Shown one piece after another: positions 1 through 55,741 of a stretch of 55,741 bases of DNA. How positions within the stretch are numbered: position 1 is the stretch's first letter; every line of letters begins with the position of its first letter. The stretch spans positions 1-55,741 of IMG/VR virus record IMGVR_UViG_3300012919_000008, one strand, 5' to 3'. Source of the stretch: a virus (taxonomy: Duplodnaviria > Caudoviricetes). The notes under the pieces are model-generated. The model ran no database searches. It was not told the DNA's origin and saw nothing but the letters and a program-made list of their open reading frames with translations. The position numbers were made by a program, and so were the translations under genes.

Positions 1-1138
1 CAAATGAACCTGTAGTTGCAATATCTACATACTGTATTGTTGTATGCGCTCCAGAAGCCCCAATACCTACAAGTAATCCCATAGCAGCAGGGGGAAATCC
101 AGTTTCGTTTTGAACTGCTGCCTCACTAGATGAACAAGCTCCTAATCCATCCCTTGCATCTGTTAAGTCTCCAAAGTCGGTGGCATTACCAGTTGTAGCT
201 ATAGTTACTGAGTCCATTGTATTAGTTGCACTTCCTGTATTACCACCTCCAAATATTCCTGTAGTTGAATTAGCACCCGCACTTAATTTTCTTCTTGCAG
301 CAGTAAGATCACCAAAGTCTGTACTATTTCCTGTACTTGCTATAGTAATATATTGTATTCTATTTACTATATCAGATTCAGAACCTCCACCAAACACTCC
401 TCTAGTACTAGAAGCACAACCAGCAGATTCATCAATAGTAGCAGCTAGATCCCCGAAATCTGTTCCATTTCCTGTTGAAGCTATGGTAACGTATTCAATT
501 ACATTTTGTTTAGCGTTACTAGATATAATCTGACCACCACTAAAAACTGCTCTTGTGGTAGATGCTAATCCAGCCATATCTAGTTTTGCAGCAGTAAGGT
601 TACCAAAGTCAGTAGCGTTACCAGCAGTAGGTATTGTTATATAATCAATTACATCTATCTTATCTGAAACATACCCACCAGCAGATAGTCCTCTAACATT
701 ATTAGATGTACCAGTTACCATAGACAGATTATTATTTAAATCGCCAAAGTCAGTTGCATTTCCAGCACTGCTATATGTTACAAAATCTATAACATTTCCT
801 CTTCCATCAGAAGCTTCTCCACCAGCCCACAATCCTCTTGTGTCAGAGCCATATGATGACATTAATATTCTACCTACTGATAAATCTCCGAAGTCTGTAG
901 CATTGCCTGATGATTCTGGAGCTATCTTATCAATTATGTTTGAAAAACTAGCAGTACCTGCTCCACCACCAAATAGCATTGTGGTAGGAACATTAGTAGC
1001 ATCAGGCCAATCACCTGCTTGACCAAACAATAGTGGATCATGTAAATGCCACACACCAGATGCAGTTGCCGTTGAAAGATTGCTGGATGGCTCGACAGGA
1101 CTTGGAGATATTATGGAGCCTAAATATCGTTCAGTCAT
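1..1138 (-). CDS. Third DFGDL-repeat beta-propeller protein (Kelch-like), truncated at the left edge; absent from the ORF track
   Basis: ATG at 1138-1136 overlaps the upstream stop (TAATG). Manual translation MTERYLGSIISPSPVEPS...SGNATDFGDL... gives six DFG(D/N)L blades, then linker AVQNETGFPPAAMG, and stays open to position 1. Confidence 0.85.
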   Translation of the reverse strand, partial: MTERYLGSIISPSPVEPSSNLSTATASGVWHLHDPLLFGQAGDWPDATNVPTTMLFGGGAGTASFSNIIDKIAPESSGNATDFGDLSVGRILMSSYGSDTRGLWAGGEASDGRGNVIDFVTYSSAGNATDFGDLNNNLSMVTGTSNNVRGLSAGGYVSDKIDVIDYITIPTAGNATDFGNLTAAKLDMAGLASTTRAVFSGGQIISSNAKQNVIEYVTIASTGNGTDFGDLAATIDESAGCASSTRGVFGGGSESDIVNRIQYITIASTGNSTDFGDLTAARRKLSAGANSTTGIFGGGNTGSATNTMDSVTIATTGNATDFGDLTDARDGLGACSSSEAAVQNETGFPPAAMGLLVGIGASGAHTTIQYVDIATTGSF

Positions 1139-3081
1139 TACGATAGTCCTCCATGTGAGTTTGATGCTGCAAACTTTGGTCCATAGTTACCTGCTGTTAA
1201 GTCTCCATAATCAGAAGCATTTCCTGTACTAGCTATAGTAACTTTATCTAATTGCAATACAGATAGATTAAGTTGTGCTGCGTGAATTAATCCAGTAGTT
1301 TTATCTGACACTCCAGAAGCCCTATCTGAAGTGCTAGACAAATCTCCAAAATCTGTAGCATTACCTGTACTAGCTATAGTTACATACTCAATAACGTTTT
1401 GATAAACATTACCATCTGTCGCTCCTCCAAATGATAAAGCTCTAGTGTTAGAAGATAATGCGTTATTAAAAAGTTTAGCAGCTAAAAGATCACCAAAATC
1501 AGTAACGTTACCTGTAGAAGCTATCGTTACATATTCAATTACATTTAATCTATTACTTCCATCATATCCACCTAAAAATAATCCTCTTGTTGTGCTAGAT
1601 GCACCACCAAATCTTTCTTTTGCAACGCTTAAATCCCCAAAATCTGTGCTGTTTCCTACTGACGCTATAGTTACATACTCAATAACATTAAGCCTACCCC
1701 CACTTGCTGCCCTACCACCACCAGTTATACCTCTAGTGCTACTACTAAAACCTGCACTATTTGATTTACCTTCAGCTAAATTACCAAAGTCAGTAGCCTT
1801 TCCTTTAGTACTAAAAGTTATAAACTCTATTACATCTTGTTTACCACTAGATCCTCCTTGTGGTTCAGCTTCACCACCAAAAGAAATACCTCTAGTTGTT
1901 GAAGCTGCACCATTTCCTATACCGTAAGCTGGATTTATGAGATCTCCAAATACACCAACTTGACCATCACTAGCTATATTCACGTACTCTATAATAGATT
2001 CAGCTTCATTGTTTGCATAACCACCACCTAGCACACCTATAGCTGCTGGAGCAAAGAATGATTCGTTTTGTACTGATGGAAATTCAGCAGATGCAGCAGA
2101 GTGTCCAGACGTAGCAGTTGCTAGATCTGCAAAATCTGTAGCGTTTCCTGTTGATCCTATGGTTATTTGATCAATCGTATTTACTGTTGTTGCACCTGCG
2201 TTTGTGCTTCCTCCTAGATACAGACCCTTTGTAGTGTTTGATATTCCTCCTGCCCTAAATGTGCTTTGACTCAAATCCCCAAAATCACTAGCGTTACCAG
2301 TAGAACCCATCGTAATGTAATCAATAACATTTACATTGTCATCAGCAGTTCCGTCTGTGTTACCGCCCATAAATACACCTCTTGTAGAAGAAGCGCATCC
2401 AGAAGCATGAATAACAGAATTAGTCCTATCTCCGAAATCTGTGCTGTTACCTGCTGAAGCAATAGTAACATATTCTATTGTGTTAAGCACAGTGTAAGAA
2501 CTATTTATACCTATAGCACTAATACCTCGCGTTGTAGTTCCTACGATGCCTGTTTGCCCTGCTGATGAAGCGACAGACAAATCTCCAAAATCTGTGGTGT
2601 TGCCCGTGCTTGGAATAGTTATATATTGCATAACATTGTGATAACTACCTGCATCTCCACCAGCAAATATTAATCGAACATTATTATTTCCAATAGAATT
2701 GAGACTAACCCTACCGTCTGTTAAATCACCAAAGTCAGATAAATTACCACTGCTACTATATACTTTATAATCTATGACGTTGCTACGATCTGAACCTCCT
2801 CCTGTTCCTTCACCACCTGCCGTAACAAATCGAGTATCACTGCCACCTCCAGCAACTCGCGTTCTAGCTACTGTGAGATCACCATAATCTGTAGCATTTG
2901 CTGTATTAGATATTTGTAGCATCTGCACTTGATTTGAACCAGCCGAAGCATCAGCAGATCCAGAAGCAACATTTCCTCCAGCTATTAAAGATCTAGGTAA
3001 TAAATTAGCATCAACAGGAAAAGCAGAATTATACTGATACTTTGTCTGTAGTTTCCAAACGCCTGAGAATGATGGAGCCAT
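1138..3081 (-). CDS. Double six-bladed beta-propeller repeat protein (DFGDL repeats), putative receptor-binding/virion surface protein
   Basis: 12 repeats of about VIEYVTIASTGNATDFGDL...SSTRGxxxGG; lies downstream of the tail fibre gene. Function is inferred. Confidence 0.75.
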   Translation of the reverse strand: MAPSFSGVWKLQTKYQYNSAFPVDANLLPRSLIAGGNVASGSADASAGSNQVQMLQISNTANATDYGDLTVARTRVAGGGSDTRFVTAGGEGTGGGSDRSNVIDYKVYSSSGNLSDFGDLTDGRVSLNSIGNNNVRLIFAGGDAGSYHNVMQYITIPSTGNTTDFGDLSVASSAGQTGIVGTTTRGISAIGINSSYTVLNTIEYVTIASAGNSTDFGDRTNSVIHASGCASSTRGVFMGGNTDGTADDNVNVIDYITMGSTGNASDFGDLSQSTFRAGGISNTTKGLYLGGSTNAGATTVNTIDQITIGSTGNATDFADLATATSGHSAASAEFPSVQNESFFAPAAIGVLGGGYANNEAESIIEYVNIASDGQVGVFGDLINPAYGIGNGAASTTRGISFGGEAEPQGGSSGKQDVIEFITFSTKGKATDFGNLAEGKSNSAGFSSSTRGITGGGRAASGGRLNVIEYVTIASVGNSTDFGDLSVAKERFGGASSTTRGLFLGGYDGSNRLNVIEYVTIASTGNVTDFGDLLAAKLFNNALSSNTRALSFGGATDGNVYQNVIEYVTIASTGNATDFGDLSSTSDRASGVSDKTTGLIHAAQLNLSVLQLDKVTIASTGNASDYGDLTAGNYGPKFAASNSHGGLS

Positions 3082-5204
3082 TACGATAATCCTCCATGTG
3101 AGTTTGATGTACTTAATGCCCTATAGTAGTTTCCTTTTTGTACATCAAGATCTCCCCAATCTGCTGCATTACCTGTTGAAGCAATAGTAAATTTATCTAT
3201 TCTTAAACCATTTGAGGAGTCACCTCCTGCATGAACAAGAAGAGAAGTTTTGTCTGATACAGCAGAAGCATATTGAGTTGCAGTGGACATATCTCCAAAG
3301 TCAGTAGCGTTACCAGTACTAGCTATAGTAATATAATCTACAACATTGGAAGCTGATCCAGTAGTACCACCTGCAAATAAACCTCTTGTGTTAGAAGATC
3401 CTGCACCACCTACATATCTAGCAACCGTTAAGTCACCAAAATCTGTAGTATTTCCTGTACTAGCGATAGTAACATACTCCATGATATTCTGATAATCTGC
3501 TCCAGTGTCGTACCCACCCCCAATAACCATTCTCGTTGTACTACTTAATGAATTTAAAGTGGTTCTTGCGCTACTTAAATCACCAAAATCAGTGGTATTA
3601 CTAGTACTAGCAATGGTAATATATTCCATTGTATTTGAATTACTACTAGTAGCAGTGTTGTAACCTAAAGCATAAATACCTCTAGTAGAATTACTAGATG
3701 TTGTTCCAGAATACGCTGTTGCTGAAGCATCACCAAAATCTGTATTTTGACCTTTCGTTGAGAAAGTCGCATATTCTATAACATTAACTGCTGTAGGAGC
3801 GAGAATACCTCCCATAGCAACAGCCCTTGTGGTAGATGCTGCACCACCTTGAACACCACCCTTTTTCTGTGTCAAATCACCAAATTGTGCATGATTTCCA
3901 TCCGTAGCAATATCTAAATAAATTATGGCAGTATCATAATTTGAAGTAGAACCTGTCCACCAAAGTCCACCACCCATTAAACCCATAGCTGCTGGAGCGA
4001 AATATGATTCGTTTTGTACTGCTGCTTCATCAGAACAGTGACCACCTATTTTTTGTGATGCAACTCCTCTAAGATCTCCAAAATCTGTTGCATTGCCAGT
4101 TGAGGCAATGGTAATATAATCAATCACATTTTGATTTTGTCCACCAGCAAATACACCTCTAGTAGACGTTGCTGCTCCAGCAGGATCAAACACTCTAGTT
4201 ACGCTAAGATCTCCGAAATCTTGACCATTGCCAGTGGAAGCTATAGTAACATAATCTATAACATTTGTATTAGAGCCAGTATATCCTCCAGCAAATACGC
4301 CTCTAGTAGAACTAGATAAAGCAGTACCAGTACGAGCAGATGAAAGATCACCAAAGTCTGTCGCATTACCAGCACTTGCTATAGTAAAATATTCTATAAC
4401 ATCAAAGCCAGAAGAAGCAAAACCACCACCATGAATAGCCCTAGTTGATGAACCACAAGCACCTGCATAACCTTTAGCAGCAGATAAATCACCAAAGTCT
4501 GTTGAATTGCCAGTTGAGGGTATAGTGACGTATTCAACTTTATCTACAGCACTAGCATTATTAAATCCACCAAAGTGCATACTTCTTACGTTGTTAGATG
4601 TAGAAGTTGAATATCCTCTAATTTCAGATAAATCTCCAAAATCTGTAGCGTTGCCTAATGACGCAATCGTTACATAACTTATAATATTTGAATACCCACC
4701 AGATTTGTAACCCTCATAAAACAAAGCCCTTGTGTCAGATCCAGAAGCTGCTGAAAACAGTGCATCATCTATTGTATCACCAAAATCAGCAGCATCACCT
4801 GTTGTTGTGACGGTTATGTAATTTATTTCTTTATTAGCACCTCCACCTGAACCAGTTTTCATTCCTATAAATAAAGCTCTAGCTAATGCAGGAGTAAAAC
4901 TATCAGTAGCAGCAGACAATGGGCCATTACCATAATCATTGATTGCCCATACTCTTGCTGTGTAGCTAGTGCCGTTTGTCAATCCAGTGATGGTTACAGG
5001 TGATGCAGAGTTAGTTGCACCAATAACATTTGTACCGTCTGTGGCTGAAGCACCATATAATGTAATAGGATCATCACCAACATCAGAAGGCCCAGTAAAT
5101 GCTACTGATACTTGTCCAGAACCAACAGTAGCTGCACCTATAGTTGGGGCATCAGGCACACTAAGATTGTCCTGACCTCCTATAAAACTTCCTCTGCGAA
5201 CCAT
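3081..5204 (-). CDS. FN3 domain plus double six-bladed DFGDL beta-propeller protein
   Basis: N-terminal PDAPTI...ITGLTNGTSYTARVWAINDYGNGPLS is a fibronectin type III pattern; 12 D/QFGD-type blades follow. Confidence 0.8.
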   Translation of the reverse strand: MVRRGSFIGGQDNLSVPDAPTIGAATVGSGQVSVAFTGPSDVGDDPITLYGASATDGTNVIGATNSASPVTITGLTNGTSYTARVWAINDYGNGPLSAATDSFTPALARALFIGMKTGSGGGANKEINYITVTTTGDAADFGDTIDDALFSAASGSDTRALFYEGYKSGGYSNIISYVTIASLGNATDFGDLSEIRGYSTSTSNNVRSMHFGGFNNASAVDKVEYVTIPSTGNSTDFGDLSAAKGYAGACGSSTRAIHGGGFASSGFDVIEYFTIASAGNATDFGDLSSARTGTALSSSTRGVFAGGYTGSNTNVIDYVTIASTGNGQDFGDLSVTRVFDPAGAATSTRGVFAGGQNQNVIDYITIASTGNATDFGDLRGVASQKIGGHCSDEAAVQNESYFAPAAMGLMGGGLWWTGSTSNYDTAIIYLDIATDGNHAQFGDLTQKKGGVQGGAASTTRAVAMGGILAPTAVNVIEYATFSTKGQNTDFGDASATAYSGTTSSNSTRGIYALGYNTATSSNSNTMEYITIASTSNTTDFGDLSSARTTLNSLSSTTRMVIGGGYDTGADYQNIMEYVTIASTGNTTDFGDLTVARYVGGAGSSNTRGLFAGGTTGSASNVVDYITIASTGNATDFGDMSTATQYASAVSDKTSLLVHAGGDSSNGLRIDKFTIASTGNAADWGDLDVQKGNYYRALSTSNSHGGLS

Positions 5205-5216
5205 TAAGAATCCTTA

Positions 5217-5579
5217 TTAAGCGTCATCAATTTCTTCGTATGAACATACTGCACTTAGATCTCCAGCAGCAGATGCTTGTATTTTTAGTACGTCATTTTC
5301 CATTAAGTATAGACCCATATTCTTATCAATTACAACTAGCGTTGCATCAGCAGGAACTGATATTGTTTTTGCTAGATAGTAATCAGCAGAACTACGTGTT
5401 ATCCACACATCAATAGAGGCAGCATTAGTTCCATCTATATTTGCTATAACAAGCGAGTTAATCTTTTGTACTTTGTTAGAGCCACAAGTTAGCAACGAAA
5501 CAGCAGAAGCTGCAACGTCTGCATCAAACACTGTGTTTGCATAAATAGAACTAACAGCTACAATATTTGGATTTGCCAT
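5217..5579 (-). CDS. Small tail-fibre-associated structural protein
   Basis: 120 aa, beta-rich, AGGAG RBS, lies between the tail fibre and propeller genes. Confidence 0.55.
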   Translation of the reverse strand: MANPNIVAVSSIYANTVFDADVAASAVSLLTCGSNKVQKINSLVIANIDGTNAASIDVWITRSSADYYLAKTISVPADATLVVIDKNMGLYLMENDVLKIQASAAGDLSAVCSYEEIDDA

Positions 5580-5593
5580 TATTTATCTCCTAA

Positions 5594-8017
5594 TTAACCA
5601 AATACCATCGCCATAGCGATAGCTTTACCTGTAGATGCTTTTGCATCAAGTTGAGTTTGTATTGCACTAGTTACTCCTGCTACATAATTTAGTTCAGCAG
5701 CAGTTGCTGATACATTAGTACCACCAATATCTAGAGTAGTCATTGAAACTTCTCCAGCAACAGTAAGAACACCATCAGCTAATGTCATTAAGTCGGTATC
5801 GTCTGTATGACCTATAGTTGTACCGTCAATTAATACATTATCAATATCTAAAGATCCACCTGATATAAGACCAGTGGTTGTAATAGTAGATGACCCAGTA
5901 TCTATATTACCAAAACCAGAAGTTATGCTACCAGAATCTAGAGCACCTGTTGTAACAATACCTGTACCACCTGCTATAGGACTAAAGAGAGATGTTACAT
6001 TAGTTCCCCCTATAGTTATAGCATCAGCCTCTACTGTACCATCAAAGAATGCATCTTTAAACTCTAGTGCATCTGTTCCTAAGTCTAATATTGCATTAGT
6101 ACCCGGTGTTAGTGCACCATCTGTTAATATTAGTTGTTTCTCATTACCTGCATAAAAGTTAATTGTATCAGCAGTTTCAAAGTCTATCTTAGTCTCATCA
6201 TCCTCACCTATCTTTATATCTGTTGCAAGTAATGATGTAATACCTGTCTGTGCTGCGTTGATAGTAAAGGTTAAGTCATAAGGGTCACCGTCTGATCCAT
6301 CTGAAGTATCTGTCCAATCAATATCAATACCACCACCTTCAACAAACTTAACTTCACTATCTTTTGTTATCTGTACTTCTGTACCATCACCATCTTCTAA
6401 AACAAACTGCATGTTAGCTGATTGTGAATCTACGTATGCTTTAATAGATTGCTGTGTAGCTAGTTTAGTTGCAGAGTTAGATGACATATCATCTTCATCA
6501 GCCACAGCAGTACCACTAACACCTGTGTTTAACACTGGACTTGTAAGTGTCTTATTAGTCAGTGTTTGTGTTGCTGTATCACCAACTAAGTTAGATGTAG
6601 TAGCTGGTAGTGTAAGAGTAACATTACCACCAAAAGCACTGTGAGCAGGAGCCTGTAACTGAGCATAATGAGCATTAGATACTTCACAGTAAAATCTAAC
6701 ATAACTTTGTGCTCCAGAGTTTTTAATTGATATACCACCTGATTGCATATCAATACCATTAGAGCCATCTATTCTAACAACACCTGTACCGTTTGGTGTT
6801 AGTGTAATATTACCATCTGATACAGAAACAATATCTTCACCATTTACATCAAGTGACCCACCCAACTGAGGTGTAGTATCTTCTACTACGTTAGCAATAC
6901 TAGCACCTGAAACAGCTAAACCAGATACTAATGTGCTTCTGGTAATTTTCTTTAGTCCACCACCAGAAGTATCTATAGCTAAAAATACATCGTCATTAGC
7001 TACGGTAGATATTTCACTTAGATCACCTACAGCAGTTGGATTAAAGTTTGTGCCATCTGCTATTAGTAACATACCAGAAGTGTTAGTACCCATAGTCAGG
7101 TCATCACCTGATATGGTTAAGTCACCTGCAATTGTAACATCTGCACCAGAGAATGTCAACGCTGTTGTTGTACCTGATTTAATAATTAAGTTACCAGAAC
7201 TGTTAGTCAATGCACCATACTGTGTGCCATCATCTTTTAGTAGTACATCTGCACCATTTGCATCAAGAACAACATCACCTGCTGTATCTATTATTAGATC
7301 GCCTGTATCGTTTACTATGTATGAGTTTGTACCACCATGATATAGATTAAGATCTTCACCTGCACCTATTGTAAGTCTACCTGTGGCACTGTCACCTGTA
7401 AGATCATCTGCATCAGCATCTACGTCTATCTTAACTAAACCACCTGATGTTATATTAGATGCACCATTATCAATGTTACCAAAGCCAGAAGTTATGCTAC
7501 CAGAATCTAATGCACCTGTAGTTACTAAATTAGGCATAGCTGTTATTTCATCATCAAGATATGCAGCTAATGTTTGCACAGTTGTTTGACGCATAGTTCC
7601 AGCATCATTTATAATTAAACCATCGCCATCTGCAATTGCTGTTGTGCCTACTGTACTATCACCGTCCATTAAATTTAATTCAGCACCTGTAGTTGTGATA
7701 GTTGTACCGTTTAAACTAATAGCATCTAAGTATGCCACACCATCTAAGTACAGATCTTTAAACTCCGATCCACTAGAGCCTATATCAAATGCATCATCTG
7801 TAGATGGTGTAATATTAGTTGCTGCTATAGTAAGCTGTTGTGCTGGTCCTAGTTTAGTTATAGCACCACCCTCTGCTGCTGTGCCGTCATGCGTATGCCC
7901 TGATGTACTAAAAGCAGTTACAATGGCATCAAACTCTCCATCAAAGTCAGATGCATTAATAATGTTACCATCGGCTATATTATTAGCAGTATCGTTACGT
8001 GTATATCCTGTTCCCAT
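5594..8017 (-). CDS. Tail fibre protein
   Basis: 807 aa rich in G/T/D/S, internal repeat VTTGALDSGSITSGFGNID, follows the tail tube genes. Confidence 0.75.
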   Translation of the reverse strand: MGTGYTRNDTANNIADGNIINASDFDGEFDAIVTAFSTSGHTHDGTAAEGGAITKLGPAQQLTIAATNITPSTDDAFDIGSSGSEFKDLYLDGVAYLDAISLNGTTITTTGAELNLMDGDSTVGTTAIADGDGLIINDAGTMRQTTVQTLAAYLDDEITAMPNLVTTGALDSGSITSGFGNIDNGASNITSGGLVKIDVDADADDLTGDSATGRLTIGAGEDLNLYHGGTNSYIVNDTGDLIIDTAGDVVLDANGADVLLKDDGTQYGALTNSSGNLIIKSGTTTALTFSGADVTIAGDLTISGDDLTMGTNTSGMLLIADGTNFNPTAVGDLSEISTVANDDVFLAIDTSGGGLKKITRSTLVSGLAVSGASIANVVEDTTPQLGGSLDVNGEDIVSVSDGNITLTPNGTGVVRIDGSNGIDMQSGGISIKNSGAQSYVRFYCEVSNAHYAQLQAPAHSAFGGNVTLTLPATTSNLVGDTATQTLTNKTLTSPVLNTGVSGTAVADEDDMSSNSATKLATQQSIKAYVDSQSANMQFVLEDGDGTEVQITKDSEVKFVEGGGIDIDWTDTSDGSDGDPYDLTFTINAAQTGITSLLATDIKIGEDDETKIDFETADTINFYAGNEKQLILTDGALTPGTNAILDLGTDALEFKDAFFDGTVEADAITIGGTNVTSLFSPIAGGTGIVTTGALDSGSITSGFGNIDTGSSTITTTGLISGGSLDIDNVLIDGTTIGHTDDTDLMTLADGVLTVAGEVSMTTLDIGGTNVSATAAELNYVAGVTSAIQTQLDAKASTGKAIAMAMVFG

Positions 8018-8023
8018 GTTATG

Positions 8024-10051
8024 TTACCTTCTTGCGTGTGTAGCATATTCCAATGTTAATGCGTCAAGCGCATATGGAACATCTGTGTTATTATCTGCTT
8101 CAAACTGTGCAGACACTGTATTTCCTGATCCTACTGTCTGTGCAGAAAATACCTTTTGTAGTTTAGCTCCAAAAGTAGCTGTGCCAAATACACCTGTACC
8201 AAAAAATTGAGAAGCATTACTAGATGCATTTGTAAATGTAACTGCTGGCATTACAACAGCCCCACTTTCATCAAAGTCAAACTTTAAGTTTAGATCAAAG
8301 TTAACTCTACCTTCAGGGTCTAAATAGAACTGTGCTTTATATATTGTCTTTCTAAGTCTTGGATCATTGATTGGATAGAACGGTGTAGCAAATGTAGTAG
8401 CTATATTATTACCATCAAAACTAGATGTGTCATTCTCCATTCTATGTAAGAAACCTTCTTTACCAGAAAAGATAACAAACTCTGTAGTGCCTGAATAAAC
8501 ACTGGCACATGCTGTTACCTGTATACCCCTAGTTTCTGCAAAGTCAATTACAGATTCTTCACCCGGTGATGCAAACTGTGTAAATAATATTCCTTGTGCA
8601 TTAGGTCTAGTAAAGTTTACATTCCAACCAAACAACCTATACTGTGATTTATTACGTACAACTAAACTAAAAAAGTCTGTGTGTAGTTTTACAAACTCAT
8701 TAAATGTACCCTGTATCTTTTTAGTTATAGGTGCTAAACCAAAGTCACCAATACGTTCAGTAGCACTAAGAAGTCTTAGACCATCAGGAGCCATAAAGAC
8801 AACATCACCACCTATCTCTTGTACACTGTCAGTCTGTGTACATCCTATGTCACGTGTTATAGGTTGTAAGTTAAACGTTGCTAGTGCATCACCATTTAAT
8901 CTAAAAATAGATGAGGTAGTAAAAACTATAAGCTGATCTCTAAAACTTTTTATTGCAACAATGTCAGCATCTAATCCTATACTACCAGCACCGTTACCAC
9001 TTTCAAAGTCTGTAGTAGTGAGTGGTGCACCAAAACTTAACACTCTACCTTTACCGTAGAATATGTGGTTCTTATGTGTAGCAACAACCTTTGCACCTAT
9101 CACATCTGATGGTGCACTGTCTAACACAGTAAATGTAGTACCATTATATAATGCAGGTGCATTTGTTCCGTCTACTATTACAAGTGTTGTAGTTCCTGTA
9201 AAGTCCACTTCATCAAAACGTGTATTAACTGCACCTTCTCTATCACTAGAAATAAAAGTTATAACTGCATTGTCTGCTGGACTACTCGCTAGTTCAGGAT
9301 GAATAGTTATATTTACTTCTTTACTAGCCGAATCAGAATATGATGAGACAGTTGTTTCAACTCTATACACGTTATCTATTGCAGCTAGGTTACTGCCATC
9401 AGCATTAGATATTGTAAATACATCACCTGCTTGTGGAAATGTATCAAAACCATCTGCCACTAATGTTGTGCCTGTTTGACTAGCACCGTCAACTAATGGT
9501 GTGCCATAGTTAGGTTTATTTATTTTAGTGTAACCACTACCTGATGTTTCTACTAAGTCAGCATTCATAGCAACGACAGCTTTAGCATTAAAGTATGTCA
9601 TGCCATTTGCATAGTTAGCTGTAGTAACTGTAACAAACGTAACCACTGCACCATTAGCAGGGCTTGAAGCTAGAGAACTAGTAAGTGTTAGTGTGACCTC
9701 ATCTCTAGCAGCATTATAACTGACACCACCTGAAGCTACTGTGTATGTGCCAGATACACCATCTATTGTAAGTGTGTCACCAACAGCAGGTGTAGTATGT
9801 ATGGCTCTTAATGCTAATGATGTACCTGATTGAGATGCACCATTTACAACTGGATTACCATATGGAGCTATGATAGCACTATCAAACTTTTCATATCCCT
9901 GTATACGTTTGTAACCTCCATCAATAGATGGTTCATAGTTACGTAGTATACGTGCAGAACCGGGTGCATTAATAGCCTGTTGCAGTGGGCTAAGATTAGT
10001 TATAAGCCCACCCTTAAACTCTATTCTAAAAGTCTCCCAAGCGTCAGGCAT
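8024..10051 (-). CDS. Tail tubular B / nozzle (P22 gp10-like stabilisation) protein
   Basis: 675 aa, N-terminal FKGGL, propeller-like C-terminal half (DIGC...VFMAPDGLR), position after the adaptor gene. Confidence 0.7.
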   Translation of the reverse strand: MPDAWETFRIEFKGGLITNLSPLQQAINAPGSARILRNYEPSIDGGYKRIQGYEKFDSAIIAPYGNPVVNGASQSGTSLALRAIHTTPAVGDTLTIDGVSGTYTVASGGVSYNAARDEVTLTLTSSLASSPANGAVVTFVTVTTANYANGMTYFNAKAVVAMNADLVETSGSGYTKINKPNYGTPLVDGASQTGTTLVADGFDTFPQAGDVFTISNADGSNLAAIDNVYRVETTVSSYSDSASKEVNITIHPELASSPADNAVITFISSDREGAVNTRFDEVDFTGTTTLVIVDGTNAPALYNGTTFTVLDSAPSDVIGAKVVATHKNHIFYGKGRVLSFGAPLTTTDFESGNGAGSIGLDADIVAIKSFRDQLIVFTTSSIFRLNGDALATFNLQPITRDIGCTQTDSVQEIGGDVVFMAPDGLRLLSATERIGDFGLAPITKKIQGTFNEFVKLHTDFFSLVVRNKSQYRLFGWNVNFTRPNAQGILFTQFASPGEESVIDFAETRGIQVTACASVYSGTTEFVIFSGKEGFLHRMENDTSSFDGNNIATTFATPFYPINDPRLRKTIYKAQFYLDPEGRVNFDLNLKFDFDESGAVVMPAVTFTNASSNASQFFGTGVFGTATFGAKLQKVFSAQTVGSGNTVSAQFEADNNTDVPYALDALTLEYATHARR

Positions 10052-10800
10052 TATAGTGCATCCAAGCTAGATCCTGCTGTTGTTCTTGCAGACCCTAATC
10101 TACGTCCACCTGTACTTGCAGGTATCATATAAGATCTCATGTAATGGTATCTGTTAATAAGCATAGAACGCATTGCCTTAATACCTTCATCTGCTCTTTC
10201 TTTTAATATAACAGCATCCTGTGTATTACCTCTAAACATCAAAGCGTAAAACATAGCAGAGTCTACAACAACATGTTTAAACCTATCTGGTATTACCATT
10301 GTGTCATCGTGTGCAGATAGATCGCTTTGAAATACGTAGTAATCAAAAACTAATGTGTACGCTTGATCGGGTGGTTCTACTAAACCATACTTTAAGTCAG
10401 GTCCATGAAAAACAAAACGTGGCAATGCACGTTGCTGACTTGTTGCATATTCCTGATCTACATATTTTTCTAAATACTCATCATAAGTTATTATTGCTAG
10501 TTTTCTAGTGTCATTTCCTAATGTAGCATTCTCTTTAATTCTAAATGATTCAAAGTCAATTAACTTTGCATCTGTTGGAAATGCATAACGTGTAGTACCA
10601 GCAACTAATGTTTGTTCTTTTTCTGAATGATTAAAAGGCCACTCGTATTCACTCTCATTAATATAACGTATACCTGAGTTAACTGCATCTTTTGCGTGTG
10701 CATAAAAACCTGTAGCTGAAGCAAAGTTAGAGCTAGTAAGCTCCACCTCGTTCAGCCTTTTATTTATATCATTTACTAATGTTAAAAATGTTGTAGCCAT
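10051..10800 (-). CDS. Tail tubular A / head-tail adaptor protein
   Basis: TFLTLVNDINKRLNEV...WPF pattern typical of podovirus adaptors; synteny. Confidence 0.7.
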   Translation of the reverse strand: MATTFLTLVNDINKRLNEVELTSSNFASATGFYAHAKDAVNSGIRYINESEYEWPFNHSEKEQTLVAGTTRYAFPTDAKLIDFESFRIKENATLGNDTRKLAIITYDEYLEKYVDQEYATSQQRALPRFVFHGPDLKYGLVEPPDQAYTLVFDYYVFQSDLSAHDDTMVIPDRFKHVVVDSAMFYALMFRGNTQDAVILKERADEGIKAMRSMLINRYHYMRSYMIPASTGGRRLGSARTTAGSSLDAL

Positions 10801-10816
10801 AGTATATCCCTAAGTA

Positions 10817-10845
10817 GAAAGGGGCAGGTTTATCCCACCCCTTTC
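10817..10845 (-). terminator. Hairpin terminator after the capsid operon
   Basis: GAAAGGGG...CCCCTTTC stem just past the stop of the 164-aa gene; weak U tail, so partial read-through is likely. Confidence 0.6.
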
Positions 10846-10852
10846 ACATGTG

Positions 10853-11347
10853 TTACGCGAGTGTATCACGATCCACTTCGTCTGCACCTACTGTGCCTAT
10901 GTCATCAACGTCTAGCAATAATGCAAAGACACGGATAACACCAGCCGTTGTAGTTCCAGTTTGTGCCTGAATCAATACGTCAAGCGTATCAGCAGTTGCA
11001 CCAATAGTGATAGGGCCATTACCTGCACCCACACTGTAATCACCTGCTGATGCAGCGTCGAAGTCAAAGCCATCAACGTATGCGTCAACGTCAGTGCCTG
11101 TTACACCTAGATCTAATGCACAGTCAGTAGAAGTACCAGCATGAACTGTTGTTACTTCAAAACCAGCATCCAGAATCATAGTGTTAGCAGGAACTGTGAT
11201 TGCTTCAATAATATCAGCAGCAGCTAGTGCTGTACCTTTAGCGGTAGCAGCAGCACCGAAGTCGATACTATTTTGCACAAGATAAGGGGTTCTTCCTCTA
11301 GGGCTATTGCCTCTAGCTGACGAAGATAATGTTGTTACTGTAGCCAT
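10853..11347 (-). CDS. Putative capsid decoration/cement protein
   Basis: 164 aa, beta-rich, directly after the major capsid gene and before the terminator. Confidence 0.55.
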   Translation of the reverse strand: MATVTTLSSSARGNSPRGRTPYLVQNSIDFGAAATAKGTALAAADIIEAITVPANTMILDAGFEVTTVHAGTSTDCALDLGVTGTDVDAYVDGFDFDAASAGDYSVGAGNGPITIGATADTLDVLIQAQTGTTTAGVIRVFALLLDVDDIGTVGADEVDRDTLA

Positions 11348-11360
11348 TATTCAGTCTCCC

Positions 11361-12419
11361 TTATACTAAGCAATAACGAGCAGTTGAGATAGCTTCTGGT
11401 CGAAGTATCTTACGCCCATACAAATGCATTCCTCTGACAATGTCAGCGAAGCTATCAGGATCACGATAAGTTTCGGTCTTGTTAATCTGTTCAGCAGTTG
11501 CCACAGCAGATGAATGACCAGCTACAAGCACACCAAAGTTACTGGCGTTTGTGCCACCAGTGGTTGATGGTCCTGTTCCTACAGAAGGTAGGTTGTTGGA
11601 CATGTACACCTTGAAGCCATGAAGATTGTTCAAGACTAAACCATTTTGTAATCCAGTTCCACCAAAGTCGCTATTTAGAAGACGAGAATCTTCATCTTTT
11701 AGAACTTCAATAAAAACTGGGTCAACAACAAGCCAACGGTTATTAGTGTCAACATTCTGCTGATCTAAGAGTCTAGCCATACGTGCCACTATTTGTAGTG
11801 GGTTTGCATTACCAGAACCGGGAGTAGCAGAAGTTGCACCACCTGCACGTGCTTGAATACCAATTGCGTTACTGGAAGAACCACCAAAAGAATCAGCCAT
11901 GATTTTCATGGAAGATAGTAGTTCATCAGAACCAGCAGTTGATACTGCTTTTGCACCGTTAACTGTAGTGTTAGCAGTGTCAGGAGCACTGTGTATTGCT
12001 GACTGTTTAAAACCAGATAGATAACCAAGTACGTCTTGGTCATACTGATCAGATAGTCTGTAAGCTGCACGATCACTTGCAAGTTGCTGGAAGTTAATGT
12101 GCGAATGAGCTTCTTCAATGTCATCGACTTTAAATGCAAAGTAGTTTGCTTTGTCAATGGTTAGTGAGAACTCTTCGTCATCCAGATCTTGTGGAGTGAT
12201 TGTAGTACCACGTGCATACTCTTTGACCGTGATCTCTGGTTCTTTGATCACTTTAACGCTATCGCCCATGTTGGCGATTTCACCAAAGTAATCGCTATTA
12301 GTAATAGCTTCAACAATTGAAGCCTTACGAAAAGCTACTTGTACCTGCTTAGAGTAGATAATTGGTGAAAAATTACCATTAGGCAGGTTGCCGTAGCCTG
12401 TAGCGGTTGAAAATGCCAT
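11361..12419 (-). CDS. Major capsid protein
   Basis: NFSPIIYSK...GEIANMGDSVK...DSFADIVRGMHLYGRKILRPE, the T7-supergroup/HMO-2011-type capsid pattern; AAGGAG RBS. Confidence 0.92.
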   Translation of the reverse strand: MAFSTATGYGNLPNGNFSPIIYSKQVQVAFRKASIVEAITNSDYFGEIANMGDSVKVIKEPEITVKEYARGTTITPQDLDDEEFSLTIDKANYFAFKVDDIEEAHSHINFQQLASDRAAYRLSDQYDQDVLGYLSGFKQSAIHSAPDTANTTVNGAKAVSTAGSDELLSSMKIMADSFGGSSSNAIGIQARAGGATSATPGSGNANPLQIVARMARLLDQQNVDTNNRWLVVDPVFIEVLKDEDSRLLNSDFGGTGLQNGLVLNNLHGFKVYMSNNLPSVGTGPSTTGGTNASNFGVLVAGHSSAVATAEQINKTETYRDPDSFADIVRGMHLYGRKILRPEAISTARYCLV

Positions 12420-12448
12420 TTTATTTTCTCCTTATACGACATCCCAAT

Positions 12449-12608
12449 GCGTATCAAAACATATACGCTATGTTATCTACTTTAAGGGCCGATTGATAAA
12501 GAGGTGGTATATGTAAGGCCAACTACACATAGGCTCTTCTTATTCGGGTATCTTAGAAGTTTGGTGTAGTATCTGTGGGTAGTCTTTTGAAAAGGGCCAC
12601 ATTACTAC
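12449..12608 (-). ncRNA. Structured 5' leader of the major capsid mRNA (candidate cis-regulatory RNA)
   Basis: Three hairpins (12449-12468, 12483-12555, 12566-12608), with three CC/NYAC internal loops and a G-U pair that forms only on the minus strand. Confidence 0.55.
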
Positions 12609-12616
12609 TAATTATG

Positions 12617-12648
12617 CATAGTTATATGCACAATTATCTGTTTGTCAA
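12617..12648 (-). promoter_or_regulatory. Sigma70-like promoter for the capsid operon
   Basis: TTGACA-16 nt-TATAAC-TATG on the minus strand. Confidence 0.65.
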
Positions 12649-12654
12649 CACCTT

Positions 12655-13509
12655 TTATCGTGCTGAACCAGATACGTCATAAATAAACTTACCGTTACGT
12701 ATAGCTTCCATTATGTCATCTGAATGCTTCTCATATTCTCTTGCAGACATACGTTGTACATCAGATTCTTTATATGAGTTGCCACTATCGTCACTGGCAG
12801 GTTTACTTCTTTTACCTTTAGTGGATACAGACTTTGCTGCATCCTTAGATGATGATTTTTTTGCAGTTATGTTTCTGTCTGCTTTATATAAGTCAATAGC
12901 TCTAGCAGCAGAACGTGCGTCATTGTCATTCTCATACAGAGCATTCTGTACCCATTGTGGTTGTTCTTCTGCCCATGTGTGAAAGTCATCATCGTTTCTT
13001 ATATCTTCAAAATCAGGGTGCATTTGTAGCAACTCAGTTTCTGCACGTTGCTTACTTACACTCTGTTGCATATCGTCTAGAGCTTTTACCTTTTCTTCTA
13101 GACTAGCTTGTTGTTCAGCAGCTTTCTTAATAGCAATTGTTTCTACTATACCTGCAACATCAGGATACTCTTTAGCCCATGTTTCTATATCTTCGTCAGA
13201 CTTAGGAAGTTGTATTTGCTTCTTGGTTGACTGCTCTAGTTGCGCTTTAAGATTACTTATCTCTGCTTTTAATTCGTCTGTTTGTTTTTGCTGATGCCTA
13301 CGTAGATCAGAATATCTCTTCTTAAAAGTTCTTTCTTCTGCATTCTTAGGTTCTTCTTCTGCTTCTTCTGATGAGGCATCTTGCTTTTGTCCTTCAATTA
13401 ACTCTTGCAGTTCTTCCTCTTCCTGTTTTAACTTTTCTTCTCTTGAGTATGGCCTAGATATAAACGCTGTTTTCTTAGGTTCTACTTCTACTTGTGTTAC
13501 GTCTGACAT
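12655..13509 (-). CDS. Capsid scaffolding protein
   Basis: Acidic coiled coil (FKKRYSDLRRH, HPDF, C-terminal IMEAIRNGK) just upstream of the capsid gene. Confidence 0.75.
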   Translation of the reverse strand: MSDVTQVEVEPKKTAFISRPYSREEKLKQEEEELQELIEGQKQDASSEEAEEEPKNAEERTFKKRYSDLRRHQQKQTDELKAEISNLKAQLEQSTKKQIQLPKSDEDIETWAKEYPDVAGIVETIAIKKAAEQQASLEEKVKALDDMQQSVSKQRAETELLQMHPDFEDIRNDDDFHTWAEEQPQWVQNALYENDNDARSAARAIDLYKADRNITAKKSSSKDAAKSVSTKGKRSKPASDDSGNSYKESDVQRMSAREYEKHSDDIMEAIRNGKFIYDVSGSAR

Positions 13510-13524
13510 TTTATATTTCCTTTC

Positions 13525-13566
13525 GTTGGGGCTATGGTAGCCTTATTAGGGGCATAGGTAGCCAAC
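13525..13566 (-). ncRNA. Hairpin in the scaffold 5' UTR with two symmetric CC/CUAC internal loops
   Basis: RNA GUUGG CUAC CUAUG CC CCU AAUA AGG CUAC CAUAG CC CCAAC lies immediately upstream of the GAAAGGA RBS. Confidence 0.6.
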
Positions 13567-13578
13567 ACATGTGGTTTA

Positions 13579-15417
13579 TTATCTTGAAGCTAAACCACCA
13601 CGCTTCATCTTCTTTTGTTTTTTTCTTTTAGATATAAAACCACCTTTATTTAATTGACCTCCTGCTGGTCCGTCAGGTGTTCCAACTCCTACTCCTGCTC
13701 CCGCTGCATCTCCAGCAGTTTGAGGTCCACCACCCATACCTGATGGATCTCCTGCTGCTGGTCCCGCTGCTGGTCCTGATGGTCCTGCATCACCTACACC
13801 ACCTGACATGCCAATAGGTTCTCCTACTTGTGGATCTGGATCTGGTGTTGTTTGATCTTTTGTTTTAGCTTTATCTTTTAATTCTTTTTCTTTATTGCTT
13901 ATCAAACCAGCTAAAGTAGGATTTGTTTTACCAAGGGACAGATCATCTCGCATCTGATTGGATATAGATATTCCTAATTGTTCTGCTTTATCCATCTGCT
14001 CTTTTGCATCTTTACCTATAACCTCATTGTCTTGGTTAGTGCTAAAATCTGGTGTGCTGTAACCACCTATAGCGTTAGCAGTAGATCCCGGTGGTGCTTC
14101 ACCTGCTCCGACAGCGGCTGCGTGTGCTACAACTTGAGATTTTGAAACTCCTGTTGCTCTCGATACAGTGTCTCTTGCTATGTCAACACCATATAAAGCA
14201 CCTAGAGCTTTTTCTGCATCAGAAATAGCTGTGTCTAATTGTGCATCGTATGCTGCCATTTCTTGAGCAAATCCAATTGGATCATTTTTCATCATTTCTG
14301 CCATTGCTTTCGCATCTTTATCATCTTGCTTTTTACCAAAGCTAAAATCAGGTAACTGCATACCAAGGGCTTTAGCTCCTACTTTTGATGCTACAGATGG
14401 TCCTAACATCATCTCTCCTATAGTCATTGCAGTTCCAACAATATCTGATGCTACTTTACCAAAACCGCTAGATATACTCTGACCATACTGTGCTTGCTCA
14501 AGAGGTGACATCTCACTAAAACCTTTACCGCTTACATCAGGGTCCATGCTAGACCTTGCTTTTTTTAATGTAGTTGTTTCTTCTGGTTTTTCAGGTTGTG
14601 CTCCTGCTTCTTGTTGTTGCTCGGGTGTTACTTCAGTATATCCCGGTGGTGGCTGATATGATGGCACACCTCTAAAGAAAGGTATAAATAGTTGATTACC
14701 CTGTGCATTTCTAAATTCTTTTACCTCATAGTTAAACTGAGGTTGTCCTACAAGTTGCTCAAACCTACCTGAAGCAGGAACATTAGCAAAGTCACTTAGA
14801 TCACCACCAGTTTGTAATTTAACTGGCATACCACCTTTAGCCATATTCTGTAACATAGCTGATGTATATTCTTCTGTTTTTCTCTGCTCTGCATTTTTTC
14901 TATTTTCAGGAGTGTCCTCTATAAAACCTTGAGGTATGGGTGTTACAGGTACGTCATTAAATACAGCTATTAAACGTGTGTCTGACGGATTGTCTGGATC
15001 AAAGTAACGCTTTTGAAATAATGATTTGTTTGTAGATTCTACAACACCACCTACGTTCATCTTTTTGTCGTCATCTTTCTCGTCAGTTATAGTGCCACCA
15101 ACGATAATTAAATCGGATGGCTCAAAAGGTACATCTTCATCTAGCACAGCTTCGTCAGAGTTACCCATCTGACCCATGTCTTCCATACGTTGTAATCCAG
15201 CTTTTGCCTCATCACGTAACTTCATTAAAAATCTTAACCCTAGAAAGCGTGTAACGTCAGCAGGAAACACAAACTCTCCCGGACTTAGCTTTGCATCTAT
15301 GTCATCTCTAACTTCTTCTTTAAGAGAACCAGTGGGTACATCATTTCCTGACACAGGATCTTTTGTACCACCCTCATCTTTTAGTCCACCTAAATCAAAC
15401 ATTTCCATCTGTTGCAT
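13579..15417 (-). CDS. Hypothetical virion-associated protein
   Basis: 612 aa between portal and scaffold; DDIDAKLSPGEFVFPAD; several M/L-x-x-GG motifs. Confidence 0.6.
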   Translation of the reverse strand: MQQMEMFDLGGLKDEGGTKDPVSGNDVPTGSLKEEVRDDIDAKLSPGEFVFPADVTRFLGLRFLMKLRDEAKAGLQRMEDMGQMGNSDEAVLDEDVPFEPSDLIIVGGTITDEKDDDKKMNVGGVVESTNKSLFQKRYFDPDNPSDTRLIAVFNDVPVTPIPQGFIEDTPENRKNAEQRKTEEYTSAMLQNMAKGGMPVKLQTGGDLSDFANVPASGRFEQLVGQPQFNYEVKEFRNAQGNQLFIPFFRGVPSYQPPPGYTEVTPEQQQEAGAQPEKPEETTTLKKARSSMDPDVSGKGFSEMSPLEQAQYGQSISSGFGKVASDIVGTAMTIGEMMLGPSVASKVGAKALGMQLPDFSFGKKQDDKDAKAMAEMMKNDPIGFAQEMAAYDAQLDTAISDAEKALGALYGVDIARDTVSRATGVSKSQVVAHAAAVGAGEAPPGSTANAIGGYSTPDFSTNQDNEVIGKDAKEQMDKAEQLGISISNQMRDDLSLGKTNPTLAGLISNKEKELKDKAKTKDQTTPDPDPQVGEPIGMSGGVGDAGPSGPAAGPAAGDPSGMGGGPQTAGDAAGAGVGVGTPDGPAGGQLNKGGFISKRKKQKKMKRGGLASR

Positions 15418-15622
15418 TTACATGATCCCTTAACCGTTTAATTCTACTGTAGGCTGTAAGAGCACCCTGCGCTCTGTGTATTGCTACCATGTCATTTGAC
15501 TGTTCTAAAACTTTTATCTCTCGTTCTAGTAACATATCTATATAATTACTGAAGTGTTGCCATTGGCGGTTGTTGCTGACCAGTGGCTTGAGCTTCTGGA
15601 GCAGCTCCTTGTTGTGGTCCAC
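15395..15622 (-). CDS. Small protein downstream of portal (probable GTG start at 15622)
   Basis: C-terminal part of the listed 119-aa ORF (HRAQG motif); the upstream part overlaps the portal gene. Confidence 0.55.
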   Translation of the reverse strand: MDHNKELLQKLKPLVSNNRQWQHFSNYIDMLLEREIKVLEQSNDMVAIHRAQGALTAYSRIKRLRDHVNATDGNV

Positions 15623-17669
15623 TGAACCCTTGCTCACCCGGTGTTGGTGCTTGTCCTGTTCCAATCGTTCCTCCTCCTGTTCCTGCTGTATCCATTGGGT
15701 TAGTGCCGGGAGGTGGAGGTGTTCCAGCTTGTTGTGGTGGCTGTTCTGGTCCAAAAGTTTTCATTATCTCAGCCTGTATAGATGCTTCATCCATGTTGTT
15801 TGTAACTTTGTCTGGATCAAGATCAAGAGACTTTGCAATCTCACGAATGATATAATTAAACTTAGCAAACGGTGCAAGTGCTGGATTAGATGTAACACTT
15901 AAAAATTGCATCAATCTTTGACTACGCACTTCATTAGCCATCAAACTTTCTGTCCCACGTGCCACTACTTCAAGATCTCCTTTGATTGATGGATCAAAGT
16001 CAAACTGCATATTAAACTGAAATAGTCCTTCTCCCAACGGTTTTAGTAGATAGTCATCTACGTTTTTAATTACTGTCTTAATGCCACCTGCTGCTGCACC
16101 CATCAACATAGATATGCCTGATGCAGTTCTACCTACACCTGCTATACCTGTCTGTCCATGTGCAAAAGATGGAAAGCCTGTGCTCTCATCTGAAAGCTGT
16201 CTAGCTTTATCAAACATCATCATGTTCTCACTAGAAACATTTGGATACTTTGTACCAAACAATGCCTGTCCCGGTGCACCACCCTGTCTTCTAAACACTT
16301 TACCCGGATAAACCGTAAGATCCTGTCCGGGTACTAAGTTTGTTTCGTCTACCTCTATAAGTAAGTTACCTGAAAGCACAGCATTGTCTACTGCCATACG
16401 CATAAAGCCATTCATTAATGTCTGTGTATCGTCCATGTTCTCTGCAATACCAACACCAAAGAAGCTGTAAGGATTAAGTTCATAGGGTGCTGCAACGTAT
16501 GGTATACGTGCTGGTTTAAACGGATTAAGAACTACACGTAGTAGTCTACCGTTACATACCCATATGTTTGCCTGTAACTCATCTAGGTCTTTTAGATCTT
16601 GTGGTATGTCAATCTCTTGTTCTTCTAGTAGATCTGTATCTACAGTACCCCAATACTCCATAACCTCAAAACGATCTATGTCATGCTCTGGTGCATAATC
16701 TGATAGATCGTCTTCCCAATACAGTTTAGTGTAGTTTTCACCTTCTGCTATCACTTCTTCAATCACGCTGTCTCTAAAGTATGGACGCTTCTTAAGAGCA
16801 CGTAGTTGTGATCGTGACATCTTATGCCTCTCTATCACATACTGTGCTTCATCCATGTTATTAGCGTCTGGATCTGGATAAAAGTTCCACACAGATACAT
16901 GTGATACCTGTGGTACTGTCTTAAACATAGGATCGTATTCACCGTCTTCATTCCAGTTAGGGTATTCTTTGTCAATAGCAAATGGCCCCTTCATTACACC
17001 TGTGCCAAATAAGGACATCTCAAATGCTGTGCTTCTTAAATGTTTACTTGCACCTGATTCTTCTAACTGATCGTGTATCTTTTTCTGCATTCGTTTTGCT
17101 GCAACCATTGCAGGGCTAACTGTAATTGCAGAGCCTGTCTGACCCACACCTTCTCTAACACCTTCTAAGCCTCCTAACTTATTTTGATATTCACCTAGTC
17201 TGTCCATCAAAGACTGTTGTGTAGCTCCCGGTTCTAAATCATTACCATCTCCAGCAAATCCATACGGACTGTTTAGTATATTAGTTACCTCTTCTGTTTC
17301 TTTAGGGTCAAAGTGCACATCACCTGCTACACCGTCAGGTAGTTGTGTTGGGTCTATACTTAGTGGAAACTTTTGATTAGCAAATAGTACATCAACTATC
17401 TGTCCGTATGCAGCTAGAGTTTTTGTCTTTGTTATCTTTATAAATACTCTAGATCTTTCTGATTCTGTAAACTGCACATCAGAACCGTACAGTCCTCTGT
17501 AATTACGATATGCTTTTATCCAACGCTCTTCATCTTGATACCTATAGTCTTCTGCTCTTTTATATCTTTCATTAATATATGGTATTAAATTAGATATACC
17601 TTCATCCATAGACTCTTCTGCATCTTCAAGATGAATAGCATCTTCTTCCATAATAAAATCATCTGTCAT
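15546..17669 (-). CDS. Portal protein
   Basis: About 707 aa with FGTGVMKGP, WNFYPDP, SFFGVG, RTASGISML; follows the terminase; ATG at 17669 has an AAGGA RBS. Confidence 0.9.
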   Translation of the reverse strand: MTDDFIMEEDAIHLEDAEESMDEGISNLIPYINERYKRAEDYRYQDEERWIKAYRNYRGLYGSDVQFTESERSRVFIKITKTKTLAAYGQIVDVLFANQKFPLSIDPTQLPDGVAGDVHFDPKETEEVTNILNSPYGFAGDGNDLEPGATQQSLMDRLGEYQNKLGGLEGVREGVGQTGSAITVSPAMVAAKRMQKKIHDQLEESGASKHLRSTAFEMSLFGTGVMKGPFAIDKEYPNWNEDGEYDPMFKTVPQVSHVSVWNFYPDPDANNMDEAQYVIERHKMSRSQLRALKKRPYFRDSVIEEVIAEGENYTKLYWEDDLSDYAPEHDIDRFEVMEYWGTVDTDLLEEQEIDIPQDLKDLDELQANIWVCNGRLLRVVLNPFKPARIPYVAAPYELNPYSFFGVGIAENMDDTQTLMNGFMRMAVDNAVLSGNLLIEVDETNLVPGQDLTVYPGKVFRRQGGAPGQALFGTKYPNVSSENMMMFDKARQLSDESTGFPSFAHGQTGIAGVGRTASGISMLMGAAAGGIKTVIKNVDDYLLKPLGEGLFQFNMQFDFDPSIKGDLEVVARGTESLMANEVRSQRLMQFLSVTSNPALAPFAKFNYIIREIAKSLDLDPDKVTNNMDEASIQAEIMKTFGPEQPPQQAGTPPPPGTNPMDTAGTGGGTIGTGQAPTPGEQGFSGPQQGAAPEAQATGQQQPPMATLQ

Positions 17670-17679
17670 TACATTTTCC

Positions 17680-19236
17680 TTAATATCCGAAGACTGCATC
17701 TGCTACTTGCATCTGGCTAGGTGGTTTTCTACTTGGATCGTAATCAAACAAGTTAAACCTTGGTCTTGACATTATACCATACCGTAATGCATCATACAAG
17801 TGGTCTTCTGCGTGTGTATCTATATCTTCAGGATTGCGTTTGTCTATCGGTAATGCAGGTAGTTGCGATATTAGATTTGTACATCCTGAAAAGAATACTA
17901 ATCTAGGTTCTTCTGTAAACTCATCTACCTGTAATCTTCTGTGTATCTCGTTCTTACCCGATACCCTACTGCCTTTACTTCTGTCTGATGGCCTCCACCT
18001 GCATCCTCTTTGTATCATCTGCTCTGCAAGTGATGGTCCTGTGTCACCACGTTTGTGCCAGAGAGAACTATCCAGCACACCATACTTTATATTACCGTCA
18101 CCTTCTTCTAGTTCTAGTACCATCTCTGCTAAATCAACAGCTAAAACTTTTGATACGTACAACTCTCGATATACTATTATCTGCTCATTCGGTGCAACAG
18201 CAAACCAAAGTACACCACTATAAGAACCATAGCCATAGTCACATGCCCTAAACTTAACCCAATTATTTGGTATATCAAAAGGCTCAACTACGTGTATACT
18301 TCTGTTAAACTCTGTAAACGCTGCACCTTCTTTTATATCCCAATCGCCCTCTAGCAATTGTTTTCTTTGATGTTCAGGCAACGATAATAGCATTGCCTCG
18401 TAGTCACCTGTCTCAGCTAGGTATGGGTTATCTGCTAACCTAGCTGGTATAAACTTTCTTCTAAATAATGCTTTACCTGCTTTTGCGTGTCCTGCTGGAT
18501 ACTTTAGTGTTTCACCTGTTTCTATATCCGTAGCTGGAAAACTCTTGTTGTATGGAGCAGGATCAATAAACATTTTCTTGACCCACTGATGTCCCGGTCC
18601 TCCGGGGTTTGTTGTAGCCCTCATGTATACACCTAGTTCTGGTGCAGTGGAACGTAGACGAGATCGCATATAGTTCCATGCGAAAGGTGTAGACCATTGC
18701 GTTAGCTCATCAAAACCTATCCAGCTAAATGCTAGACCCTGATAGCGCATTACGTCATCATCTCTATCCAGATATGACATCCAAAGTTTTGCTCCAGATG
18801 GTGCGGTCCACTGCATTTTTCTCTCTGACCATTTTATACCGGGACATACTTTTGGGTATAACTCCTGCGACTTAGATATAAGTTCTCTTAACTCCTCTGT
18901 TGTATGTCGCAGTAACAATCCACTAAAAGATGGATGGTCAAAGTATCTGGTAGGATCAGCTAACATTGCGTAGCTCTTACCACCTCCAGCACTGCCACCG
19001 TACAATACCTCTCGTTCTGGTGCAGCTAAGAACTCTGTCTGTGGTCCTTCGTTTGGTTTAAATACTACATTAAGCTCTCGCTCTAATTCTGTAGTGTCAT
19101 ACTCCAGCCTCTGAGGGGCCAACTCTTTTTGCACCGACTCTGCTGGTTTCGATTTCTTCTGCCTTTTTGATCGCCTTTTCCGCATACTCTGCCCACTTGC
19201 GGAGGCTTCTAGCTTTGTCCTTACGCTGTCGCTCAT
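17680..19236 (-). CDS. terL: Terminase large subunit (true start may be downstream of 19236)
   Basis: Walker A YGGSAGGGKS, Walker B IGFDEL, motif TNPGG, nuclease DYG and DHLYDALRY. Confidence 0.93.
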   Translation of the reverse strand: MSDSVRTKLEASASGQSMRKRRSKRQKKSKPAESVQKELAPQRLEYDTTELERELNVVFKPNEGPQTEFLAAPEREVLYGGSAGGGKSYAMLADPTRYFDHPSFSGLLLRHTTEELRELISKSQELYPKVCPGIKWSERKMQWTAPSGAKLWMSYLDRDDDVMRYQGLAFSWIGFDELTQWSTPFAWNYMRSRLRSTAPELGVYMRATTNPGGPGHQWVKKMFIDPAPYNKSFPATDIETGETLKYPAGHAKAGKALFRRKFIPARLADNPYLAETGDYEAMLLSLPEHQRKQLLEGDWDIKEGAAFTEFNRSIHVVEPFDIPNNWVKFRACDYGYGSYSGVLWFAVAPNEQIIVYRELYVSKVLAVDLAEMVLELEEGDGNIKYGVLDSSLWHKRGDTGPSLAEQMIQRGCRWRPSDRSKGSRVSGKNEIHRRLQVDEFTEEPRLVFFSGCTNLISQLPALPIDKRNPEDIDTHAEDHLYDALRYGIMSRPRFNLFDYDPSRKPPSQMQVADAVFGY

Positions 19237-19516
19237 GCTTTATTCTTTTCTGTAATCCAAGGTGTGATATATACCTTCCTGTATTCTTACTTAACCATGC
19301 TGCAACTTCACGCAACGAGTACTGTCTAAGATACATTTTAGCTTTCTCCAGATGATCCAACTCTTCTTTGATTGGCAAGAGCAGGTCTTCGTCTTCTGGA
19401 TCAACTTCGTATCCGAAGGGTATTGTTCTAGCAATACGTGGTACAGGTAGCCACTCATTTTCTTCCTTTATATCTGTTGGTTGCGGTAGTTTCCATTTGC
19501 CTAAACTTCTGTCCAT
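19097..19516 (-). CDS. Putative DNA-binding protein (recombinase DNA-binding-domain-like)
   Basis: PFGYEVD...SLREVAAWL helix-turn-helix-like pattern. Confidence 0.5.
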   Translation of the reverse strand: MDRSLGKWKLPQPTDIKEENEWLPVPRIARTIPFGYEVDPEDEDLLLPIKEELDHLEKAKMYLRQYSLREVAAWLSKNTGRYISHLGLQKRIKHERQRKDKARSLRKWAEYAEKAIKKAEEIETSRVGAKRVGPSEAGV

Positions 19517-19977
19517 TACTTTTTAGCCATGCCCACTCTAGTACGTAGTGGTGGTTTCTTTTTAGGCAGCGGTGGTGTTTTTCTTTTAGGCTTTGATCTA
19601 GGTAATGGTGGTTTCTTTTTAGTTTTAGATTTTGTAGTAGTCTTTTTTCTAGCTACTGCATTTGCACCCACTGCAAAACTAACACCAGCACCTTGTAATA
19701 ATGCATTAACAGCATCTGTCTGTGTTTGTGTTTTACCTTCAGCTATTCTGTTTATTGCTCTATTCATTCTTTGATTACCTATAAGAGCACTTGGTTTTGT
19801 AGCACCTTTAATATTTAAATTTTGATCTGCCATTAAATCATCAAATGTTTCCATAGCATTTTCTGAATTTCTTTTTTGTGTGCTATTCAACGGTTTATTA
19901 CGAACTGTTTTTTTTAATTGCTTTTTAGCAACTCCAATTAATCCTTTAAGCACTTGTTTAGTTACAAATGATCCCAT
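19516..19977 (-). CDS. Basic hypothetical protein
   Basis: Lys/Pro-rich C-terminus; abuts both neighbours. Confidence 0.55.
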   Translation of the reverse strand: MGSFVTKQVLKGLIGVAKKQLKKTVRNKPLNSTQKRNSENAMETFDDLMADQNLNIKGATKPSALIGNQRMNRAINRIAEGKTQTQTDAVNALLQGAGVSFAVGANAVARKKTTTKSKTKKKPPLPRSKPKRKTPPLPKKKPPLRTRVGMAKK

Positions 19978-20352
19978 CTAATCGTCCTCTTCTGCTTTTG
20001 CTTTAGGTGGCATTAGCATCACACCACCTGTTGCTTCTACTTGCATTTTCTCTGTCTTCACCAAACCTGTACGATCTAGTAACTCTTTAGCTGCTGACAT
20101 CTTATCTCGTATGCCTAGCTCTGTTGGATCTAGTAGTGCACCTGCCATAGCTACAGCAGCTCTAGGTGCATTACGTGCCATGTATTGTTGTGTGGCTTCT
20201 AATATCTCTTCTTTCAAACTCTTAACTATATTAGTTGTAGAAGATCCCTCTGCATATCCAGCTAGTTTCTTTGCAGTTGCTACATCACCATTTGCTTCAT
20301 CAAATAGCACCTCTAGAAACTTTAGCTGGTTCTCTGTATATTGTCTAGCCAT
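19978..20352 (-). CDS. Probable terminase small subunit
   Basis: TENQLKFL...AKKLAGY N-terminal HTH and AAKELLDR, both typical of TerS. Confidence 0.6.
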   Translation of the reverse strand: MARQYTENQLKFLEVLFDEANGDVATAKKLAGYAEGSSTTNIVKSLKEEILEATQQYMARNAPRAAVAMAGALLDPTELGIRDKMSAAKELLDRTGLVKTEKMQVEATGGVMLMPPKAKAEEDD

Positions 20353-20836
20353 TTAGCATTCCTGTTTTCATAATGTTACTTAGTCTTAGTGCTCTACCTT
20401 TTACCTGATCTGCCCATTTAGAATCTAACATCTCTAGAGCAGCAGTGCTATAATCACCTTTATGTATTGCTGCCCACATCTTTTTAAATCTATTTAAACG
20501 TGGCATACCTAAGTTAAATGCCATATTTATACATACCATCTGTCTAGCTTCATCTAGTTCTTCCACACATGGATGTGCTCTACATAATTCTTTTTCAACT
20601 ATAGCTATATCATTTCTTAGAAGATACCTAGCTCCATACAATGTAAGACCATTCATGTATACGTCCTGCAAAGATGTGTAACCTAAATGTTGAAGCTCTT
20701 CATCTGTTAAGCCTCTGTCTTCTAAGTTTCTGCCCACTCCTATTGTATCTATGTCAAGTGAATCAGTATAGACCTGTAATTCCATACCTTCATCAGCTAT
20801 CAACATCTCTACAAGTTTGTGTGAATCATACTTCAT
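20345..20836 (-). CDS. Phage lysozyme (GH24, T4-like endolysin)
   Basis: EG...YTDS...TIGVGRNL catalytic E/D/T pattern; NMAFNLG; SKWADQV. Confidence 0.88.
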   Translation of the reverse strand: MKYDSHKLVEMLIADEGMELQVYTDSLDIDTIGVGRNLEDRGLTDEELQHLGYTSLQDVYMNGLTLYGARYLLRNDIAIVEKELCRAHPCVEELDEARQMVCINMAFNLGMPRLNRFKKMWAAIHKGDYSTAALEMLDSKWADQVKGRALRLSNIMKTGMLNG

Positions 20837-21055
20837 CTATTTCTTCTTTGGCATTGCAAAACCAAAGTATGCACCAACAAGTGCAGACAATGAACCGTAC
20901 ATCATCATAAGAATACTGTCAGCCTCTGCAAATCTAGTAGGCCATATTAGTACAGCAGTCGTAGCTATAAGCATTGTACCTAATGCAGTCCATGCCATGT
21001 AACGTCTGTTAGATTGATATGCAACTTTGTCTACTATTACGTTTTCTTCTGCCAT
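20837..21055 (-). CDS. Two-TM membrane protein (holin/antiholin candidate)
   Basis: Two hydrophobic helices; adjacent to the endolysin gene. Confidence 0.55.
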   Translation of the reverse strand: MAEENVIVDKVAYQSNRRYMAWTALGTMLIATTAVLIWPTRFAEADSILMMMYGSLSALVGAYFGFAMPKKK

Positions 21056-21064
21056 GTTTCTCTC

Positions 21065-21454
21065 CTATTTTTTAAATAGTTTAGTGGCACTACGTACCCC
21101 AAACGATGCAGCTACGATTACTGAAAGGGCATATTTATACCAATCAGGCATCAACTGCAATTGTGCAAAACCTATTTGTACTATGTCTTCACAACCGGGA
21201 ACAAACGCCAGTACCAAAGGTATCGAAAATAAAATTGTAAGCCACTCATCTTTCCAACTACCCTCACTTGCTTTAGCCTGTGCTATATCCCAATCTATCT
21301 CACCTGTAGCCTGTCTCTCTTTTATCTTAGCTTCAGATTTAATAGTAACAATTTTAGCTTCTGTCTTAGCTTTCTTTTCAGCTACGTGACCATCTAACCA
21401 TGTACCAGCTAGGTTAGCTATTGGTCCTATCAAAGATCCTAAACCAAACATCAC
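21065..21454 (-). CDS. Holin-like membrane protein
   Basis: SWKDEW followed by hydrophobic segments and ASFG; in the lysis cluster. Confidence 0.6.
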   Translation of the reverse strand: MMFGLGSLIGPIANLAGTWLDGHVAEKKAKTEAKIVTIKSEAKIKERQATGEIDWDIAQAKASEGSWKDEWLTILFSIPLVLAFVPGCEDIVQIGFAQLQLMPDWYKYALSVIVAASFGVRSATKLFKK

Positions 21455-21699
21455 ACTCTCCTAAAACGTGCAGTCTTCTTTGCTATCTTTTTAGGTTGTT
21501 TAGCATGTTGTTTTTTACTTGCACGTTTAGCTCTAGTAGTAGCAGCATACTCACTTGGTGATAAGGCTTTTATTGCAGCAGTAGGTAAGTATCTTTCTCC
21601 TGTTGCTTTTGGTCCCTGCGTAGATGGCTTACCTGATTTTGTTCGCCACTTCTGTCTACCCCAAGCTGATAGGCTTTCCTGTCGTTTAGTCTTCGCCAT
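21451..21699 (-). CDS. Basic protein resembling the C-terminal half of DUF5872
   Basis: QESLSAWGRQKWRTKSGKPS...ERYLP; ATG at 21699 is the likelier start. Confidence 0.55.
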   Translation of the reverse strand: MAKTKRQESLSAWGRQKWRTKSGKPSTQGPKATGERYLPTAAIKALSPSEYAATTRAKRASKKQHAKQPKKIAKKTARFRRV

Positions 21700-21796
21700 T
21701 AGATTCTTCTTTATCGTGACAGCCACATTTGCAAACATTAGGGTCGCAATTACATTCTATACAACTGTCACATTTACACGTATTGTCTTCTACCAT
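21686..21796 (-). CDS. Metallothionein-like Cys-rich peptide (36 aa); absent from the ORF track
   Basis: MVEDNTCKCDSCIECNCDPNVCKCGCHDKEESNGED with an upstream AGGA. Confidence 0.6.
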   Translation of the reverse strand: MVEDNTCKCDSCIECNCDPNVCKCGCHDKEESNGED

Positions 21797-21845
21797 TGTA
21801 TAAGTCCTACCTTCATAGTAACGTCTGTAATAACCCATGTGACCA

Positions 21846-22139
21846 TCAACTCTTATAGCCACCACCTTTTGCTTTATATTGCTTTGCTAGCATTTGAGCT
21901 TTTCTCGCTGACCATTGCCCCGGAGCACCGCCTTTTCCACCAGCCTTAATACTATTAAATAATCTTTTACGCATACCCGGCTGAGTGTAGTTACCTGATT
22001 TATTTACAGTGCTCCCACCTGATTTTAGTTTAAGCGCACTAAGTTGCTTAGACTGCTTCTTATGTGCAGCACTAGCTTTAGCTAACTTACCTGCTACTTT
22101 TTTTACTACTCTTTTTGCTTTTGTGTTTTGTTTTGCCAT
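21846..22139 (-). CDS. Basic protein resembling the N-terminal half of DUF5872
   Basis: NYTQP...GGKGGAPGQWSARKAQMLAKQYKAKGGGY. Confidence 0.6.
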   Translation of the reverse strand: MAKQNTKAKRVVKKVAGKLAKASAAHKKQSKQLSALKLKSGGSTVNKSGNYTQPGMRKRLFNSIKAGGKGGAPGQWSARKAQMLAKQYKAKGGGYKS

Positions 22140-22809
22140 TTGAATACAGATTGTTAAAAGTTACAGATGGGTCTAAGTAAGACTCATGTCCTTCTGCTGA
22201 ATGTGACCACTGTGAGGGTGTAAAGTCTGGTGCACCCTCTCCAGTGCGCCATAAAGCAGGACTCGTAGCCCTGACCCTATTGTTAGGTAATGCTACAAAG
22301 TTCCCTGTCCAGTTACCAGCATCTGTTAAGTATAGTACATGTGATTGCTTATGCTGTGCAGGATCATCTGCAATATCATTACCTGTGTAGTCCACGGTAA
22401 ATAAATATTTACCTGTGTAGAAATCACCTCCTATTTTACATAACCAAGGCGATGAACTTACTCTGTCTAATACGACTGTACTATGGTCACGTGACTCACA
22501 ATCCCAAGGTTGACACAGATGGTCTTCCATAGGTTCAGGCCAATATTCTAGAGGTATGTCAGCTACCAATGCTTGTATTGGCATTCTAGCCCACATAGCT
22601 CCACCATGCACGTTTTCTGTAGGTCCATCTTCCCTATCTATCTCACATCCTGTAAATACAATATGAAAGCTAAGTGATCTATCTGGTATTGTATTCACTG
22701 CGAATGCTATCGCATGAAGAAAGTCACCGTGATAATTTTGATGGTTACTAGTAAACTCTCTTCTAACCCAACAATTAAAGTGGGGTACGTTACTAATTAG
22801 ATTGGGCAT
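22087..22809 (-). CDS. Hypothetical phage protein
   Basis: 240 aa globular ORF with W/C/H-rich motifs (QPWDC, HKQSH, PNNR). Confidence 0.65.
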   Translation of the reverse strand: MPNLISNVPHFNCWVRREFTSNHQNYHGDFLHAIAFAVNTIPDRSLSFHIVFTGCEIDREDGPTENVHGGAMWARMPIQALVADIPLEYWPEPMEDHLCQPWDCESRDHSTVVLDRVSSSPWLCKIGGDFYTGKYLFTVDYTGNDIADDPAQHKQSHVLYLTDAGNWTGNFVALPNNRVRATSPALWRTGEGAPDFTPSQWSHSAEGHESYLDPSVTFNNLYSNGKTKHKSKKSSKKSSR

Positions 22810-22925
22810 TACCTACGTCTGGTAGCTCCACCTCTGGACATTTTTTTAGTTTTCATACCACCGTATCTCATTTTGGTGGCTCCTCCTTTAGCCATTTTCT
22901 TTGTCTTCTTTTTGTGCATAGGCAT
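22809..22925 (-). CDS. 38-aa basic peptide with three MxxGG repeats; absent from the ORF track
   Basis: MPMHKKKTKKMAKGGATKMRYGGMKTKKMSRGGATRRR; AGGAG RBS upstream; TAATG coupling to the next gene. Confidence 0.7.
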   Translation of the reverse strand: MPMHKKKTKKMAKGGATKMRYGGMKTKKMSRGGATRRR

Positions 22926-22927
22926 GG

Positions 22928-23221
22928 TTATGTTCTCCTTTTTTTGTTTGCCGATCTAAGTTGCTCCTTCGCCTTTTTCGCTATAGCAACAACCTCATTC
23001 TTTCCCATCACTTTAGCACGTTGCTCCATAACTGTCAAGATTTGTATCTTACGTGCAAATGGTTTTTTTATCTTCTTTACTTTTGCTACTGTCTTCCTAG
23101 CGTCAGCAGGTGTAGCAAACTTTATGCTCACAGTGTCCTCTGGGTTTTCATCTGTGTACAGTCTACGTCCACTACCCTTTGGTTTTTTACCTGTACCCTT
23201 TTTAGGATCAGGTTTAGACAT
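22928..23221 (-). CDS. Small basic hypothetical protein
   Basis: GRRLYTDENP...TVMEQRAK; Lys-rich. Confidence 0.6.
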   Translation of the reverse strand: MSKPDPKKGTGKKPKGSGRRLYTDENPEDTVSIKFATPADARKTVAKVKKIKKPFARKIQILTVMEQRAKVMGKNEVVAIAKKAKEQLRSANKKRRT

Positions 23222-23546
23222 TGTATCCCATCTTCTTAACTACGTCAGGTCTAACTTTAGCTAATGCTTTTAAACCTTTCATGTTATCTTTTACTTGTCC
23301 ACCAGCAGCGTACATATGCTTTTTCATATTTGCTGTACCACCATAGGCCATTGCAGGTTTCTTAACAGCACCACCCATAGATTTTTGCATAGGTTTATTT
23401 CCTTTTGTTTTTTTAGCTTCTTTTGCTTTTAGTTTTTCTATACGTTTTTCCGCATAGTCTACCGCATCCTGTAAAGATGCATCAGGTTTATACTTTTGAT
23501 ATTCAGCTATATATCCCTCTCTTAAACTATCATACTTATCTGCCAT
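23214..23546 (-). CDS. Small basic protein with xxGG motifs
   Basis: KSMGG, MAYGG, YAAGG. Confidence 0.6.
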   Translation of the reverse strand: MADKYDSLREGYIAEYQKYKPDASLQDAVDYAEKRIEKLKAKEAKKTKGNKPMQKSMGGAVKKPAMAYGGTANMKKHMYAAGGQVKDNMKGLKALAKVRPDVVKKMGYNV

Positions 23547-23843
23547 TTAACACTTCCACTTCCTTAGAGCTTTATTGATCCTTGAGTTTGGATCATTTCT
23601 AGTTTTTGCACTAGTGAGCTTCTTTTTCATGCCACCCATTCTAGCACAGAAAGACTTACGTCGATTAGCAGCCTTTGATCCTTTTTTAACTTTGCCAGTT
23701 ACAGGTGCTTTTAAATTATGCCCTGCACGTTTAGCCTTTGCCCTACCTGCTGCCGTTAAACCTCCAGTAGGACTCTTATCTTTCTTTGTAAACTTTACAG
23801 GTCTACGTTTTCTGCCCGGTCTAGCCATCTTTCCATCCTTCAA
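23547..23843 (-). CDS. Small basic protein (DUF6321-like)
   Basis: GGLTAAGR...RRKSFCARM...ALRKWKC. Confidence 0.6.
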   Translation of the reverse strand: MKDGKMARPGRKRRPVKFTKKDKSPTGGLTAAGRAKAKRAGHNLKAPVTGKVKKGSKAANRRKSFCARMGGMKKKLTSAKTRNDPNSRINKALRKWKC

Positions 23844-24012
23844 GTAACATGCTTTTCTCTACATGCTCTAAGGTATACTTTACACCTGTAGCTTTCTCTA
23901 TTGCTGTACGCACATAAAACACATCACTGTGGGGTATGTGTAAATACTTTAGGGTTTTATTCTTTAGTGCCTCGTAAAATTCTACTAAAACATCTTCTGT
24001 GTATAGTTTCAC
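23821..24012 (-). CDS. Hypothetical protein
   Basis: 63-aa ORF in the operon, overlapping the next gene. Confidence 0.5.
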   Translation of the reverse strand: MKLYTEDVLVEFYEALKNKTLKYLHIPHSDVFYVRTAIEKATGVKYTLEHVEKSMLLEGWKDG

Positions 24013-24117
24013 ATGCCAATCTTTCCAAACGAAAATGCAAGTGCTACAAAACCAGCTATCACAAGTACAGCTACGATTAACCTCATAGCATCTCTGTCTA
24101 ACATTATCATCTGTATT

Positions 24118-24354
24118 CTATTGCCTATACGTGATAGTATATTCTTGTAGTCCATCTATGTGCTCCTTATATGGGTCTAGATCTATGCTTGCAATTACGG
24201 CATCAATATTACTGTGCCAATATCTTAAAAATCTATTTATACGTGGATATTCTGGTATTACATCTACAGTGCCCCACGTAAATTCCTGCACTAAGTTGTT
24301 ATAGTCTGGCAAAAAGTAATAAACACGTAGTAATACTGGTTCTCTAACTAGCAT
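24118..24354 (-). CDS. Usg-like protein
   Basis: YYFLPDY..LVQEFTW...D..PEYPR..RFL.YW...ID matches the alphaproteobacterial Usg pattern, recognised by eye. Confidence 0.55.
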   Translation of the reverse strand: MLVREPVLLRVYYFLPDYNNLVQEFTWGTVDVIPEYPRINRFLRYWHSNIDAVIASIDLDPYKEHIDGLQEYTITYRQ

Positions 24355-24360
24355 ATAACT

Positions 24361-24522
24361 CTATTTAGAGTTCCACAGATCAAATAAACTCTTTACTTTC
24401 TCTTTTAGTACGACAATATCACCATGCATTTTAGCTAACACGATAATTAAAGTTACTATGCCCAGCAATATAGGCCAAGCACGGATAAATAAATCTATAA
24501 TAGAGATTGATTCAGGATTCAT
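24361..24522 (-). CDS. 53-aa single-TM protein; absent from the ORF track
   Basis: MNPESISIIDLFIRAWPILLGIVTLIIVLAKMHGD...; GAGG RBS. Confidence 0.55.
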   Translation of the reverse strand: MNPESISIIDLFIRAWPILLGIVTLIIVLAKMHGDIVVLKEKVKSLFDLWNSK

Positions 24523-24628
24523 TTAATTGCCTCACTATAAGTGTACACTTAAGTGTTATATCTAAGTATTTTTTAGTTTTATTTAAGGGAGTTTTTAGTG
24601 TATCACTTTAAGTGATCTATTATATGTA

Positions 24629-24661
24629 CATAGTTATACTCATTAGATCAACCCCTGTCAA
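24629..24661 (-). promoter_or_regulatory. Sigma70-like promoter heading the leftward arm
   Basis: TTGACA-17 nt-TATAAC-TATG. Confidence 0.7.
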
Positions 24662-25063
24662 CTAAAAAATTAAAAAATACTAAAAATAATTAAAAATATC
24701 GTAAATGTGTGTCTAATATGCAACATATTATTGTCAGTTGCTACTGTGGTTAACACTTAATTTTCCTAATCTGTGTGTTTGTACAAGCATATATACGTAC
24801 CAACGGGGGGTGGACCATGCCCTGACTGCCATTTTTTTAAAAATAATCTTTTTTTTGAGACATTTTTTAAGATCCGCAGAAAATAAGGCTTTTTTGTCTC
24901 GACTCAAGATTTAAAAGGCAACTGATATGGCATCAGTTCCTTTCATTTGATCTTTTCGATGGTGGGGTTTTTGGGTGGTGCTCTTTTGACAACAGACAAC
25001 TATGAAATGAAGCACCCTATCCCCTCACTTCAAATGGTCCACAAAATACCACCCCATCAAATC

Positions 25064-25080
25064 GGTGGGACTGTCCCACC
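25064..25080. promoter_or_regulatory. Palindrome copy 1, GGTGGGACTGTCCCACC
   Basis: Perfect 8-1-8 inverted repeat that recurs four times. Confidence 0.8.
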
Positions 25081-25087
25081 TTAAATT

Positions 25088-25110
25088 ATTTCGGCTGCAG
25101 TAGCTTAAAC
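25088..25110 (+). repeat. 23-bp direct repeat, copy 1 (ATTTCGGCTGCAGTAGCTTAAAC)
   Basis: Identical to 26018-26040. Confidence 0.9.
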
Positions 25111-25113
25111 CAT

Positions 25114-25142
25114 TTGACTGTATTTGATCACTTCTATATAAG
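25114..25142 (+). promoter_or_regulatory. Early sigma70-like promoter
   Basis: TTGACT-17 nt-TATAAG. Confidence 0.65.
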
Positions 25143-25196
25143 AGTAGTTATTCCACATCGTTTGAATGTGGTTTTTAACCAATGAGGTAAACAAAA

Positions 25197-25799
25197 ATGA
25201 AAAAGTTAGATACTACAAAAGAATTAGAATTCGTTGCAGATATTGCTCAGGAACTATTACCGAAAATTAAAAAAGGTAATCAAGAATTCAGGAAAGAAGT
25301 ATTTTCGGGTCGAACATCTGAAATGCTCACTTCTATGAATAAGCTACTTGATGTAGATGATAAGTTTCAGTGGGGTGATACTTTCAAAGGTTACACAAAG
25401 GAACAAAGGAAAGCCTATGTGTTTGTAGCTAAGAATTTGCACCATGCAATCAAGTTAAACAAAGAAAATGGTTATCATAAGCTAATCACTAAAAAAGATG
25501 GTAGCACCGAAAATAAGAAAGTTGATTTCTACAGTGGTACATCTATGGAGGGTTTAGAAAAAATGCTCCGTAGGTACATTGCTTATCTTGATGGTCCATC
25601 TGCTAAAAGCTACCAATCATTTGAAAAGCTAATTGATCACGTAGTTGAACACGTTCAAACGCAAGGTTACAACTACAAAGAATTAGTTGAATGTTGCGCT
25701 CAATTGTTAGGCTTTGAAATTGATAGTGATAGTTCTGATATTAACGTCTTAGAATTAGATCCTCTAACAATCGAAAAGAAATCCAAAAAAGTAGCTTAA
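25197..25799 (+). CDS. Orphan 200-aa protein in its own transcription unit
   Basis: GAGGT RBS, own promoter and terminator; no recognisable family. Confidence 0.75.
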   Translation: MKKLDTTKELEFVADIAQELLPKIKKGNQEFRKEVFSGRTSEMLTSMNKLLDVDDKFQWGDTFKGYTKEQRKAYVFVAKNLHHAIKLNKENGYHKLITKKDGSTENKKVDFYSGTSMEGLEKMLRRYIAYLDGPSAKSYQSFEKLIDHVVEHVQTQGYNYKELVECCAQLLGFEIDSDSSDINVLELDPLTIEKKSKKVA

Positions 25800-25820
25800 T
25801 ACTTTAAACCTTTTTAACTT

Positions 25821-25852
25821 AGGGTGATAGCTTCGGTTATCACCCTTTTTTT
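25821..25852 (+). terminator. Intrinsic terminator
   Basis: AGGGTGATAGC-TTCG-GTTATCACCCT followed by a T run. Confidence 0.9.
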
Positions 25853-25962
25853 ATGCCTAGATTTAGAACCCATTTAAACGCTCATACAGCACCCTTAAAT
25901 CGTTTCTAGTACTATCCTACCTTAAACACCTTAAACGCTCTTACAGCGCATTCTCGACAGTC

Positions 25963-25992
25963 TTGACTGTATCCCATGCTCTAAGCTACTAT
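25963..25992 (+). promoter_or_regulatory. Early sigma70-like promoter
   Basis: TTGACT-18 nt-TACTAT; shares TTGACTGTAT with the 25114 promoter. Confidence 0.6.
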
Positions 25993-26017
25993 AGGTATAG
26001 TTAGAAATCACTTATTG

Positions 26018-26040
26018 ATTTCGGCTGCAGTAGCTTAAAC
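26018..26040 (+). repeat. 23-bp direct repeat, copy 2
   Basis: Identical to 25088-25110. Confidence 0.9.
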
Positions 26041-26049
26041 GATCACTTA

Positions 26050-26066
26050 GGTGGGACTGTCCCACC
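26050..26066. promoter_or_regulatory. Palindrome copy 2, GGTGGGACTGTCCCACC
   Basis: Identical to copy 1. Confidence 0.8.
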
Positions 26067-26090
26067 GATTACTTGAAAGGTTTTTACTCT

Positions 26091-26309
26091 ATGAAATACA
26101 AAAGAATTGTAGAAAAATCGAGTGACAAATTGTCGAGTTGGTATCCAAAACAAGTTGGACGAGTTGTTGACGACATGTCGCTAATGACGAACCGACAATT
26201 TGACGAGATGTTTAGACGAGTATCGCATAAACCTAGACGAGTTGACACGAAGCTAAATGCAATGCTATCCATAATCAGACAACAACAAGGAAGGACGAGT
26301 ACTAAATGA
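26091..26309 (+). CDS. Hypothetical early protein
   Basis: ATG at 26091 after AAGG; ATGA coupling to the next gene. Confidence 0.55.
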   Translation: MKYKRIVEKSSDKLSSWYPKQVGRVVDDMSLMTNRQFDEMFRRVSHKPRRVDTKLNAMLSIIRQQQGRTSTK

Positions 26310-26608
26310 CAAAACACGTTTTGCTTCACGATGACTACGTGAAACGCAAGAAACAGTTTGAGGAAAAAGGTAGAACTGCTTACCTTGCAAGTGACGTCGA
26401 AAATTTTGCCAGCCTTACAGCAGAGTTTATGGCGTTTGTCGATACATACATTGACGGCATAACCGACAAGTATTTGAAACGAGATCGTCTGTTTTGTAAG
26501 ACGCTTGTCACACAAAGACAAATCATTAAAGACTACGAAAGTTTTATTGATGACATAAAGCAAAGGGTGGACGATAACTTTGCCGAAGTAGCGAGAGGAG
26601 GTGACTAA
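26306..26608 (+). CDS. Hypothetical early protein
   Basis: 100 aa with AGGA RBS. Confidence 0.6.
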   Translation: MTKHVLLHDDYVKRKKQFEEKGRTAYLASDVENFASLTAEFMAFVDTYIDGITDKYLKRDRLFCKTLVTQRQIIKDYESFIDDIKQRVDDNFAEVARGGD

Positions 26609-26767
26609 ATGACAATGGACATAGTGACGAGAGGTGACGACGAGAAGATTGCGTACCTCGAAATGGAGAACTTAGCAGTGATGCGTGACAATCGTATCCT
26701 TGCCAATCTGATACTCAAACAAGAGAAGTTAATTGAAAGGTTAAAGAGAAAGGCGATAGAGATATGA
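26609..26767 (+). CDS. 52-aa hypothetical protein; absent from the ORF track
   Basis: GGAGGT RBS; MTMDIVTRGDDEKIAYLEMENL... Confidence 0.55.
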   Translation: MTMDIVTRGDDEKIAYLEMENLAVMRDNRILANLILKQEKLIERLKRKAIEI

Positions 26768-26922
26768 ATCAAGTTGATAAATTCTTTAATGACTTTGTTA
26801 TGCTTCACAATGCCATGCAAGCCAAGACAGAGCAGGACACTAGACGCACAAAGTTAGAGGAGATCGACAGGACATGGGCAGCCATACAAGCCATTGACAC
26901 AAGTGGGACTGTCCCACGATGA
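26764..26922 (+). CDS. 52-aa hypothetical protein; absent from the ORF track
   Basis: ATGA overlap; MNQVDKFFNDFVMLHNAMQ... Confidence 0.45.
   Translation: MNQVDKFFNDFVMLHNAMQAKTEQDTRRTKLEEIDRTWAAIQAIDTSGTVPR
26903..26917. promoter_or_regulatory. Palindrome copy 3, GTGGGACTGTCCCAC
   Basis: 15-bp core lying between TTGACA (26894) and a TTGACG-18-TATGCT promoter (26929-26958). Confidence 0.75.
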
Positions 26923-27009
26923 CAGCACTTGACGAACTGACGATTGTCGCACTATGCTTTGTCATAGTAGTGATTGGTTTATATTGTTTTCAACGAGGAG
27001 ATTTATGAC

Positions 27010-27735
27010 ATGCCATATCGAGGTAAATTAATTGCTAGTGGTGCAGATGCCAAGACCATCAAAGGTAATGGAGAGAAGTATGAGACAGCCATTATGTACC
27101 TCATGCCTGACGACATCCTGTGTCCTTGGTCAAAACGTGCCAAGTGCAAAGACCCATGCCTAGTGTCAGCAGGTCGAGGTAAATTTAGCAATGTCGAACA
27201 GGCACGTATACGTAAGTCTAACTTATATCACAATGACAGGGACACGTTCATGGACATGTTGCAAACAGACATCCACAAGTTTCGTAGCTACTGTCACAAA
27301 CGAGACATACAACCTTGCGTCAGGCCTAATGGCACTAGTGACATACCCTTTGAGCGAGTGCCTGTTGGCAACAAGACCATCATGGAAGAGTTCGATGACG
27401 TAATCTTTTATGACTACACCAAGACGGTTAATCGTGTGTACAAAGATCCGTATCCACTGACGCTATCCTACAGTGGTGCTGACCCTGTGTATCAGTCCAA
27501 GGTAGAGAAAGCTATGCGGGAATTACCAGACGTAAACGTGGCAGTTGTGTTCAGGACACAGCAGATGTTGCATGACGCAATGGACTATGGTTTTATGGGC
27601 AGAGAGGTAATACATGCAGACAAAGACGATATGAGATTCCTAGATCCCAAGGGTACAATAGCAGGACTAGTAGCCAAGGGATCAGCTAAGACAGACACAT
27701 CAGGTTTTGTAGTTGACTACGACAGGAGGAACTAA
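27010..27735 (+). CDS. GP88-like phage protein with a Cys triad, possible radical-SAM-like Fe-S enzyme
   Basis: CPWSKRAKCKDPC (CX7CX3C), RPNGTSD, FYDYTK; ATG at 27010 follows GAGGAG. Confidence 0.55.
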   Translation: MPYRGKLIASGADAKTIKGNGEKYETAIMYLMPDDILCPWSKRAKCKDPCLVSAGRGKFSNVEQARIRKSNLYHNDRDTFMDMLQTDIHKFRSYCHKRDIQPCVRPNGTSDIPFERVPVGNKTIMEEFDDVIFYDYTKTVNRVYKDPYPLTLSYSGADPVYQSKVEKAMRELPDVNVAVVFRTQQMLHDAMDYGFMGREVIHADKDDMRFLDPKGTIAGLVAKGSAKTDTSGFVVDYDRRN

Positions 27736-27915
27736 ATGGTAAAAATACCTGACGATATGGATGTACCACGTATCCGTAGAGATACGAATAACCTTGATAA
27801 TGTAATGTGGTTAGTACGCAATTTGTCTGTGAGAAACAGTCAACACCCTGAGTTTAAAAACGTATTCTCACAGGTGTTAAAGCTAAAAGCGAAACATTGG
27901 GAGAAACTAAGATGA
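27736..27915 (+). CDS. 59-aa hypothetical protein; absent from the ORF track
   Basis: AGGAGG RBS; MVKIPDDMDVPRIRRD... Confidence 0.55.
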   Translation: MVKIPDDMDVPRIRRDTNNLDNVMWLVRNLSVRNSQHPEFKNVFSQVLKLKAKHWEKLR

Positions 27916-28847
27916 TCAACACAGTATTTTCAGCATGTGATGGTGGCTCTATGCTACAGGAAGCTATGGTTAGGGCAGGTGTATTATCACCTGTCTACAG
28001 ATACTATGCCAGTGAGATAGACAAGTATCCTATCAAAGTGACACAGGCTAATTGGCCTGATACCCAACAGGTAGGTGACATACACAATGTAGACCTACAC
28101 ACATTCAACGGTGATCCTATTGACTTCATGGCAGGTGGGTTTCCTTGCCCCTCATTTTCAGTGGCAGGTAAAGGCAAGGGCTTTGACGATCCTAGAGGAC
28201 AAATCTTTTGGGAGATCGTGCGTTTGAAAGAGGCACTCAAACCCAAGTGGTTTCTGTTTGAGAACGTGCCTATGAAGCAGGAGTATCAGGACGTTATCAA
28301 CAAGCATCTAGGTGTGGAACCTATCGAGATTAATAGTAGCCTTGTGTCGGCACAGAACAGACGTAGACTATACTGGACTAACATACCACAGTCAGGTCTA
28401 CCAGAGGACAAAGGCATCATGCTCAAGGACATACTAGAGGATGGTTATGTGGACAGAGATAAGTCCCATTGCCTAGATGCTAACTACTGGAAGGGTGGTA
28501 ATCTTAAGACATACTTTGAGAAGCACAGACGACAGCTAGTATTTAGTAAGGATCAGATGTGTCACGTTGGTGACGCTGACCTCAACGGACATGGCTATCT
28601 TAAACGTGTCTACCATTCGTCAGGGAAAGCTCCAACCCTGACAAGTAACGGTGGTGGCAATCGTGAGCCAAAGGTTTATGTCGAGCCAATGAAGTATCGT
28701 AAGCTGACACCTCTGGAATGTGAGAGATTGCAGACACTGCCAGACAACTACACCAACCATGTATCTAACACTCAAAGATACAAAGTATGCGGTAATGGAT
28801 TTACCGTAGACGTTATTGCCCACATACTGAAAGGACTAAAGATATGA
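27912..28847 (+). CDS. DNA (cytosine-5) methyltransferase
   Basis: Catalytic GGFPC, ENV, QNRRRLYW, RLQT, GNG motifs. Confidence 0.9.
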   Translation: MINTVFSACDGGSMLQEAMVRAGVLSPVYRYYASEIDKYPIKVTQANWPDTQQVGDIHNVDLHTFNGDPIDFMAGGFPCPSFSVAGKGKGFDDPRGQIFWEIVRLKEALKPKWFLFENVPMKQEYQDVINKHLGVEPIEINSSLVSAQNRRRLYWTNIPQSGLPEDKGIMLKDILEDGYVDRDKSHCLDANYWKGGNLKTYFEKHRRQLVFSKDQMCHVGDADLNGHGYLKRVYHSSGKAPTLTSNGGGNREPKVYVEPMKYRKLTPLECERLQTLPDNYTNHVSNTQRYKVCGNGFTVDVIAHILKGLKI

Positions 28848-29191
28848 GTACAGACTACAGAGTTGAAATGCAGCAGGAAGAAAAGCTAAGAGAAATAATG
28901 GAGAAACAGGTTGATGCACTAGTTAAGGTGAGTATTCCAGAAGAGGATGCTTACGAAATGTTAGAGGCTTGGCATCTAAAAAATGGATATCCATTTATAA
29001 AAACTGATCTTAAAGTGTATGATGTAGTTAAGCTATGGGAGGAGCAGACAGGCAGGACTATACCCACAGATATTGTAGACGCTATGAAGTTTCTGCAATG
29101 GCAGGGACGCAATGGTGACACACGTAAGTTCAAGGACAGGAGCATAATACAAGTGCTCAGATATTTTATTAAATACTATGAGGAGAAGTAA
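28844..29191 (+). CDS. Hypothetical protein
   Basis: 115 aa with ATGA coupling. Confidence 0.6.
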   Translation: MSTDYRVEMQQEEKLREIMEKQVDALVKVSIPEEDAYEMLEAWHLKNGYPFIKTDLKVYDVVKLWEEQTGRTIPTDIVDAMKFLQWQGRNGDTRKFKDRSIIQVLRYFIKYYEEK

Positions 29192-29192
29192 T

Positions 29193-29411
29193 ATGGACCA
29201 TGATTTGTTTCAAGAGTGGTTAGACAATTGTCCTGCGGAGATCAAGTCATATAATGTACATGGAGATATAGTAGTGGCAACATTCCATGTGCCATCTGAG
29301 CATGACCCCAATGCCTATGATCATGGCAGAGAGATGCAGGACGAACCTGAACAGTATGAGAGTGATCACAGTGTAAGGTCATACATTTATGGAGATGGGA
29401 GAATGCAATGA
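29193..29411 (+). CDS. Hypothetical acidic protein
   Basis: GAGGAG RBS before ATG at 29193. Confidence 0.55.
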   Translation: MDHDLFQEWLDNCPAEIKSYNVHGDIVVATFHVPSEHDPNAYDHGREMQDEPEQYESDHSVRSYIYGDGRMQ

Positions 29412-29611
29412 GTATCGACAGTGTATATCACATATTGGTGCAGGACTTCATAGGCAGGGACATATATGTTCCTTGGAGAACTACACCACACGAAAAACAC
29501 GTGGAAGAACACCACTATCCATCTGCTAAAAAGGCAGACAACCTAGTACCCACCAGACCAGCACCACCGATAGACACTAATCGTGGCACTAACTTGGACA
29601 TACTGGCATAA
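29408..29611 (+). CDS. Hypothetical protein
   Basis: 67 aa with ATGA coupling. Confidence 0.5.
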   Translation: MSIDSVYHILVQDFIGRDIYVPWRTTPHEKHVEEHHYPSAKKADNLVPTRPAPPIDTNRGTNLDILA

Positions 29612-29629
29612 TCATAAAGGAGAAAACAA

Positions 29630-29905
29630 ATGCCTAGAACTAACTTTGGAAAAACAAGAACCCATGACAACCCATATGCTATCTACTCAGATGGTAGAGG
29701 TTGGGAGTGGAGAGTGTTGAAGACCTACAAACATTCATCTGCTGAAAAGAATGACGGCTTTGCTAGATGGTATGTGTCAGCCACATCTCCCCTGATGCAC
29801 AAAGGATCTTACGAGTATGGTGACACATATTGCAGAGACATAAAGGATAACTTCTTAGTGAAGTTAGTATCTGCTGACGAAGAGTGGATGAAAGAGTATG
29901 GTTGA
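29630..29905 (+). CDS. Hypothetical protein
   Basis: AAGGAG RBS; aromatic-rich (GWEWRVLKTY, YEYGDTY). Confidence 0.65.
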   Translation: MPRTNFGKTRTHDNPYAIYSDGRGWEWRVLKTYKHSSAEKNDGFARWYVSATSPLMHKGSYEYGDTYCRDIKDNFLVKLVSADEEWMKEYG

Positions 29906-29922
29906 GGTGGGACAGTCCCACC
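29906..29922. promoter_or_regulatory. Palindrome copy 4, GGTGGGACAGTCCCACC
   Basis: Central base is A; lies 13 bp upstream of TTGACA at 29936. Confidence 0.8.
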
Positions 29923-29996
29923 ATTTAGGTTATACTTGACACGACATACTGGTATAATGTACTGTATATCCAACTTAACCAAAAGGAGAGTCTGTT

Positions 29997-30245
29997 ATGA
30001 CAACAGCAAACAAAATACAAAAGCAATTAGAACTACGTGGACGTATACTTAACAGGGACTTTATCTTTAGGAAGCGAGTTAAGAAAAGGAGATGGGAGTT
30101 TGGTAAAGAACTCAAAGAGTTTAAGTCTTATCAGTTTGGCAAGTACTCTATCTATCTTTCCAAACAACCTATCGTGTTCTGGAACATGCAAGGGCTAGTG
30201 TCCACAACTAAGCGTGACTATTCTGTGCAGCCCATACTTAGATAA
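29997..30245 (+). CDS. Basic hypothetical protein
   Basis: AAGGAG RBS. Confidence 0.6.
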   Translation: MTTANKIQKQLELRGRILNRDFIFRKRVKKRRWEFGKELKEFKSYQFGKYSIYLSKQPIVFWNMQGLVSTTKRDYSVQPILR

Positions 30246-30266
30246 CAGGACGAGAGGAGGTCTGTT

Positions 30267-30443
30267 GTGCGTATCAAACCAATCAATCCAGTTGCACGTG
30301 AGATGGCGTACAATAGACCTCGCACTCAAATTGTAAAACCCAAAAAGGGAAAGGGGTCATACAGCAGGAAGAGGAACAAACATAATGATGCAGTCACAGT
30401 TGACATTTCAAAAGATGCCAGCAAAAAAGGTGGCACTTACTAA
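30267..30443 (+). CDS. ArfA-like small basic protein (58 aa, GTG start); absent from the ORF track
   Basis: GAGGAGG RBS; MRIKPINPVAREMAYNRPRTQIVKPKKGKGSYSRKRNKH... contains the ArfA signature KKGKGSYxRK. Confidence 0.6.
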   Translation: MRIKPINPVAREMAYNRPRTQIVKPKKGKGSYSRKRNKHNDAVTVDISKDASKKGGTY

Positions 30444-30534
30444 ACCAAAGAGAGGTGCATGGAAAGTAGAAAGGCGTAAGCAACGTAAGTTTAAATACAA
30501 CCAAAGGAGCATGGAATATTATGGTAGACACTGA
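30385..30534 (+). CDS. 49-aa basic peptide; absent from the ORF track
   Basis: GAGGA RBS; MMQSQLTFQKMPAKKVALTKPKRGAWKVERRKQRKFKY... Confidence 0.4.
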   Translation: MMQSQLTFQKMPAKKVALTKPKRGAWKVERRKQRKFKYNQRSMEYYGRH

Positions 30535-30787
30535 CATAGAGGACTTACTAAATTGGTGGTACAACAAGCCTGTCAATTGGGCTGGCACGTACAAGGAAGA
30601 CAGTGATGGTGTAGTCACACTCACTCTGTTTAAAAGACCAGCAGCGCGTAGCAAAGAGGAGAGTATAGATGACCAGCTGCAACGTGCTAGAGGTAGAGCA
30701 CCCAAGCAGGAGTATGGTGGGTACGATGGGCCTGACCCCACTACACATGGGGATTGGCAACACAATGGTAGGTGTACAGATTTTTGA
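30521..30787 (+). CDS. DUF1674 / SDHAF4 (Sdh8)-like protein
   Basis: C-terminus EYGGYDGPDPTTHGDWQHNGRCTDF matches the family signature ExGGxxGPEPTRYGDWExxGRCxDF. Confidence 0.7.
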   Translation: MVDTDIEDLLNWWYNKPVNWAGTYKEDSDGVVTLTLFKRPAARSKEESIDDQLQRARGRAPKQEYGGYDGPDPTTHGDWQHNGRCTDF

Positions 30788-30799
30788 GGGGGTGTATTT

Positions 30800-31237
30800 A
30801 TGTTAAGTGAAACCATACTTGCAGTAGGTGCTACGATCACGTGTCTTGCTCAGAACATTTACTTTGAGGCACGTGATCAACCTACCATAGGACAACGTGC
30901 AGTGGCAGAGGTGGTGTTGAACCGTGTGCATGATCCACGTTGGCCTGATACTGTGTGCGAGGTGATACGTGAAGGACCAACGTATAGTTGGAAGCAGGAC
31001 TACCCAATCAAACACAGGTGTCAGTTCAGTTGGTATTGTGATGGCCTATCAGATAAACCAAAGGACCAACGTGCGTGGTCAAAGGCTATTGCCATAGCAG
31101 AGGACGTATTCTTTTCATATGGCTTATCAATTAACACGGTGGACGGTGCTACCTTTTACCATGCCACTAACGTAGACCCGGAGTGGAGAAACGTAGAGTA
31201 CATAGTAACAATAGAAGATCATATATTTTATAGATAG
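30800..31237 (+). CDS. Cell wall hydrolase (SleB/Hydrolase_2 family)
   Basis: CLAQNIYFEARDQ...AVAEVVLNRV...CQFSW...HIFY. Confidence 0.88.
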   Translation: MLSETILAVGATITCLAQNIYFEARDQPTIGQRAVAEVVLNRVHDPRWPDTVCEVIREGPTYSWKQDYPIKHRCQFSWYCDGLSDKPKDQRAWSKAIAIAEDVFFSYGLSINTVDGATFYHATNVDPEWRNVEYIVTIEDHIFYR

Positions 31238-31246
31238 GATAATGAC

Positions 31247-31741
31247 ATGAATATATTTTTTATAGACAAAAATCCAATCAAAGCAGCTCGACAACTATGT
31301 GACAAGCATGTGGTCAAGATGGTATTGGAAACTGCTCAGATGTGTAGCACTGCATTACATGAGTGGTGCTTTGAGGATGAACCTATATTGAAAGAGATAT
31401 ATAAACCTGCATACAAAAATCATCCCATGACTGTATGGGTACGAGAGAATGATGCCAACATGACATGGGCTGTAGCACATGGTCTTGAGATAGGCAGAGA
31501 GTACACACGTAGATATGGCAAGCACCATAAGAGCACAGCTATAATGAAGAAGATAGCTGCATATATGTTTCACGATAACTTTGACGAGGACTTCAGGTTA
31601 CACACCACACCACCACAGTGTATGCCAGACCAGTTTAAGTGTGACGATTATGTAGAGGCGTATCGCAACTACTATCGCACAGATAAGGCACACATATTAC
31701 AATGGACAAACACACCACAACCTACATGGATTGCAGCTTGA
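31247..31741 (+). CDS. Pyrimidine dimer DNA glycosylase / endonuclease V-like protein
   Basis: MNIF...DKHVVKMVLETAQM...NHP...EYTRRYGKHH...AYRNYY. Confidence 0.65.
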   Translation: MNIFFIDKNPIKAARQLCDKHVVKMVLETAQMCSTALHEWCFEDEPILKEIYKPAYKNHPMTVWVRENDANMTWAVAHGLEIGREYTRRYGKHHKSTAIMKKIAAYMFHDNFDEDFRLHTTPPQCMPDQFKCDDYVEAYRNYYRTDKAHILQWTNTPQPTWIAA

Positions 31742-31986
31742 CATGGAATGGGAAATAATATATTTAATCATGATGATTGTTGCGACTAACATCATGGGCT
31801 TTGGAGACTAGTATGATAGACAATTACTCTAGATTTTATAGACTGCCTAAGTATATACAGAAAGAGATAAAGTCTAAATATGATAAACCTTTTACTGTAG
31901 AGGCCATAGAATACGGCGAAAATTTATTTGAAGAACAAGTAGAAGAAGACATACAAACATTTCAAAACTATTAAAGGAGACTAACT

Positions 31987-32211
31987 ATGCCACAATACAA
32001 AGTACACCTATTGGTAGATCTTCTTGATTGTGAAGAACATGAGTTAGATAAGTTAATGTATGTGGTAAAAATATCACACGATATGGTAGAGCAACTGGAG
32101 TTGCACACGCCAGATAGTTTAGTAGCGTATGCGATAAATGACGCTGATCAAAATTATCCTGACGCTGATATATACTTGAATCATATAGAGGAAATACATT
32201 CAATACATTGA
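31987..32211 (+). CDS. Hypothetical acidic protein
   Basis: AAGGAG RBS. Confidence 0.55.
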   Translation: MPQYKVHLLVDLLDCEEHELDKLMYVVKISHDMVEQLELHTPDSLVAYAINDADQNYPDADIYLNHIEEIHSIH

Positions 32212-32225
32212 GAAAGGAGACCAAT

Positions 32226-32573
32226 ATGACCTATTCAGTCAGATTTATTATAGGTTCATTAGCATTGGTAGTGGTGCTGATGGTGTTAACATTTGTAGCA
32301 AATGCACAGCCAGTGGCATGTGCACCTATGAAAGAAACAATGCGTAAACTTTTACACGAACACAAGGAACTGCTTATATTCAGAGGCATATCTGCACGTG
32401 GACACATAACTATAATCCACTTAAATGAAGATACTGGCAATTGGACTGCATCAGTGATAAGACCAACTGACCCCACACTAATGTGTGGCGTAGATGCAGG
32501 AACAACAGGAGAGCTTATAGAAACTAATGATCAGGCAAACACCGAAAACTTTTGGTGCACTGACTGTGGCTAA
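32226..32573 (+). CDS. Putative exported protein
   Basis: AAGGAG RBS; hydrophobic signal-like N-terminus ending ANA. Confidence 0.55.
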   Translation: MTYSVRFIIGSLALVVVLMVLTFVANAQPVACAPMKETMRKLLHEHKELLIFRGISARGHITIIHLNEDTGNWTASVIRPTDPTLMCGVDAGTTGELIETNDQANTENFWCTDCG

Positions 32574-32775
32574 CAAAAAGATGTACTCTGATTTAGTTAC
32601 AGAGTTAGTATGGAAAGCTGCACATGCCGATCCCACTTACGACATACACAGAGCTAAAGTAGTATCTGATCTGTGTAAAGTGCCTGTAGCCACACTAATG
32701 AAAGTAGTAAGACACGCTCAAAGAACACCTAAAGCAGTTAGTTGGGATGTAATCAGTAACAAAATTATACAATAG
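32527..32775 (+). CDS. Hypothetical protein
   Basis: ORF in the operon; start uncertain. Confidence 0.45.
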   Translation: MIRQTPKTFGALTVANKKMYSDLVTELVWKAAHADPTYDIHRAKVVSDLCKVPVATLMKVVRHAQRTPKAVSWDVISNKIIQ

Positions 32776-32785
32776 GAGACATATT

Positions 32786-33253
32786 ATGCGTAAACCTATG
32801 ACAAAAGAACAGCGAGAAGCATCAGCTAAACGTCTTGAAAAAGCACGTGCAGCCAAACGTAAACCTGCCAATTTAAGTGTGCATGAGAGTGTACGTAACC
32901 TAGACAGTAGTCACCCTGTGAGCGTGGACAAAGTTAAGTCTTGGATTAAACACAACCAAGAGATGCTATCTTCTCTAAAAATGTCTTGTAGAAGAGATAA
33001 GGTTATACAGAAAAAACTTAACAATGAAATGAATATACTAGAAATGTATATACATAACATGAAGTTTTATTTACGCACTGGTTTGTGGCTAGACAGTGTG
33101 TACGGTAAAGACAGAGAGCACAGTGTAACTAGAAAGTGTACTGTTATGGCTTACGATAAGAATGGTAACGTTAAAAGATCAGTAGGTGTGCATTACCCTG
33201 ACATAGGACTGTACACAAAAGAGATGCAACAACAAGAAATGGAAGCGACATGA
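32786..33253 (+). CDS. Hypothetical protein
   Basis: AGGAG RBS; 155 aa. Confidence 0.65.
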   Translation: MRKPMTKEQREASAKRLEKARAAKRKPANLSVHESVRNLDSSHPVSVDKVKSWIKHNQEMLSSLKMSCRRDKVIQKKLNNEMNILEMYIHNMKFYLRTGLWLDSVYGKDREHSVTRKCTVMAYDKNGNVKRSVGVHYPDIGLYTKEMQQQEMEAT

Positions 33254-34131
33254 GGCCAATATCTGTGAAACGATTAGTCAACCTTTACGTGCAATCACCT
33301 GAGTTTAATCGCTTACGTGATAAAACTAAAGTAGACTATACAAGGTTCTTAAAAGTGTTGACAGATAGATTTGGAGAGAAGACAGCCAACAGTGTGACAG
33401 GCAAGGACGCAAAGATAGCCTACGAAGAGTGGGTTAAGCGTGGCATACAGTTAGCCAATCATGTAGCTGTTGTGTCTGGCAGGGCATACAGGTATGGGTT
33501 AGACATGGAGTATGTCAAGAACAATCCCTTTGCTTTGGTGCGTAAGCTAACACCTGCATCACGTAATGTAGTGTGGACAGAGGATCAGGTACGTGAGTTT
33601 CTTAACGTAGCCTATGGTGACTTTGTTTACCGTAACGTGGGACTGATAGTGCAGATGGCATACGAGTGGTGTCAACGTGTAGGTGACATGCGTATGCTTG
33701 AGTGGCAGTGCATAGACTTTGATAACAACCGTCTGAACCTGATACAATCTAAGAGAGGTGCAGTGGTGCACTTACCTATATCTGAATCTCTGTTGGATAT
33801 GTTAAAAGAACAGAGAGATGACTTTGACTTTCAGAAGTATGTCGTTCCCATGCCGACTCCTAGAGATGGAGAGTACATACCATTCTCTATGGAGAGGTTA
33901 TCTAAGATAGGCAGGAGGATTATGCGACAAGCAGGGCTACCTGAAGAGCTTAGACTTATGGACTTACGTAGAACTGGCACAACTGAGATGGTAGAGGCAG
34001 GTGTACCACTACCACAGATCATGTCTGTGACAGGACACGCTAATCCACAGTCAGTTAAACCCTACATAAAGAACACTTTCCTTAGTGCTAACAGTGCGTT
34101 GACTGCACGACAACAGTTTAAGGAAGAGTGA
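33250..34131 (+). CDS. int: Tyrosine integrase/recombinase
   Basis: CQRVGD (R), QSKR (K), MDLRRT, VTGH, terminal Y; upstream of primase as in HMO-2011-type phages. Confidence 0.85.
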   Translation: MRPISVKRLVNLYVQSPEFNRLRDKTKVDYTRFLKVLTDRFGEKTANSVTGKDAKIAYEEWVKRGIQLANHVAVVSGRAYRYGLDMEYVKNNPFALVRKLTPASRNVVWTEDQVREFLNVAYGDFVYRNVGLIVQMAYEWCQRVGDMRMLEWQCIDFDNNRLNLIQSKRGAVVHLPISESLLDMLKEQRDDFDFQKYVVPMPTPRDGEYIPFSMERLSKIGRRIMRQAGLPEELRLMDLRRTGTTEMVEAGVPLPQIMSVTGHANPQSVKPYIKNTFLSANSALTARQQFKEE

Positions 34132-34132
34132 T

Positions 34133-34531
34133 ATGCCATCTCGTAAAGAATATTATGTTGATTATCGTAAAAAATTACGTGACATTAACACTTACGAAGA
34201 CATAACAATGAAATGGTTAAACTATAAAATTTATAGAGTTAAGAGACAAAAAAAATCTAATGTTAGCTTCACGCTAACAGCAAAACAACTATTAGAACTA
34301 ATTCCTAAAGATTTAAAATGTCCTGTATTTAAAACTAAGTTTACATTTGGTAGAGATAACTTACTACATAACCTATCGTTAGATAGGATTGACAATAACA
34401 AAGGGTATGAAAAGGGTAATGTTGTGGTGGTATCTACTAGAGCAAACATAATGAAGAGTTCAGGCACTGTAAAAGAAATGTATCAGGTTGCAGATTTTTA
34501 CTATGAGTTAGAAAGGAAGCTGCATGATTGA
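34133..34531 (+). CDS. Putative HNH-like (homing) endonuclease
   Basis: CPVF...SLDRIDNNKGYEKGNV...RAN.MK; more AT-rich than its neighbours. Confidence 0.6.
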   Translation: MPSRKEYYVDYRKKLRDINTYEDITMKWLNYKIYRVKRQKKSNVSFTLTAKQLLELIPKDLKCPVFKTKFTFGRDNLLHNLSLDRIDNNKGYEKGNVVVVSTRANIMKSSGTVKEMYQVADFYYELERKLHD

Positions 34532-35279
34532 ATATATTAGAAGTTTAGATATTGCTGACGGTAGCTCAATACGTATGGACTGCCCTGAGTGCAAAGGACG
34601 TAAAACATTTACAGTGACCAACAACAATGGGCAGCTACTGTGGAATTGTTATAAAGCATCGTGCAATGTAAGAGGTACACACAAAATGAGAATGTCTGCT
34701 GAATCCATATATAGGAGATTAAATATGATTGAAGACAATACGATCACAGACTTTTGTATGCCAGTAAACATAGTGCCTTTGAGCAGTGAGTATGAACAGG
34801 CAATGGCATGGGCATTTGGTTGGGGTCTGTCACCAAATAGACATGGCTTGATGTATGATATACGTGAACACAGAGTTGTGTTTCCTGTAGTGCATGAGGG
34901 TATAACTGTGGACGCTACAGGCAGAGCAATAGGAAAGCGTTTGCCTAAATGGAAAAGATATGGTAGTAACAGGTTGCCTTACACATATGGTTATGGTAAG
35001 GTCGCAGTTGTTGTGGAGGATTGTATAAGTGCTGCTGTCGTTGGAGATGACCGACATACAGGGGTAGCGTTAATGGGAACTTCAATGTCTAACGAACAAA
35101 AACAGTATCTATCACAATTCTCTACAGCATTAGTTGCTTTAGATAGAGATGCAGTAAGCAAAGCCTTACAGCTAGCAAGGGAGTTAGACGGTGTAGTGGA
35201 CAAAGTTAAAGTTCTAATGTTAAAGGACGATTTAAAGTATGGGAATGATAGGGATATAGAATTACTTAACATGGCTTGA
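34524..35279 (+). CDS. DNA primase
   Basis: Zn finger CPEC...CYKASC; TOPRIM VVED and LDRD. Confidence 0.85.
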   Translation: MIEYIRSLDIADGSSIRMDCPECKGRKTFTVTNNNGQLLWNCYKASCNVRGTHKMRMSAESIYRRLNMIEDNTITDFCMPVNIVPLSSEYEQAMAWAFGWGLSPNRHGLMYDIREHRVVFPVVHEGITVDATGRAIGKRLPKWKRYGSNRLPYTYGYGKVAVVVEDCISAAVVGDDRHTGVALMGTSMSNEQKQYLSQFSTALVALDRDAVSKALQLARELDGVVDKVKVLMLKDDLKYGNDRDIELLNMA

Positions 35280-35290
35280 AAGGAGAAGTT

Positions 35291-36517
35291 ATGGAACTTT
35301 CTCTAATAAGAAATCTAATGGACAAAGATTTCTACAATAACAACAAAGGTACTAGATGTCCCGACAAGTTATTTACTAAAGATGTCCAGAAGATTAAACA
35401 CTCAATAGATAATGCTATGGCAACCTATGATCGCAGTGTCTCACCAGAAGAAGTTGAGGCACTTTTTTTGTCAGCTAATCCTACACTCACGACAGCACAG
35501 AAGTCTGTGTACAAAGATATGTTTACACAACTGAAAGAAACAAATTTATTAGACAAAGATATAGCACATGACATAATGAGTACACTCTTCAGGCAGGTTG
35601 TAGGTGAAGAGGTTGCCAACATAGGGTTTGACTTTGTAAATGGTGATGCCACTACATTAGAACCATTACGTAGAATTATAGAATCATATGCAGACGATTT
35701 CATTCCTAGTGTTCAGATTGAATGGGATGAAACAGACATATTAACTCTTATCGAAGAACACAGCCTAGAACCAAAATGGAAATTTAACATACGTAGTTTA
35801 GCACGTAGGGTATCTGGCGTAGGTCCGGGACATTTGATTGCTGTAGGTGCTCAACCTAACACAGGCAAGACCAGCTTTCATGCGAGTCTAGTTATGGGTG
35901 ACGGTGGCTTTGCAGATCAGGGTGCTAGAGTTGCAGTCTTATGTAACGAAGAAGCTACAGGGCGTGTTCGTATGCGTTATATAAATGCATCACTAGGTAT
36001 GATGGGAATAGATATGTTAAAAGATATTGATAAGCATAGACAGGCAGTTAGACCTAAATTTAATAATGTCAAGATTGCAGATGGTACAGTAAGAAATATG
36101 GATTGGGTAGAGGCAGTATGTAAATCTTACAAACCAGACATATTAGTGCTTGACATGGGAGATAAATTAGCTAAAACTTCAACAACCTTAAGTACGCATG
36201 AGCTACTAAAACAGAACGCAATACATGCTAGGCAGATTGCAAAGCAACATAACTGTGCTATATTTTATATGTCTCAGTTATCTGCTGAAGCTACAGGTAG
36301 AGTTGTTCTAGACCAAACCATGATGGAAGGGTCGAAAACAGGTAAGGCAGCAGAAGCAGATTTAATACTGTTGCTTGCTAGAAATACTATAACAGGAGGG
36401 GGAGATAATGACGAAGATCCTGAAAGACATATCACCGTTGGTAAGAACAAGATTACAGGCTGGCATGGTGTTGTTACATGCGAATTAGACAATCAAATAT
36501 CTAGATTTACATCATAA
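35291..36517 (+). CDS. DnaB-like replicative helicase
   Basis: Walker A AQPNTGKT; VLD, SQL, EAD, KNK motifs. Confidence 0.88.
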   Translation: MELSLIRNLMDKDFYNNNKGTRCPDKLFTKDVQKIKHSIDNAMATYDRSVSPEEVEALFLSANPTLTTAQKSVYKDMFTQLKETNLLDKDIAHDIMSTLFRQVVGEEVANIGFDFVNGDATTLEPLRRIIESYADDFIPSVQIEWDETDILTLIEEHSLEPKWKFNIRSLARRVSGVGPGHLIAVGAQPNTGKTSFHASLVMGDGGFADQGARVAVLCNEEATGRVRMRYINASLGMMGIDMLKDIDKHRQAVRPKFNNVKIADGTVRNMDWVEAVCKSYKPDILVLDMGDKLAKTSTTLSTHELLKQNAIHARQIAKQHNCAIFYMSQLSAEATGRVVLDQTMMEGSKTGKAAEADLILLLARNTITGGGDNDEDPERHITVGKNKITGWHGVVTCELDNQISRFTS

Positions 36518-36528
36518 GGAGGACACAC

Positions 36529-37251
36529 ATGGTAAATATATTTAGACCCAAACCAGATGCAGAGGAACAGATCTTCTTTCCTTTTGGACCTGTTATGGGT
36601 TACAAGAGACTAAGTGCAAAGTTTGTAGCAGATATGAATGCACTCTTTGATAAAGACGTTGCATCTATGACAGACTACTCTGATCAGTTAGTTGGTAAGG
36701 TAAAGCAGGAGTTGTTCTTTACAGATGAGATGAGAGATACATTCTTGAATGAGATCAAACAGTTTGTAGGTAGCTACAATAACACAGCTACGATACGTAA
36801 CTCGTATGGACAGAACATGCTAGACACAGAGAAGAATAATTATTCTGTGCAGTTTATATCAGGTTGGATGGTGCGTCAGTTTGAGAACGACTACAACCCA
36901 TTGCACCTACACACAGGGTGTAGAATGTCATGTGTTGGCTATCTTAAACTGCCTGATGGCATTGACTCTGAATGGGAAGAGGACTACAAGGATCATCATC
37001 CTTCACATGGACACATACAGTTTGTACATGGCACTGCCAGCACATATAGTGCTACAAACTTTATGGTTAAGCCACAGGTGGGTGACTTCTATTTGTTTCC
37101 TAGTGAGTTGTTTCACTGTGTTTATCCGTTTAAAACTAAGGGTGAACGTAGATCCTTTAGTGTAAACTTTAACTTCCTTGAGATCCCAAAGAAAGTGGAG
37201 CAAGCAAATGATGGAACAGTTAAAGCATCTGTCGTTGGTCAAGAAGGGTGA
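36529..37251 (+). CDS. 2OG-Fe(II) oxygenase-like protein
   Basis: NPLHLH...SCVGYL...FPSELFHCVYP...RRSFSVN double-stranded beta-helix pattern. Confidence 0.7.
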   Translation: MVNIFRPKPDAEEQIFFPFGPVMGYKRLSAKFVADMNALFDKDVASMTDYSDQLVGKVKQELFFTDEMRDTFLNEIKQFVGSYNNTATIRNSYGQNMLDTEKNNYSVQFISGWMVRQFENDYNPLHLHTGCRMSCVGYLKLPDGIDSEWEEDYKDHHPSHGHIQFVHGTASTYSATNFMVKPQVGDFYLFPSELFHCVYPFKTKGERRSFSVNFNFLEIPKKVEQANDGTVKASVVGQEG

Positions 37252-37258
37252 CAGACAA

Positions 37259-39301
37259 GTGAAACTTACCTTAGACGTTGAGAACACAACTATAAAACGT
37301 AACGGTAAGTTACATCTAGATCCTTTTGAACCTGAGAATACACTGGTTATGGTGGGTATGTTAGATGATCACGGTAACGAAACAATAGTTACCTTTGATC
37401 ACAGTGAGGTGTCACCCACCACTGACGGACATAAGATAGTGCAGGATGCTTTGGATAAAGCTACTGTGCTGATAGGCCACAACATCAGTCACGATCTTGT
37501 GTGGTTATGGGAGTCAGGATTTAAATACTCTGGGGCTGTGTTTGATACTATGATGATGGAGTACATTATACAACGTGGCATCAAACAGCCACTGTCTCTT
37601 GAAGCATGTGCTGAGAGATACGAGCTAGAGACTAAGAAGCAGGACACCCTTAAGCAATACTTTAAGAAGGGTAAGTCTGTACGTGACATACCACATGCAG
37701 AGTTGTCAGAGTATCTTAGTGCTGACTTACATGCAACACAGCAATTGGCACATGAATTAAATATAAAATTTAATACTGCTAATGACGTAGGCTTAGATAG
37801 GATTAGGCAACTTACAAATAGAATGGTTGTGCTGTTATCTAAGATACACATGCGTGGATTTAAAGTAGATAGTGACGCACTAGAAGAGGTGCGTGTTACA
37901 TTTGAAGAAGAGAGAAAGGAGATAATAAAATACTTAGATGTTAAAGTAAGAGAACTTATGGGTGATGTGCCCATCAACTTGAGTAGTCCAGAACAGTTGT
38001 CTACTCTTATTTATAGTCGTAAGCCTAAGAATAAAACAGTGTGGATGAACGCACACGAACCTTATATGTCTGATGCAAGTTTCAAAGACTTGGTGCGTGA
38101 TGAGACTGACATAGTTTATAAGGCTAGTTTAAAGCAGTGTAAAACCTGCTATGGTTCAGGCAAAATAAGAAAGGTAAAGAAGGATGGCAATCCGTTTGCT
38201 AAAGAAACAAGATGTCCCACGTGTGGTGGTGACGGTTATCACGTTATTCCTACTAACACTATTGCTGGTCTAAAGTTTGTACCTCCTAGTGCTAAGTGGG
38301 CTACAGCTAGTGGCTTCTCCACCAACAAACGTAATCTTGAGCTACTAGCTAATGCTGCGAGAAGAAAAGATATGCCAGAGGCTCTTGAGTTTTTGGAGAA
38401 GGTGCAAAGGTTGTCTGCATTGGACACATATCTTTCTTCTTTTGTGGGTGGCATAAAGAATAATATTAAAGCTGACGGTATGCTACATGTTAAACTAAAC
38501 CAGCATATGACATCTACTGGAAGATTAAGCGGTAAAGAACCTAACATGCAGAACATGCCTAGAGGTGGTACGTTCCCTGTCAAACGTGTATTTGTATCAC
38601 GCTTTGATGGTGGGCATATCGTTGAGGCTGACTTTGCTCAACTAGAGTTTAGAGTCGCAGCTTTCTTGTCTCAAGACCCTGTTGCAATACAAGAAGTTAC
38701 AGAGGGTTTTGACGTTCATGCTTATACTGCTAAAGTTATATCTGATGCAGGGCAACCTATGAGTAGGCAGGAAGCTAAAGCACATACCTTTGCACCACTA
38801 TACGGTGCTAGTGGGTATGGTAGATCAGAGGCAGAGGCTACATACTATACTCACTTTAATGAGAAGTATGAGGGCATTGCAAGATGGCACAAGTCTCTTG
38901 CCAAAGAAGCACTTAACAATGGTAAAATTACTACTCCGTCAGGCAGGGAGTTTTCTTTTCCTGATGTGGTACGTAGTCCTAGAGGTAGAGTAAGTCACTT
39001 TACCCAAATCAAAAATTATCCTGTGCAGTCTTTTGCTACAGCAGATATAGTGCCGTTAGCTTTGTATTGGTTTGATATGATGCTACAACATCAGCAATCG
39101 TGCGTAGTAAATACAGTGCATGACAGTATTGTAATTGATGTTCATCCTGAAGAACACTATGAAGTTATTAGCACAGTAGAAGATGTCAACCATAATATTA
39201 CATGGCTAATACAGGAGCATTTAGGTGTAGACTTTAATGTTCCTCTATTATTAGAAGCAAAAATAGGTAATAATTGGCTTGACATGAAGGACGTTGCGTA
39301 G
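37259..39301 (+). CDS. polA: Family A DNA polymerase with DnaJ-type zinc-finger insertion
   Basis: Exonuclease LDVE/GHN; CKTCYGSG and CPTCGGDG; TGRLS, ADFAQLE, VHDS; probable GTG start at 37259. Confidence 0.93.
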   Translation: MKLTLDVENTTIKRNGKLHLDPFEPENTLVMVGMLDDHGNETIVTFDHSEVSPTTDGHKIVQDALDKATVLIGHNISHDLVWLWESGFKYSGAVFDTMMMEYIIQRGIKQPLSLEACAERYELETKKQDTLKQYFKKGKSVRDIPHAELSEYLSADLHATQQLAHELNIKFNTANDVGLDRIRQLTNRMVVLLSKIHMRGFKVDSDALEEVRVTFEEERKEIIKYLDVKVRELMGDVPINLSSPEQLSTLIYSRKPKNKTVWMNAHEPYMSDASFKDLVRDETDIVYKASLKQCKTCYGSGKIRKVKKDGNPFAKETRCPTCGGDGYHVIPTNTIAGLKFVPPSAKWATASGFSTNKRNLELLANAARRKDMPEALEFLEKVQRLSALDTYLSSFVGGIKNNIKADGMLHVKLNQHMTSTGRLSGKEPNMQNMPRGGTFPVKRVFVSRFDGGHIVEADFAQLEFRVAAFLSQDPVAIQEVTEGFDVHAYTAKVISDAGQPMSRQEAKAHTFAPLYGASGYGRSEAEATYYTHFNEKYEGIARWHKSLAKEALNNGKITTPSGREFSFPDVVRSPRGRVSHFTQIKNYPVQSFATADIVPLALYWFDMMLQHQQSCVVNTVHDSIVIDVHPEEHYEVISTVEDVNHNITWLIQEHLGVDFNVPLLLEAKIGNNWLDMKDVA

Positions 39302-39311
39302 TATAACTATG
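39279..39311 (+). promoter_or_regulatory. Sigma70-like promoter
   Basis: TTGACA-17 nt-TATAAC-TATG. Confidence 0.75.
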
Positions 39312-39345
39312 CTCTTTTGAAAAATTGTGTAGAGGAGAAAAACAC

Positions 39346-40260
39346 ATGGCAATTATGGAATCATTAGATACTAACAACTACGAGGTAATGGCTAGGGCAA
39401 TGGGTATAACAGCCGATGCTAACAGCAAGAGTGGTCAGAGCAGTTTAGCTAGACTACGTATAAGCCATACTCCGATCATGGGAGATACAGAAGTTAAAGG
39501 TAAGAAGGTAAAGATGGAAGTAGTTCCGGGTGGGTATTATAGATTAGATGTACCAGAAGGTAATGACGGTGTGTCGGCAGGTCTGTATTATGCACCTGCT
39601 GCTACCATGAGAACCTTCTTACAGAGGTTTATGTACAAGAGATTTATCAAGGGGTCTGGCAGTGTTCCTAACAGGTTTGTTAAGACTGTTATGGGTGAGT
39701 CTTTAAACATAGATCTCAAAGATAATGATGGTGGCTTTAACTGTGGTAAGCCTACAGGTTGGATCAAAGACTTCAAAGCATTACCACAGTCACAACAGAC
39801 ACTGATTAAAGAGATTAAGCGTACACGTGTGGTGTTTGGTCTGATAGATTTTAAAGATGTAGTGAATGATAATGGTGAAGAGGTTAAACAAGAGATAGAG
39901 TCTTTACCTTTTATATGGGAGATAGATAACCGTAGTGCTTTTAAACTATTAGGTGATACCTACAATGCGTTTGGTAGAAAGAAGTTACTGCCTATATCAC
40001 ATAACATATCACTAGGCACTGAAGAACAGACACTACCAAACGGTAGTAGCTTTTATCTTCCTAGTGTGTCTCCCGATTTCAACACTGCTTTAACCATATC
40101 AGAAAAGGATACAGATACCTTCAGTAACTTTATGGGGTGGGTGGACAACTATAACGACTACATAATCAGTGAATGGAACAAGAAGTCAGATGCACTCTCT
40201 CCTGCTGATGAGAAAGTGCTAGAAGAGTTTCATTCTCTTGATGATGAAGCACCCTTCTAA
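39346..40260 (+). CDS. Putative single-stranded DNA-binding protein
   Basis: Acidic C-terminus DDEAPF; position after the polymerase; GAGGAG RBS. Confidence 0.55.
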   Translation: MAIMESLDTNNYEVMARAMGITADANSKSGQSSLARLRISHTPIMGDTEVKGKKVKMEVVPGGYYRLDVPEGNDGVSAGLYYAPAATMRTFLQRFMYKRFIKGSGSVPNRFVKTVMGESLNIDLKDNDGGFNCGKPTGWIKDFKALPQSQQTLIKEIKRTRVVFGLIDFKDVVNDNGEEVKQEIESLPFIWEIDNRSAFKLLGDTYNAFGRKKLLPISHNISLGTEEQTLPNGSSFYLPSVSPDFNTALTISEKDTDTFSNFMGWVDNYNDYIISEWNKKSDALSPADEKVLEEFHSLDDEAPF

Positions 40261-41139
40261 ATGAACCATCCTGCCGAACTGACGTTAGCACAATACATGA
40301 CAGATGCAGCCAATGGTAAGGCTGTAATGTCTGATGCTACTATTGAGAAGATAGGCCAAGACGTTATGGATGCGCTAAAGCGTCAGTTTGGTGGAGGTAA
40401 TAAGCGTAAGGAGTTTGCATTGAGGATGTCTAATGTAGGCAGACCTTCATGCCAACTGTGGTTCCAAAAGAATCGTCCTGATGAAGCTACACCTCTGCCA
40501 AGTAACTTTGTTATGAACATGATGTTAGGAGATATAGTAGAGGCAATATTTAAAGGACTGTTAACAGAAGCAAAGGTAGCGTTTGAAGATGCAGATCACG
40601 TTGCATTAGAGATACCTGAAGCAGATGTTACAATTAAAGGTACATATGATATAGCTATTGATGGTGCAGTAGATGATATTAAATCTGCATCTGATTGGTC
40701 ATATCGTAACAAGTTTAAATCTTTTGCATCACTGAAAGAGAGTGACTCTTTTGGTTACATAGGACAGTTAGCAGGGTACGCACAAGCCTCTGGTTTAAAA
40801 GCTGGAGGTTGGTGGGTAATAAACAAAGCCAATGGTAGCTTTAAATATATTCCTGCTAACGGCCTTGACATGATGGAAGAGATGTATAAAATAAAGAAGA
40901 CTGCTCTAGCTATAAAGAGTGAAAAACTAGAACGGTGCTTCGATACTATTGATGAAACATTCAATGGTAAAAAGACAGGCAATAAAATACTAGGATCAGA
41001 ATGTAGCTGGTGTTCTTACAGATATGCCTGTTGGCCTACGTTAAGAGAACTGCCAGCATTAAAGTCACGTGCAAAAGAACCTAAGATAGTATCTTACGTG
41101 CACATAAAAGAGGAGGACAATGATGAAAGAATTTCCTGA
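40261..41139 (+). CDS. PD-(D/E)XK (Cas4-like) exonuclease
   Basis: SNVGRPSCQLW, GTYD...DIKS, QLAGY, CSWCSY...C. Confidence 0.75.
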   Translation: MNHPAELTLAQYMTDAANGKAVMSDATIEKIGQDVMDALKRQFGGGNKRKEFALRMSNVGRPSCQLWFQKNRPDEATPLPSNFVMNMMLGDIVEAIFKGLLTEAKVAFEDADHVALEIPEADVTIKGTYDIAIDGAVDDIKSASDWSYRNKFKSFASLKESDSFGYIGQLAGYAQASGLKAGGWWVINKANGSFKYIPANGLDMMEEMYKIKKTALAIKSEKLERCFDTIDETFNGKKTGNKILGSECSWCSYRYACWPTLRELPALKSRAKEPKIVSYVHIKEEDNDERIS

Positions 41140-41269
41140 AGAAAGTTATCTTGAGGCAAACCCAGATGTTAAAGAAGCTGTCGAGAAGGGACAGTTTAGA
41201 AATGGCAAACATCACTATGACATATTTGGCAAAAATGAAAAGAGAGAGGGGCTAGAGGGGTACTTCTAA
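41120..41269 (+). CDS. 49-aa stand-alone 'YLxxNPDV...HY..FG..E.R' repeat protein; absent from the ORF track
   Basis: GAGGAGG RBS; MMKEFPEESYLEANPDVKEAVEKGQFRNGKHHYDIFGKNEKREGLEGYF. Confidence 0.7.
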   Translation: MMKEFPEESYLEANPDVKEAVEKGQFRNGKHHYDIFGKNEKREGLEGYF

Positions 41270-41272
41270 CCA

Positions 41273-41728
41273 GTGATGAATTACGCTAAGTATGCTCATG
41301 CAAGGAAGTATGGGTACAGGTCAGGGCTAGAAAAGAAACTCGCTGATTATCTTGAGTCAATCAAAGTAAAGTTTGATTACGAAAGTATTAAGATCGAGTG
41401 GGAAGATCTAGCCTACCGTACCTATACTCCTGATTTTATATTGAACAACGGTATAATCATTGAGACAAAGGGTATGTTTACAGCAGCAGATAGGCGTAAG
41501 CATCTCTGTATAAAACGACAACACCCTAAGTTAGACATAAGATTTATTTTTGAAAACAGTAGACGCAAGCTAAGAAAAGGTGCTAAAAGTACATACGGAC
41601 AATGGTGCTTTAAATATGGTTTTGAATATGCTAGTAGAGTTGTGCCTGAAGAATGGTTAAAAGAAAAAGGTAAAAATAAACATAACAAGTTTATATGTTT
41701 CACAGGAACAAAGAGGAGAATACTATGA
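41273..41728 (+). CDS. T7 endonuclease I-like Holliday junction resolvase
   Basis: YRSGLE, YTPDF, IIETKG, HPKLDIRFIF. Confidence 0.88.
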   Translation: MMNYAKYAHARKYGYRSGLEKKLADYLESIKVKFDYESIKIEWEDLAYRTYTPDFILNNGIIIETKGMFTAADRRKHLCIKRQHPKLDIRFIFENSRRKLRKGAKSTYGQWCFKYGFEYASRVVPEEWLKEKGKNKHNKFICFTGTKRRIL

Positions 41729-42081
41729 CAGATACACCAATAAAAATTATTGATAAGGACCATGTAAATGACTTTGGTATACGAATACGTCCTGTCATGG
41801 AGGGTGATAAGTGGACAGGTGAACTTATGTTTGCCTTACTAGCAAATAACAAGAATACATTAGATCCTATTATTATGGAACAAATAATTTATATACAGCA
41901 CTTAATGTGTTCTTCATATTATGTAATGAGAAACGATCCTTTAATATATAAACAGCTAGAAGAATTTGCTATGAAGCTATCAGAAGTAGCTAGTAAATAT
42001 AGGTCAGAACCAGAAGTAACTAAGCGTGAAGATAACGTAGTTCACATAGATTTTAAAACAAAAACAAAGGAACTTGCATAA
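41725..42081 (+). CDS. Hypothetical protein
   Basis: GAGGAG RBS before ATG at 41725. Confidence 0.6.
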   Translation: MTDTPIKIIDKDHVNDFGIRIRPVMEGDKWTGELMFALLANNKNTLDPIIMEQIIYIQHLMCSSYYVMRNDPLIYKQLEEFAMKLSEVASKYRSEPEVTKREDNVVHIDFKTKTKELA

Positions 42082-42374
42082 TGGGAGTGCTAACTATGGG
42101 TGATGAAACTATTACTATTGAAGACACTAAAGGCATGGGTGGGCCATTTACCTTTTCATCTTTTGATATGGTAAACCATCCACCCCACTATAATCAAAGT
42201 GGTGTAGAATGTATAGATGCTATTAGTGCTGCCACAGGTGATAACTTTAAATATTATTTACAAGGTAACATAATGAAGTATCTGTGGAGATTTGATTACA
42301 AAGGTAAGGCTGTAGAGGATCTTAATAAAGCTAAGTGGTATCTTGATAAGTTGATAGAACACATGGAAGAGTAA
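42081..42374 (+). CDS. DUF3310 / T7 gp1.7-like nucleotide kinase domain protein
   Basis: VNHPPHY...ECIDAI...GNIMKYLWR...EDLNKAKWYL. Confidence 0.8.
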   Translation: MGVLTMGDETITIEDTKGMGGPFTFSSFDMVNHPPHYNQSGVECIDAISAATGDNFKYYLQGNIMKYLWRFDYKGKAVEDLNKAKWYLDKLIEHMEE

Positions 42375-42535
42375 TGAAATTAAAAGTATTTTTAACATTG
42401 TCTATCGACACAGAAGAGTACCCAATACCCTCTGATGGGGATGTAGCATCTGAAATAAATGATGCATTGCGTGAGTATCTGCATGACCTAGACGGTGCAG
42501 AGATAGTGACACTAAAAACTATTATGGAGAGATAA
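42374..42535 (+). CDS. 53-aa hypothetical protein; absent from the ORF track
   Basis: TAATG coupling; MKLKVFLTLSIDTEEYPIPSDG... Confidence 0.55.
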   Translation: MKLKVFLTLSIDTEEYPIPSDGDVASEINDALREYLHDLDGAEIVTLKTIMER

Positions 42536-42537
42536 CT

Positions 42538-44469
42538 ATGCACACTAATAACTATTTAACTTCTGACTATCAAAACTTTATTGCACTATCTAGATACGCT
42601 AGGTGGAAAGAGGATGAGCAAAGACGAGAGGGTTGGTTAGAGACAGTAGAAAGATACTTTGACTACTTAACTACTTATATAAAAGATACATATGACTATG
42701 CTATGCCAGACAAACAGCGCAAAGAGCTAGAAGGTGCAGTGCAAGATCTAGCCGTTATGCCTAGCATGAGAGCATTGATGACTGCTGGTGCACCACTAGA
42801 CAAGTGTCATGTGGCTAGTTACAACTGTTCTTATCTACCTGTAGATACACCAAGAGCATTTGATGAAAGTATGTACATACTTATGTGTGGCACAGGTGTA
42901 GGCTTCTCTGTTGAGAAAGAATACGTAGATAAGTTACCTACCGTACCTAATAAACTAGACCCCACCAGCACAGTAATAGTAGTGCAAGATTCACGTGAGG
43001 GTTGGGCAAAAGCTCTAAGAGAACTTATATCTACTTTATACGTGGGACAGATACCTATGTGGGATGTTAGTGAGGTAAGACCTGCTGGATCAAGATTAAA
43101 AACATTCGGTGGTAGAGCCTCTGGACCCGGACCACTTTTAAATTTGTTTAACTTTTGTGTTCAGACATTCTGTAATGCAATTGGACGTAAGCTATCATCA
43201 ATAGAATGCCATGATATTATGTGCAAGATAGGTGAAGTAGTGGTCGCTGGAGGTGTAAGACGCAGTGCACTTATCAGTCTGTCTAACATTGAAGATGAGC
43301 AGATGAGACATGCAAAATCAGGAGAGTGGTGGGATCATGAAGCACAACGTGGTATGGCTAACAATAGTGTAGCATATGATAGTAGACCACACATGGGTAC
43401 ATTTATGCGAGAGTGGTTGTCTTTGTATGATAGTAAGTCAGGCGAACGTGGTATATTCAACAGACAGTCAGCAGTAAAACAAGCAGCTAAAAGTGGCAGG
43501 AGAGATACTGAGCATACGTTTGGATGTAACCCATGCTCTGAGATAATACTAAGACCATATCAGTTCTGTAACTTATCAGAGGTTGTTGCACGTGAAACAG
43601 ATACGATGGATAGTCTCAAGAGAAAGGTTAAATATGCAACCATACTAGGCACTATGCAGTCTACACTAACTAATTTTAAATACCTACGTAAGATATGGAA
43701 AGATAACACAGAAGAAGAAAGACTACTTGGTGTGTCTCTTACAGGTATTATGGATTGCCCACTACTAAATGGTAGTCAAGGTAGTTTAGAGACAGTGCTA
43801 ACAGAACTAAAGAAAGTAGCAGTAGAAACAAACAAAGACATGGCAAAGAAGCTAGGTATTAACGTATCCACTGCTATCACCTGTGTTAAACCATCAGGCA
43901 CTGTGTCACAGCTAGTTGATAGTGCCAGTGGCATACACACAAGACACAGCAGGTACTACATTAGAACTGTACGTGCAGATGATAAAGATCCCATGACACA
44001 GTTTATGAAAGATATGGGTGTGCCAAATGAACCAGCATCAACTGGACCGTCAGGAATTACGGTATTTAGTTTTCCTATGGTCACACCAAAGAGTGCTATG
44101 GTACGTGATGATATGACCGCAATAGATCAGTTAAACATATGGTTGACCTACCAGAACTATTGGTGTGAGCATAAACCATCTGTAACCATATCTGTGCGTG
44201 AACATGAATGGATGGATGTAGGTGCTTGGATATATAAAAACTTTGATGATGTTTCAGGCATTAGTTTCTTACCGCACTCTGACCACTCGTATGATCAACC
44301 ACCCTATCAAGAGGTAGACAAAGAGACATGCTTAGAAATGGTAGCACGTATGCCTACTAATATTGATTGGAGTAAACTGTCAGACTACGAGAAAGAAGAC
44401 AGCACTATAGGTTCTAGAGAACTAGCGTGTACAGCAGATGCTTGCGAGGTAGTAGACTTAACTAATTAG
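42538..44469 (+). CDS. nrdJ: Class II (adenosylcobalamin-dependent) ribonucleotide reductase
   Basis: GGVRRSALI, NPCSEI, TCVKPSGTVS, C-terminal CTADAC; no class I beta subunit seen in the window. Confidence 0.88.
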   Translation: MHTNNYLTSDYQNFIALSRYARWKEDEQRREGWLETVERYFDYLTTYIKDTYDYAMPDKQRKELEGAVQDLAVMPSMRALMTAGAPLDKCHVASYNCSYLPVDTPRAFDESMYILMCGTGVGFSVEKEYVDKLPTVPNKLDPTSTVIVVQDSREGWAKALRELISTLYVGQIPMWDVSEVRPAGSRLKTFGGRASGPGPLLNLFNFCVQTFCNAIGRKLSSIECHDIMCKIGEVVVAGGVRRSALISLSNIEDEQMRHAKSGEWWDHEAQRGMANNSVAYDSRPHMGTFMREWLSLYDSKSGERGIFNRQSAVKQAAKSGRRDTEHTFGCNPCSEIILRPYQFCNLSEVVARETDTMDSLKRKVKYATILGTMQSTLTNFKYLRKIWKDNTEEERLLGVSLTGIMDCPLLNGSQGSLETVLTELKKVAVETNKDMAKKLGINVSTAITCVKPSGTVSQLVDSASGIHTRHSRYYIRTVRADDKDPMTQFMKDMGVPNEPASTGPSGITVFSFPMVTPKSAMVRDDMTAIDQLNIWLTYQNYWCEHKPSVTISVREHEWMDVGAWIYKNFDDVSGISFLPHSDHSYDQPPYQEVDKETCLEMVARMPTNIDWSKLSDYEKEDSTIGSRELACTADACEVVDLTN

Positions 44470-44472
44470 GAG

Positions 44473-44688
44473 ATGGGTATGAGAAGGAACTTAAATAAAA
44501 ACGATGCACCTCTGAAGATACAGTTTAAGAAAGGCTATCATGCATTTCAAAGAGGTGCTAAGTATACCAACCCATACAGGCATAACTCTATGCAATATAG
44601 AGAATGGGAGAGAGGCTATAACAAAGCCTACTTTGAGAATCTGAGAAAGGTAAAGTATGAAGAACAGCTTAGAACAGTCAGCAATTAA
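44473..44688 (+). CDS. Small protein with RMF-like pattern
   Basis: KGYHAFQRG....NPY.......REWERGY. Confidence 0.45.
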   Translation: MGMRRNLNKNDAPLKIQFKKGYHAFQRGAKYTNPYRHNSMQYREWERGYNKAYFENLRKVKYEEQLRTVSN

Positions 44689-45040
44689 CTGGTTAAAAGA
44701 AAGGTATGCTATGTTAGATTTTAATGATTATCAAAAGATAGCAAAGACTACAGCAATATATCCTGAACAATACAAGATAACATACCCTGCACTAGGACTC
44801 GTAGGTGAGGCAGGTGAGGTAGCCAACAAAGTTAAAAAGATTGTACGTGACGGTGAGGATAATATGCCTAGTGATTGGAAGGAACAGTTAGCATCAGAGA
44901 TAGGTGATGTACTGTGGTATTGTGCAGCACTAGCATCAGATTTAAACATGTCACTTGGAGTGATTGCTGCACAGAATAAAGAGAAGTTAGAAGCTAGGTT
45001 GAAGAAGGGTACATTGAAAGGTAGTGGGGATAAGAGGTAG
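44657..45040 (+). CDS. mazG: MazG-like nucleotide pyrophosphohydrolase
   Basis: LGLVGEAGEV...EIGDVLWY...GSGD. Confidence 0.85.
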   Translation: MKNSLEQSAINWLKERYAMLDFNDYQKIAKTTAIYPEQYKITYPALGLVGEAGEVANKVKKIVRDGEDNMPSDWKEQLASEIGDVLWYCAALASDLNMSLGVIAAQNKEKLEARLKKGTLKGSGDKR

Positions 45041-45041
45041 C

Positions 45042-48000
45042 CTAACGCATTTTCTTCATTATTTGTTTTTGTCTCTTTTCTATTACTAGTTCTGATTCTT
45101 CTGTTATTTGCTTTTTTATTATAGACTGCTTTTGTTTTATAAGATCAACTATATATCTAAGGTCAGCTACATTAGTAAGATCTGCTCGTTTTCCTGTATC
45201 TCTATAAAATTCAAGCTGTGCATCCTGTTTATCTGCTTTAGATCCTGTTTTCTTATAAGCATTATAGGCAGCTATATATCTAACTTCCTCATTGACAGGG
45301 TTCTCTAATCTTTGTTTTGTTAAATTAGACACAACGCCCTTTTTTACTTTTATTAGTCGTCCTATGAAAGTACGCATCTTATCCCTTACATACTCTTTCT
45401 TTCCAAAAGCTCTCTCCCCCTCTTTTGTTATGTAACCTGTTCGTAATCTAATAATCTCTCGCTCTTTTTTTGGCAGAGAAAGCCACTCCTTCTCATATTC
45501 TTTTTCCATAGCTAATGCGTTTTCATATATGCCAGACATATAATTTTTTAACAGTGCTTTTTGTGCTCTAGCAACAGATGGGGTGTTACTAAATTTACTA
45601 ATTTTAAAATCATATATACCATATTTCCTAAAAAATCTACCCATAGGTGTTGTCTTTTTAATGTTCAACCCAAAAGTAACATTTAATCCTTCAGTTAACT
45701 TTGTCTTAGTATCCTCACCAAATAGACTCACTCGCATTCTAGGATTAGTCATGGTTGGCACAGTTGGATCTGCTTTCATAGCTTCGTAAAGATCAAAAGG
45801 ATCAGGGTATCTAGCCTTTAAATATCTCATTCGTTCTCTTTTAAAATTACTTATAGGCTCCCCATCACTATCTAATTCACCGGGAATTATATCATAACTA
45901 GTGTCTAGACTTCCTACAGGTCTATTACCAAAGGCTACGTCTGCTTGGTAAAACTGTTGAAAGTATTGACCAAAACTCATATAATAATTTGTAAATGCTT
46001 TTTCTAAAGCTACCATTTGATTAGGTGTTAGCTTTATATTTTCTGGATCTATATTTCTACCAGCTACTCCTTGAGTTATACCTACTATGTGCTCTACAAA
46101 GGGAGACACTGAACCCCAATAGTTTCGTCCTGCCTCTGCACCTGCTAAAATTTTAACTGCATTCTTGTACCCATCCCTATTTACTACAAAGTCTGCTAAA
46201 TCACCCTCAAACATTTCATATGCTATTCTAGATGCTAACGCTAAATCTGGAATAGGCGATAGTGGTCCTAAATTTACATCGTAATTTAACACTCTAGCTG
46301 TATCAGGTTCGTTGGGCAATTCCTCATCATTTAAAGAAATTATACCATAACCTGCACCTATGGCAGAAACACCAACTATATTTCTAGATATTCTCTCTCT
46401 GTCTTTTGCATTTAGTGGTGCTTTAAACGCTGCCTCAAAATCTACATTCATTATTTCATCTACTTCTTTTTTAATTTGGGCTTTTGTTTTTTTAGATGTA
46501 ACAGACTTAACTATTTTACTTGTTGTGGAAGTAGCACTACGAACACCACCAAATTCATAGTTAAGTAAGTAATACATTCTTTTAGTTGCAGGTATAGAAC
46601 TACCAAGCATGTATTGACCTATTAGTTCTGCTTTGTTAAATAAAAATCTAGGAAACGCAGTGGTAAATGCTGTTAGTCCATAGTTAACTAAAAAATTTGT
46701 AAACTGTCTAAATACTTTTATTTCTGGCTGTTTAGCATAGGTATCACTAAGACCTTTCATAGTGGCACGTTCAGCTAACTCTAAAAATCCCGGCTTACCT
46801 TCAGGAACTAGAGAAGGATCATTGTTTAATAGTTGTTGTATTTTACCCTCTCTTAAGGTTGTAAATAAATCTATACCATATTCTAACCTAACCTGTCTTT
46901 GTAAGTCAGCAAGAACAGATGCCCTACGTATGGTAAACTCTTGAAGCCTGTTTGGTATGTTAGCCCACTGTACTGAATCTTCAAAAACTTCAAAAACTTG
47001 ATCTACTCTTCTAGCAGTTTGAGCTAACATATTATTACCTAGTGGGATGTTACCTTTCTTTGCTTCCTGTATATCGCTAAATATTTCAAACATTCTATTG
47101 TATTTATCAAATAGCTGTGGTCTTTTGTATATATATTCTAGAGTATCTTTAGCATCTGCTTGATTACTAAATATCCATGCTGTTTGTTTTAAAGAATCTT
47201 TCCAACTGGTTGAACCGGGTAGAAGCTCTTTCATACCTAGCTTAAAACCCTTGTCAGCCGCAGTATACATTGCACCATCTAGAACATTACCTAAAACTTC
47301 CATAGGACTACGTGCTATTATATGTGCTTCCGCATTTCTAAATGCAGTTTTTAGTGCAGCAACAAGTATACCTCTACGAATACCTTCCACTCGTATTAAT
47401 AAATTACCATAAAAATTTATATTTTCTCTTAGTAGTTTATCTGCATTAAAATCTTTATCTGTTTGTGCGGCTTTGTTTCTGCCCACTATCGTTCCAAATT
47501 TTTGAAGTATTTTACCCGCCTGTGATGCAGTAGATGTTGCAGTTAATATAAACTCTTCAAAAGACAAACCATACTTTGACAGTGTGCTTAACAACTCTGG
47601 ATCAGATACTAAACGATTACCATCTTTATCAGTAGCTATTACTACCTCTGTAATTTGATCTAACAAATTACCTTTATCGCCTTTTTTCTTAGCCTTAAAG
47701 TTATCAGGAAATCTTTTTCTAAAGTCAGTAGCTAATGCAATTAAACCGTTTAGTTTATCAGGTTGTAGTAAAGGCTCAAATGCAGGTATGAAGTTAGGGT
47801 CTGCCTTATCTAATATACCAGCTTTTTTATCTGCAATCGCTTGACCTGAACTTTTTACTAGATCCATATCTATTTGTAGATTGCCTTTACTATCTACTTT
47901 ACTTATTTTTACACCTACCTGTTCTTCAAAACTTTTTATTAAATCATTTCGCACACCTACATTAGCTTCTGCAATCTTTCTATTTCGTGCTTCTATCTCG

Positions 48001-49001
48001 CTCATTACCTGACTTTCCATCTGCCTTGCTTCTCTTGCTGTCATCACAGATAGTTTTGTAGGATCTTCTCTAATAGCCTGTGCTTTTTCTGTGCCTCTAA
48101 TATCGACTACTTCATCTTTAAATTCTTTTTTAACAGGGTCGTAAGTTCGTATAGTAGTTTTAAAACCTGCATCCATATCTAATCCAACAAGACGTTCTTC
48201 ATCAGTTGCTGGTAACATTGGTCCAGCACTTTTGTCTGTCGGTTGAAATAACTCTACCTTTGTAGGCTTAGTATATGCTGGCATTGCCTTGGCTGCTAAA
48301 AGAGGCACACCTACTATAGGAAAATCTAGAGATTCAGATAACATAAGAAAATCTTTTACTATTTTTTGAGCAGTTTCTGCTGGACCCATTTTACCACCTG
48401 CTACACGATCCACTACAGATGCCTGTAGCAAGTCATAATAATTTGGATGCTTATCTCTTAGATATATCATGCCAGCTTCTATACCATCTGCCGTATATCC
48501 TATACCTTTAAAAAATCCATGTAGGAGGTTCATAGAGTTTCTAAATACCTTAGGTCCAACAACATTACCAAATGTTTTAAAGGCATTGTCCTCTGGTAAC
48601 TTATCTATCACTTCTTTTTGTATGCGGTCATCTCTAAACTCTTTTATAAACATACCGCTAATACCACCTACGGTGTATGGCTCTTCTTCTTTTTCAATTT
48701 TTTCTATAGGATCCATTATAGGTTTAAAACTTTTTGTAGCAGCACCTACAAAATCTACGTCACCTTTTCTCTCAATAGGAACCTCTTCACCGTATAAATT
48801 TACACGTGTTTTAGGCTCACCTATAGTAAAACCTAACTCTTCTGGCTGTTCATCAGATGCAGTAGGAATAGTGCTCACAGGTTCTTCTTTTGCTTGTACA
48901 GGTTGAGTTACAGACAACATGCGCTGACTTCTCATTGCATTCTCTCTTGCTGTTTCCATAGCACGTAGTTGTTGTTCCATCTGTTCTTCTGTTAATCGCA
49001 T
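45042..49001 (-). CDS. Large internal virion (ejection) protein
   Basis: 1319 aa, helical, last gene of the late arm as in T7-like phages; assigned by position. Confidence 0.55.
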   Translation of the reverse strand: MRLTEEQMEQQLRAMETARENAMRSQRMLSVTQPVQAKEEPVSTIPTASDEQPEELGFTIGEPKTRVNLYGEEVPIERKGDVDFVGAATKSFKPIMDPIEKIEKEEEPYTVGGISGMFIKEFRDDRIQKEVIDKLPEDNAFKTFGNVVGPKVFRNSMNLLHGFFKGIGYTADGIEAGMIYLRDKHPNYYDLLQASVVDRVAGGKMGPAETAQKIVKDFLMLSESLDFPIVGVPLLAAKAMPAYTKPTKVELFQPTDKSAGPMLPATDEERLVGLDMDAGFKTTIRTYDPVKKEFKDEVVDIRGTEKAQAIREDPTKLSVMTAREARQMESQVMSEIEARNRKIAEANVGVRNDLIKSFEEQVGVKISKVDSKGNLQIDMDLVKSSGQAIADKKAGILDKADPNFIPAFEPLLQPDKLNGLIALATDFRKRFPDNFKAKKKGDKGNLLDQITEVVIATDKDGNRLVSDPELLSTLSKYGLSFEEFILTATSTASQAGKILQKFGTIVGRNKAAQTDKDFNADKLLRENINFYGNLLIRVEGIRRGILVAALKTAFRNAEAHIIARSPMEVLGNVLDGAMYTAADKGFKLGMKELLPGSTSWKDSLKQTAWIFSNQADAKDTLEYIYKRPQLFDKYNRMFEIFSDIQEAKKGNIPLGNNMLAQTARRVDQVFEVFEDSVQWANIPNRLQEFTIRRASVLADLQRQVRLEYGIDLFTTLREGKIQQLLNNDPSLVPEGKPGFLELAERATMKGLSDTYAKQPEIKVFRQFTNFLVNYGLTAFTTAFPRFLFNKAELIGQYMLGSSIPATKRMYYLLNYEFGGVRSATSTTSKIVKSVTSKKTKAQIKKEVDEIMNVDFEAAFKAPLNAKDRERISRNIVGVSAIGAGYGIISLNDEELPNEPDTARVLNYDVNLGPLSPIPDLALASRIAYEMFEGDLADFVVNRDGYKNAVKILAGAEAGRNYWGSVSPFVEHIVGITQGVAGRNIDPENIKLTPNQMVALEKAFTNYYMSFGQYFQQFYQADVAFGNRPVGSLDTSYDIIPGELDSDGEPISNFKRERMRYLKARYPDPFDLYEAMKADPTVPTMTNPRMRVSLFGEDTKTKLTEGLNVTFGLNIKKTTPMGRFFRKYGIYDFKISKFSNTPSVARAQKALLKNYMSGIYENALAMEKEYEKEWLSLPKKEREIIRLRTGYITKEGERAFGKKEYVRDKMRTFIGRLIKVKKGVVSNLTKQRLENPVNEEVRYIAAYNAYKKTGSKADKQDAQLEFYRDTGKRADLTNVADLRYIVDLIKQKQSIIKKQITEESELVIEKRQKQIMKKMR

Positions 49002-49007
49002 ATTCTG

Positions 49008-50498
49008 TTATTCTCCCACTTGCTTAAGTTTATACATATTTATTAGTTCTTGTTTTGTTGTAGCAGTGAAGTAAAAATTATCAGAAAAAATATCTGGATC
49101 TAATATACCTAAACCTGTATATATAGCAAACACTCCATTTATTAAAACAAAGTCACCTACCCTTAGTTTACCTTTATCAGCAGCTTCCAATGCCTCCCTA
49201 TTTGTATTAAATTCATTGGGTGCTGAAGTTTTAGTTGAACCAGATATAATTTGTGATTTTATTTTGTTTTTTATTGCAGTTTCTACAGGTGTTTTTAACC
49301 TTGTAGGACTTTGTACCATAGCTACAATATTTCCAGCAGTCTTATCTGTTTCATTTTGAATCATAAGTTTAGCAGATCGCGCAGTTTCTGTAACTATGCC
49401 TATCTGCCCCTCCTTACCAGCACTTGTCAATCTATCTATTTCAATTTCATCTAGCTTATCCATTCTAGGTCTTACCCTTTTAAATCCACTTACAATCTCC
49501 GACAATATCATCGTAGACATATTATACTCTTCTATTGTTACATCTCTACCTTGAGCAGCATCTTGAAATTTCTGACTTAATTTAGTAACTACAGGATTTG
49601 AATATAACATTGCACCGTCTTGCACTATAGCTTTAGCATTTTTAAGTGCTGATTCAATGATAGTCTTTGGCTTTTCTGTGTATCTTCTATCTACATCAGT
49701 AACGGTAGGTGCTCTGTTATTTGGGTAATCAGAAAGTGCTTTTCCTAATTTCGTAACCAGATTCTCTAGTTTAGATATTTTATCTGCATCGTTAGGATTA
49801 AGTGTCCCATTTTCTTTTTGTATTGAAAGTTCAATAAGTTTTAATTTGGATTCTTCATATGCTTTTTTTAATGAGTCTCCTTCATTATCCATTATATTTC
49901 TAAGTCTGTCTGTATCTATACGTGCAGCCACTACTTGTTCTGTTGGTTGTTCTACATCTGCTGATTCAGGTTTTAAACCTAACGCTCTAGCAGTCTGACC
50001 ATAATCAACTGTAACTGGACCCCTTGTAAGACTTCGCTCACCTATCTGTACAGTTTCAGGTATGGGAACAGCATCAGGATCTGTGAAAGGTTTGACAGAA
50101 TCTTCCGTTATAGTTTGTATAGTAGATTTATCGCCCTCAAAAGTGCTGTTAGAACTACCCAACTCTGGGTGCGTTATCTCTACCAAAGAAGGTAGATCTA
50201 TCCCTTTAGTAAATTTTAATTTCATAGCATTTTCATAAAACTCTTCACCAGCACCCTGCTTAACTAAAGCAGATGCAGCCTGTTTACTATACCCTACTGT
50301 TACTAGTTTTTTATACATTTCAACTGCTTCTTTATTAGCTTTACGTTTAGAATCTCTTTTTCTCTGTGATCTATCTATAAAGCTAGTTATTAATTTACTA
50401 CGGATAGCGGCATTCTCTTTTGCCTTTAAAGCGTCCTGCTCTCTAACAACATCTGCAATTGCACCACCAACATCACCTATAACATTAAATATACTCAT
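49008..50498 (-). CDS. Putative internal virion protein
   Basis: 496 aa in the ejection-protein position. Confidence 0.5.
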   Translation of the reverse strand: MSIFNVIGDVGGAIADVVREQDALKAKENAAIRSKLITSFIDRSQRKRDSKRKANKEAVEMYKKLVTVGYSKQAASALVKQGAGEEFYENAMKLKFTKGIDLPSLVEITHPELGSSNSTFEGDKSTIQTITEDSVKPFTDPDAVPIPETVQIGERSLTRGPVTVDYGQTARALGLKPESADVEQPTEQVVAARIDTDRLRNIMDNEGDSLKKAYEESKLKLIELSIQKENGTLNPNDADKISKLENLVTKLGKALSDYPNNRAPTVTDVDRRYTEKPKTIIESALKNAKAIVQDGAMLYSNPVVTKLSQKFQDAAQGRDVTIEEYNMSTMILSEIVSGFKRVRPRMDKLDEIEIDRLTSAGKEGQIGIVTETARSAKLMIQNETDKTAGNIVAMVQSPTRLKTPVETAIKNKIKSQIISGSTKTSAPNEFNTNREALEAADKGKLRVGDFVLINGVFAIYTGLGILDPDIFSDNFYFTATTKQELINMYKLKQVGE

Positions 50499-51043
50499 TA
50501 TATTCTCCTAGACATTAATCCAACAGGTTCTTCTTCAACCTCTTCTTCTTCTTCTGCACCTTCGTTAGCAAACGCATCAAACTCACTAGTATCTAACATG
50601 TCATCTTGAGCCTCACTAGCCATTTCTTTATCTGCTAATGCAATCTGTGTATCTGTCATAATTTCTCTGTCTTCTTCTTCTGTTCCAGTTTTAAATGGAA
50701 CATTTTCATTCTCAGCTATTAGTGCTAAACTTTCAACCAATGCAGGTAGCACAAGTATACCCACATCTACACTGTGATAACCCTCCATCACAGATCCTAG
50801 CTGTAGTGCATTAGCTATGATAGTCAACGGTATGCCATTCTCAATGACATCTAGTAAGTCATCCTTAAACTTATCATTATCCATTCTTTGCATGTAAAAC
50901 TGCATGGCCTCATCTACAGTGGAGTACTGTGGTGGTTTCTGCCAAGGTCTGCCACCATACTCTGCTGTTAGACTTTCTCCGGGAATAGGACCATCTATGT
51001 TTATAGGTTCTCTAGCTCTCATCTGTTCTGTTCCTTCTAGCAT
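50498..51043 (-). CDS. Hypothetical acidic structural-module protein
   Basis: PIPGESLT...PWQKPPQY; C-terminal GLMSRR. Confidence 0.6.
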   Translation of the reverse strand: MLEGTEQMRAREPINIDGPIPGESLTAEYGGRPWQKPPQYSTVDEAMQFYMQRMDNDKFKDDLLDVIENGIPLTIIANALQLGSVMEGYHSVDVGILVLPALVESLALIAENENVPFKTGTEEEDREIMTDTQIALADKEMASEAQDDMLDTSEFDAFANEGAEEEEEVEEEPVGLMSRRI

Positions 51044-51206
51044 TTCTTAGTTGTGTAAAGTAATATCTAGCTATATCACCGGGTGACATATCACCTTCTT
51101 TTCTTCTACTACCACCTTTTGATAATAAACCTCTCTTTGGTTTTTCCTCCTCTATCTCAAGTGGTGTAATACTTTTGTATGCTATTCTAGCTGGATCATT
51201 TATCAT
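51012..51206 (-). CDS. Hypothetical protein
   Basis: AAGGA RBS; 64 aa. Confidence 0.5.
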   Translation of the reverse strand: MINDPARIAYKSITPLEIEEEKPKRGLLSKGGSRRKEGDMSPGDIARYYFTQLRNARRNRTDES

Positions 51207-51222
51207 TGTTTATTTCCTTACG

Positions 51223-54200
51223 TTATATAGGTAACAAACTACCTATCACACTATCTTTCTCTGCTGTTAGGAATGTACCAATCAACTTACCAAAGCCAAT
51301 TGCAGACTGCTGATCACGCTTTGCTGCCTCTACATCAGTGGTCACTTTTGCCTGTAGTTCTGCAATAGCTAGTCTTATCTGTCTGTCACGCTCATTCTCA
51401 GCACTTTGATATGCAAACTCCATAGTGTCTGCATAGTACTGCCAGAGATCGTTATATGCAGTATTAGATATGTCTAGTAATGCAGCAGCATTTAATTCAT
51501 TGGCTCTGTTGATAGCTTGAGTATCAGCAGTTGCTATGGATCTTCTCCACTGTGCATTGCTTTGATCTATCACCAATCTATTCTGTGCATTAAACTGATC
51601 ACGTTGATTGGCTAGTTCCTCGTTAAATCTATTTATAACATTTTCTTGACCCGCATTAAACTGCTCTATGGCATTTTCCTGTGATTTATTAAACTGACTA
51701 GTTTGTGTAGCTAAGTTAGCGAAAAACTGATCCGTTTGATTTTGAGATGTTGCATTAAATTGTCTAGCTGCGTTTTCAGCAGCACTATCAGAAAGTATAG
51801 CCTGTATACGATTCTGTGCGTTAAATATCTCAATCTGTTGATCGTTCGATGCTTCAGTTAAATCTTTTTGTAAGAATGCTTGTGCAGCCTGTACAGCAGC
51901 CTGTTGCCTGTTATTTAAATTAGCTACATCTAACTGTGCTAATGAAGATGCTTCTGCTAGAGTCAAAGCCTGTTTGTTACTAAGATCCTGCAATCTTAAT
52001 GTGTTTACTGCTCTGCTGTTCTCTAACACAACCTGTTGTTCCGCAGTAAAGTTTCTATCTGCTATGTCAGCTACTCTAGCCGCATTAGTAACACGTGCCT
52101 GAAACTCTTGCGTGAACTCTTGTCCTATTGCAGTTGCACGTTGCTGTGCATAAAACGCTGCCATCTGTTGTCTATTAGATAAGTTCTGCCCTTCAAACTG
52201 TGCCTGTATTTGTGCATCTGCTTGTGCTATAGGCAGGGCTGCCTCCATTGCTGCTTGCACGATAGCCTGTCCAGCTATGGATGATGAACCTAAACCACGC
52301 CTAACCATCTCAGCAGTAGCGGCTCTCATTGCACCTGCTGCCCAAGGTGGGTTTATAGGATTACCTACCTCATCTACTTTTTCAAACTCAGCTAGCAATG
52401 TAGTAAGTTGACCTTTTACTGTGGCTGTTTCACTAGGAGTTGCTGTAGCTGCTGCTATCTCTTCTACAAATTTTGCTGCATTTTCTGCTATTGCATTATT
52501 TAGCACAGTTTCTTGTGGAGTCATATCAGGTCGTGTGGCAGCAACTGCTTGTGCTACCTCTTCAGTTTCAGGTGCATCAAGACCTGTAACAGCAGACCCA
52601 ACCTGCTGTGCAGCTTTAGGTGTAGCTAAAACTCTACCTGTAACAGCGTCAGAAGTAAAAGTTACATCTTGTCCTGTAGTGCCAGTAGTTACATCTTCAA
52701 CACTTCTTTGAGCTTTGTCCACTGTTGCTGTACCTATTGTGGTAGGTTTAGTGGTAGCTGTAGCATCTGAAGGATCTCCAGCTTTTGCAACACTAGCTGT
52801 TAAATCACCTGAAACTTCTCCTAATCCTGTAGTGGTAGGTAGTGTTGTTCCTGTTGGAACCGCACCACCGGGCTGTGCTATTTTCTGTGCTTGTAACTTA
52901 GTGTCACCTACAAGTGTAGGAGTTTCTAATCTAACAGTAGAAATACCACCTATAGTTTGTTGTCCTGCATACGGAGATACAGGAGGTACTAGAGCATCTA
53001 TCTTAGGTCTAGTACCCTGCAACATCTCCTGTCTACCAAACTGTATAAAGTGTTGACGTAATTCAAAGTCACTTAGATTGGCTAAGTCAGGATTGTTATC
53101 TCTATAGATAGCTAACTCTACATTGTTTAGTATCTGTGCATTTCTATCAAAGTTAGTAGCACCTGCTGCACCACCAATCTGTATGTATGTTCTACGTAGT
53201 TCTGTAGGTGTAAGATTTTCATATGCATCATTAGAGTATCTAAATGCTTCTAGCTGTGCAGGTGTTAAATCAAACTGCACTAGTCTAGGTCTACCACCTT
53301 CTGCTATCTCTCTTCTACCAAAGTCAGCATAGTGTGCTCTAGCTTTTGCAAGTGTAGCTGGATCATTGTTAGGACCAAATGCCTCACGTAAATCAGGATA
53401 CTGGTCTAAGTAGTCTATGATAACCTGATCTGACACACCATCAAAGTTACTAGGTGCATTAGATAAACCTGTTACAGGATTAATATTCTCCTGATTACCA
53501 AACGCATTAAAGTGTGCCTGTGCTAATCTTTGATTTTTTTCTTCTTCAGATAAACCCTGTAATGTAGCAGGATCTATACCGAAAGTTTCACCTCCTGCTA
53601 TAGCCTGTGCTATGTCAGGTCTATTAGCTAAATACGTGCTACCAACAACAGATCCGGGTGGTGGTGCAGGTGGTTGTGTATCTGTATCTGTAGTTGGTTG
53701 TGTATCTGTGCCTGTATCTAGTGCAGTTACTCGTACACCCGGTTGATACTGTCCAACAGGTAACTGTGCATTTCTAAATTGTGGCATTGCATTTATAGCT
53801 GCTTGTTGTTCTGGAGTATTAGAATAAAAGTTACGTATGTGTTGTTGTTCTGGAGTCAAACTTTCATTAGGTGTAGATGATAACTCTTGTAGTGTAGCAA
53901 ATGTACGGTTAGGATCAGGTTGTATAGGTTGTGTAGTTGTGCCTTCTCCTGCTGATGGTGTAGTAGTGTCTGTTGTTGGTGGTTGTGTTACAGTATCTCT
54001 GTCATCTGTGGGTGGTGGTACAAAAGTTTGTGTTACACCAGTACCAAGATCTCTTTCTTCTTTAAAACCAAACTCTCTAAAATGTTTTAGTCCTGCTTCA
54101 GCTACTTTAGCTCTATCTCTACCTCCTGTTTCTGGGTTAATAGGAACTTGACCAATTACATCTGGATTAGCCACCGCATATAATTCAGGATTAAATCCTT

Positions 54201-54543
54201 GTGGTAGTTGAGTTAATCTTTGCTCACCACCACCAAACTTTCTATAGTGATCTTCTGCACTAGAAAACTGACCCTGTGATATAGCCTGTAAAACATCTGG
54301 ATTTGCTGTTAAGTATTCTTCTCTATTAAAACCCTCAGGTATAGCAAACCCACCTTCTTGAAACTTACGCACGTAACCACCACTAGCCATGAGCATAGCT
54401 TTGTTTACGTAGCTATTCATCATCTGTTGCTTATCAGGGTTTTCCTGTAAATATTCTTGAAAGCCTGTCATTGGACCTGTGTAGCCCATTCTATCAGCTA
54501 TCTTACGCATTCCTGATTCTTTAAAACCTGCTAACTGTGCCAT
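51223..54543 (-). CDS. Putative internal virion protein with N-terminal NPDV repeats and Q/N/A-rich coiled coil
   Basis: Five clear repeats of Y...PD...H[YF]..FG..E; C-terminal QFN-rich helical region. Confidence 0.65.
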   Translation of the reverse strand: MAQLAGFKESGMRKIADRMGYTGPMTGFQEYLQENPDKQQMMNSYVNKAMLMASGGYVRKFQEGGFAIPEGFNREEYLTANPDVLQAISQGQFSSAEDHYRKFGGGEQRLTQLPQGFNPELYAVANPDVIGQVPINPETGGRDRAKVAEAGLKHFREFGFKEERDLGTGVTQTFVPPPTDDRDTVTQPPTTDTTTPSAGEGTTTQPIQPDPNRTFATLQELSSTPNESLTPEQQHIRNFYSNTPEQQAAINAMPQFRNAQLPVGQYQPGVRVTALDTGTDTQPTTDTDTQPPAPPPGSVVGSTYLANRPDIAQAIAGGETFGIDPATLQGLSEEEKNQRLAQAHFNAFGNQENINPVTGLSNAPSNFDGVSDQVIIDYLDQYPDLREAFGPNNDPATLAKARAHYADFGRREIAEGGRPRLVQFDLTPAQLEAFRYSNDAYENLTPTELRRTYIQIGGAAGATNFDRNAQILNNVELAIYRDNNPDLANLSDFELRQHFIQFGRQEMLQGTRPKIDALVPPVSPYAGQQTIGGISTVRLETPTLVGDTKLQAQKIAQPGGAVPTGTTLPTTTGLGEVSGDLTASVAKAGDPSDATATTKPTTIGTATVDKAQRSVEDVTTGTTGQDVTFTSDAVTGRVLATPKAAQQVGSAVTGLDAPETEEVAQAVAATRPDMTPQETVLNNAIAENAAKFVEEIAAATATPSETATVKGQLTTLLAEFEKVDEVGNPINPPWAAGAMRAATAEMVRRGLGSSSIAGQAIVQAAMEAALPIAQADAQIQAQFEGQNLSNRQQMAAFYAQQRATAIGQEFTQEFQARVTNAARVADIADRNFTAEQQVVLENSRAVNTLRLQDLSNKQALTLAEASSLAQLDVANLNNRQQAAVQAAQAFLQKDLTEASNDQQIEIFNAQNRIQAILSDSAAENAARQFNATSQNQTDQFFANLATQTSQFNKSQENAIEQFNAGQENVINRFNEELANQRDQFNAQNRLVIDQSNAQWRRSIATADTQAINRANELNAAALLDISNTAYNDLWQYYADTMEFAYQSAENERDRQIRLAIAELQAKVTTDVEAAKRDQQSAIGFGKLIGTFLTAEKDSVIGSLLPI

Positions 54544-54549
54544 CTTATA

Positions 54550-54786
54550 TTACCTTTTTTCTAATACCTTATCTAGCTTATCTTCTAGACGGTGTAGTGC
54601 TTCTGTTACCATACGCATGTCTTCTCTAAGTTCCTGCTTAGTTGAGTAGTCTTCTCTAGTTCTATTAAGTAGTATGTCTATGCGTTTAACTTCAGCCATT
54701 AGATTTCTAAACATCCATATGGCAGGACCAATGACTAAAGTTAAAACAACATTCCAAAATATTACTGGTGATATTTCTTCAAACAT
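54550..54786 (-). CDS. Small membrane-anchored coiled-coil protein
   Basis: N-terminal TM helix, then LNRTREDY...LEDKLD. Confidence 0.6.
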   Translation of the reverse strand: MFEEISPVIFWNVVLTLVIGPAIWMFRNLMAEVKRIDILLNRTREDYSTKQELREDMRMVTEALHRLEDKLDKVLEKR

Positions 54787-54797
54787 AGTTTACCCTC

Positions 54798-55142
54798 TTA
54801 CAATGTAGCATTACATGCATCTAAAGCATCCCATACTCTCTTAGCATGGGCAGCATTATCAAACGCTACAGTCTTCTCTGGATCATCTGGATCTGGATCA
54901 GTCCAATCACCTGATACAGAAGTTAAATATGTTTGAAGAGCCTCTTTACTTGCAATCTCTTCAAAGTCTCCACTACCACCATCTTTAACAATGCCAATCA
55001 TAACATTATCTCTAGGTGCAGCAGTATCACTATCTACCACCACATACACTCCATGCATACCCATTGGGTCATGTCCAAAATGTAAAAAGTCTGGTATTGT
55101 TCCATCAGCGTTTAGCCGATACTTGCATACTTTGTAAGCCAT
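54798..55142 (-). CDS. Hypothetical protein
   Basis: GAGGA RBS; 114 aa. Confidence 0.6.
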   Translation of the reverse strand: MAYKVCKYRLNADGTIPDFLHFGHDPMGMHGVYVVVDSDTAAPRDNVMIGIVKDGGSGDFEEIASKEALQTYLTSVSGDWTDPDPDDPEKTVAFDNAAHAKRVWDALDACNATL

Positions 55143-55153
55143 ATTAGTTCCTC

Positions 55154-55741
55154 CTATTCGGCTGCTTCTAACTGAGGTACATTAGTCAATGATGTAGGAT
55201 CAAAGACATCGAACCCTCTACTATTTGCAAACTTAGCTGGACACCCTGCCCATTTGTCTGCACAACCCTCTAACCATTTTACTGTCGCTTCATGTTCAGG
55301 GGCTTTACCTTCGCTAATAACTTTATTTTCCCACTGTAGATATGCAAACACTTCAGCTTGTGCTTGTGCTGCATTAATACCTAGATCAAATAGATATATT
55401 AAGTTACCCTCATCTATCTGACCACCTCTAGGTCTAGCACTGTTTAGTGCCTGTTTCATACAGGTCATTATATGGTATCGTGCTTCTTCTAGCTCGTAGT
55501 CTGCTTCAGTAAGTTCGTCTTTACCTATATGCTCCATTAGTTTGTCATACTGATTAGTAAAGAAGTTCATCTTACGAATAGCACCTTGCACACTATTCTG
55601 ACCATTTGTTAGACCAGTTTCTAATTCTAGTATTTCTATCTCTAGCATCTCTTTGTCTAGATCATCTGTACATTCTTCTAGCTCACGTTGTTTCTTTTTA
55701 AGTTCTACCTCTTTCTTCTTCATATTAATAAAGGCTTCTTG
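55154..55741 (-). CDS. Coiled-coil hypothetical protein, truncated at the right edge
   Basis: The frame stays open upstream of ATG 55723 (QEAFIN-MKKK) to the window end. Confidence 0.65.
   Translation of the reverse strand, partial: QEAFINMKKKEVELKKKQRELEECTDDLDKEMLEIEILELETGLTNGQNSVQGAIRKMNFFTNQYDKLMEHIGKDELTEADYELEEARYHIMTCMKQALNSARPRGGQIDEGNLIYLFDLGINAAQAQAEVFAYLQWENKVISEGKAPEHEATVKWLEGCADKWAGCPAKFANSRGFDVFDPTSLTNVPQLEAAE

Follow-up and report, generated by a model that had tools for sequence, protein, structure and literature searches.

The leaders of two head genes of an HMO-2011-type podophage, those of the putative scaffold gene and of the capsid gene, carry repeated copies of one asymmetric internal loop, flanked by stems that are free to vary. 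The short strand of this loop is 5'-CC-3' (rarely UC), and its long strand consists of 3-5 nt with A-C at the 3' end: CUAC in the scaffold leader; CAC, CAAC, UUAC and similar strings in the capsid leader. We consider, with a probability of roughly 0.5, that both leaders are a conserved folded cis-regulatory operator, built of C-loop-like modules, which co-ordinates scaffold and capsid synthesis. The DNA analysed here (the window) comprises 55,741 nt, and both leaders are read from its minus strand. A preliminary description of this DNA had reported five similar loops set in five different stems; all five loops, and every string that it quoted for them, are present on the minus strand at their coordinates.

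HMO-2011-type phages are described (PMC9038755) as a dominant and widely distributed marine viral group. The main HMO-2011 comparative paper mentions neither promoters nor RNA structures. The capsid protein of the window matches phrog_267, a major head protein (E 4e-64), and, weakly, the Pfam family PF11651; a P22-type coat is annotated in HMO-2011. The gene at 12655-13509 is probably that of the scaffold, judging by its position and by the charged, helical-looking composition of its product, which falls in a PHROG family of unknown function. A PDB sequence search yielded no relatives of this scaffold-like protein, nor of the 612-aa protein encoded upstream of it. The latter protein ends in a basic KRGGLASR tail.

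The scaffold leader contains a 42-nt dyad hairpin (13525..13566, minus strand), defined by sequence, covariation and a covariance model, which reads GUUGG-CUAC-CUAUG-CC-CCU(AAUA)AGG-CUAC-CAUAG-CC-CCAAC (13566-13525). From the outside inwards, the following parts can be distinguished: (i) stem P1, in which 13566-13562 pair with 13529-13525; (ii) the outer loop, with CUAC (13561-13558) opposite CC (13531-13530); (iii) stem P2, 13557-13553 with 13536-13532; (iv) the inner loop, with CC (13552-13551) opposite CUAC (13540-13537); (v) stem P4, 13550-13548 with 13543-13541; and (vi) the apical loop AAUA (13547-13544). In its general form, GG-CUAC-P2-CC-P4-CUAC-P2'-CC-CC, the element adjoins the Shine-Dalgarno (SD) sequence. 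In the window, the latter is AAGGA (13522-13518), and the start codon (13509-13507) lies 15 nt downstream of the hairpin (13507..13522 together, minus strand). Out of 94 distinct hairpins, 86 could be parsed; relative to their 3' ends, the SD core starts between -2 and +5 nt.

The bare loop pattern is common in the window and, in consequence, the case rests on relatives. A loose scan gave 88 matches in the minus-strand RNA and 101 in the plus-strand RNA, and GGCTAC was counted 21 times against 20.25 expected. This abundance, together with the presence of GGCTAC-N5-CCCC twice in direct orientation within the scaffold element, would suit a site bound at the DNA level by a DNA-binding protein, or else plain chance, but we regard such explanations as barely credible: the N5 segments are mutually complementary and covary. 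Among 60 distinct hairpins, 87.7% of the cells of the stems are paired versus 76.0% in shuffles (none of 500 shuffles reaches 87.7%), double-sided changes occupy 109 cells versus 44 in shuffles, and controls in which the pairing was slid are only 22-43% paired. Moreover, U-G pairs occur in 24 of the 60 hairpins at each of two positions; they fit only the sense RNA, being A-C mismatches on the other strand. An element at the RNA level, on the minus strand, is supported, as had been proposed. The same asymmetry was found in a strict scan of 55 distinct capsid leaders, with 67 sense matches versus 10 antisense, and the conservation reaches Sinorhizobium phage phiM6, a distant relative from soil in which both elements are present. 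Chance is ruled out by these relatives, not by the window alone.

The letters of the loop are conserved as well. Through the capsid protein, and hence with no bias for the RNA, 32 scaffold-hairpin rows were retrieved. All of these have CUAC as the 3' long strand and CUAC, CCUAC or CUUAC as the 5' long strand; CC is the 5' short strand in 31 of the 32. Rare variants include a single-loop UUCG form. The element is also specific: a scaffold homologue adjoins it in 73 of 80 viral contigs fetched with a loop-only DNA pattern. In 72 contigs the homologue begins 12-33 nt downstream of the element, and in one it is listed at -56, which we take to be a miscalled start. Of at least 595 capsid-linked loci, 80 were retained. 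With covariation and loop conservation both present in relatives, the five loops can be treated as copies of one conserved module, as the preliminary description had supposed.

A covariance model of the scaffold hairpin (R1) scored 59.1 bits (E 1e-15) on its own element, the sole match in the window below E 0.1; the next best match reached 12.7 bits (E 0.16), and R1 does not detect the capsid-leader copies. Scaffold and capsid copies have the loop in common and form no common sequence family. The Rfam 15 covariance models gave no matches over the whole window. With permissive filters, the best result in 12380-13640 was freshwater-2 (20.8 bits, E 1.8; gathering score 49.9). Neither leader, then, matches an Rfam family, in agreement with the earlier impression of a novel motif, and what we describe is an uncatalogued RNA family with strong covariation. 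Mimicry of 5S rRNA or of ribosomal-protein leaders was discarded, being without Rfam support.

The capsid leader, of about 190 nt, follows a predicted sigma-70-like promoter (12621..12648, minus strand) formed by TTGACA (12648-12643), a 16-nt spacer and TATAAC (12626-12621), a spacing within the 16-18 nt of sigma-70 hexamers; transcription is predicted to start near 12614. Both hexamers are invariant in 44 of 44 aligned capsid leaders, the promoter pattern has five sites in the window versus 0.52 expected, and, where an extra gene is inserted upstream in some relatives, the promoter remains with the capsid gene. The leader then contains three structures. First, the hairpin HP1 (12574..12601, minus strand), UGUGG-CC-CUUU(UCA)AAAG-ACUAC-CCACA, can be extended by GUAGUA/UACUAC (12607-12566). 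It is recovered weakly by RNAfold (z -0.34) and, out of 55 distinct leaders, 35 contain its loop between stems that covary (36 matches, one of them false). This copy is not universal, as it is absent in the HMO-2011-like subgroup. Second, the central domain (12479..12560, minus strand), established by fold, parsing and covariation, is one long irregular hairpin composed of: (i) P1, ACUU(C)UAAG with CUUAAAGU; (ii) an outer loop, AUAC (12551-12548) opposite CC (12489-12488), within the outer element 12555-12483; (iii) P2, CCGA with UCGG; (iv) P3, GAAGAG with CUCUUU; (v) an inner loop, CC (12533-12532) opposite CCAC (12508-12505), within the inner element 12539-12498, which includes a G-U wobble; and (vi) P4, UAUGUGUAG with UUACAUAUA, closed by the apical loop UUGGCC. 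Third, a 3' hairpin, GCGUAU(AUGUUUUG)AUACGC (12449..12468, minus strand), stands upstream of the capsid SD; its arms co-vary in close relatives (e.g., GUGUAC/GUACAC), and no U-tract follows it on the sense strand. The SD, AAGGAG (12433-12428), and the start codon (12419-12417) occupy 12417..12433 on the minus strand, the start codon being about 60 nt downstream of the loop structure.

The nested structure of the central domain is the minimum-energy fold of 12478-12560 (RNAfold, -18.1 kcal/mol, z -2.42). RNAalifold, applied to the full MAFFT alignment of the 44 leaders, returned three spurious pairs only; that alignment being too gappy, subgroup alignments and anchor-based parsing were used. 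The two nested loops and their flanking helices could be parsed in 44 of 44 aligned leaders, with stems that differ among leaders, a long strand that ends in AC and a short strand that is CC or UC; the inner long strand is CAC, CAAC, CACAC, CCAC or CUAC in all 44. In 23 HMO-2011-like leaders, 85.1% of the cells are paired versus 71.9% in shuffles (0 of 500 reach 85.1%), with 69 double-change cells versus 24. Apart from the promoter and the region of the SD and start codon, the RNA is invariant solely at one A (A78) and at positions in or beside the loops. The same central-domain layout is found in the capsid leader of phiM6.

The folds are thermodynamically modest. The minimum-energy fold of the scaffold hairpin adopts a different register (-11.7 kcal/mol, versus -10.5 kcal/mol for the dyad fold; RNAfold), and its z of -1.2 to -1.8 goes together with this competing register in the window. 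In four relatives (L017, L019, L024 and L061) a promoter abuts the scaffold hairpin, and a transcript begun there would lack P1 and the outer loop.

The position of the capsid element directly after a consensus promoter recalls promoter-proximal RNAs that act on RNA polymerase, of the put or nut type, and processive antitermination of this kind would let late transcription pass through the long head-tail operon. A set of stem-loops with internal loops is in keeping with such a function, and the 3' strand of P3 in the window, CUCUUUAUCAA, resembles boxA. Nonetheless, we consider it very improbable, given that most relatives lack a promoter at the scaffold copy, that only the subgroup of the window has the boxA-like string, and that terminator-like sites (a G+C-rich stem plus a U-tract) are absent from the minus strand, i.e., the sense strand, within both leaders.

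Processing by a host RNase is also unlikely, albeit less so. According to this explanation, RNase III or RNase E would cut at the elements, thereby separating the head-gene messages and leaving stabilising hairpin ends. Both elements are intergenic within a long same-strand operon, and an interrupted helix of about 13-30 bp arranged as a dyad would fit a dimeric enzyme. The hosts of the named related phages found are SAR116, Roseobacter and rhizobia and, as all of these are Alphaproteobacteria, a conserved host enzyme is possible. But the scaffold hairpin, with just 13 bp, is short for RNase III, and the loop letters are nearly invariant despite the low sequence specificity of this enzyme. Besides, the contigs of four metatranscriptome runs (four studies in all) span the capsid gene and cross its leader unbroken, although contigs cannot show ends. 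In three runs the contigs stop at around 12655-12662. We do not take this for the end of a transcript: the predicted promoter is further downstream, and conserved sequence passes here into the variable end of the scaffold gene. Nor do we attach any meaning to the scaffold region being uncovered in three runs.

In the operator that we propose, the functional determinant of both leaders would be the repeated internal loop, two copies of which face one another as a dyad on one hairpin. A single reader acting in trans may dock at the loops; it would most likely be a protein, perhaps a dimeric one, and its existence, its identity and the direction of control we infer. Once bound to the scaffold message, this reader could either bar the ribosome or clear its way; bound to the capsid message, it could stabilise or open helix P1, whose 3' strand, together with the CC, is anti-SD-like. 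As the same reader would act on both messages, the output of both head-building proteins would be coupled. Two features limit the form that this mechanism can take. The capsid dyad is some 45-60 nt upstream of the SD, hence simple occlusion cannot work there; and the loops are spaced by 5 bp in the scaffold leader versus about 13-14 positions in the capsid leader, so that one rigid dimer cannot read both arrangements alike.

Base triples within a self-sufficient RNA 3D module, one that works without a partner, could explain the conservation of the loop equally well. This leads to a rather unlikely alternative, namely a self-contained structural leader in which C-loop-like twists or bends give a compact fold without a dedicated reader, the fold shielding the 5' end from decay and setting ribosome access, for instance through a balance between SD mimic, anti-SD and real SD. 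The C-loop is defined as an asymmetric loop in which cytosines are conserved, two of them flanking an unpaired A of the longer strand, which usually begins with C, and in which two base triples form with the flanking pairs; that definition could by itself account for the conserved letters partner-free. HP1 begins 4-17 nt past the predicted transcription start, like 5' stabiliser hairpins, the 3' strand of P1 is anti-SD-like, and a Pfam scan of the 66 ORFs revealed no recognisable RNA-binding domain, a result that weighs against the operator. Among the 9-mers of the capsid leader, that formed by the short strand plus the P1 3' strand is the most complementary to the SD in 17 of 44 leaders, and it ranks in the top 5% in 28 of 44. 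SD sequestration is nevertheless inconsistent among relatives (whole-leader SD pairing has a mean probability of 0.46, range 0.06-0.98) and was rejected as a universal switch; the scaffold hairpin, moreover, is not complementary to its own SD. One set of loop letters appears in five different stem contexts and in two separate messages of the pathway, a pattern more typical of a shared recognition signal.

The loops bear some likeness to the C-loop. All copies are asymmetric internal loops (2 x 3-5 nt) within a hairpin stem, the letters are conserved while the stems vary, and in long strands such as CAC and CUAC cytosines flank an A. They differ in that the short strand here is two cytosines, and the long strand is often 4-5 nt and not always C-initial: it begins with C in 32 of 32 scaffold rows for both loops, while in the outer capsid loop and in HP1 the first letter of the long strand is often U or A. 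C-loops are protein-binding sites in some known cases: VIRP1 binds the one in PSTVd loop 26 (PMC9516175), the motif has been termed an RNA-protein binding site (PMC2952876), and C-loops occur in rRNA helices too. The loops do not conform to a kink-turn, in which a 3-nt bulge is followed by tandem G-A and A-G pairs, as G is missing from the loop strands of the marine set, where CC or UC faces a strand composed of A, C and U; the sole G seen is in the long strand of the phiM6 scaffold leader, AUGAC. We know of no C-loop used as a repeated module in phage leaders.

A more specific form of the operator, put forward tentatively, is a feedback circuit of head assembly that sets the scaffold-to-coat ratio and has the CC / N-Y-A-C loop as its recognition module. 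Candidate readers would be unassembled scaffold or coat protein, or a conserved virion protein such as the 612-aa protein with its KRGGLASR tail; the preliminary description also named a small basic protein. The reader would bind the nested dyad of the capsid leader as well as the dyad hairpin that adjoins the ribosome-binding site of the scaffold gene. In P22, where scaffold/coat balance is known as a phenomenon, the scaffolding protein autoregulates scaffold synthesis post-transcriptionally. The analogy with P22 drawn in the preliminary description is no more than conceptual. The P22-type coat of the head module (weak PF11651) and the idea of post-transcriptional scaffold control are shared; the leaders are not, because P22 gene 8 (scaffold) starts 13 nt after gene 1 (portal), and gene 5 (coat) overlaps the gene 8 stop codon. 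R1 found no match in the first 9 kb of P22.

The coat-replicase hairpins of MS2, Qbeta and PP7 and the T4 gene 32 and regA operators, where a structural or regulatory protein sets translation, are likewise small conserved RNA signals at or near a phage ribosome-binding site. However, RNA-phage operators are recognised by a bulged A and a conserved apical loop, in a single hairpin that covers the start codon, whereas the conserved letters here lie in internal loops, with the start codons 15 and about 60 nt downstream; furthermore, the loop is present two or three times per leader, in two genes, and the capsid copies are far from the SD. The T7 gene 10 unit also combines a capsid gene that has its own strong promoter (predicted, in our case) with a folded 5' leader, and T7 RNase III sites are irregular hairpins with internal loops between late genes. 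The T7 promoter is one for the phage RNA polymerase, while that of the window is of the host sigma-70 type, and the leader described here has about 190 nt and a nested dyad. To our knowledge, no RNA operator for scaffold/coat balance has been defined in tailed phages. If the feedback circuit were true, it would be the first one defined for scaffold and capsid autoregulation in a tailed phage, and would add a new class of RNA module for protein binding, in a phage group that is among the most abundant of the ocean. In any case, the 42-nt hairpin at the scaffold ribosome-binding site and the matching capsid-leader loops offer a compact target, with exact loop letters to mutate.

Further copies that would make up a regulon were sought in a genome-wide scan, and none was convincing; a match at 24562-24467, behind the second promoter, extends into a small ORF and was rejected. 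Base-pairing between GGCUACC and the 3' domain of 16S rRNA was dropped because the rRNA segment in question is base-paired in helix 45. Finally, another hairpin, HP0 (core arms GUGGUUUA and UAAACCAC), occupies 13567..13603 on the minus strand. Its 5' arm lies within the last codons of the 612-aa gene, its loop contains the stop codon (13581-13579), and no U-tract follows it. RNAfold gave the same hairpin in 47 distinct relatives, with altered arms such as GUGGAUUA/UAAUCCAC, UCUAGC/GCUAGA and UAGCGG/CCGCUA.

Both head-gene leaders of this phage share an RNA signal. To this extent the preliminary description, which had proposed an RNA operator bound by scaffold, capsid or a small basic protein to balance head-protein stoichiometry, is upheld, while the proposed bound factor (hereafter, the reader) and its effect lie outside the supported part. 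The head genes lie on the minus strand in the following order: (i) terminase (17680-19236); (ii) portal (15546-17699); (iii) a 612-aa protein of no known family (13579-15417); (iv) a 284-aa highly charged protein of phrog_13678, function unknown (12655-13509); and (v) the major capsid protein (11361-12419; phrog_267, E 4e-64). The name scaffold for the fourth gene is taken from the preliminary description, its basis being position and composition only. By blastn, the 2.2 kb around the leaders matches 17 phage records, including Puniceispirillum phage HMO-2011 (73.7% identity, 82% query cover), Roseobacter CRP phages and four rhizobial phages. Separately, a tyrosine-integrase-family gene in the plus-strand module (33250-34131; PF00589, E 3e-20) hints at temperate potential.

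The module is an internal loop with a short strand CC (rarely UC) opposite a longer strand ending in AC. All five loops originally quoted are present letter for letter: two in the scaffold hairpin (13566-13525), one in the first capsid-leader hairpin, HP1 (12601-12574), and two nested in the central domain of that leader. The nested structure is the minimum-energy fold of 12478-12560 (RNAfold, -18.1 kcal/mol, z -2.42); HP1 comes out of the folding as well, though weakly (z -0.34). The scaffold hairpin differs in that a competing register, which pairs GGCUA with UAGCC, has the lowest energy (-11.7 kcal/mol, versus -10.5 kcal/mol for the fold first described). Taken alone, the bare loop pattern means little. 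A loose scan of the window gives 88 matches in minus-strand RNA and 101 in plus-strand RNA, and GGCTAC is not enriched there (21 sites versus 20.25 expected).

A loop-only DNA pattern for the scaffold hairpin was found in at least 120 viral contigs. Flanks were fetched for 80 loci, and in 73 of these the pattern adjoins a scaffold homologue, whose start lies 12-33 nt downstream in 72 cases; the remaining one, at -56, is taken to be a miscalled start. The other seven comprise six unrelated repeats or coding sequences and one match cut by the locus end. In relatives the hairpin has the form GG-CUAC-P2-CC-CC..P4..GG-CUAC-P2'-CC-CC, with P2 varying among CUAUG/CAUAG, UUAUC/GAUAA, CUAAC/GUUAG, UCACC/GGUGG and UCAUC/GGUGG. 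When 60 of the 94 distinct hairpins were aligned, 87.7% of cells were paired versus 76.0% in shuffles (0/500 as high) and 22-43% in slid controls, with 109 double-change cells versus 44 in shuffles. At two P2 positions the commonest pair is U-G (24/60 each), so the pairing exists in the sense RNA only. The loops are nearly invariant in 32 rows not chosen by the RNA pattern. The Shine-Dalgarno (SD) core starts -2 to +5 nt from the 3' end of the hairpin, with ATG 7-18 nt after it (86 parsable hairpins of the 94). A covariance model of the hairpin, R1, finds it as the sole site in the window (59.1 bits; next best, 12.7 bits). One subgroup (L055, L056, L069) has a single-loop form capped by a UUCG tetraloop, GG-CUAC-CCAGC-UUCG-GCUGG-CC-CC.

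Two further features adjoin this hairpin. In L017, L019, L024 and L061, an extra TTGAC..TGATATAAT promoter upstream of the scaffold gene ends at the hairpin's first GGCTAC; its transcript would begin in the outer loop or P2, keeping only the inner loop. In the window, a conserved hairpin, HP0 (13567-13603, minus strand), ends a few nucleotides before the dyad hairpin. Its 5' arm falls within the final codons of the 612-aa gene, where a conserved basic C-terminus (...KRGGLASR) is encoded, and its loop contains the stop codon of that gene. The arms of HP0 covary in relatives, and no U-tract follows it.

For the capsid leader, viral contigs were searched with the capsid protein (595 of 600 candidate stretches confirmed); 80 loci were kept and HMO-2011 itself was added. 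Scaffold stop and capsid start are both present in 73 sources, window included, separated by 215-297 nt in 63 and by 858-930 nt in 10 (L014, L022, L025, L028, L029, L039, L044, L049, L061, L074). These 10 carry, downstream of the scaffold gene and upstream of the capsid promoter, an additional gene (212-228 aa), and the promoter with a leader of 204-245 nt remains joined to the capsid gene. There are 55 distinct short leaders, of which 44 were aligned after excluding 11 near-duplicates. TTGACA, a 16-17 nt spacer and TATAAC are invariant in 44/44, and the pattern occurs at five sites in the window versus 0.52 expected; transcription of the capsid unit is predicted to start near 12614. Outside the promoter and the SD/start, the only invariant RNA is a single A78 plus in-loop or loop-adjacent positions (..AC-C, G-CC, ..AC-C, G-(C/U)C).

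Anchor-based parsing gives an identical architecture in all 44: P1, a long strand ending in AC, P2, P3, CC and the P4 hairpin, followed by a long strand ending in AC, P3', P2', CC/UC and P1'. The stems vary among subgroups, P1 being UAAG/CUUA, GAG/CUU, CGGA/UCUG or UAAGA/UCUUA; P2, CCGA/UCGG, CCA/UGG, CUGA/UCAG or CUAAU/AUUAG; and P3, GAAGAG/CUCUUU, UGAG/CUCA, AUGG/CCAU or UUUAG/CUAAA. The inner short strand is CC in 44/44 and the outer one CC in 32 and UC in 12, while the inner long strand is CAC (23), CAAC (16), CACAC (3), CCAC (1) or CUAC (1). In 23 HMO-2011-like leaders, RNAalifold recovered P2 and P4 together with the top of P3, and 11/16 pairs are compensated. The fuller structure is 85.1% paired in them, versus 71.9% in shuffles (0/500 as high) and 32-41% in slid controls, with 69 double-change cells versus 24 in shuffles; support is weak for P3 past its two G-C pairs (66% paired). 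A strict loop scan of the 55 leaders gave 67 sense and 10 antisense matches. The HP1 copy occurs in 35/55 (36 matches, one false); in the HMO-2011-like subgroup the first hairpin is of another kind, its apical loop often containing GCUAC.

The -10 hexamer of the capsid promoter sits at the centre of an inverted repeat, UAAUUGUGCAUA / UAUGCAUAAUUA (12608-12637, minus strand). When the window is compared with L001, whose capsid protein is 99% identical, C-to-T in one arm is accompanied by a matching G-to-A in the other. The repeat may act as a DNA operator over the -10, or it may form a hairpin in read-through RNA.

Both elements are kept in a distant relative, Sinorhizobium phage phiM6. Its scaffold leader, GG-CUAC-CCACGA-CC-CCUAA..UUAGG-AUGAC-UUGUGG-CC-CC, lies immediately 5' of AGGAG (R1, 17.6 bits, E 0.002). 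Its capsid leader, AAAGA-CUAC-CCAUA-...UUAG-CC-CCCUC..GAGGG-AUAC-CUAA...UAUGG-CC-UCUUU, has this structure as its minimum-energy fold (-15.7 kcal/mol, z -1.84).

The preliminary description had called for an Rfam search and a comparison of relatives: no family matches the leaders, and covariation and loop conservation are found in both. The signal is absent from Rfam and from the literature searched, which was non-exhaustive: the full text of the main HMO-2011-type comparative paper does not mention promoter, intergenic, secondary structure or noncoding, none of the 25 titles listed from the 62 papers naming HMO-2011 concerns an RNA motif, and the 10 papers shown of 4,531 matches to a combined search include none that names HMO-2011. 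The sense strand of the leaders has no intrinsic terminator. Kink-turns are ruled out, the loops of the marine set having no G; the only G seen in a loop is in the phiM6 long strand AUGAC. P22 lacks leaders altogether, and the first 9 kb of its genome give no R1 hit. C-loops, as outlined in passages of PMC9516175 and PMC2952876, are asymmetric loops in which the longer strand frequently begins with C and two cytosines form triples around an exposed A; a passage of the latter describes them as a protein-binding site. The module here resembles them in its two-dimensional features.

The loop letters stay constant while every stem varies, and the module is used two to three times per leader on two messages of one pathway, a pattern typical of a recognition signal. 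The hairpin touches the scaffold SD, so a reader docked on it would plausibly govern initiation. On the capsid message the dyad lies too far from the SD to occlude it. Here the best SD-complementary 9-mer is made up of the short strand and the 3' strand of P1 in 17/44 leaders (top 5% in 28/44) and the 5' strand of P1 is SD-like, so the real SD could be released or sequestered when P1 is stabilised or opened; since whole-leader folds of the capsid leaders showed no consistent trapping, we only infer this step.

A Pfam scan of 66 ORFs found no recognisable RNA-binding domain. Position or charge points to four candidate readers: the scaffold-like and capsid proteins, the 612-aa protein, whose C-terminus is basic and conserved, and a basic DUF6321 protein. 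A host factor is also possible, because the named hosts of related phages are, we take it, all Alphaproteobacteria. The DUF6321 protein is a very basic small ORF (23547-23843, minus strand); other small ORFs encode a Usg-like protein (24118-24354, minus strand) and a protein with a weak ribosome-modulation-factor-like match (44473-44688, plus strand; 24.5 bits against a cut-off of 27.9).

In four metatranscriptome runs, each from a different study, contigs extend from the capsid gene through its leader, and one contig joins the end of the upstream gene to the scaffold start. This is weak evidence of expression, because DNA carry-over is possible and contigs show no ends.

Elsewhere in the window, a second promoter of the capsid type, TTGACA-N17-TATAAC-TATG (24633-24661, minus strand), heads the minus-strand operon. 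The ~670 nt between the divergent operons (24523-25196) have no convincing ORF and contain long G-rich and C-rich segments, mutually complementary; this region could serve as a replication origin or specify a non-coding RNA.

Follow-up and report, generated by a model that had tools for sequence, protein, structure and literature searches.

A recurrent palindrome in the early arm of a marine podophage, its alleles in related phages, and its probable role with the first early gene in gene control

The early arm of the marine podophage examined here carries four copies of a short palindrome, GTGGGAC-W-GTCCCAC. This palindrome is one allele of a family-wide, lineage-specific element, which is confined to the early arm and tied to early promoters. 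Judged from sequence, the palindrome and the first early gene probably make up an undescribed gene-control switch. The palindromes may well serve as operators at which a dimeric phage regulator, the product of the first-gene module, acts; within this reading, protein binding itself, a double-stranded DNA target in place of RNA, control by repression instead of activation, and the identity of the reader protein are all inferred.

Palindrome copies in the analysed genome

The window, i.e. the whole stretch of 55741 bp that was analysed, is a complete marine podophage of the HMO-2011 type with an average GC content of about 39%. Two of its virion ORFs, of 1319 and 1106 aa, are large and have no family assigned. 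The plus-strand (early) arm begins at a divergent intergenic region (24522-25197). The palindrome occurs exactly four times, always within the first 5 kb of this arm, and has no further copies in the window; no matches were found in 100 dinucleotide-preserving shuffles. Copies 1, 2, and 4 are exact 17-mers, GGTGGGAC-W-GTCCCACC (25064-25080, 26050-26066, and 29906-29922), while copy 3 is the 15-bp core GTGGGACTGTCCCAC (26903-26917), which as a 17-mer (26902-26918) has two mismatches, both at the outermost positions. The centre bases of copies 1 to 4 are T, T, T, and A. An earlier note on this DNA had reported these copies and their AT-rich early-arm setting, and both were confirmed.

Copy 1 (GGTGGGACTGTCCCACC) is located in the divergent control region, 34 nt 5' of the -35 box of the promoter-like site of the first gene, P1 (25114-25142, plus strand; TTGACT, 17 nt, TATAAG), whose TTGAC and TATATAA parts are unchanged in four relatives. 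This copy recurs at the equivalent position in three close relatives, where its centre base is A. Beside it lies a 26-nt box, ATTTCGGCTGCAGTAGCTTAAAC.. (25088-25113, plus strand; repeat family D4), which is present in the window and in relative L025 and missing from L026 and L007. The first early gene (25197-25799, plus strand; 200 aa) lies between copies 1 and 2 and is equipped with a promoter and an intrinsic terminator of its own (25821-25846, plus strand; an 11-bp stem followed by T7), the stem of which displays compensatory changes among the window, L025, and L026. Copy 2 lies between the promoter-like site P2 (25963-25992, plus strand; TTGACT, 18 nt, TACTAT; unchanged in three relatives) and the second gene, 24 nt ahead of the ATG at 26091. 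Next to it is the second copy of the 26-nt box (26018-26043, plus strand), likewise missing from L026 at the corresponding place. Copy 3 falls at the 3' end of a 52-aa ORF, where it also overlaps the beginning of another ORF, of 29 codons; read from the sequence, its central T is a synonymous third-codon position.

Copy 4 immediately follows the TGA stop codon (29903-29905) of a 91-aa ORFan (29630-29905, plus strand) and ends 13 nt before the TTGACA at 29936. The latter belongs to the promoter-like site P4 (29936-29958, plus strand), i.e. TTGACA followed by an extended -10 (TGGTATAAT). Because the spacing between hexamers is just 11 nt, the extended -10 would be the likelier determinant. The 91-aa ORFan and copy 4 represent an inserted module flanked by 16-nt direct repeats, GACATACTGGYATAAT (29597-29612 and 29943-29958; repeat family D13). 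Relatives L033 and L041 lack the 91-aa ORF, and a type-A palindrome (see below) precedes their homologue of gene 29997.

The TTGAC boxes listed in the earlier note (25114, 25963, 26894, 26929, and 29936) are indeed present. The distance from palindrome to TTGAC is 95 nt for copy 2 and at most 42 nt for the other three. The plus strand of 24523-33249 contains 16 TTGAC motifs, and the chance of one occurring near all four random positions is 0.7% (within 95 nt) or 0.07% (within 45 nt). Relative to the promoters of the window, the copies are placed heterogeneously, at about -78, +50, and -51 (estimated), and overlap no -35 or -10 box, which counts against the operator reading.

Symmetry and folding

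Copies 1 and 2 fold into a 7-bp stem with a 3-nt loop (-12.1 kcal/mol); the earlier argument, in which a one-base centre spoke against a hairpin, was wrong in that form. A better case against a plain terminator would be made by the missing U-tract at three of the four copies, together with strict sequence invariance. Namely, the arms are unchanged among the window, L025, L026, and L007, unlike the nearby terminator with its compensatory pair changes. The outermost pair of variant copies is A-C, A-G, or G-T, and the centre flips from T to A between the window and relatives that are 90-95% identical. Given the invariant arms, these outermost mismatches, and the mere 5 bp that a type-A hairpin would have, the constraint on the palindrome appears to be sequence-specific rather than structural.

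A 7-bp stem with a 3-nt loop also matches the early-promoter hairpins of phage N4 in size. A DNA-hairpin signal, such as an N4-type promoter used by a phage RNA polymerase that escaped recognition, a signal for replication or packaging, or the core site of a recombinase, would further suit the location of sites 8-37 nt ahead of start codons, the two virion ORFs without a family, and the tyrosine integrase encoded 3.3 kb 3' of copy 4 (33250-34131), but we regard it as highly improbable. The palindrome flips its orientation while the genes are all on one strand, and the sites are already preceded by canonical sigma70-type promoters. Integrases 81-88% identical to that of the window occur with a different allele. 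Overlap regions of tyrosine recombinases are longer than the 1-4 nt centres, and neither inversion nor deletion between sites was seen in the relatives.

Alleles in related phages

The closest relatives contain 4-7 copies of their own palindrome in the corresponding early stretch and none elsewhere. Five alleles were observed: A (GTCCAA-YR-TTGGAC); B (GTCCG-N4-CGGAC); C (that of the window); D (GTGGGTC-W-GACCCAC, differing from C by a symmetric A:T to T:A swap); and E (GTCCTACCTAGGAC). The whole records of five relatives had 5, 7, 4, 7, and 7 copies of type A, each set inside one stretch of 3.3-4.5 kb, and no matches to a reversed-pattern control. Among the isolates, HMO-2011 (SAR116) has allele B (AGTCCG-N4-CGGACT, five copies, all at the start of the early arm) and CRP-1 (Roseobacter RCA) has allele A; recurrent palindromes were not found in CRP-2 or in CRP-3 (first 10 kb). 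Within a genome, the arms are invariant and the centre flips its orientation. The type-A centres (n = 76) were TG (45), CA (24), CG (4), CC (2), and GG (1), which suggests a centre that is free in orientation and limited to pyrimidine-purine steps.

That HMO-2011 and CRP-1 differ in both host and allele, and that no phage DNA-binding protein was recognised, would fit a site for a host factor (regulator, nucleoid protein, or RNase) exploited by the phage, with alleles tracking the host lineage. This explanation is improbable. The exact allele-C motif had 62 single-copy matches in unrelated taxa among 185,579 species genomes, with about 69 expected by chance, and multiple copies in none of these genomes; a known host regulator box, considered in the earlier note, is not indicated. 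Also, L179 (allele D) and L182 (allele A), whose genomes are 80-90% identical in nucleotides outside two replaced segments, switch allele with a phage gene module, and CRP-2 and CRP-3 (first 10 kb) are devoid of recurrent palindromes although their hosts are similar.

Position relative to promoters and genes

In relatives, the palindrome usually stands between an early sigma70-like promoter, from which its distance is fixed, and a Shine-Dalgarno sequence (SD). In all 15 unique copies of the conserved promoter cassette of the family, the palindrome follows at a fixed distance of 26-27 or 33-39 nt, and it occupies about +10 to +34 from the estimated transcription start. The first site of each genome is 5' of the first-gene promoter and, owing to this position, would lie outside any obvious mRNA. 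Half of the A, B, or C sites (50/100) precede an SD and start codon by at most 40 nt, most often by 19-20 nt, and three of four type-D sites abut a stop codon; an RNA-level role would predict such placement equally well. Where promoter, palindrome, SD, and ArfA-like start are orthologous, the flanks are kept and the palindrome alone differs between A, B, and E. The gene for this ArfA-like ribosome-rescue protein is present in all palindrome-bearing genomes and missing from the four family members without palindromes.

In the A/B first gene of the relatives, a palindrome resides inside a disordered linker and codes for SNVG (type A) or SDSG (type B). SNVG was detected in 116 of the 120 best family members, being the sole such motif in 115 of them. 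The codon preceding the in-gene site always ends in G, though the residue varies (P, E, K, V, A). The in-gene site appears to be under selection at the nucleotide level.

It is possible, if on balance doubtful, that the palindrome is an RNA-level operator, i.e. a short hairpin in early mRNAs, before SDs and between cistrons, read by an allele-specific protein of the first-gene module. By analogy with lambda N/boxB or with translational repressors and their hairpins, it would act on translation, mRNA stability or processing, or antitermination. Besides the placement near SDs and directly after stop codons (copy 4 included), the folding of copies 1 and 2, arms that stay complementary through all allele changes, a reader encoded by the first gene transcribed, as in lambda N, and the distribution of the ArfA-like gene are consistent with this possibility. 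However, the loop orientation is not kept (TG/CA; T/A), so that any loop-specific contact would change. The variation has no G-U bias, as the outermost mismatches listed above indicate, the stem of type A has only 5 bp, and no promoter that could transcribe the first site of each genome is evident. From copy to copy the arms do not differ, while the structural hairpin nearby evolves by compensation.

Co-variation with the first-gene module

None of the 24 distinct contigs with at least two sites has mixed alleles. The 200-aa first-gene family of the window occurs only with C or D (5 distinct contigs), and the other first-gene family only with A or B, i.e. GTCC-N6-GGAC (15 distinct genomes). 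On the question raised in the earlier note, whether the motif co-varies with the 200-aa gene, the allele follows the first-gene family without exception among 20 distinct genomes, though the independent switches behind this pattern are few (A with B, A with C/D, and C with D). Homology between the two first-gene families could not be demonstrated (hhalign probability 0.3-0.7%, E 0.08-0.2). In the comparison of L179 and L182, the two separate replaced segments hold all palindromes and the first-gene module, and a block of nucleotide homology begins directly after a palindrome. The second early gene (26091-26309, plus strand; 72 aa) co-varies with the allele too. Since the whole 2-kb first-gene module is swapped as a unit, the reader is not assignable to one gene, and since the palindromic changes keep both RNA pairing and DNA symmetry, they do not discriminate between DNA and RNA reading.

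A passive mobile promoter/stem-loop cassette, analogous to the PeSLs of T4-type phages and without a dedicated reader, is a rather unlikely explanation of these patterns. It would attenuate read-through and give short homology for shuffling early ORFan modules, and identity within a genome would arise from duplication and gene conversion. Conserved flanks in the composite promoter/palindrome/SD cassettes, the L179/L182 block that opens just past a palindrome, and the inserted module of the 91-aa ORF and copy 4 are in line with it. The same applies to similarity breakpoints: 10.1% of 513 breakpoints in 16 early arms were at most 15 nt from a palindrome centre vs 2.5% at random positions, gene starts preceded by a palindrome (n = 32) had 2.28 breakpoints vs 0.52 at others (n = 255), and sites inside ORFs had 0.42 vs 0.22, although these counts come from non-independent genome pairs and the conserved cassettes themselves seed short alignments. 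By contrast, the breakpoints of the window against L025/L026 are at gene borders, 100-130 bp away from palindromes, and promoter repeats rather than palindromes flank the 91-aa module. Identical 14-bp cores in unrelated coding flanks are hard to explain by gene conversion, three of the four window copies have no U-tract, and neither the allele purity across separately exchanged modules nor the link to the first-gene family is accounted for.

Candidate regulators and proposed mode of action

The candidate palindrome reader is the 200-aa product of the first early gene. In agreement with the earlier description of this gene as one without a family, it had no PHROG hit and no Pfam hit above the cut-off, and just five relatives were found among 1.84 billion representatives. 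The AF2 model (mean pLDDT 70.1) comprises a helical N-domain (1-131) that is connected by a linker of low confidence to a C-terminal domain of two helices. The protein is predicted to form a homodimer via its C-terminal helices (interface residues 139-173), with an ipSAE of 0.50 vs 0.00 for the best control; in the benchmark, the ipSAE mark was attained by 1 of 23 monomers, compared with 20 of 30 solved homodimers. At least 52% of the contacts were shared between runs, and partner pLDDT was at least 73. Foldseek against the PDB gave nothing at E <= 1e-3 for either first-gene model, and the best VIA Z-scores, 4.4 and 4.8, are in the noise range for helical models. The alternative candidate is the 72-aa protein, whose gene keeps its place behind the first gene whatever the allele type; residues M1, S16, W17, and G23 of its alignment (A7) are invariant across types A, B, C, and D.

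Pfam and PHROGs searches identified no DNA-binding domain in either candidate. A search of 69 window ORFs against PHROGs (42 + 27) and of 44 against Pfam yielded no HTH, cI, or Cro family, which bears out the claim that a cI/Cro-like repressor is not recognisable although an integrase is present; the 139-aa HTH protein named in the earlier note was not located. The idea of an operator network for an uncharacterised regulator gains from the family-wide, promoter-tied nature of the element and from allele co-variation, but no DNA-binding fold was matched. Similarly, the choice of the 200-aa gene as the best binder candidate is favoured by co-variation and the modelled homodimer and weakened by the co-variation of the 72-aa gene and the lack of a DNA-binding fold.

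In the operator reading, a sequence-specific, two-fold symmetric phage factor would read the four operator-like palindromes, most likely the 200-aa homodimer or, alternatively, the adjacent 72-aa protein. The first-gene product would bind double-stranded DNA 5' of its own promoter, beside or just 3' of other early promoters, and between early cistrons, and such binding would determine how strongly the early genes are transcribed. The likeliest direction of control would be shut-off or immunity-like repression by a roadblock. HMO-2011-type lineages would hold different matched palindrome/first-gene pairs, like heteroimmune lambdoid phages, and a lysis-lysogeny role may be envisaged.

Comparison with known systems

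PeSLs of T4-type phages are composites of an early sigma70-like promoter, a GC-rich stem-loop, an SD, and a start codon (PMC2839356, PMC4122927). The palindromes are similar in being repeated through a region rich in small ORFans and in going with insertion, deletion, and replacement of gene modules. The order differs, being mostly promoter, then palindrome here and stem-loop, then promoter there (PMC2839356, PMC4122927). The palindrome also differs from PeSLs in being short (14-17 bp), sequence-invariant within a genome, and free of a U-tract, in having alleles that differ between lineages and go with a particular gene family, and in having copies in coding sequence under apparent nucleotide-level constraint.

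With lambda N/nut (boxB), the palindromes share the occurrence of short hairpin-capable elements 3' of early promoters and a lineage-specific sequence paired with the first-transcribed early phage gene. Unlike in that system, the orientation of centre or loop is not conserved, palindromes are also located upstream of promoters, and the candidate reader is predicted to be a 200-aa folded dimer. No arginine-rich N-like peptide or boxA was recognised.

KorB of the IncP plasmid RK2 is a global regulator of the ParB family whose dimer combines a DNA-binding domain with a linker and a dimerisation domain at the C-terminus. As in KorB/OB, many identical short palindromes are distributed over a replicon at variable distance from promoters. 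The KorB DNA-binding domain (1r71_A) was the top VIA match of the relatives' first-gene model (Z 4.8, rmsd 3.3, 87 residues) and ranked 38 for the 200-aa model of the window (Z 3.4, rmsd 5.1, 92 aligned), both values being in the noise range for helical models. No match to the ParB/Srx N-terminal domain or to Pfam ParB or KorB was obtained even at E <= 1. In contrast to KorB/OB, the palindromes are set in a phage early arm, not a plasmid, and the window phage has no partition genes.

Lambdoid immunity modules (lambda/434 repressor or Cro, OR/OL) differ from the window phage in several respects. The candidate reader has no detected HTH or other known DNA-binding family or fold, and its gene points in the same direction as the early genes; the sites are scattered across 5 kb, also within ORFs and between cistrons, instead of forming one divergent cluster over -35 and -10 boxes; and lysogeny is only putative. 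The palindromes have the geometries 8-1-8 (17 bp) and 4-6-4 (14 bp), which are also found in the operators of lambda and 434. As in the lambdoid modules, the sites are two-fold symmetric, perfect or near-perfect, 14-17 bp long, and present in multiple copies at early promoters, the window phage encodes an integrase, the modelled candidate reader would have an N-domain joined by a linker to a dimerisation domain at the C-terminus, and cis sites co-vary with a phage gene between otherwise similar phages.

Genome features and gene layout

The 55,741-bp IMG/VR virus record is rated 100% complete. Comparison of its large terminase with those of Puniceispirillum phage HMO-2011 and roseophage CRP-1 gives identities of 80% and 79%, respectively. 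The gene content also fits the HMO-2011 family and includes a family-A DNA polymerase, a primase, a DnaB-like helicase, RNR, MazG, a tyrosine integrase, and podovirus structural genes. Phages of this type, whose hosts are SAR116, Roseobacter, and SAR11 bacteria, rank with the commonest marine viruses. In the family papers covered, we found no account of promoters, palindromes, stem-loops, or terminators, and literature searches gave no promoter study; the 2013 description of HMO-2011 may mention the repeats described here.

Two arms diverge from the intergenic region at 24522–25197. The leftward arm carries structural and small genes and wraps round the end of the record; the rightward arm carries early and replication genes and extends to 45040. 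No RNA polymerase family, as N4-type hairpin promoters would require, was detected in any scanned ORF of the window, including those of 1319 and 1106 aa, although divergent polymerases could escape such searches. These two large ORFs (45042–49001 and 51223–54543 (−)) have no PHROG or Pfam match and presumably encode internal proteins of the virion, or ejection proteins, of this podovirus type. Three small ORFs (44473–44688, 24118–24354, and 30521–30787) match host-type families, namely RMF (24.5 bits, below the cut-off of 27.9), Usg-like (E 7e-15), and DUF1674 (E 8e-10). Together, these matches may point to a proteobacterial host and to ribosome interference.

The divergent control region contains two conserved noncoding elements. 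One is a block at 24738–24800 (GTGGTTAACACTTAATTTTCCTAATCTGTGTG...), which is kept across all allele types of the palindrome and gives rise to a spurious 58-aa ORF; a conserved hairpin at 24915–24950 (GGCAACTGAT..ATCAGTT) is the second. Both may be part of an origin, a genome end, or a ncRNA. Neither element matches an Rfam family, and a search of the whole window with Rfam and ARAGORN returned nothing. Megablast of the 5.8-kb region against phages gave no match.

Palindromes in the early arm

The earlier note had described four copies of a palindrome in the early arm, each next to a TTGAC box, with a 200-aa ORF between the first two, and all of this stood up to scanning. The 17-mer GGTGGGAC-N-GTCCCACC is exact at 25064, 26050, and 29906, and the copy at 26902 has two mismatches, confined to the outermost pair. 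All four sites contain the intact 15-bp core, GTGGGAC-N-GTCCCAC, which occurs nowhere else in the window and was not matched in 100 shuffles of it. TTGAC boxes are present at 25114, 25963, 26894/26929, and 29936; the chance of finding one within 95 nt of each of four random early-arm positions is 0.7%. Of the copies in the window, one precedes a -35 box by 34 nt, another follows a -10 box by 58 nt, and a third precedes a -35 box by 13 nt; transcription start positions in this work are estimates based on consensus hexamers. The 200-aa ORF (25197–25799) is preceded by a promoter-like site at 25114–25142 and followed by a strong intrinsic terminator at 25821–25846 (T7).

The palindrome could form a hairpin of -12.1 kcal/mol. 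No U-tract directly follows this hairpin at copies 1–3, and copy 4, the only one to pass a scan for terminator-like structures, has a weak T-rich tail. Thus, the combination of a GC-rich hairpin and an immediate U-tract that defines intrinsic (rho-independent) terminators was not found at the palindromes.

The exact 17-mer has 20 matches in IMG/VR, which by a rough estimate is about the number expected by chance for a collection of this size. Relatives of the window account for only five of these loci, from three contigs. The others belong to unrelated phages, several of which have the 17-mer inside longer terminator-like hairpins. Longer perfect hairpins with the same 17-mer occur at loci L005, L008, L009, L012, L021, L023, and L024 as well as L011, L013, and L014. 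They read TGGGGTGGGAC.GTCCCACCCCA and CGAGGGTGGGAC.GTCCCACCCTCG, are followed by a T-run, and look like ordinary terminators. The earlier note had also raised the possibility of a known host regulator box. Since a scan of host genomes yielded only single matches at chance level, recognition of the site by a host factor is unlikely.

Three IMG/VR contigs (L025, L026, and L007) share 90–95% nucleotide identity with the window. Every palindrome copy is kept at the same place in these contigs, and the intervening genes are lost or exchanged for others. The arms of the palindrome are invariant among the four sequences and the centre base switches between T and A. The alignments also show compensatory pair changes in the terminator that follows the first gene. 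The contrast between invariant arms and a compensating terminator indicates that constraint on the palindrome extends beyond structure to the sequence itself. Junctions of exchanged modules in this group fall at gene borders, 100–130 bp from the palindromes.

Two further repeats were seen in the vicinity of the palindromes. A 26-nt box (ATTTCGGCTGCAGTAGCTTAAAC..) adjoins palindromes 1 and 2, at 25088–25113 and 26018–26043. The window and L025 have both copies, L026 has neither, and L007 lacks the first; given this joint presence and absence, gain or loss looks concerted. A related CTGCAGTAGC core precedes the first gene in distant relatives (L083). Direct repeats of 16 nt (GACATACTGGYATAAT, -10-like), at 29597–29612 and 29943–29958, flank a 91-aa ORFan together with palindrome 4. 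This module is absent from the relatives L033 and L041 and seems to be a cassette inserted between duplicated promoter segments.

Palindromes across the family

In HMO-2011, AGTCCG-ACAG/CTGT-CGGACT is found five times where the early arm starts, and the palindrome of CRP-1 is GTCCAA-NN-TTGGAC. An integrase-anchored sweep yielded 80 loci from a set of at least 585 relatives; in 12 of these loci, GTCC-N6-GGAC occurs 3 to 7 times upstream of the integrase. Relatives have 4–7 copies each of palindromes of 14–15 bp. Five whole records contain 5, 7, 4, 7, and 7 copies of the type-A palindrome, all inside one stretch of 3.3–4.5 kb. The resulting allelic series comprises GTCCAA..TTGGAC (type A), GTCCG....CGGAC (type B), GTCCTA..TAGGAC, GTGGGAC.GTCCCAC (type C, that of the window), and GTGGGTC.GACCCAC (type D). 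No recurrent palindrome was detected in the distant members CRP-2, HTVC033P, and MW202701 or in the first 10 kb of CRP-3. The first-gene family, the ArfA-like gene, and the small basic gene are missing from the same sequences.

A conserved sigma70-like promoter cassette, CACTTGAWACTTTAGTGAAAGTG, was identified in the family; it is not present in the window. In 15 of 15 unique copies, this cassette is followed by a palindrome at a fixed distance of 26–27 nt or 33–39 nt. Among unique-context A, B, and C sites, in sets that are phylogenetically redundant, 50 of 100 are followed within 40 nt by an SD and start codon. Others are located in the gaps between cistrons, ahead of the first gene's promoter, or within ORFs. 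The first gene has one such internal site; it falls in the protein's disordered linker and encodes SNVG (type A) or SDSG (type B). Among the 120 best family members, SNVG occurs in 116 and is the sole such motif in 115. The codon before this site ends in G throughout, with varying amino acid.

The centres of type-A sites are TG (45), CA (24), CG (4), CC (2), and GG (1). The centre is, therefore, orientation-free and almost always a pyrimidine-purine step. We favour duplex DNA as the target of the predicted regulator because of this centre, the invariant arms with no G-U pattern, the weakness expected of a type-A hairpin, the position of some sites upstream of promoters, and site geometries like those of classical operators. 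The main rival is an operator acting at the RNA level, which is kept alive by the tight placement of sites before SD sequences and after stop codons.

Palindromes are also enriched at mosaic junctions in relatives, where the genome pairs are not independent. By analogy with PeSLs, the promoter/stem-loop cassettes of T4-type phages, this suggests that palindrome cassettes may also serve as exchange points. That role alone accounts neither for allele purity nor for the tie to a single gene family. The C-terminal domains of first-gene proteins are shuffled between genomes (alignment of family A2; L083, 4483–5058, and relatives). The domain in L083 and L078 is unlike that in L074 and L076, and L084 has its C-domain in common with L056. 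The C-domain junction lies near the in-gene palindrome of the linker, which suggests possible domain exchange at this site.

Co-variation of the palindrome with the first early gene

The earlier note had proposed scanning related genomes for a motif that varies with the 200-aa gene, and such co-variation was observed. The family of the window's first gene (A6) was found only with alleles C or D, in 5 distinct contigs, and the other first-gene family (A2) only with A or B, in 15 distinct genomes; few independent allele switches underlie this pattern. Mixed alleles within one contig did not occur in any of the loci.

Loci from a methyltransferase-anchored sweep illustrate the exchange. L178 and L179 contain four copies of GTGGGTC-W-GACCCAC, the window allele with one symmetric base-pair swap, accompanied by a first gene of the window's rare family (23% identity). 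L182 and L196 have seven and five type-A sites, respectively, and the other first-gene family. L179 and L182 share 80–90% nucleotide identity outside two separate replaced segments, which contain all palindromes and the first-gene module. At an orthologous promoter/palindrome/SD/ArfA-like junction, the flanks are conserved and the palindrome alone differs (A, B, or GTCCTACCTAGGAC).

Other early genes were considered as readers of the palindrome. The second gene (a 72-aa ORF at 26091–26309) is conserved in position and swapped jointly with the first, so that it stays a candidate. The integrase was rejected, as copies with 81–88% identity accompany allele A. The C5-cytosine DNA methyltransferase (27912–28847, + strand, between copies 3 and 4) was also rejected, since 87% identical copies accompany alleles A and D and it is thus not tied to the palindrome. 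Neither the ArfA-like and small basic proteins nor the universal 63-aa leftward protein follow the allele.

The ArfA-like 58-aa ORF (30267–30443, + strand) has the C-terminal motif KKGKGSYSRK and matches Pfam ArfA (E 9.4e-7, 28.6 bits versus a cut-off of 25.5); it is a predicted phage-encoded homologue of the alternative ribosome-rescue factor. The gene is present in 17 of 17 palindrome-bearing early arms and absent from four family members without palindromes. A very basic 49-aa ORF (30385–30534, + strand) overlaps its end and is kept in 16 of 17 early arms via the motif KRDDWKR.RK; one subgroup has a palindrome copy inside it.

Properties of the first-gene proteins

The 200-aa family is rare, with only 5 relatives among 1.84 billion representatives. 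Locus searches with the 200-aa protein and the GP88-like protein retrieved only the two close relatives, and the A3 profile retrieved these two again. The other first-gene family comprises at least 2905 clusters, all unnamed or annotated as 'hypothetical protein' and with no Pfam domain. Sequence-profile comparison (hhalign) revealed no significant homology between the two families. The view that no cI/Cro-like repressor is recognisable held: no early ORF of the window matches an HTH or RHH family of Pfam or PHROG, and neither does either first-gene family.

AF2 models of both families share one arrangement, with a helical N-domain followed by a low-confidence linker and then two C-terminal helices (mean pLDDT 70.1 for the window's protein and 76.7 for the other family). 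Foldseek gave no PDB match at E <= 1e-3 for either model, and a VIA-wide fold search gave no reliable match (best Z 4.4 and 4.8). PDB sequence profiles returned 0 matches for A2 and, for A6, only designed helical repeats and weak, chance-level entries. The ESM Atlas yielded only unnamed viral clusters (0.91–0.92), with Pfam-named entries (0.84–0.87) at lead level only. The KorB DNA-binding domain was the top but weak match of the relatives' model (Z 4.8, rmsd 3.3, 87 aligned) and a low-ranked, weak match of the window's model (Z 3.4). The modelled likeness to KorB would be a lead only.

Two copies of the 200-aa protein were modelled as a symmetric dimer with an interface at residues 139–173. 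The homodimer ipSAE was 0.50, versus 0.00 for the best control; 20 of 30 solved homodimers, and 1 of 23 monomers, score as high. Contact agreement between runs was at least 52%, with pLDDT of at least 73.

Proposed regulatory system

The best-supported reading of these sequence comparisons is a matched pair, in which a phage regulator from the first-gene module would act on dispersed, two-fold symmetric sites to govern the early arm. A broader proposal, which we put forward tentatively and consider rather doubtful, is that HMO-2011-type phages possess a previously unseen two-part system, made up of a fast-evolving dimeric first-gene regulator of no known fold and dispersed matching palindromic operators. 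The alleles would then represent heteroimmunity-like specificity groups, and the system would be the missing early shut-off or lysis-lysogeny/immunity switch of integrase-bearing subgroups.

The analysis provides a defined cis element, a conserved early-promoter cassette, and a named candidate gene. With its natural series of alleles, the family in effect offers a specificity-swap experiment. A real pairing would account for the fast turnover of first early genes and could show how immunity is established by integrase-bearing members that have no recognisable repressor.

Comparison with known systems

The sites are unlike the boxB element of lambda N/nut in that the orientation of the loop is not kept, with T changing to A in close relatives and TG to CA in type A. 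The 200-aa protein resembles KorB/ParB regulators in its predicted C-terminal dimerisation domain behind a flexible linker; the first-gene families gave no Pfam match to a ParB/Srx N-terminal domain or ParB-type HTH at E <= 1. PeSLs are described as exchange points in PMC2839356 and PMC4122927. The arrangement in the HMO-2011 family is similar to these cassettes: a region rich in ORFans contains repeated units in which an early sigma70-like promoter is combined with a stem-loop beside the SD and start codon.

The palindromes of the window and its relatives differ from lambda/434-type immunity systems in that they do not overlap -35/-10 boxes and that searches of Pfam and PHROG identified no recognisable HTH or RHH repressor. 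They agree with these systems in the presence of several two-fold symmetric sites (14–18 bp in lambda/434-type immunity and four copies of 15–17 bp in the window) and in that operator sequence and putative regulator gene appear to vary together between related phages.

Follow-up and report, generated by a model that had tools for sequence, protein, structure and literature searches.

The 88-residue product of a small gene in a marine phage ends in a tail of the DUF1674/SDHAF4 type. As judged from its sequence, the protein is a well-conserved, real variant of the DUF1674 family with an unusual carrier and an equally unusual modular history, for which a function is plausible. The window, i.e. 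the whole stretch of DNA that was analysed, is one entire virus record; it has 55,741 bases and a completeness rating of 100%. A preliminary description of this DNA had proposed a phage-encoded protein resembling succinate dehydrogenase assembly factor 4 (SDHAF4); the open reading frame is present as described there, the C-terminus of its translation being the identical EYGGYDGPDPTTHGDWQHNGRCTDF, and matches to Pfam and to PDB sequences establish that the tail is genuine. Complex II connects the TCA cycle with respiration, and SDHAF4 acts at the step in which SdhA and SdhB are joined; to our knowledge, the assembly of bacterial complex II and the role of bacterial DUF1674 proteins have barely been studied. 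The features of the gene and its surroundings are listed in Table 1.

Table 1. Features of the phage gene with the DUF1674/SDHAF4-type tail; positions are those of the window.
Feature	Positions	Strand	Remarks
Whole gene	30521..30787	+	88 codons and a TGA stop
AGGAG ribosome-binding site	30505..30509	+	11 nt 5' of the ATG, read from the sequence
Phage-specific N-domain, residues 1-44	30521..30652	+	predicted helix 2-14 and beta-hairpin 20-26/32-38
Linker, residues 45-62	30653..30706	+	KEESIDDQLQRARGRAPK; predicted short helix 49-56; shared by long and short forms
DUF1674/SDHAF4 tail, residues 63-88	30707..30784	+	E64, GG, G70-P-D72-P-T, G77-D-W, G83-R-C, D87-F88
Codons 75-76, Thr-His	30743..30748	+	in place of the family's near-invariant Arg-Tyr/Phe
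Segment of long alleles absent from short alleles	~30706..30787	+	about 82 nt: tail, stop and an adjoining base or two
Cell-wall hydrolase gene	30800..31237	+	PHROG 938 endolysin, 7.3e-21

The preliminary description had made its assignment depend on a profile match, and such a match exists: residues 63-88 score 39.4 bits against Pfam PF07896 (DUF1674; E 7.7e-10; profile positions 25-50 of 50), the gathering cut-off being 23.5 bits, and the match is recovered again by a six-frame search of the virus record. A phmmer search of PDB sequences pairs these residues with human SDHAF4 (8dyd_C, also 8dye) at an E value of 2e-5, and residues 47-88 with RhR2 from Rhodobacter (2k5k_A) at an E value of 3.2e-4. 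Measured by these scores, the resemblance of the tail to DUF1674 far exceeds chance. The 39.4 bits compare with 54-61 bits for other viral tails (seven scanned) and with mostly 50-69 bits for bacterial DUF1674 tails. No PHROG family is matched by the 88-residue protein. The plus frame is coding, with a dN/dS of 0.10 over the whole gene (Nei-Gojobori, 7 loci); a 148-residue open reading frame that overlaps the gene on the minus strand (30394..30840) is rich in Ser and Leu, as an antisense artefact would be. Viral contigs may already bear automatic annotations of the type 'DUF1674 domain-containing protein', and a literature search for phages together with DUF1674 or SDHAF4, in which subscription journals lay mostly outside the coverage, found no paper on phage-borne DUF1674 tails.

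The structural study of human SDHAF4 (PMC10784507) provides a frame for the individual residues of the tail. Free SDHAF4 is described there as intrinsically disordered, with its last 34 to 43 residues becoming ordered on SDHA. Residues D107 and F108 occupy the active site of SDHA against H407 and R451, D107 acting as a mimic of the dicarboxylate, and E84 and E92 contact SDHA R171; the E84N substitution abolished binding, and five of five C-terminal variants were unable to displace SDHAF2 (PMC10784507). The same source describes the terminal Asp-Phe as strictly conserved, reports that bound SDHAF4 blocks the substrate site of SDHA and conflicts sterically with the position of SDHB, and terms the bacterial DUF1674 proteins only 'putative homologs'; its main text makes no mention of contacts of R95 and Y96 (PMC10784507). 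In the gap-free alignment register, E64, D72, D87 and F88 of the phage protein correspond to E84, E92, D107 and F108 of the human protein. According to this alignment, the phage retains, or replaces conservatively, all four SDHAF4 residues whose importance for SDHA binding has been shown by mutagenesis. Residues 64-88 were modeled by AlphaFold2 with pLDDT values below 50, which fits disorder, though low confidence is no proof of it.

Two sets of tails were used for comparison with the family. Set 1 consists of 79 bacterial tails collected with a degenerate DNA pattern in which position 75 was left free, and Set 2 of 141 in-register tails among the best HMMER hits, a set biased towards phage-like tails. 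Position 75, which is Thr in the phage, is Arg in all 79 tails of Set 1 and in 136 of the 141 of Set 2. Position 76, His in the phage, is Tyr or Phe in 79 and 138 tails, respectively. The core P-x-P-T-R-[YF]-G-D-W with its invariant Arg is thus not found in the phage, which reads P-D-P-T-T-H-G-D-W and keeps the rest of the core. The other key residues conform to the family: Glu is found at position 64 in 139 of 141 Set 2 tails, and D72 is common (Glu in 89, Asp in 51 of 141). All 143 tail-only hits (among the best 150 of 209) end in D-F, and in the phage D87-F88 is directly followed by the TGA stop.

Among the matches listed, the closest cellular-type tail belongs to a protein from a Gammaproteobacteria MAG that is named by NCBI as a DUF1674 protein (P0032; GGYDGPDPT..GDWQHNGRCTDF), and only 4 of its 26 positions (63, 65, 75 and 76) depart from the phage tail. 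Because P0032 already has GDWQHNGRCTDF, most of the apparent divergence of the phage tail, including the E-to-Q change, came with the captured sequence. The distant long forms P0010 and P0022 retain Lys-Tyr at positions 75-76, indicating that the change of Arg-Tyr happened inside this phage clade. The preliminary description had taken both the RY-to-TH and the E-to-Q changes as possible signs of a mimic with altered activity. The former did arise within the phage clade; the latter is no novelty of the phage, as position 80 is Gln in 10 of the 141 cellular-type tails of Set 2, including P0032 (Glu in 131), and in 3 tails of Set 1 (Glu in 75). Four further tails, P0080, P0115, P0160 and P0037, also lack Arg75 (T, T, H and Q, respectively), and all four read GDWQH at positions 77-81; the P0037 cluster is named as a DUF1674 protein of Pseudomonadota MAGs. 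The loss of Arg75 is consequently rare, and not unique to this phage. Of the 79 pattern-selected bacterial tails, the most similar shares 19 of 26 residues with the phage tail, and the median is 15. Naming the donor of the tail from these was given up, 26 residues being too short for this, and P0032, which is closer, is a single MAG protein. A cellular origin of the tail is likely from these comparisons.

The preliminary description had also regarded the N-terminal half as unrelated, and this is borne out: residues 1-62 have no Pfam or PHROG match and exist without the tail in sister phages. The N-domain was modeled by AlphaFold2 on the family alignment with pLDDT values of 71-85. No related fold was recovered from the PDB at E ≤ 0.001, no usable hit was obtained in the protein atlas, and no longer, fused relatives of the N-domain were found among 94 candidates. 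In an HMMER search of 1.84 billion cluster representatives (E ≤ 0.001), the N-domain was matched by 7 of the best 150 of 209 hits. As far as detectable by such searches, relatives of the N-domain are confined to a small phage family. In the register of the PDB-sequence match, the linker aligns with residues 65-82 of human SDHAF4, which turn ordered on SDHA (PMC10784507). Residues 1-62 are an independent phage module that consists of the N-domain and a basic linker helix.

The modular history of the protein is apparent from its relatives. A search of 5.8 billion proteins returned 26 of them, of which 11 are long, 12 short and 3 fragment-like. The long forms have 88 residues with a PF07896 match and are 60-98% identical, whereas the short forms have 66-67 residues and end in ...ARGR.PR.D[VL]WC. 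In every long form the tail stands at the exact C-terminus and ends in D-F. In the DNA, conserved anchors are separated by 109 nt in six long loci and by 27 nt in three short ones. The loss of 82 nt removes the tail and the stop, and the short open reading frame therefore continues into the start region of the hydrolase gene, which in the short alleles starts at a GTG that overlaps the TAA of the upstream frame. A long (L007) and a short (L008) locus are 97.5% identical in the N-domain, while in another short locus (L009) the identity to the window amounts to 97.6% upstream of the gene and to only 85.8% in the N-domain. Such mosaic flanks, and the occurrence of both forms on near-identical backgrounds, point to recombination. 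Among the distant members, some stop natively just past the linker (P0028 with ...RRARGR, P0027 and P0029 with ...KARGRKGRNA(RR)), and the short P0029 shares an alternative N-domain with the long form P0022. We infer that the N-domain and linker are the older phage protein, to which a cellular DUF1674 3' end was added later by capture. The short forms ending in ...DVWC would be secondary deletions of the long form, because the linker is kept and termination is out of frame. A single slippage between two AGGAG repeats was discarded as the cause of the deletion, their spacing being 79 nt (counted by hand) and not 82 nt. None of the short-form contigs L008-L011, which are incomplete, is among the contigs with a canonical tail elsewhere, and the joint of the short allele is not listed in the two DNA runs examined. 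With respect to auxiliary metabolic genes (AMGs), variable presence among related phages is seen, and the tail is likely to be of cellular origin.

Selection was estimated by the Nei-Gojobori method on seven long-form loci, summed over 21 non-independent pairs. The dN/dS values are 0.13 for the N-domain, 0.08 for the linker and 0.07 for the tail, with a synonymous divergence in the tail of 0.37 per site. Amino-acid changes within the tail are restricted to codons 63, 74 and 75 in these loci, and codon 75 encodes T, M, I or L. The value of 0.07 implies that the tail is kept by strong purifying selection, while codon 75, which encodes Arg elsewhere, is now free to vary. Over 12 long forms, 16 of the 26 tail positions are invariant at overall identities down to 60%.

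The tail is not restricted to this phage family. Searching IMG/VR with a degenerate pattern of the canonical C-terminus yielded 34 stretches, of which 33 gave readable open reading frames; the pattern requires P-[ED]-P-T and misses variants such as that of L007, and the counts are consequently lower bounds. Five of the 33 frames belong to the protein family of the present phage. The largest group comprises 15 stand-alone proteins of 54-59 residues that start with MT[YK]WDGK, followed by five of 57-59 residues with GDKRRP...NYDRIF, three of 189 residues with Pfam NUDIX (58.6 bits) and DUF1674 (57.2 bits) matches, two of 53 residues, and single proteins of 97, 100 and 111 residues. The tail is thus carried in at least eight N-terminal contexts in these 33 frames of marine viral contigs, and PEPTR[YF]GDWE is kept in all 28 outside the present family. 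The NUDIX-DUF1674 proteins come from marine viral loci (L019:2425-2991(-), L020 and L044); NUDIX proteins of isolated phages match their N-terminal 70% only, and the tail is absent there. One of 44 viral loci (L034) holds a canonical tail gene together with a homologue of SdhB, which is 58% identical over 258 residues to a Puniceispirillum protein and contains the Fer2_3 and Fer4_17 domains. On this contig, the DUF1674 gene (59 residues; 1121-1300, +) and the SdhB homologue (6085-6837, -) lie about 5 kb apart; PhoH, a SoxY-SoxZ fusion and DUF932 are encoded beside the latter, and the contig also has a PD-(D/E)XK nuclease.

In bacteria, the DUF1674 gene stands immediately 5' of sdhCDAB in 20 of 80 loci, by title mostly from Gammaproteobacteria, so that the tail gene is associated with sdh in 20/80 bacterial loci vs 1/44 viral loci. 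No sdh-like sequence was found in the window by tblastn, and the window carries no Fe-S or other respiratory gene either. Of 101 genomes sampled from each class, 67 of the Alphaproteobacteria and 20 of the Gammaproteobacteria have a DUF1674, the latter count including the unpublished genome G146. Genomes of Puniceispirillum, Puniceispirillales, Planktomarina and Pelagibacteraceae each encode a canonical DUF1674 as well as an SdhA that exceeds the NCBIfam cut-off; such candidate hosts also hold paralogous flavoproteins that score below the cut-off of the SdhA model.

The clues to the host diverge: the nearest isolates infect Alphaproteobacteria, whereas the closest cellular tail is labelled gammaproteobacterial. 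Besides the family-A DNA polymerase and a DnaB-type helicase, the window encodes a large terminase, a portal, a major head protein, an integrase, a ribonucleotide reductase, a C5 methyltransferase and a cell-wall hydrolase, and no tRNA genes were found within its 55,741 bases. The DNA polymerase has 67% identity with its counterpart in Puniceispirillum phage HMO-2011, 64-65% with the enzymes of Roseobacter phages CRP-345 and CRP-1, and 43% with the one encoded by Pelagibacter phage HTVC033P. These identities place the window among the HMO-2011-type marine podoviruses; the hosts of all close isolates are marine Alphaproteobacteria. The polymerase gene (37178-39301, +) contains an insert of the DnaJ CXXCXGXG type (Pfam 6.8e-6), which is annotated in HMO-2011 gp12 as well. 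HMO-2011 has no annotated counterpart of the present gene 5' of its integrase. The 88-residue protein gave zero tblastn matches at E ≤ 1 across 50,697 phage records and the 56-residue type-2 viral tail protein none in isolated phages, an absence that carries little weight for short, Lys-rich queries with the low-complexity filter on; the 10 kb around the gene have no megablast match among isolated phages. A search for prophage copies by which a host could be assigned gave 75 pattern matches in genome contigs, none of which was confirmed. DNA of the window is also encountered in marine and marine-plankton metagenomes from several studies, and the 1.7-kb stretch examined is covered in each of its 30 bins by two DNA runs, which come from two further studies.

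The gene sits within a plus-strand early/replication block, 77 nt 3' of an ArfA-like open reading frame and 12 nt 5' of the hydrolase gene, a spacing that suggests co-transcription with both neighbours. The Pfam Hydrolase_2 match in this block (7.2e-22) is not tied to a named member in the output and is assigned here to the 30800..31237 frame. The hydrolase gene is itself variably present: in L004 (905 onward) the long-form gene is followed by unrelated sequence, and one metagenome contig links position 30785 to 31245 via 16 other letters and skips the hydrolase gene. The frame immediately upstream (58 residues; 30267-30443, +) scores 28.6 bits against Pfam ArfA, with a cut-off of 25.5; ArfA is the alternative ribosome-rescue factor A, and its carriage by a phage would be unusual. 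A 71-residue frame (44473-44688, +) has a weak match to Pfam RMF, the ribosome modulation factor (24.5 bits, below the cut-off of 27.9; E 2.9e-5). The two frames are hints, by similarity, that the phage may act on host ribosomes. Their use as markers of a gammaproteobacterial host was dropped as not borne out by genome sampling: ArfA scores above the cut-off in 1 of 101 sampled Alphaproteobacteria and 1 of 101 sampled Gammaproteobacteria, and RMF in 1 and 3 of 101, respectively. Two RNA-library runs contain a 208-nt contig at 30319-30526 and a 151-nt contig at 30776-30926, for which DNA carry-over is possible and which are no evidence of expression. In the RNA runs X20 and X21, short contigs match only the conserved G-D-W...D-F stretch (30748-30785) and continue in unlike sequence, which in one contig encodes a canonical ...GPEPTRF tail; they probably represent DUF1674 genes of other organisms in marine metatranscriptome libraries.

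Docking on free SdhA in the manner of SDHAF4 is, we infer, the best-supported step of a mechanism. We tentatively favour, with a confidence somewhat short of even, a helper function similar to that of SDHAF4, in which the tail would dock on SdhA and hand it over to SdhB, and respiration would be maintained during infection. The tail is expected to be disordered until it meets free, flavinylated host SdhA, and would then lie along SdhA with its terminal Asp-Phe in the dicarboxylate site, as human SDHAF4 does, covering the flavin and the surface later occupied by SdhB. New SdhA would be held safe and inactive and then be passed to SdhB, and the supply of complex II would continue in infection; this would constitute an accessory function in the maintenance of respiration, present in some members of the phage group only. 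The homology of the tail, the kept residues that were tested in SDHAF4, the purifying selection, the predicted disorder, the link of DUF1674 with sdh, and the native DUF1674 and standard SdhA of likely host groups are all consistent with such a helper, and its direction is favoured mainly because phages elsewhere pair the tail with sdhB. Against it stand the dispensability of the tail, short alleles being about as common as long ones (12 vs 11 of 26), the folded N-domain, for which cellular assembly factors have no counterpart, and the lack of an sdh gene in the window. A plain extra copy is moreover not obviously needed, because the candidate hosts own a DUF1674, and the mode or strength of binding may differ, because Arg-Tyr is lost and the score is 39 bits vs those of higher-scoring tails. 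A role as competitor or adaptor is kept in play by three points: Arg-Tyr is lost in this lineage, a folded domain has been added, and the host owns a copy. A prediction of the complex, computed with a Puniceispirillum SdhA alignment of 23 sequences, FAD and a phage alignment of 12, gave 0.01 against a mark of 0.32; it was run without controls and speaks neither for nor against docking.

The same docking could instead work against the host, the tail binding free SdhA without hand-over, competing with the host DUF1674 and trapping new SdhA. The dicarboxylate site would be plugged and the SdhB surface covered, which would lower complex II and redirect succinate/TCA flux. Because bound SDHAF4 occludes the site and clashes with SDHB (PMC10784507), a tail that releases poorly would be an inhibitor by construction; the near-invariant Arg-Tyr is lost, a folded N-domain absent from cellular factors is added, the candidate hosts already have a canonical copy, and no companion sdh gene is carried. 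However, newly made SdhA would be the only target, the surface being buried in assembled complex II, and shutdown would be slow within an infection cycle. Weaker binding is a simpler consequence of a lost contact residue than tighter binding, and the free variation of codon 75 (T/M/I/L) resembles relaxed constraint, not a tuned new contact. We consider this reading rather unlikely. Even less probable is that the tail acts as a portable label by which the N-domain, or in other phages Nudix or other cargo, is delivered to SdhA or to a flavoprotein of the same fold, such as FrdA (fumarate reductase) or NadB (L-aspartate oxidase), the real activity residing in the cargo. The variety of N-terminal contexts, with three Nudix fusions confirmed by Pfam, agrees with it, as do the self-standing N-domain and linker conserved in short-form phages, the reshuffling of N-domain and tail by recombination, and the paralogous flavoproteins of candidate hosts that match the SdhA model below its cut-off. 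Yet 20 of the 28 other viral tail frames are stand-alone, of 54-59 residues, near-cellular and with a short Lys-rich leader, which means that cargo is not needed; the N-domain has no recognisable activity or relatives, and nothing points to a target besides SdhA. Finally, the tail could be a recently captured fragment with little or no function that is being lost from the lineage. Presence and absence on near-identical backgrounds, as between L007 and L008, the loss of the invariant Arg-Tyr and the lowest Pfam score among the viral tails scanned would suit such a passenger, but its dN/dS at the given synonymous divergence, the 16 invariant positions, and the exact C-terminal placement with a D-F end in all long forms make it improbable.

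A broader view, which we hold to be speculative and rather doubtful, is that the 26-residue SDHAF4 tail serves marine phages as a portable plug for SdhA that is attached to unrelated proteins. In the present phage it would have been captured and then have lost Arg-Tyr, and would act as a competitor or adaptor at the SdhA active site rather than as a copy of the host factor; the polymorphism of long and short forms would be sustained by recombination and reflect an advantage that varies with host or environment. More generally, the sequence data suggest that the phage may interfere with host respiration. If phages repeatedly carry a tail that docks on SdhA, this would be independent evidence that the tail works in bacteria and, if true, would define a new class of host-takeover or host-maintenance functions in abundant marine phages. 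Near-identical genes that differ in whether they have the tail, and tails that differ in the invariant Arg, are natural matched controls, which makes the function directly testable.

A comparison with human SDHAF4 and yeast Sdh8 (8DYD, 8DYE) reveals that the last 26 residues align free of gaps and share E-x-G-G, G-P-[ED]-P-T, G-D-W, G-R-C and D-F. By contrast, Arg95-Tyr96 of human SDHAF4 are Thr-His in the phage, the human leader is disordered and non-conserved whereas the phage N-terminus is a small predicted folded domain, and the phage gene is viral, with the tail as an optional add-on in the lineage. The bacterial DUF1674 proteins, such as RhR2 (2K5K), are of a similar size class (seven examples, 44-70 residues), but have low-complexity leaders, keep Arg-Tyr/Phe, and are encoded beside sdh genes in a quarter of the loci (20/80), while the phage gene lies between the ArfA-like and hydrolase genes. 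Other viral DUF1674 tail genes in IMG/VR resemble the present one in that the tail is located at the extreme C-terminus of small phage proteins on marine contigs; they differ in the canonical PEPTR[YF]GDWE and in their N-termini, and one contig also has sdhB, soxYZ and phoH. With the AMGs of energy metabolism in phages, the gene shares a probable derivation from a host, a patchy distribution among close relatives and a marine phage as carrier; unlike these, it provides neither an enzyme nor a subunit, but a putative docking peptide of 26 residues on an existing phage protein.
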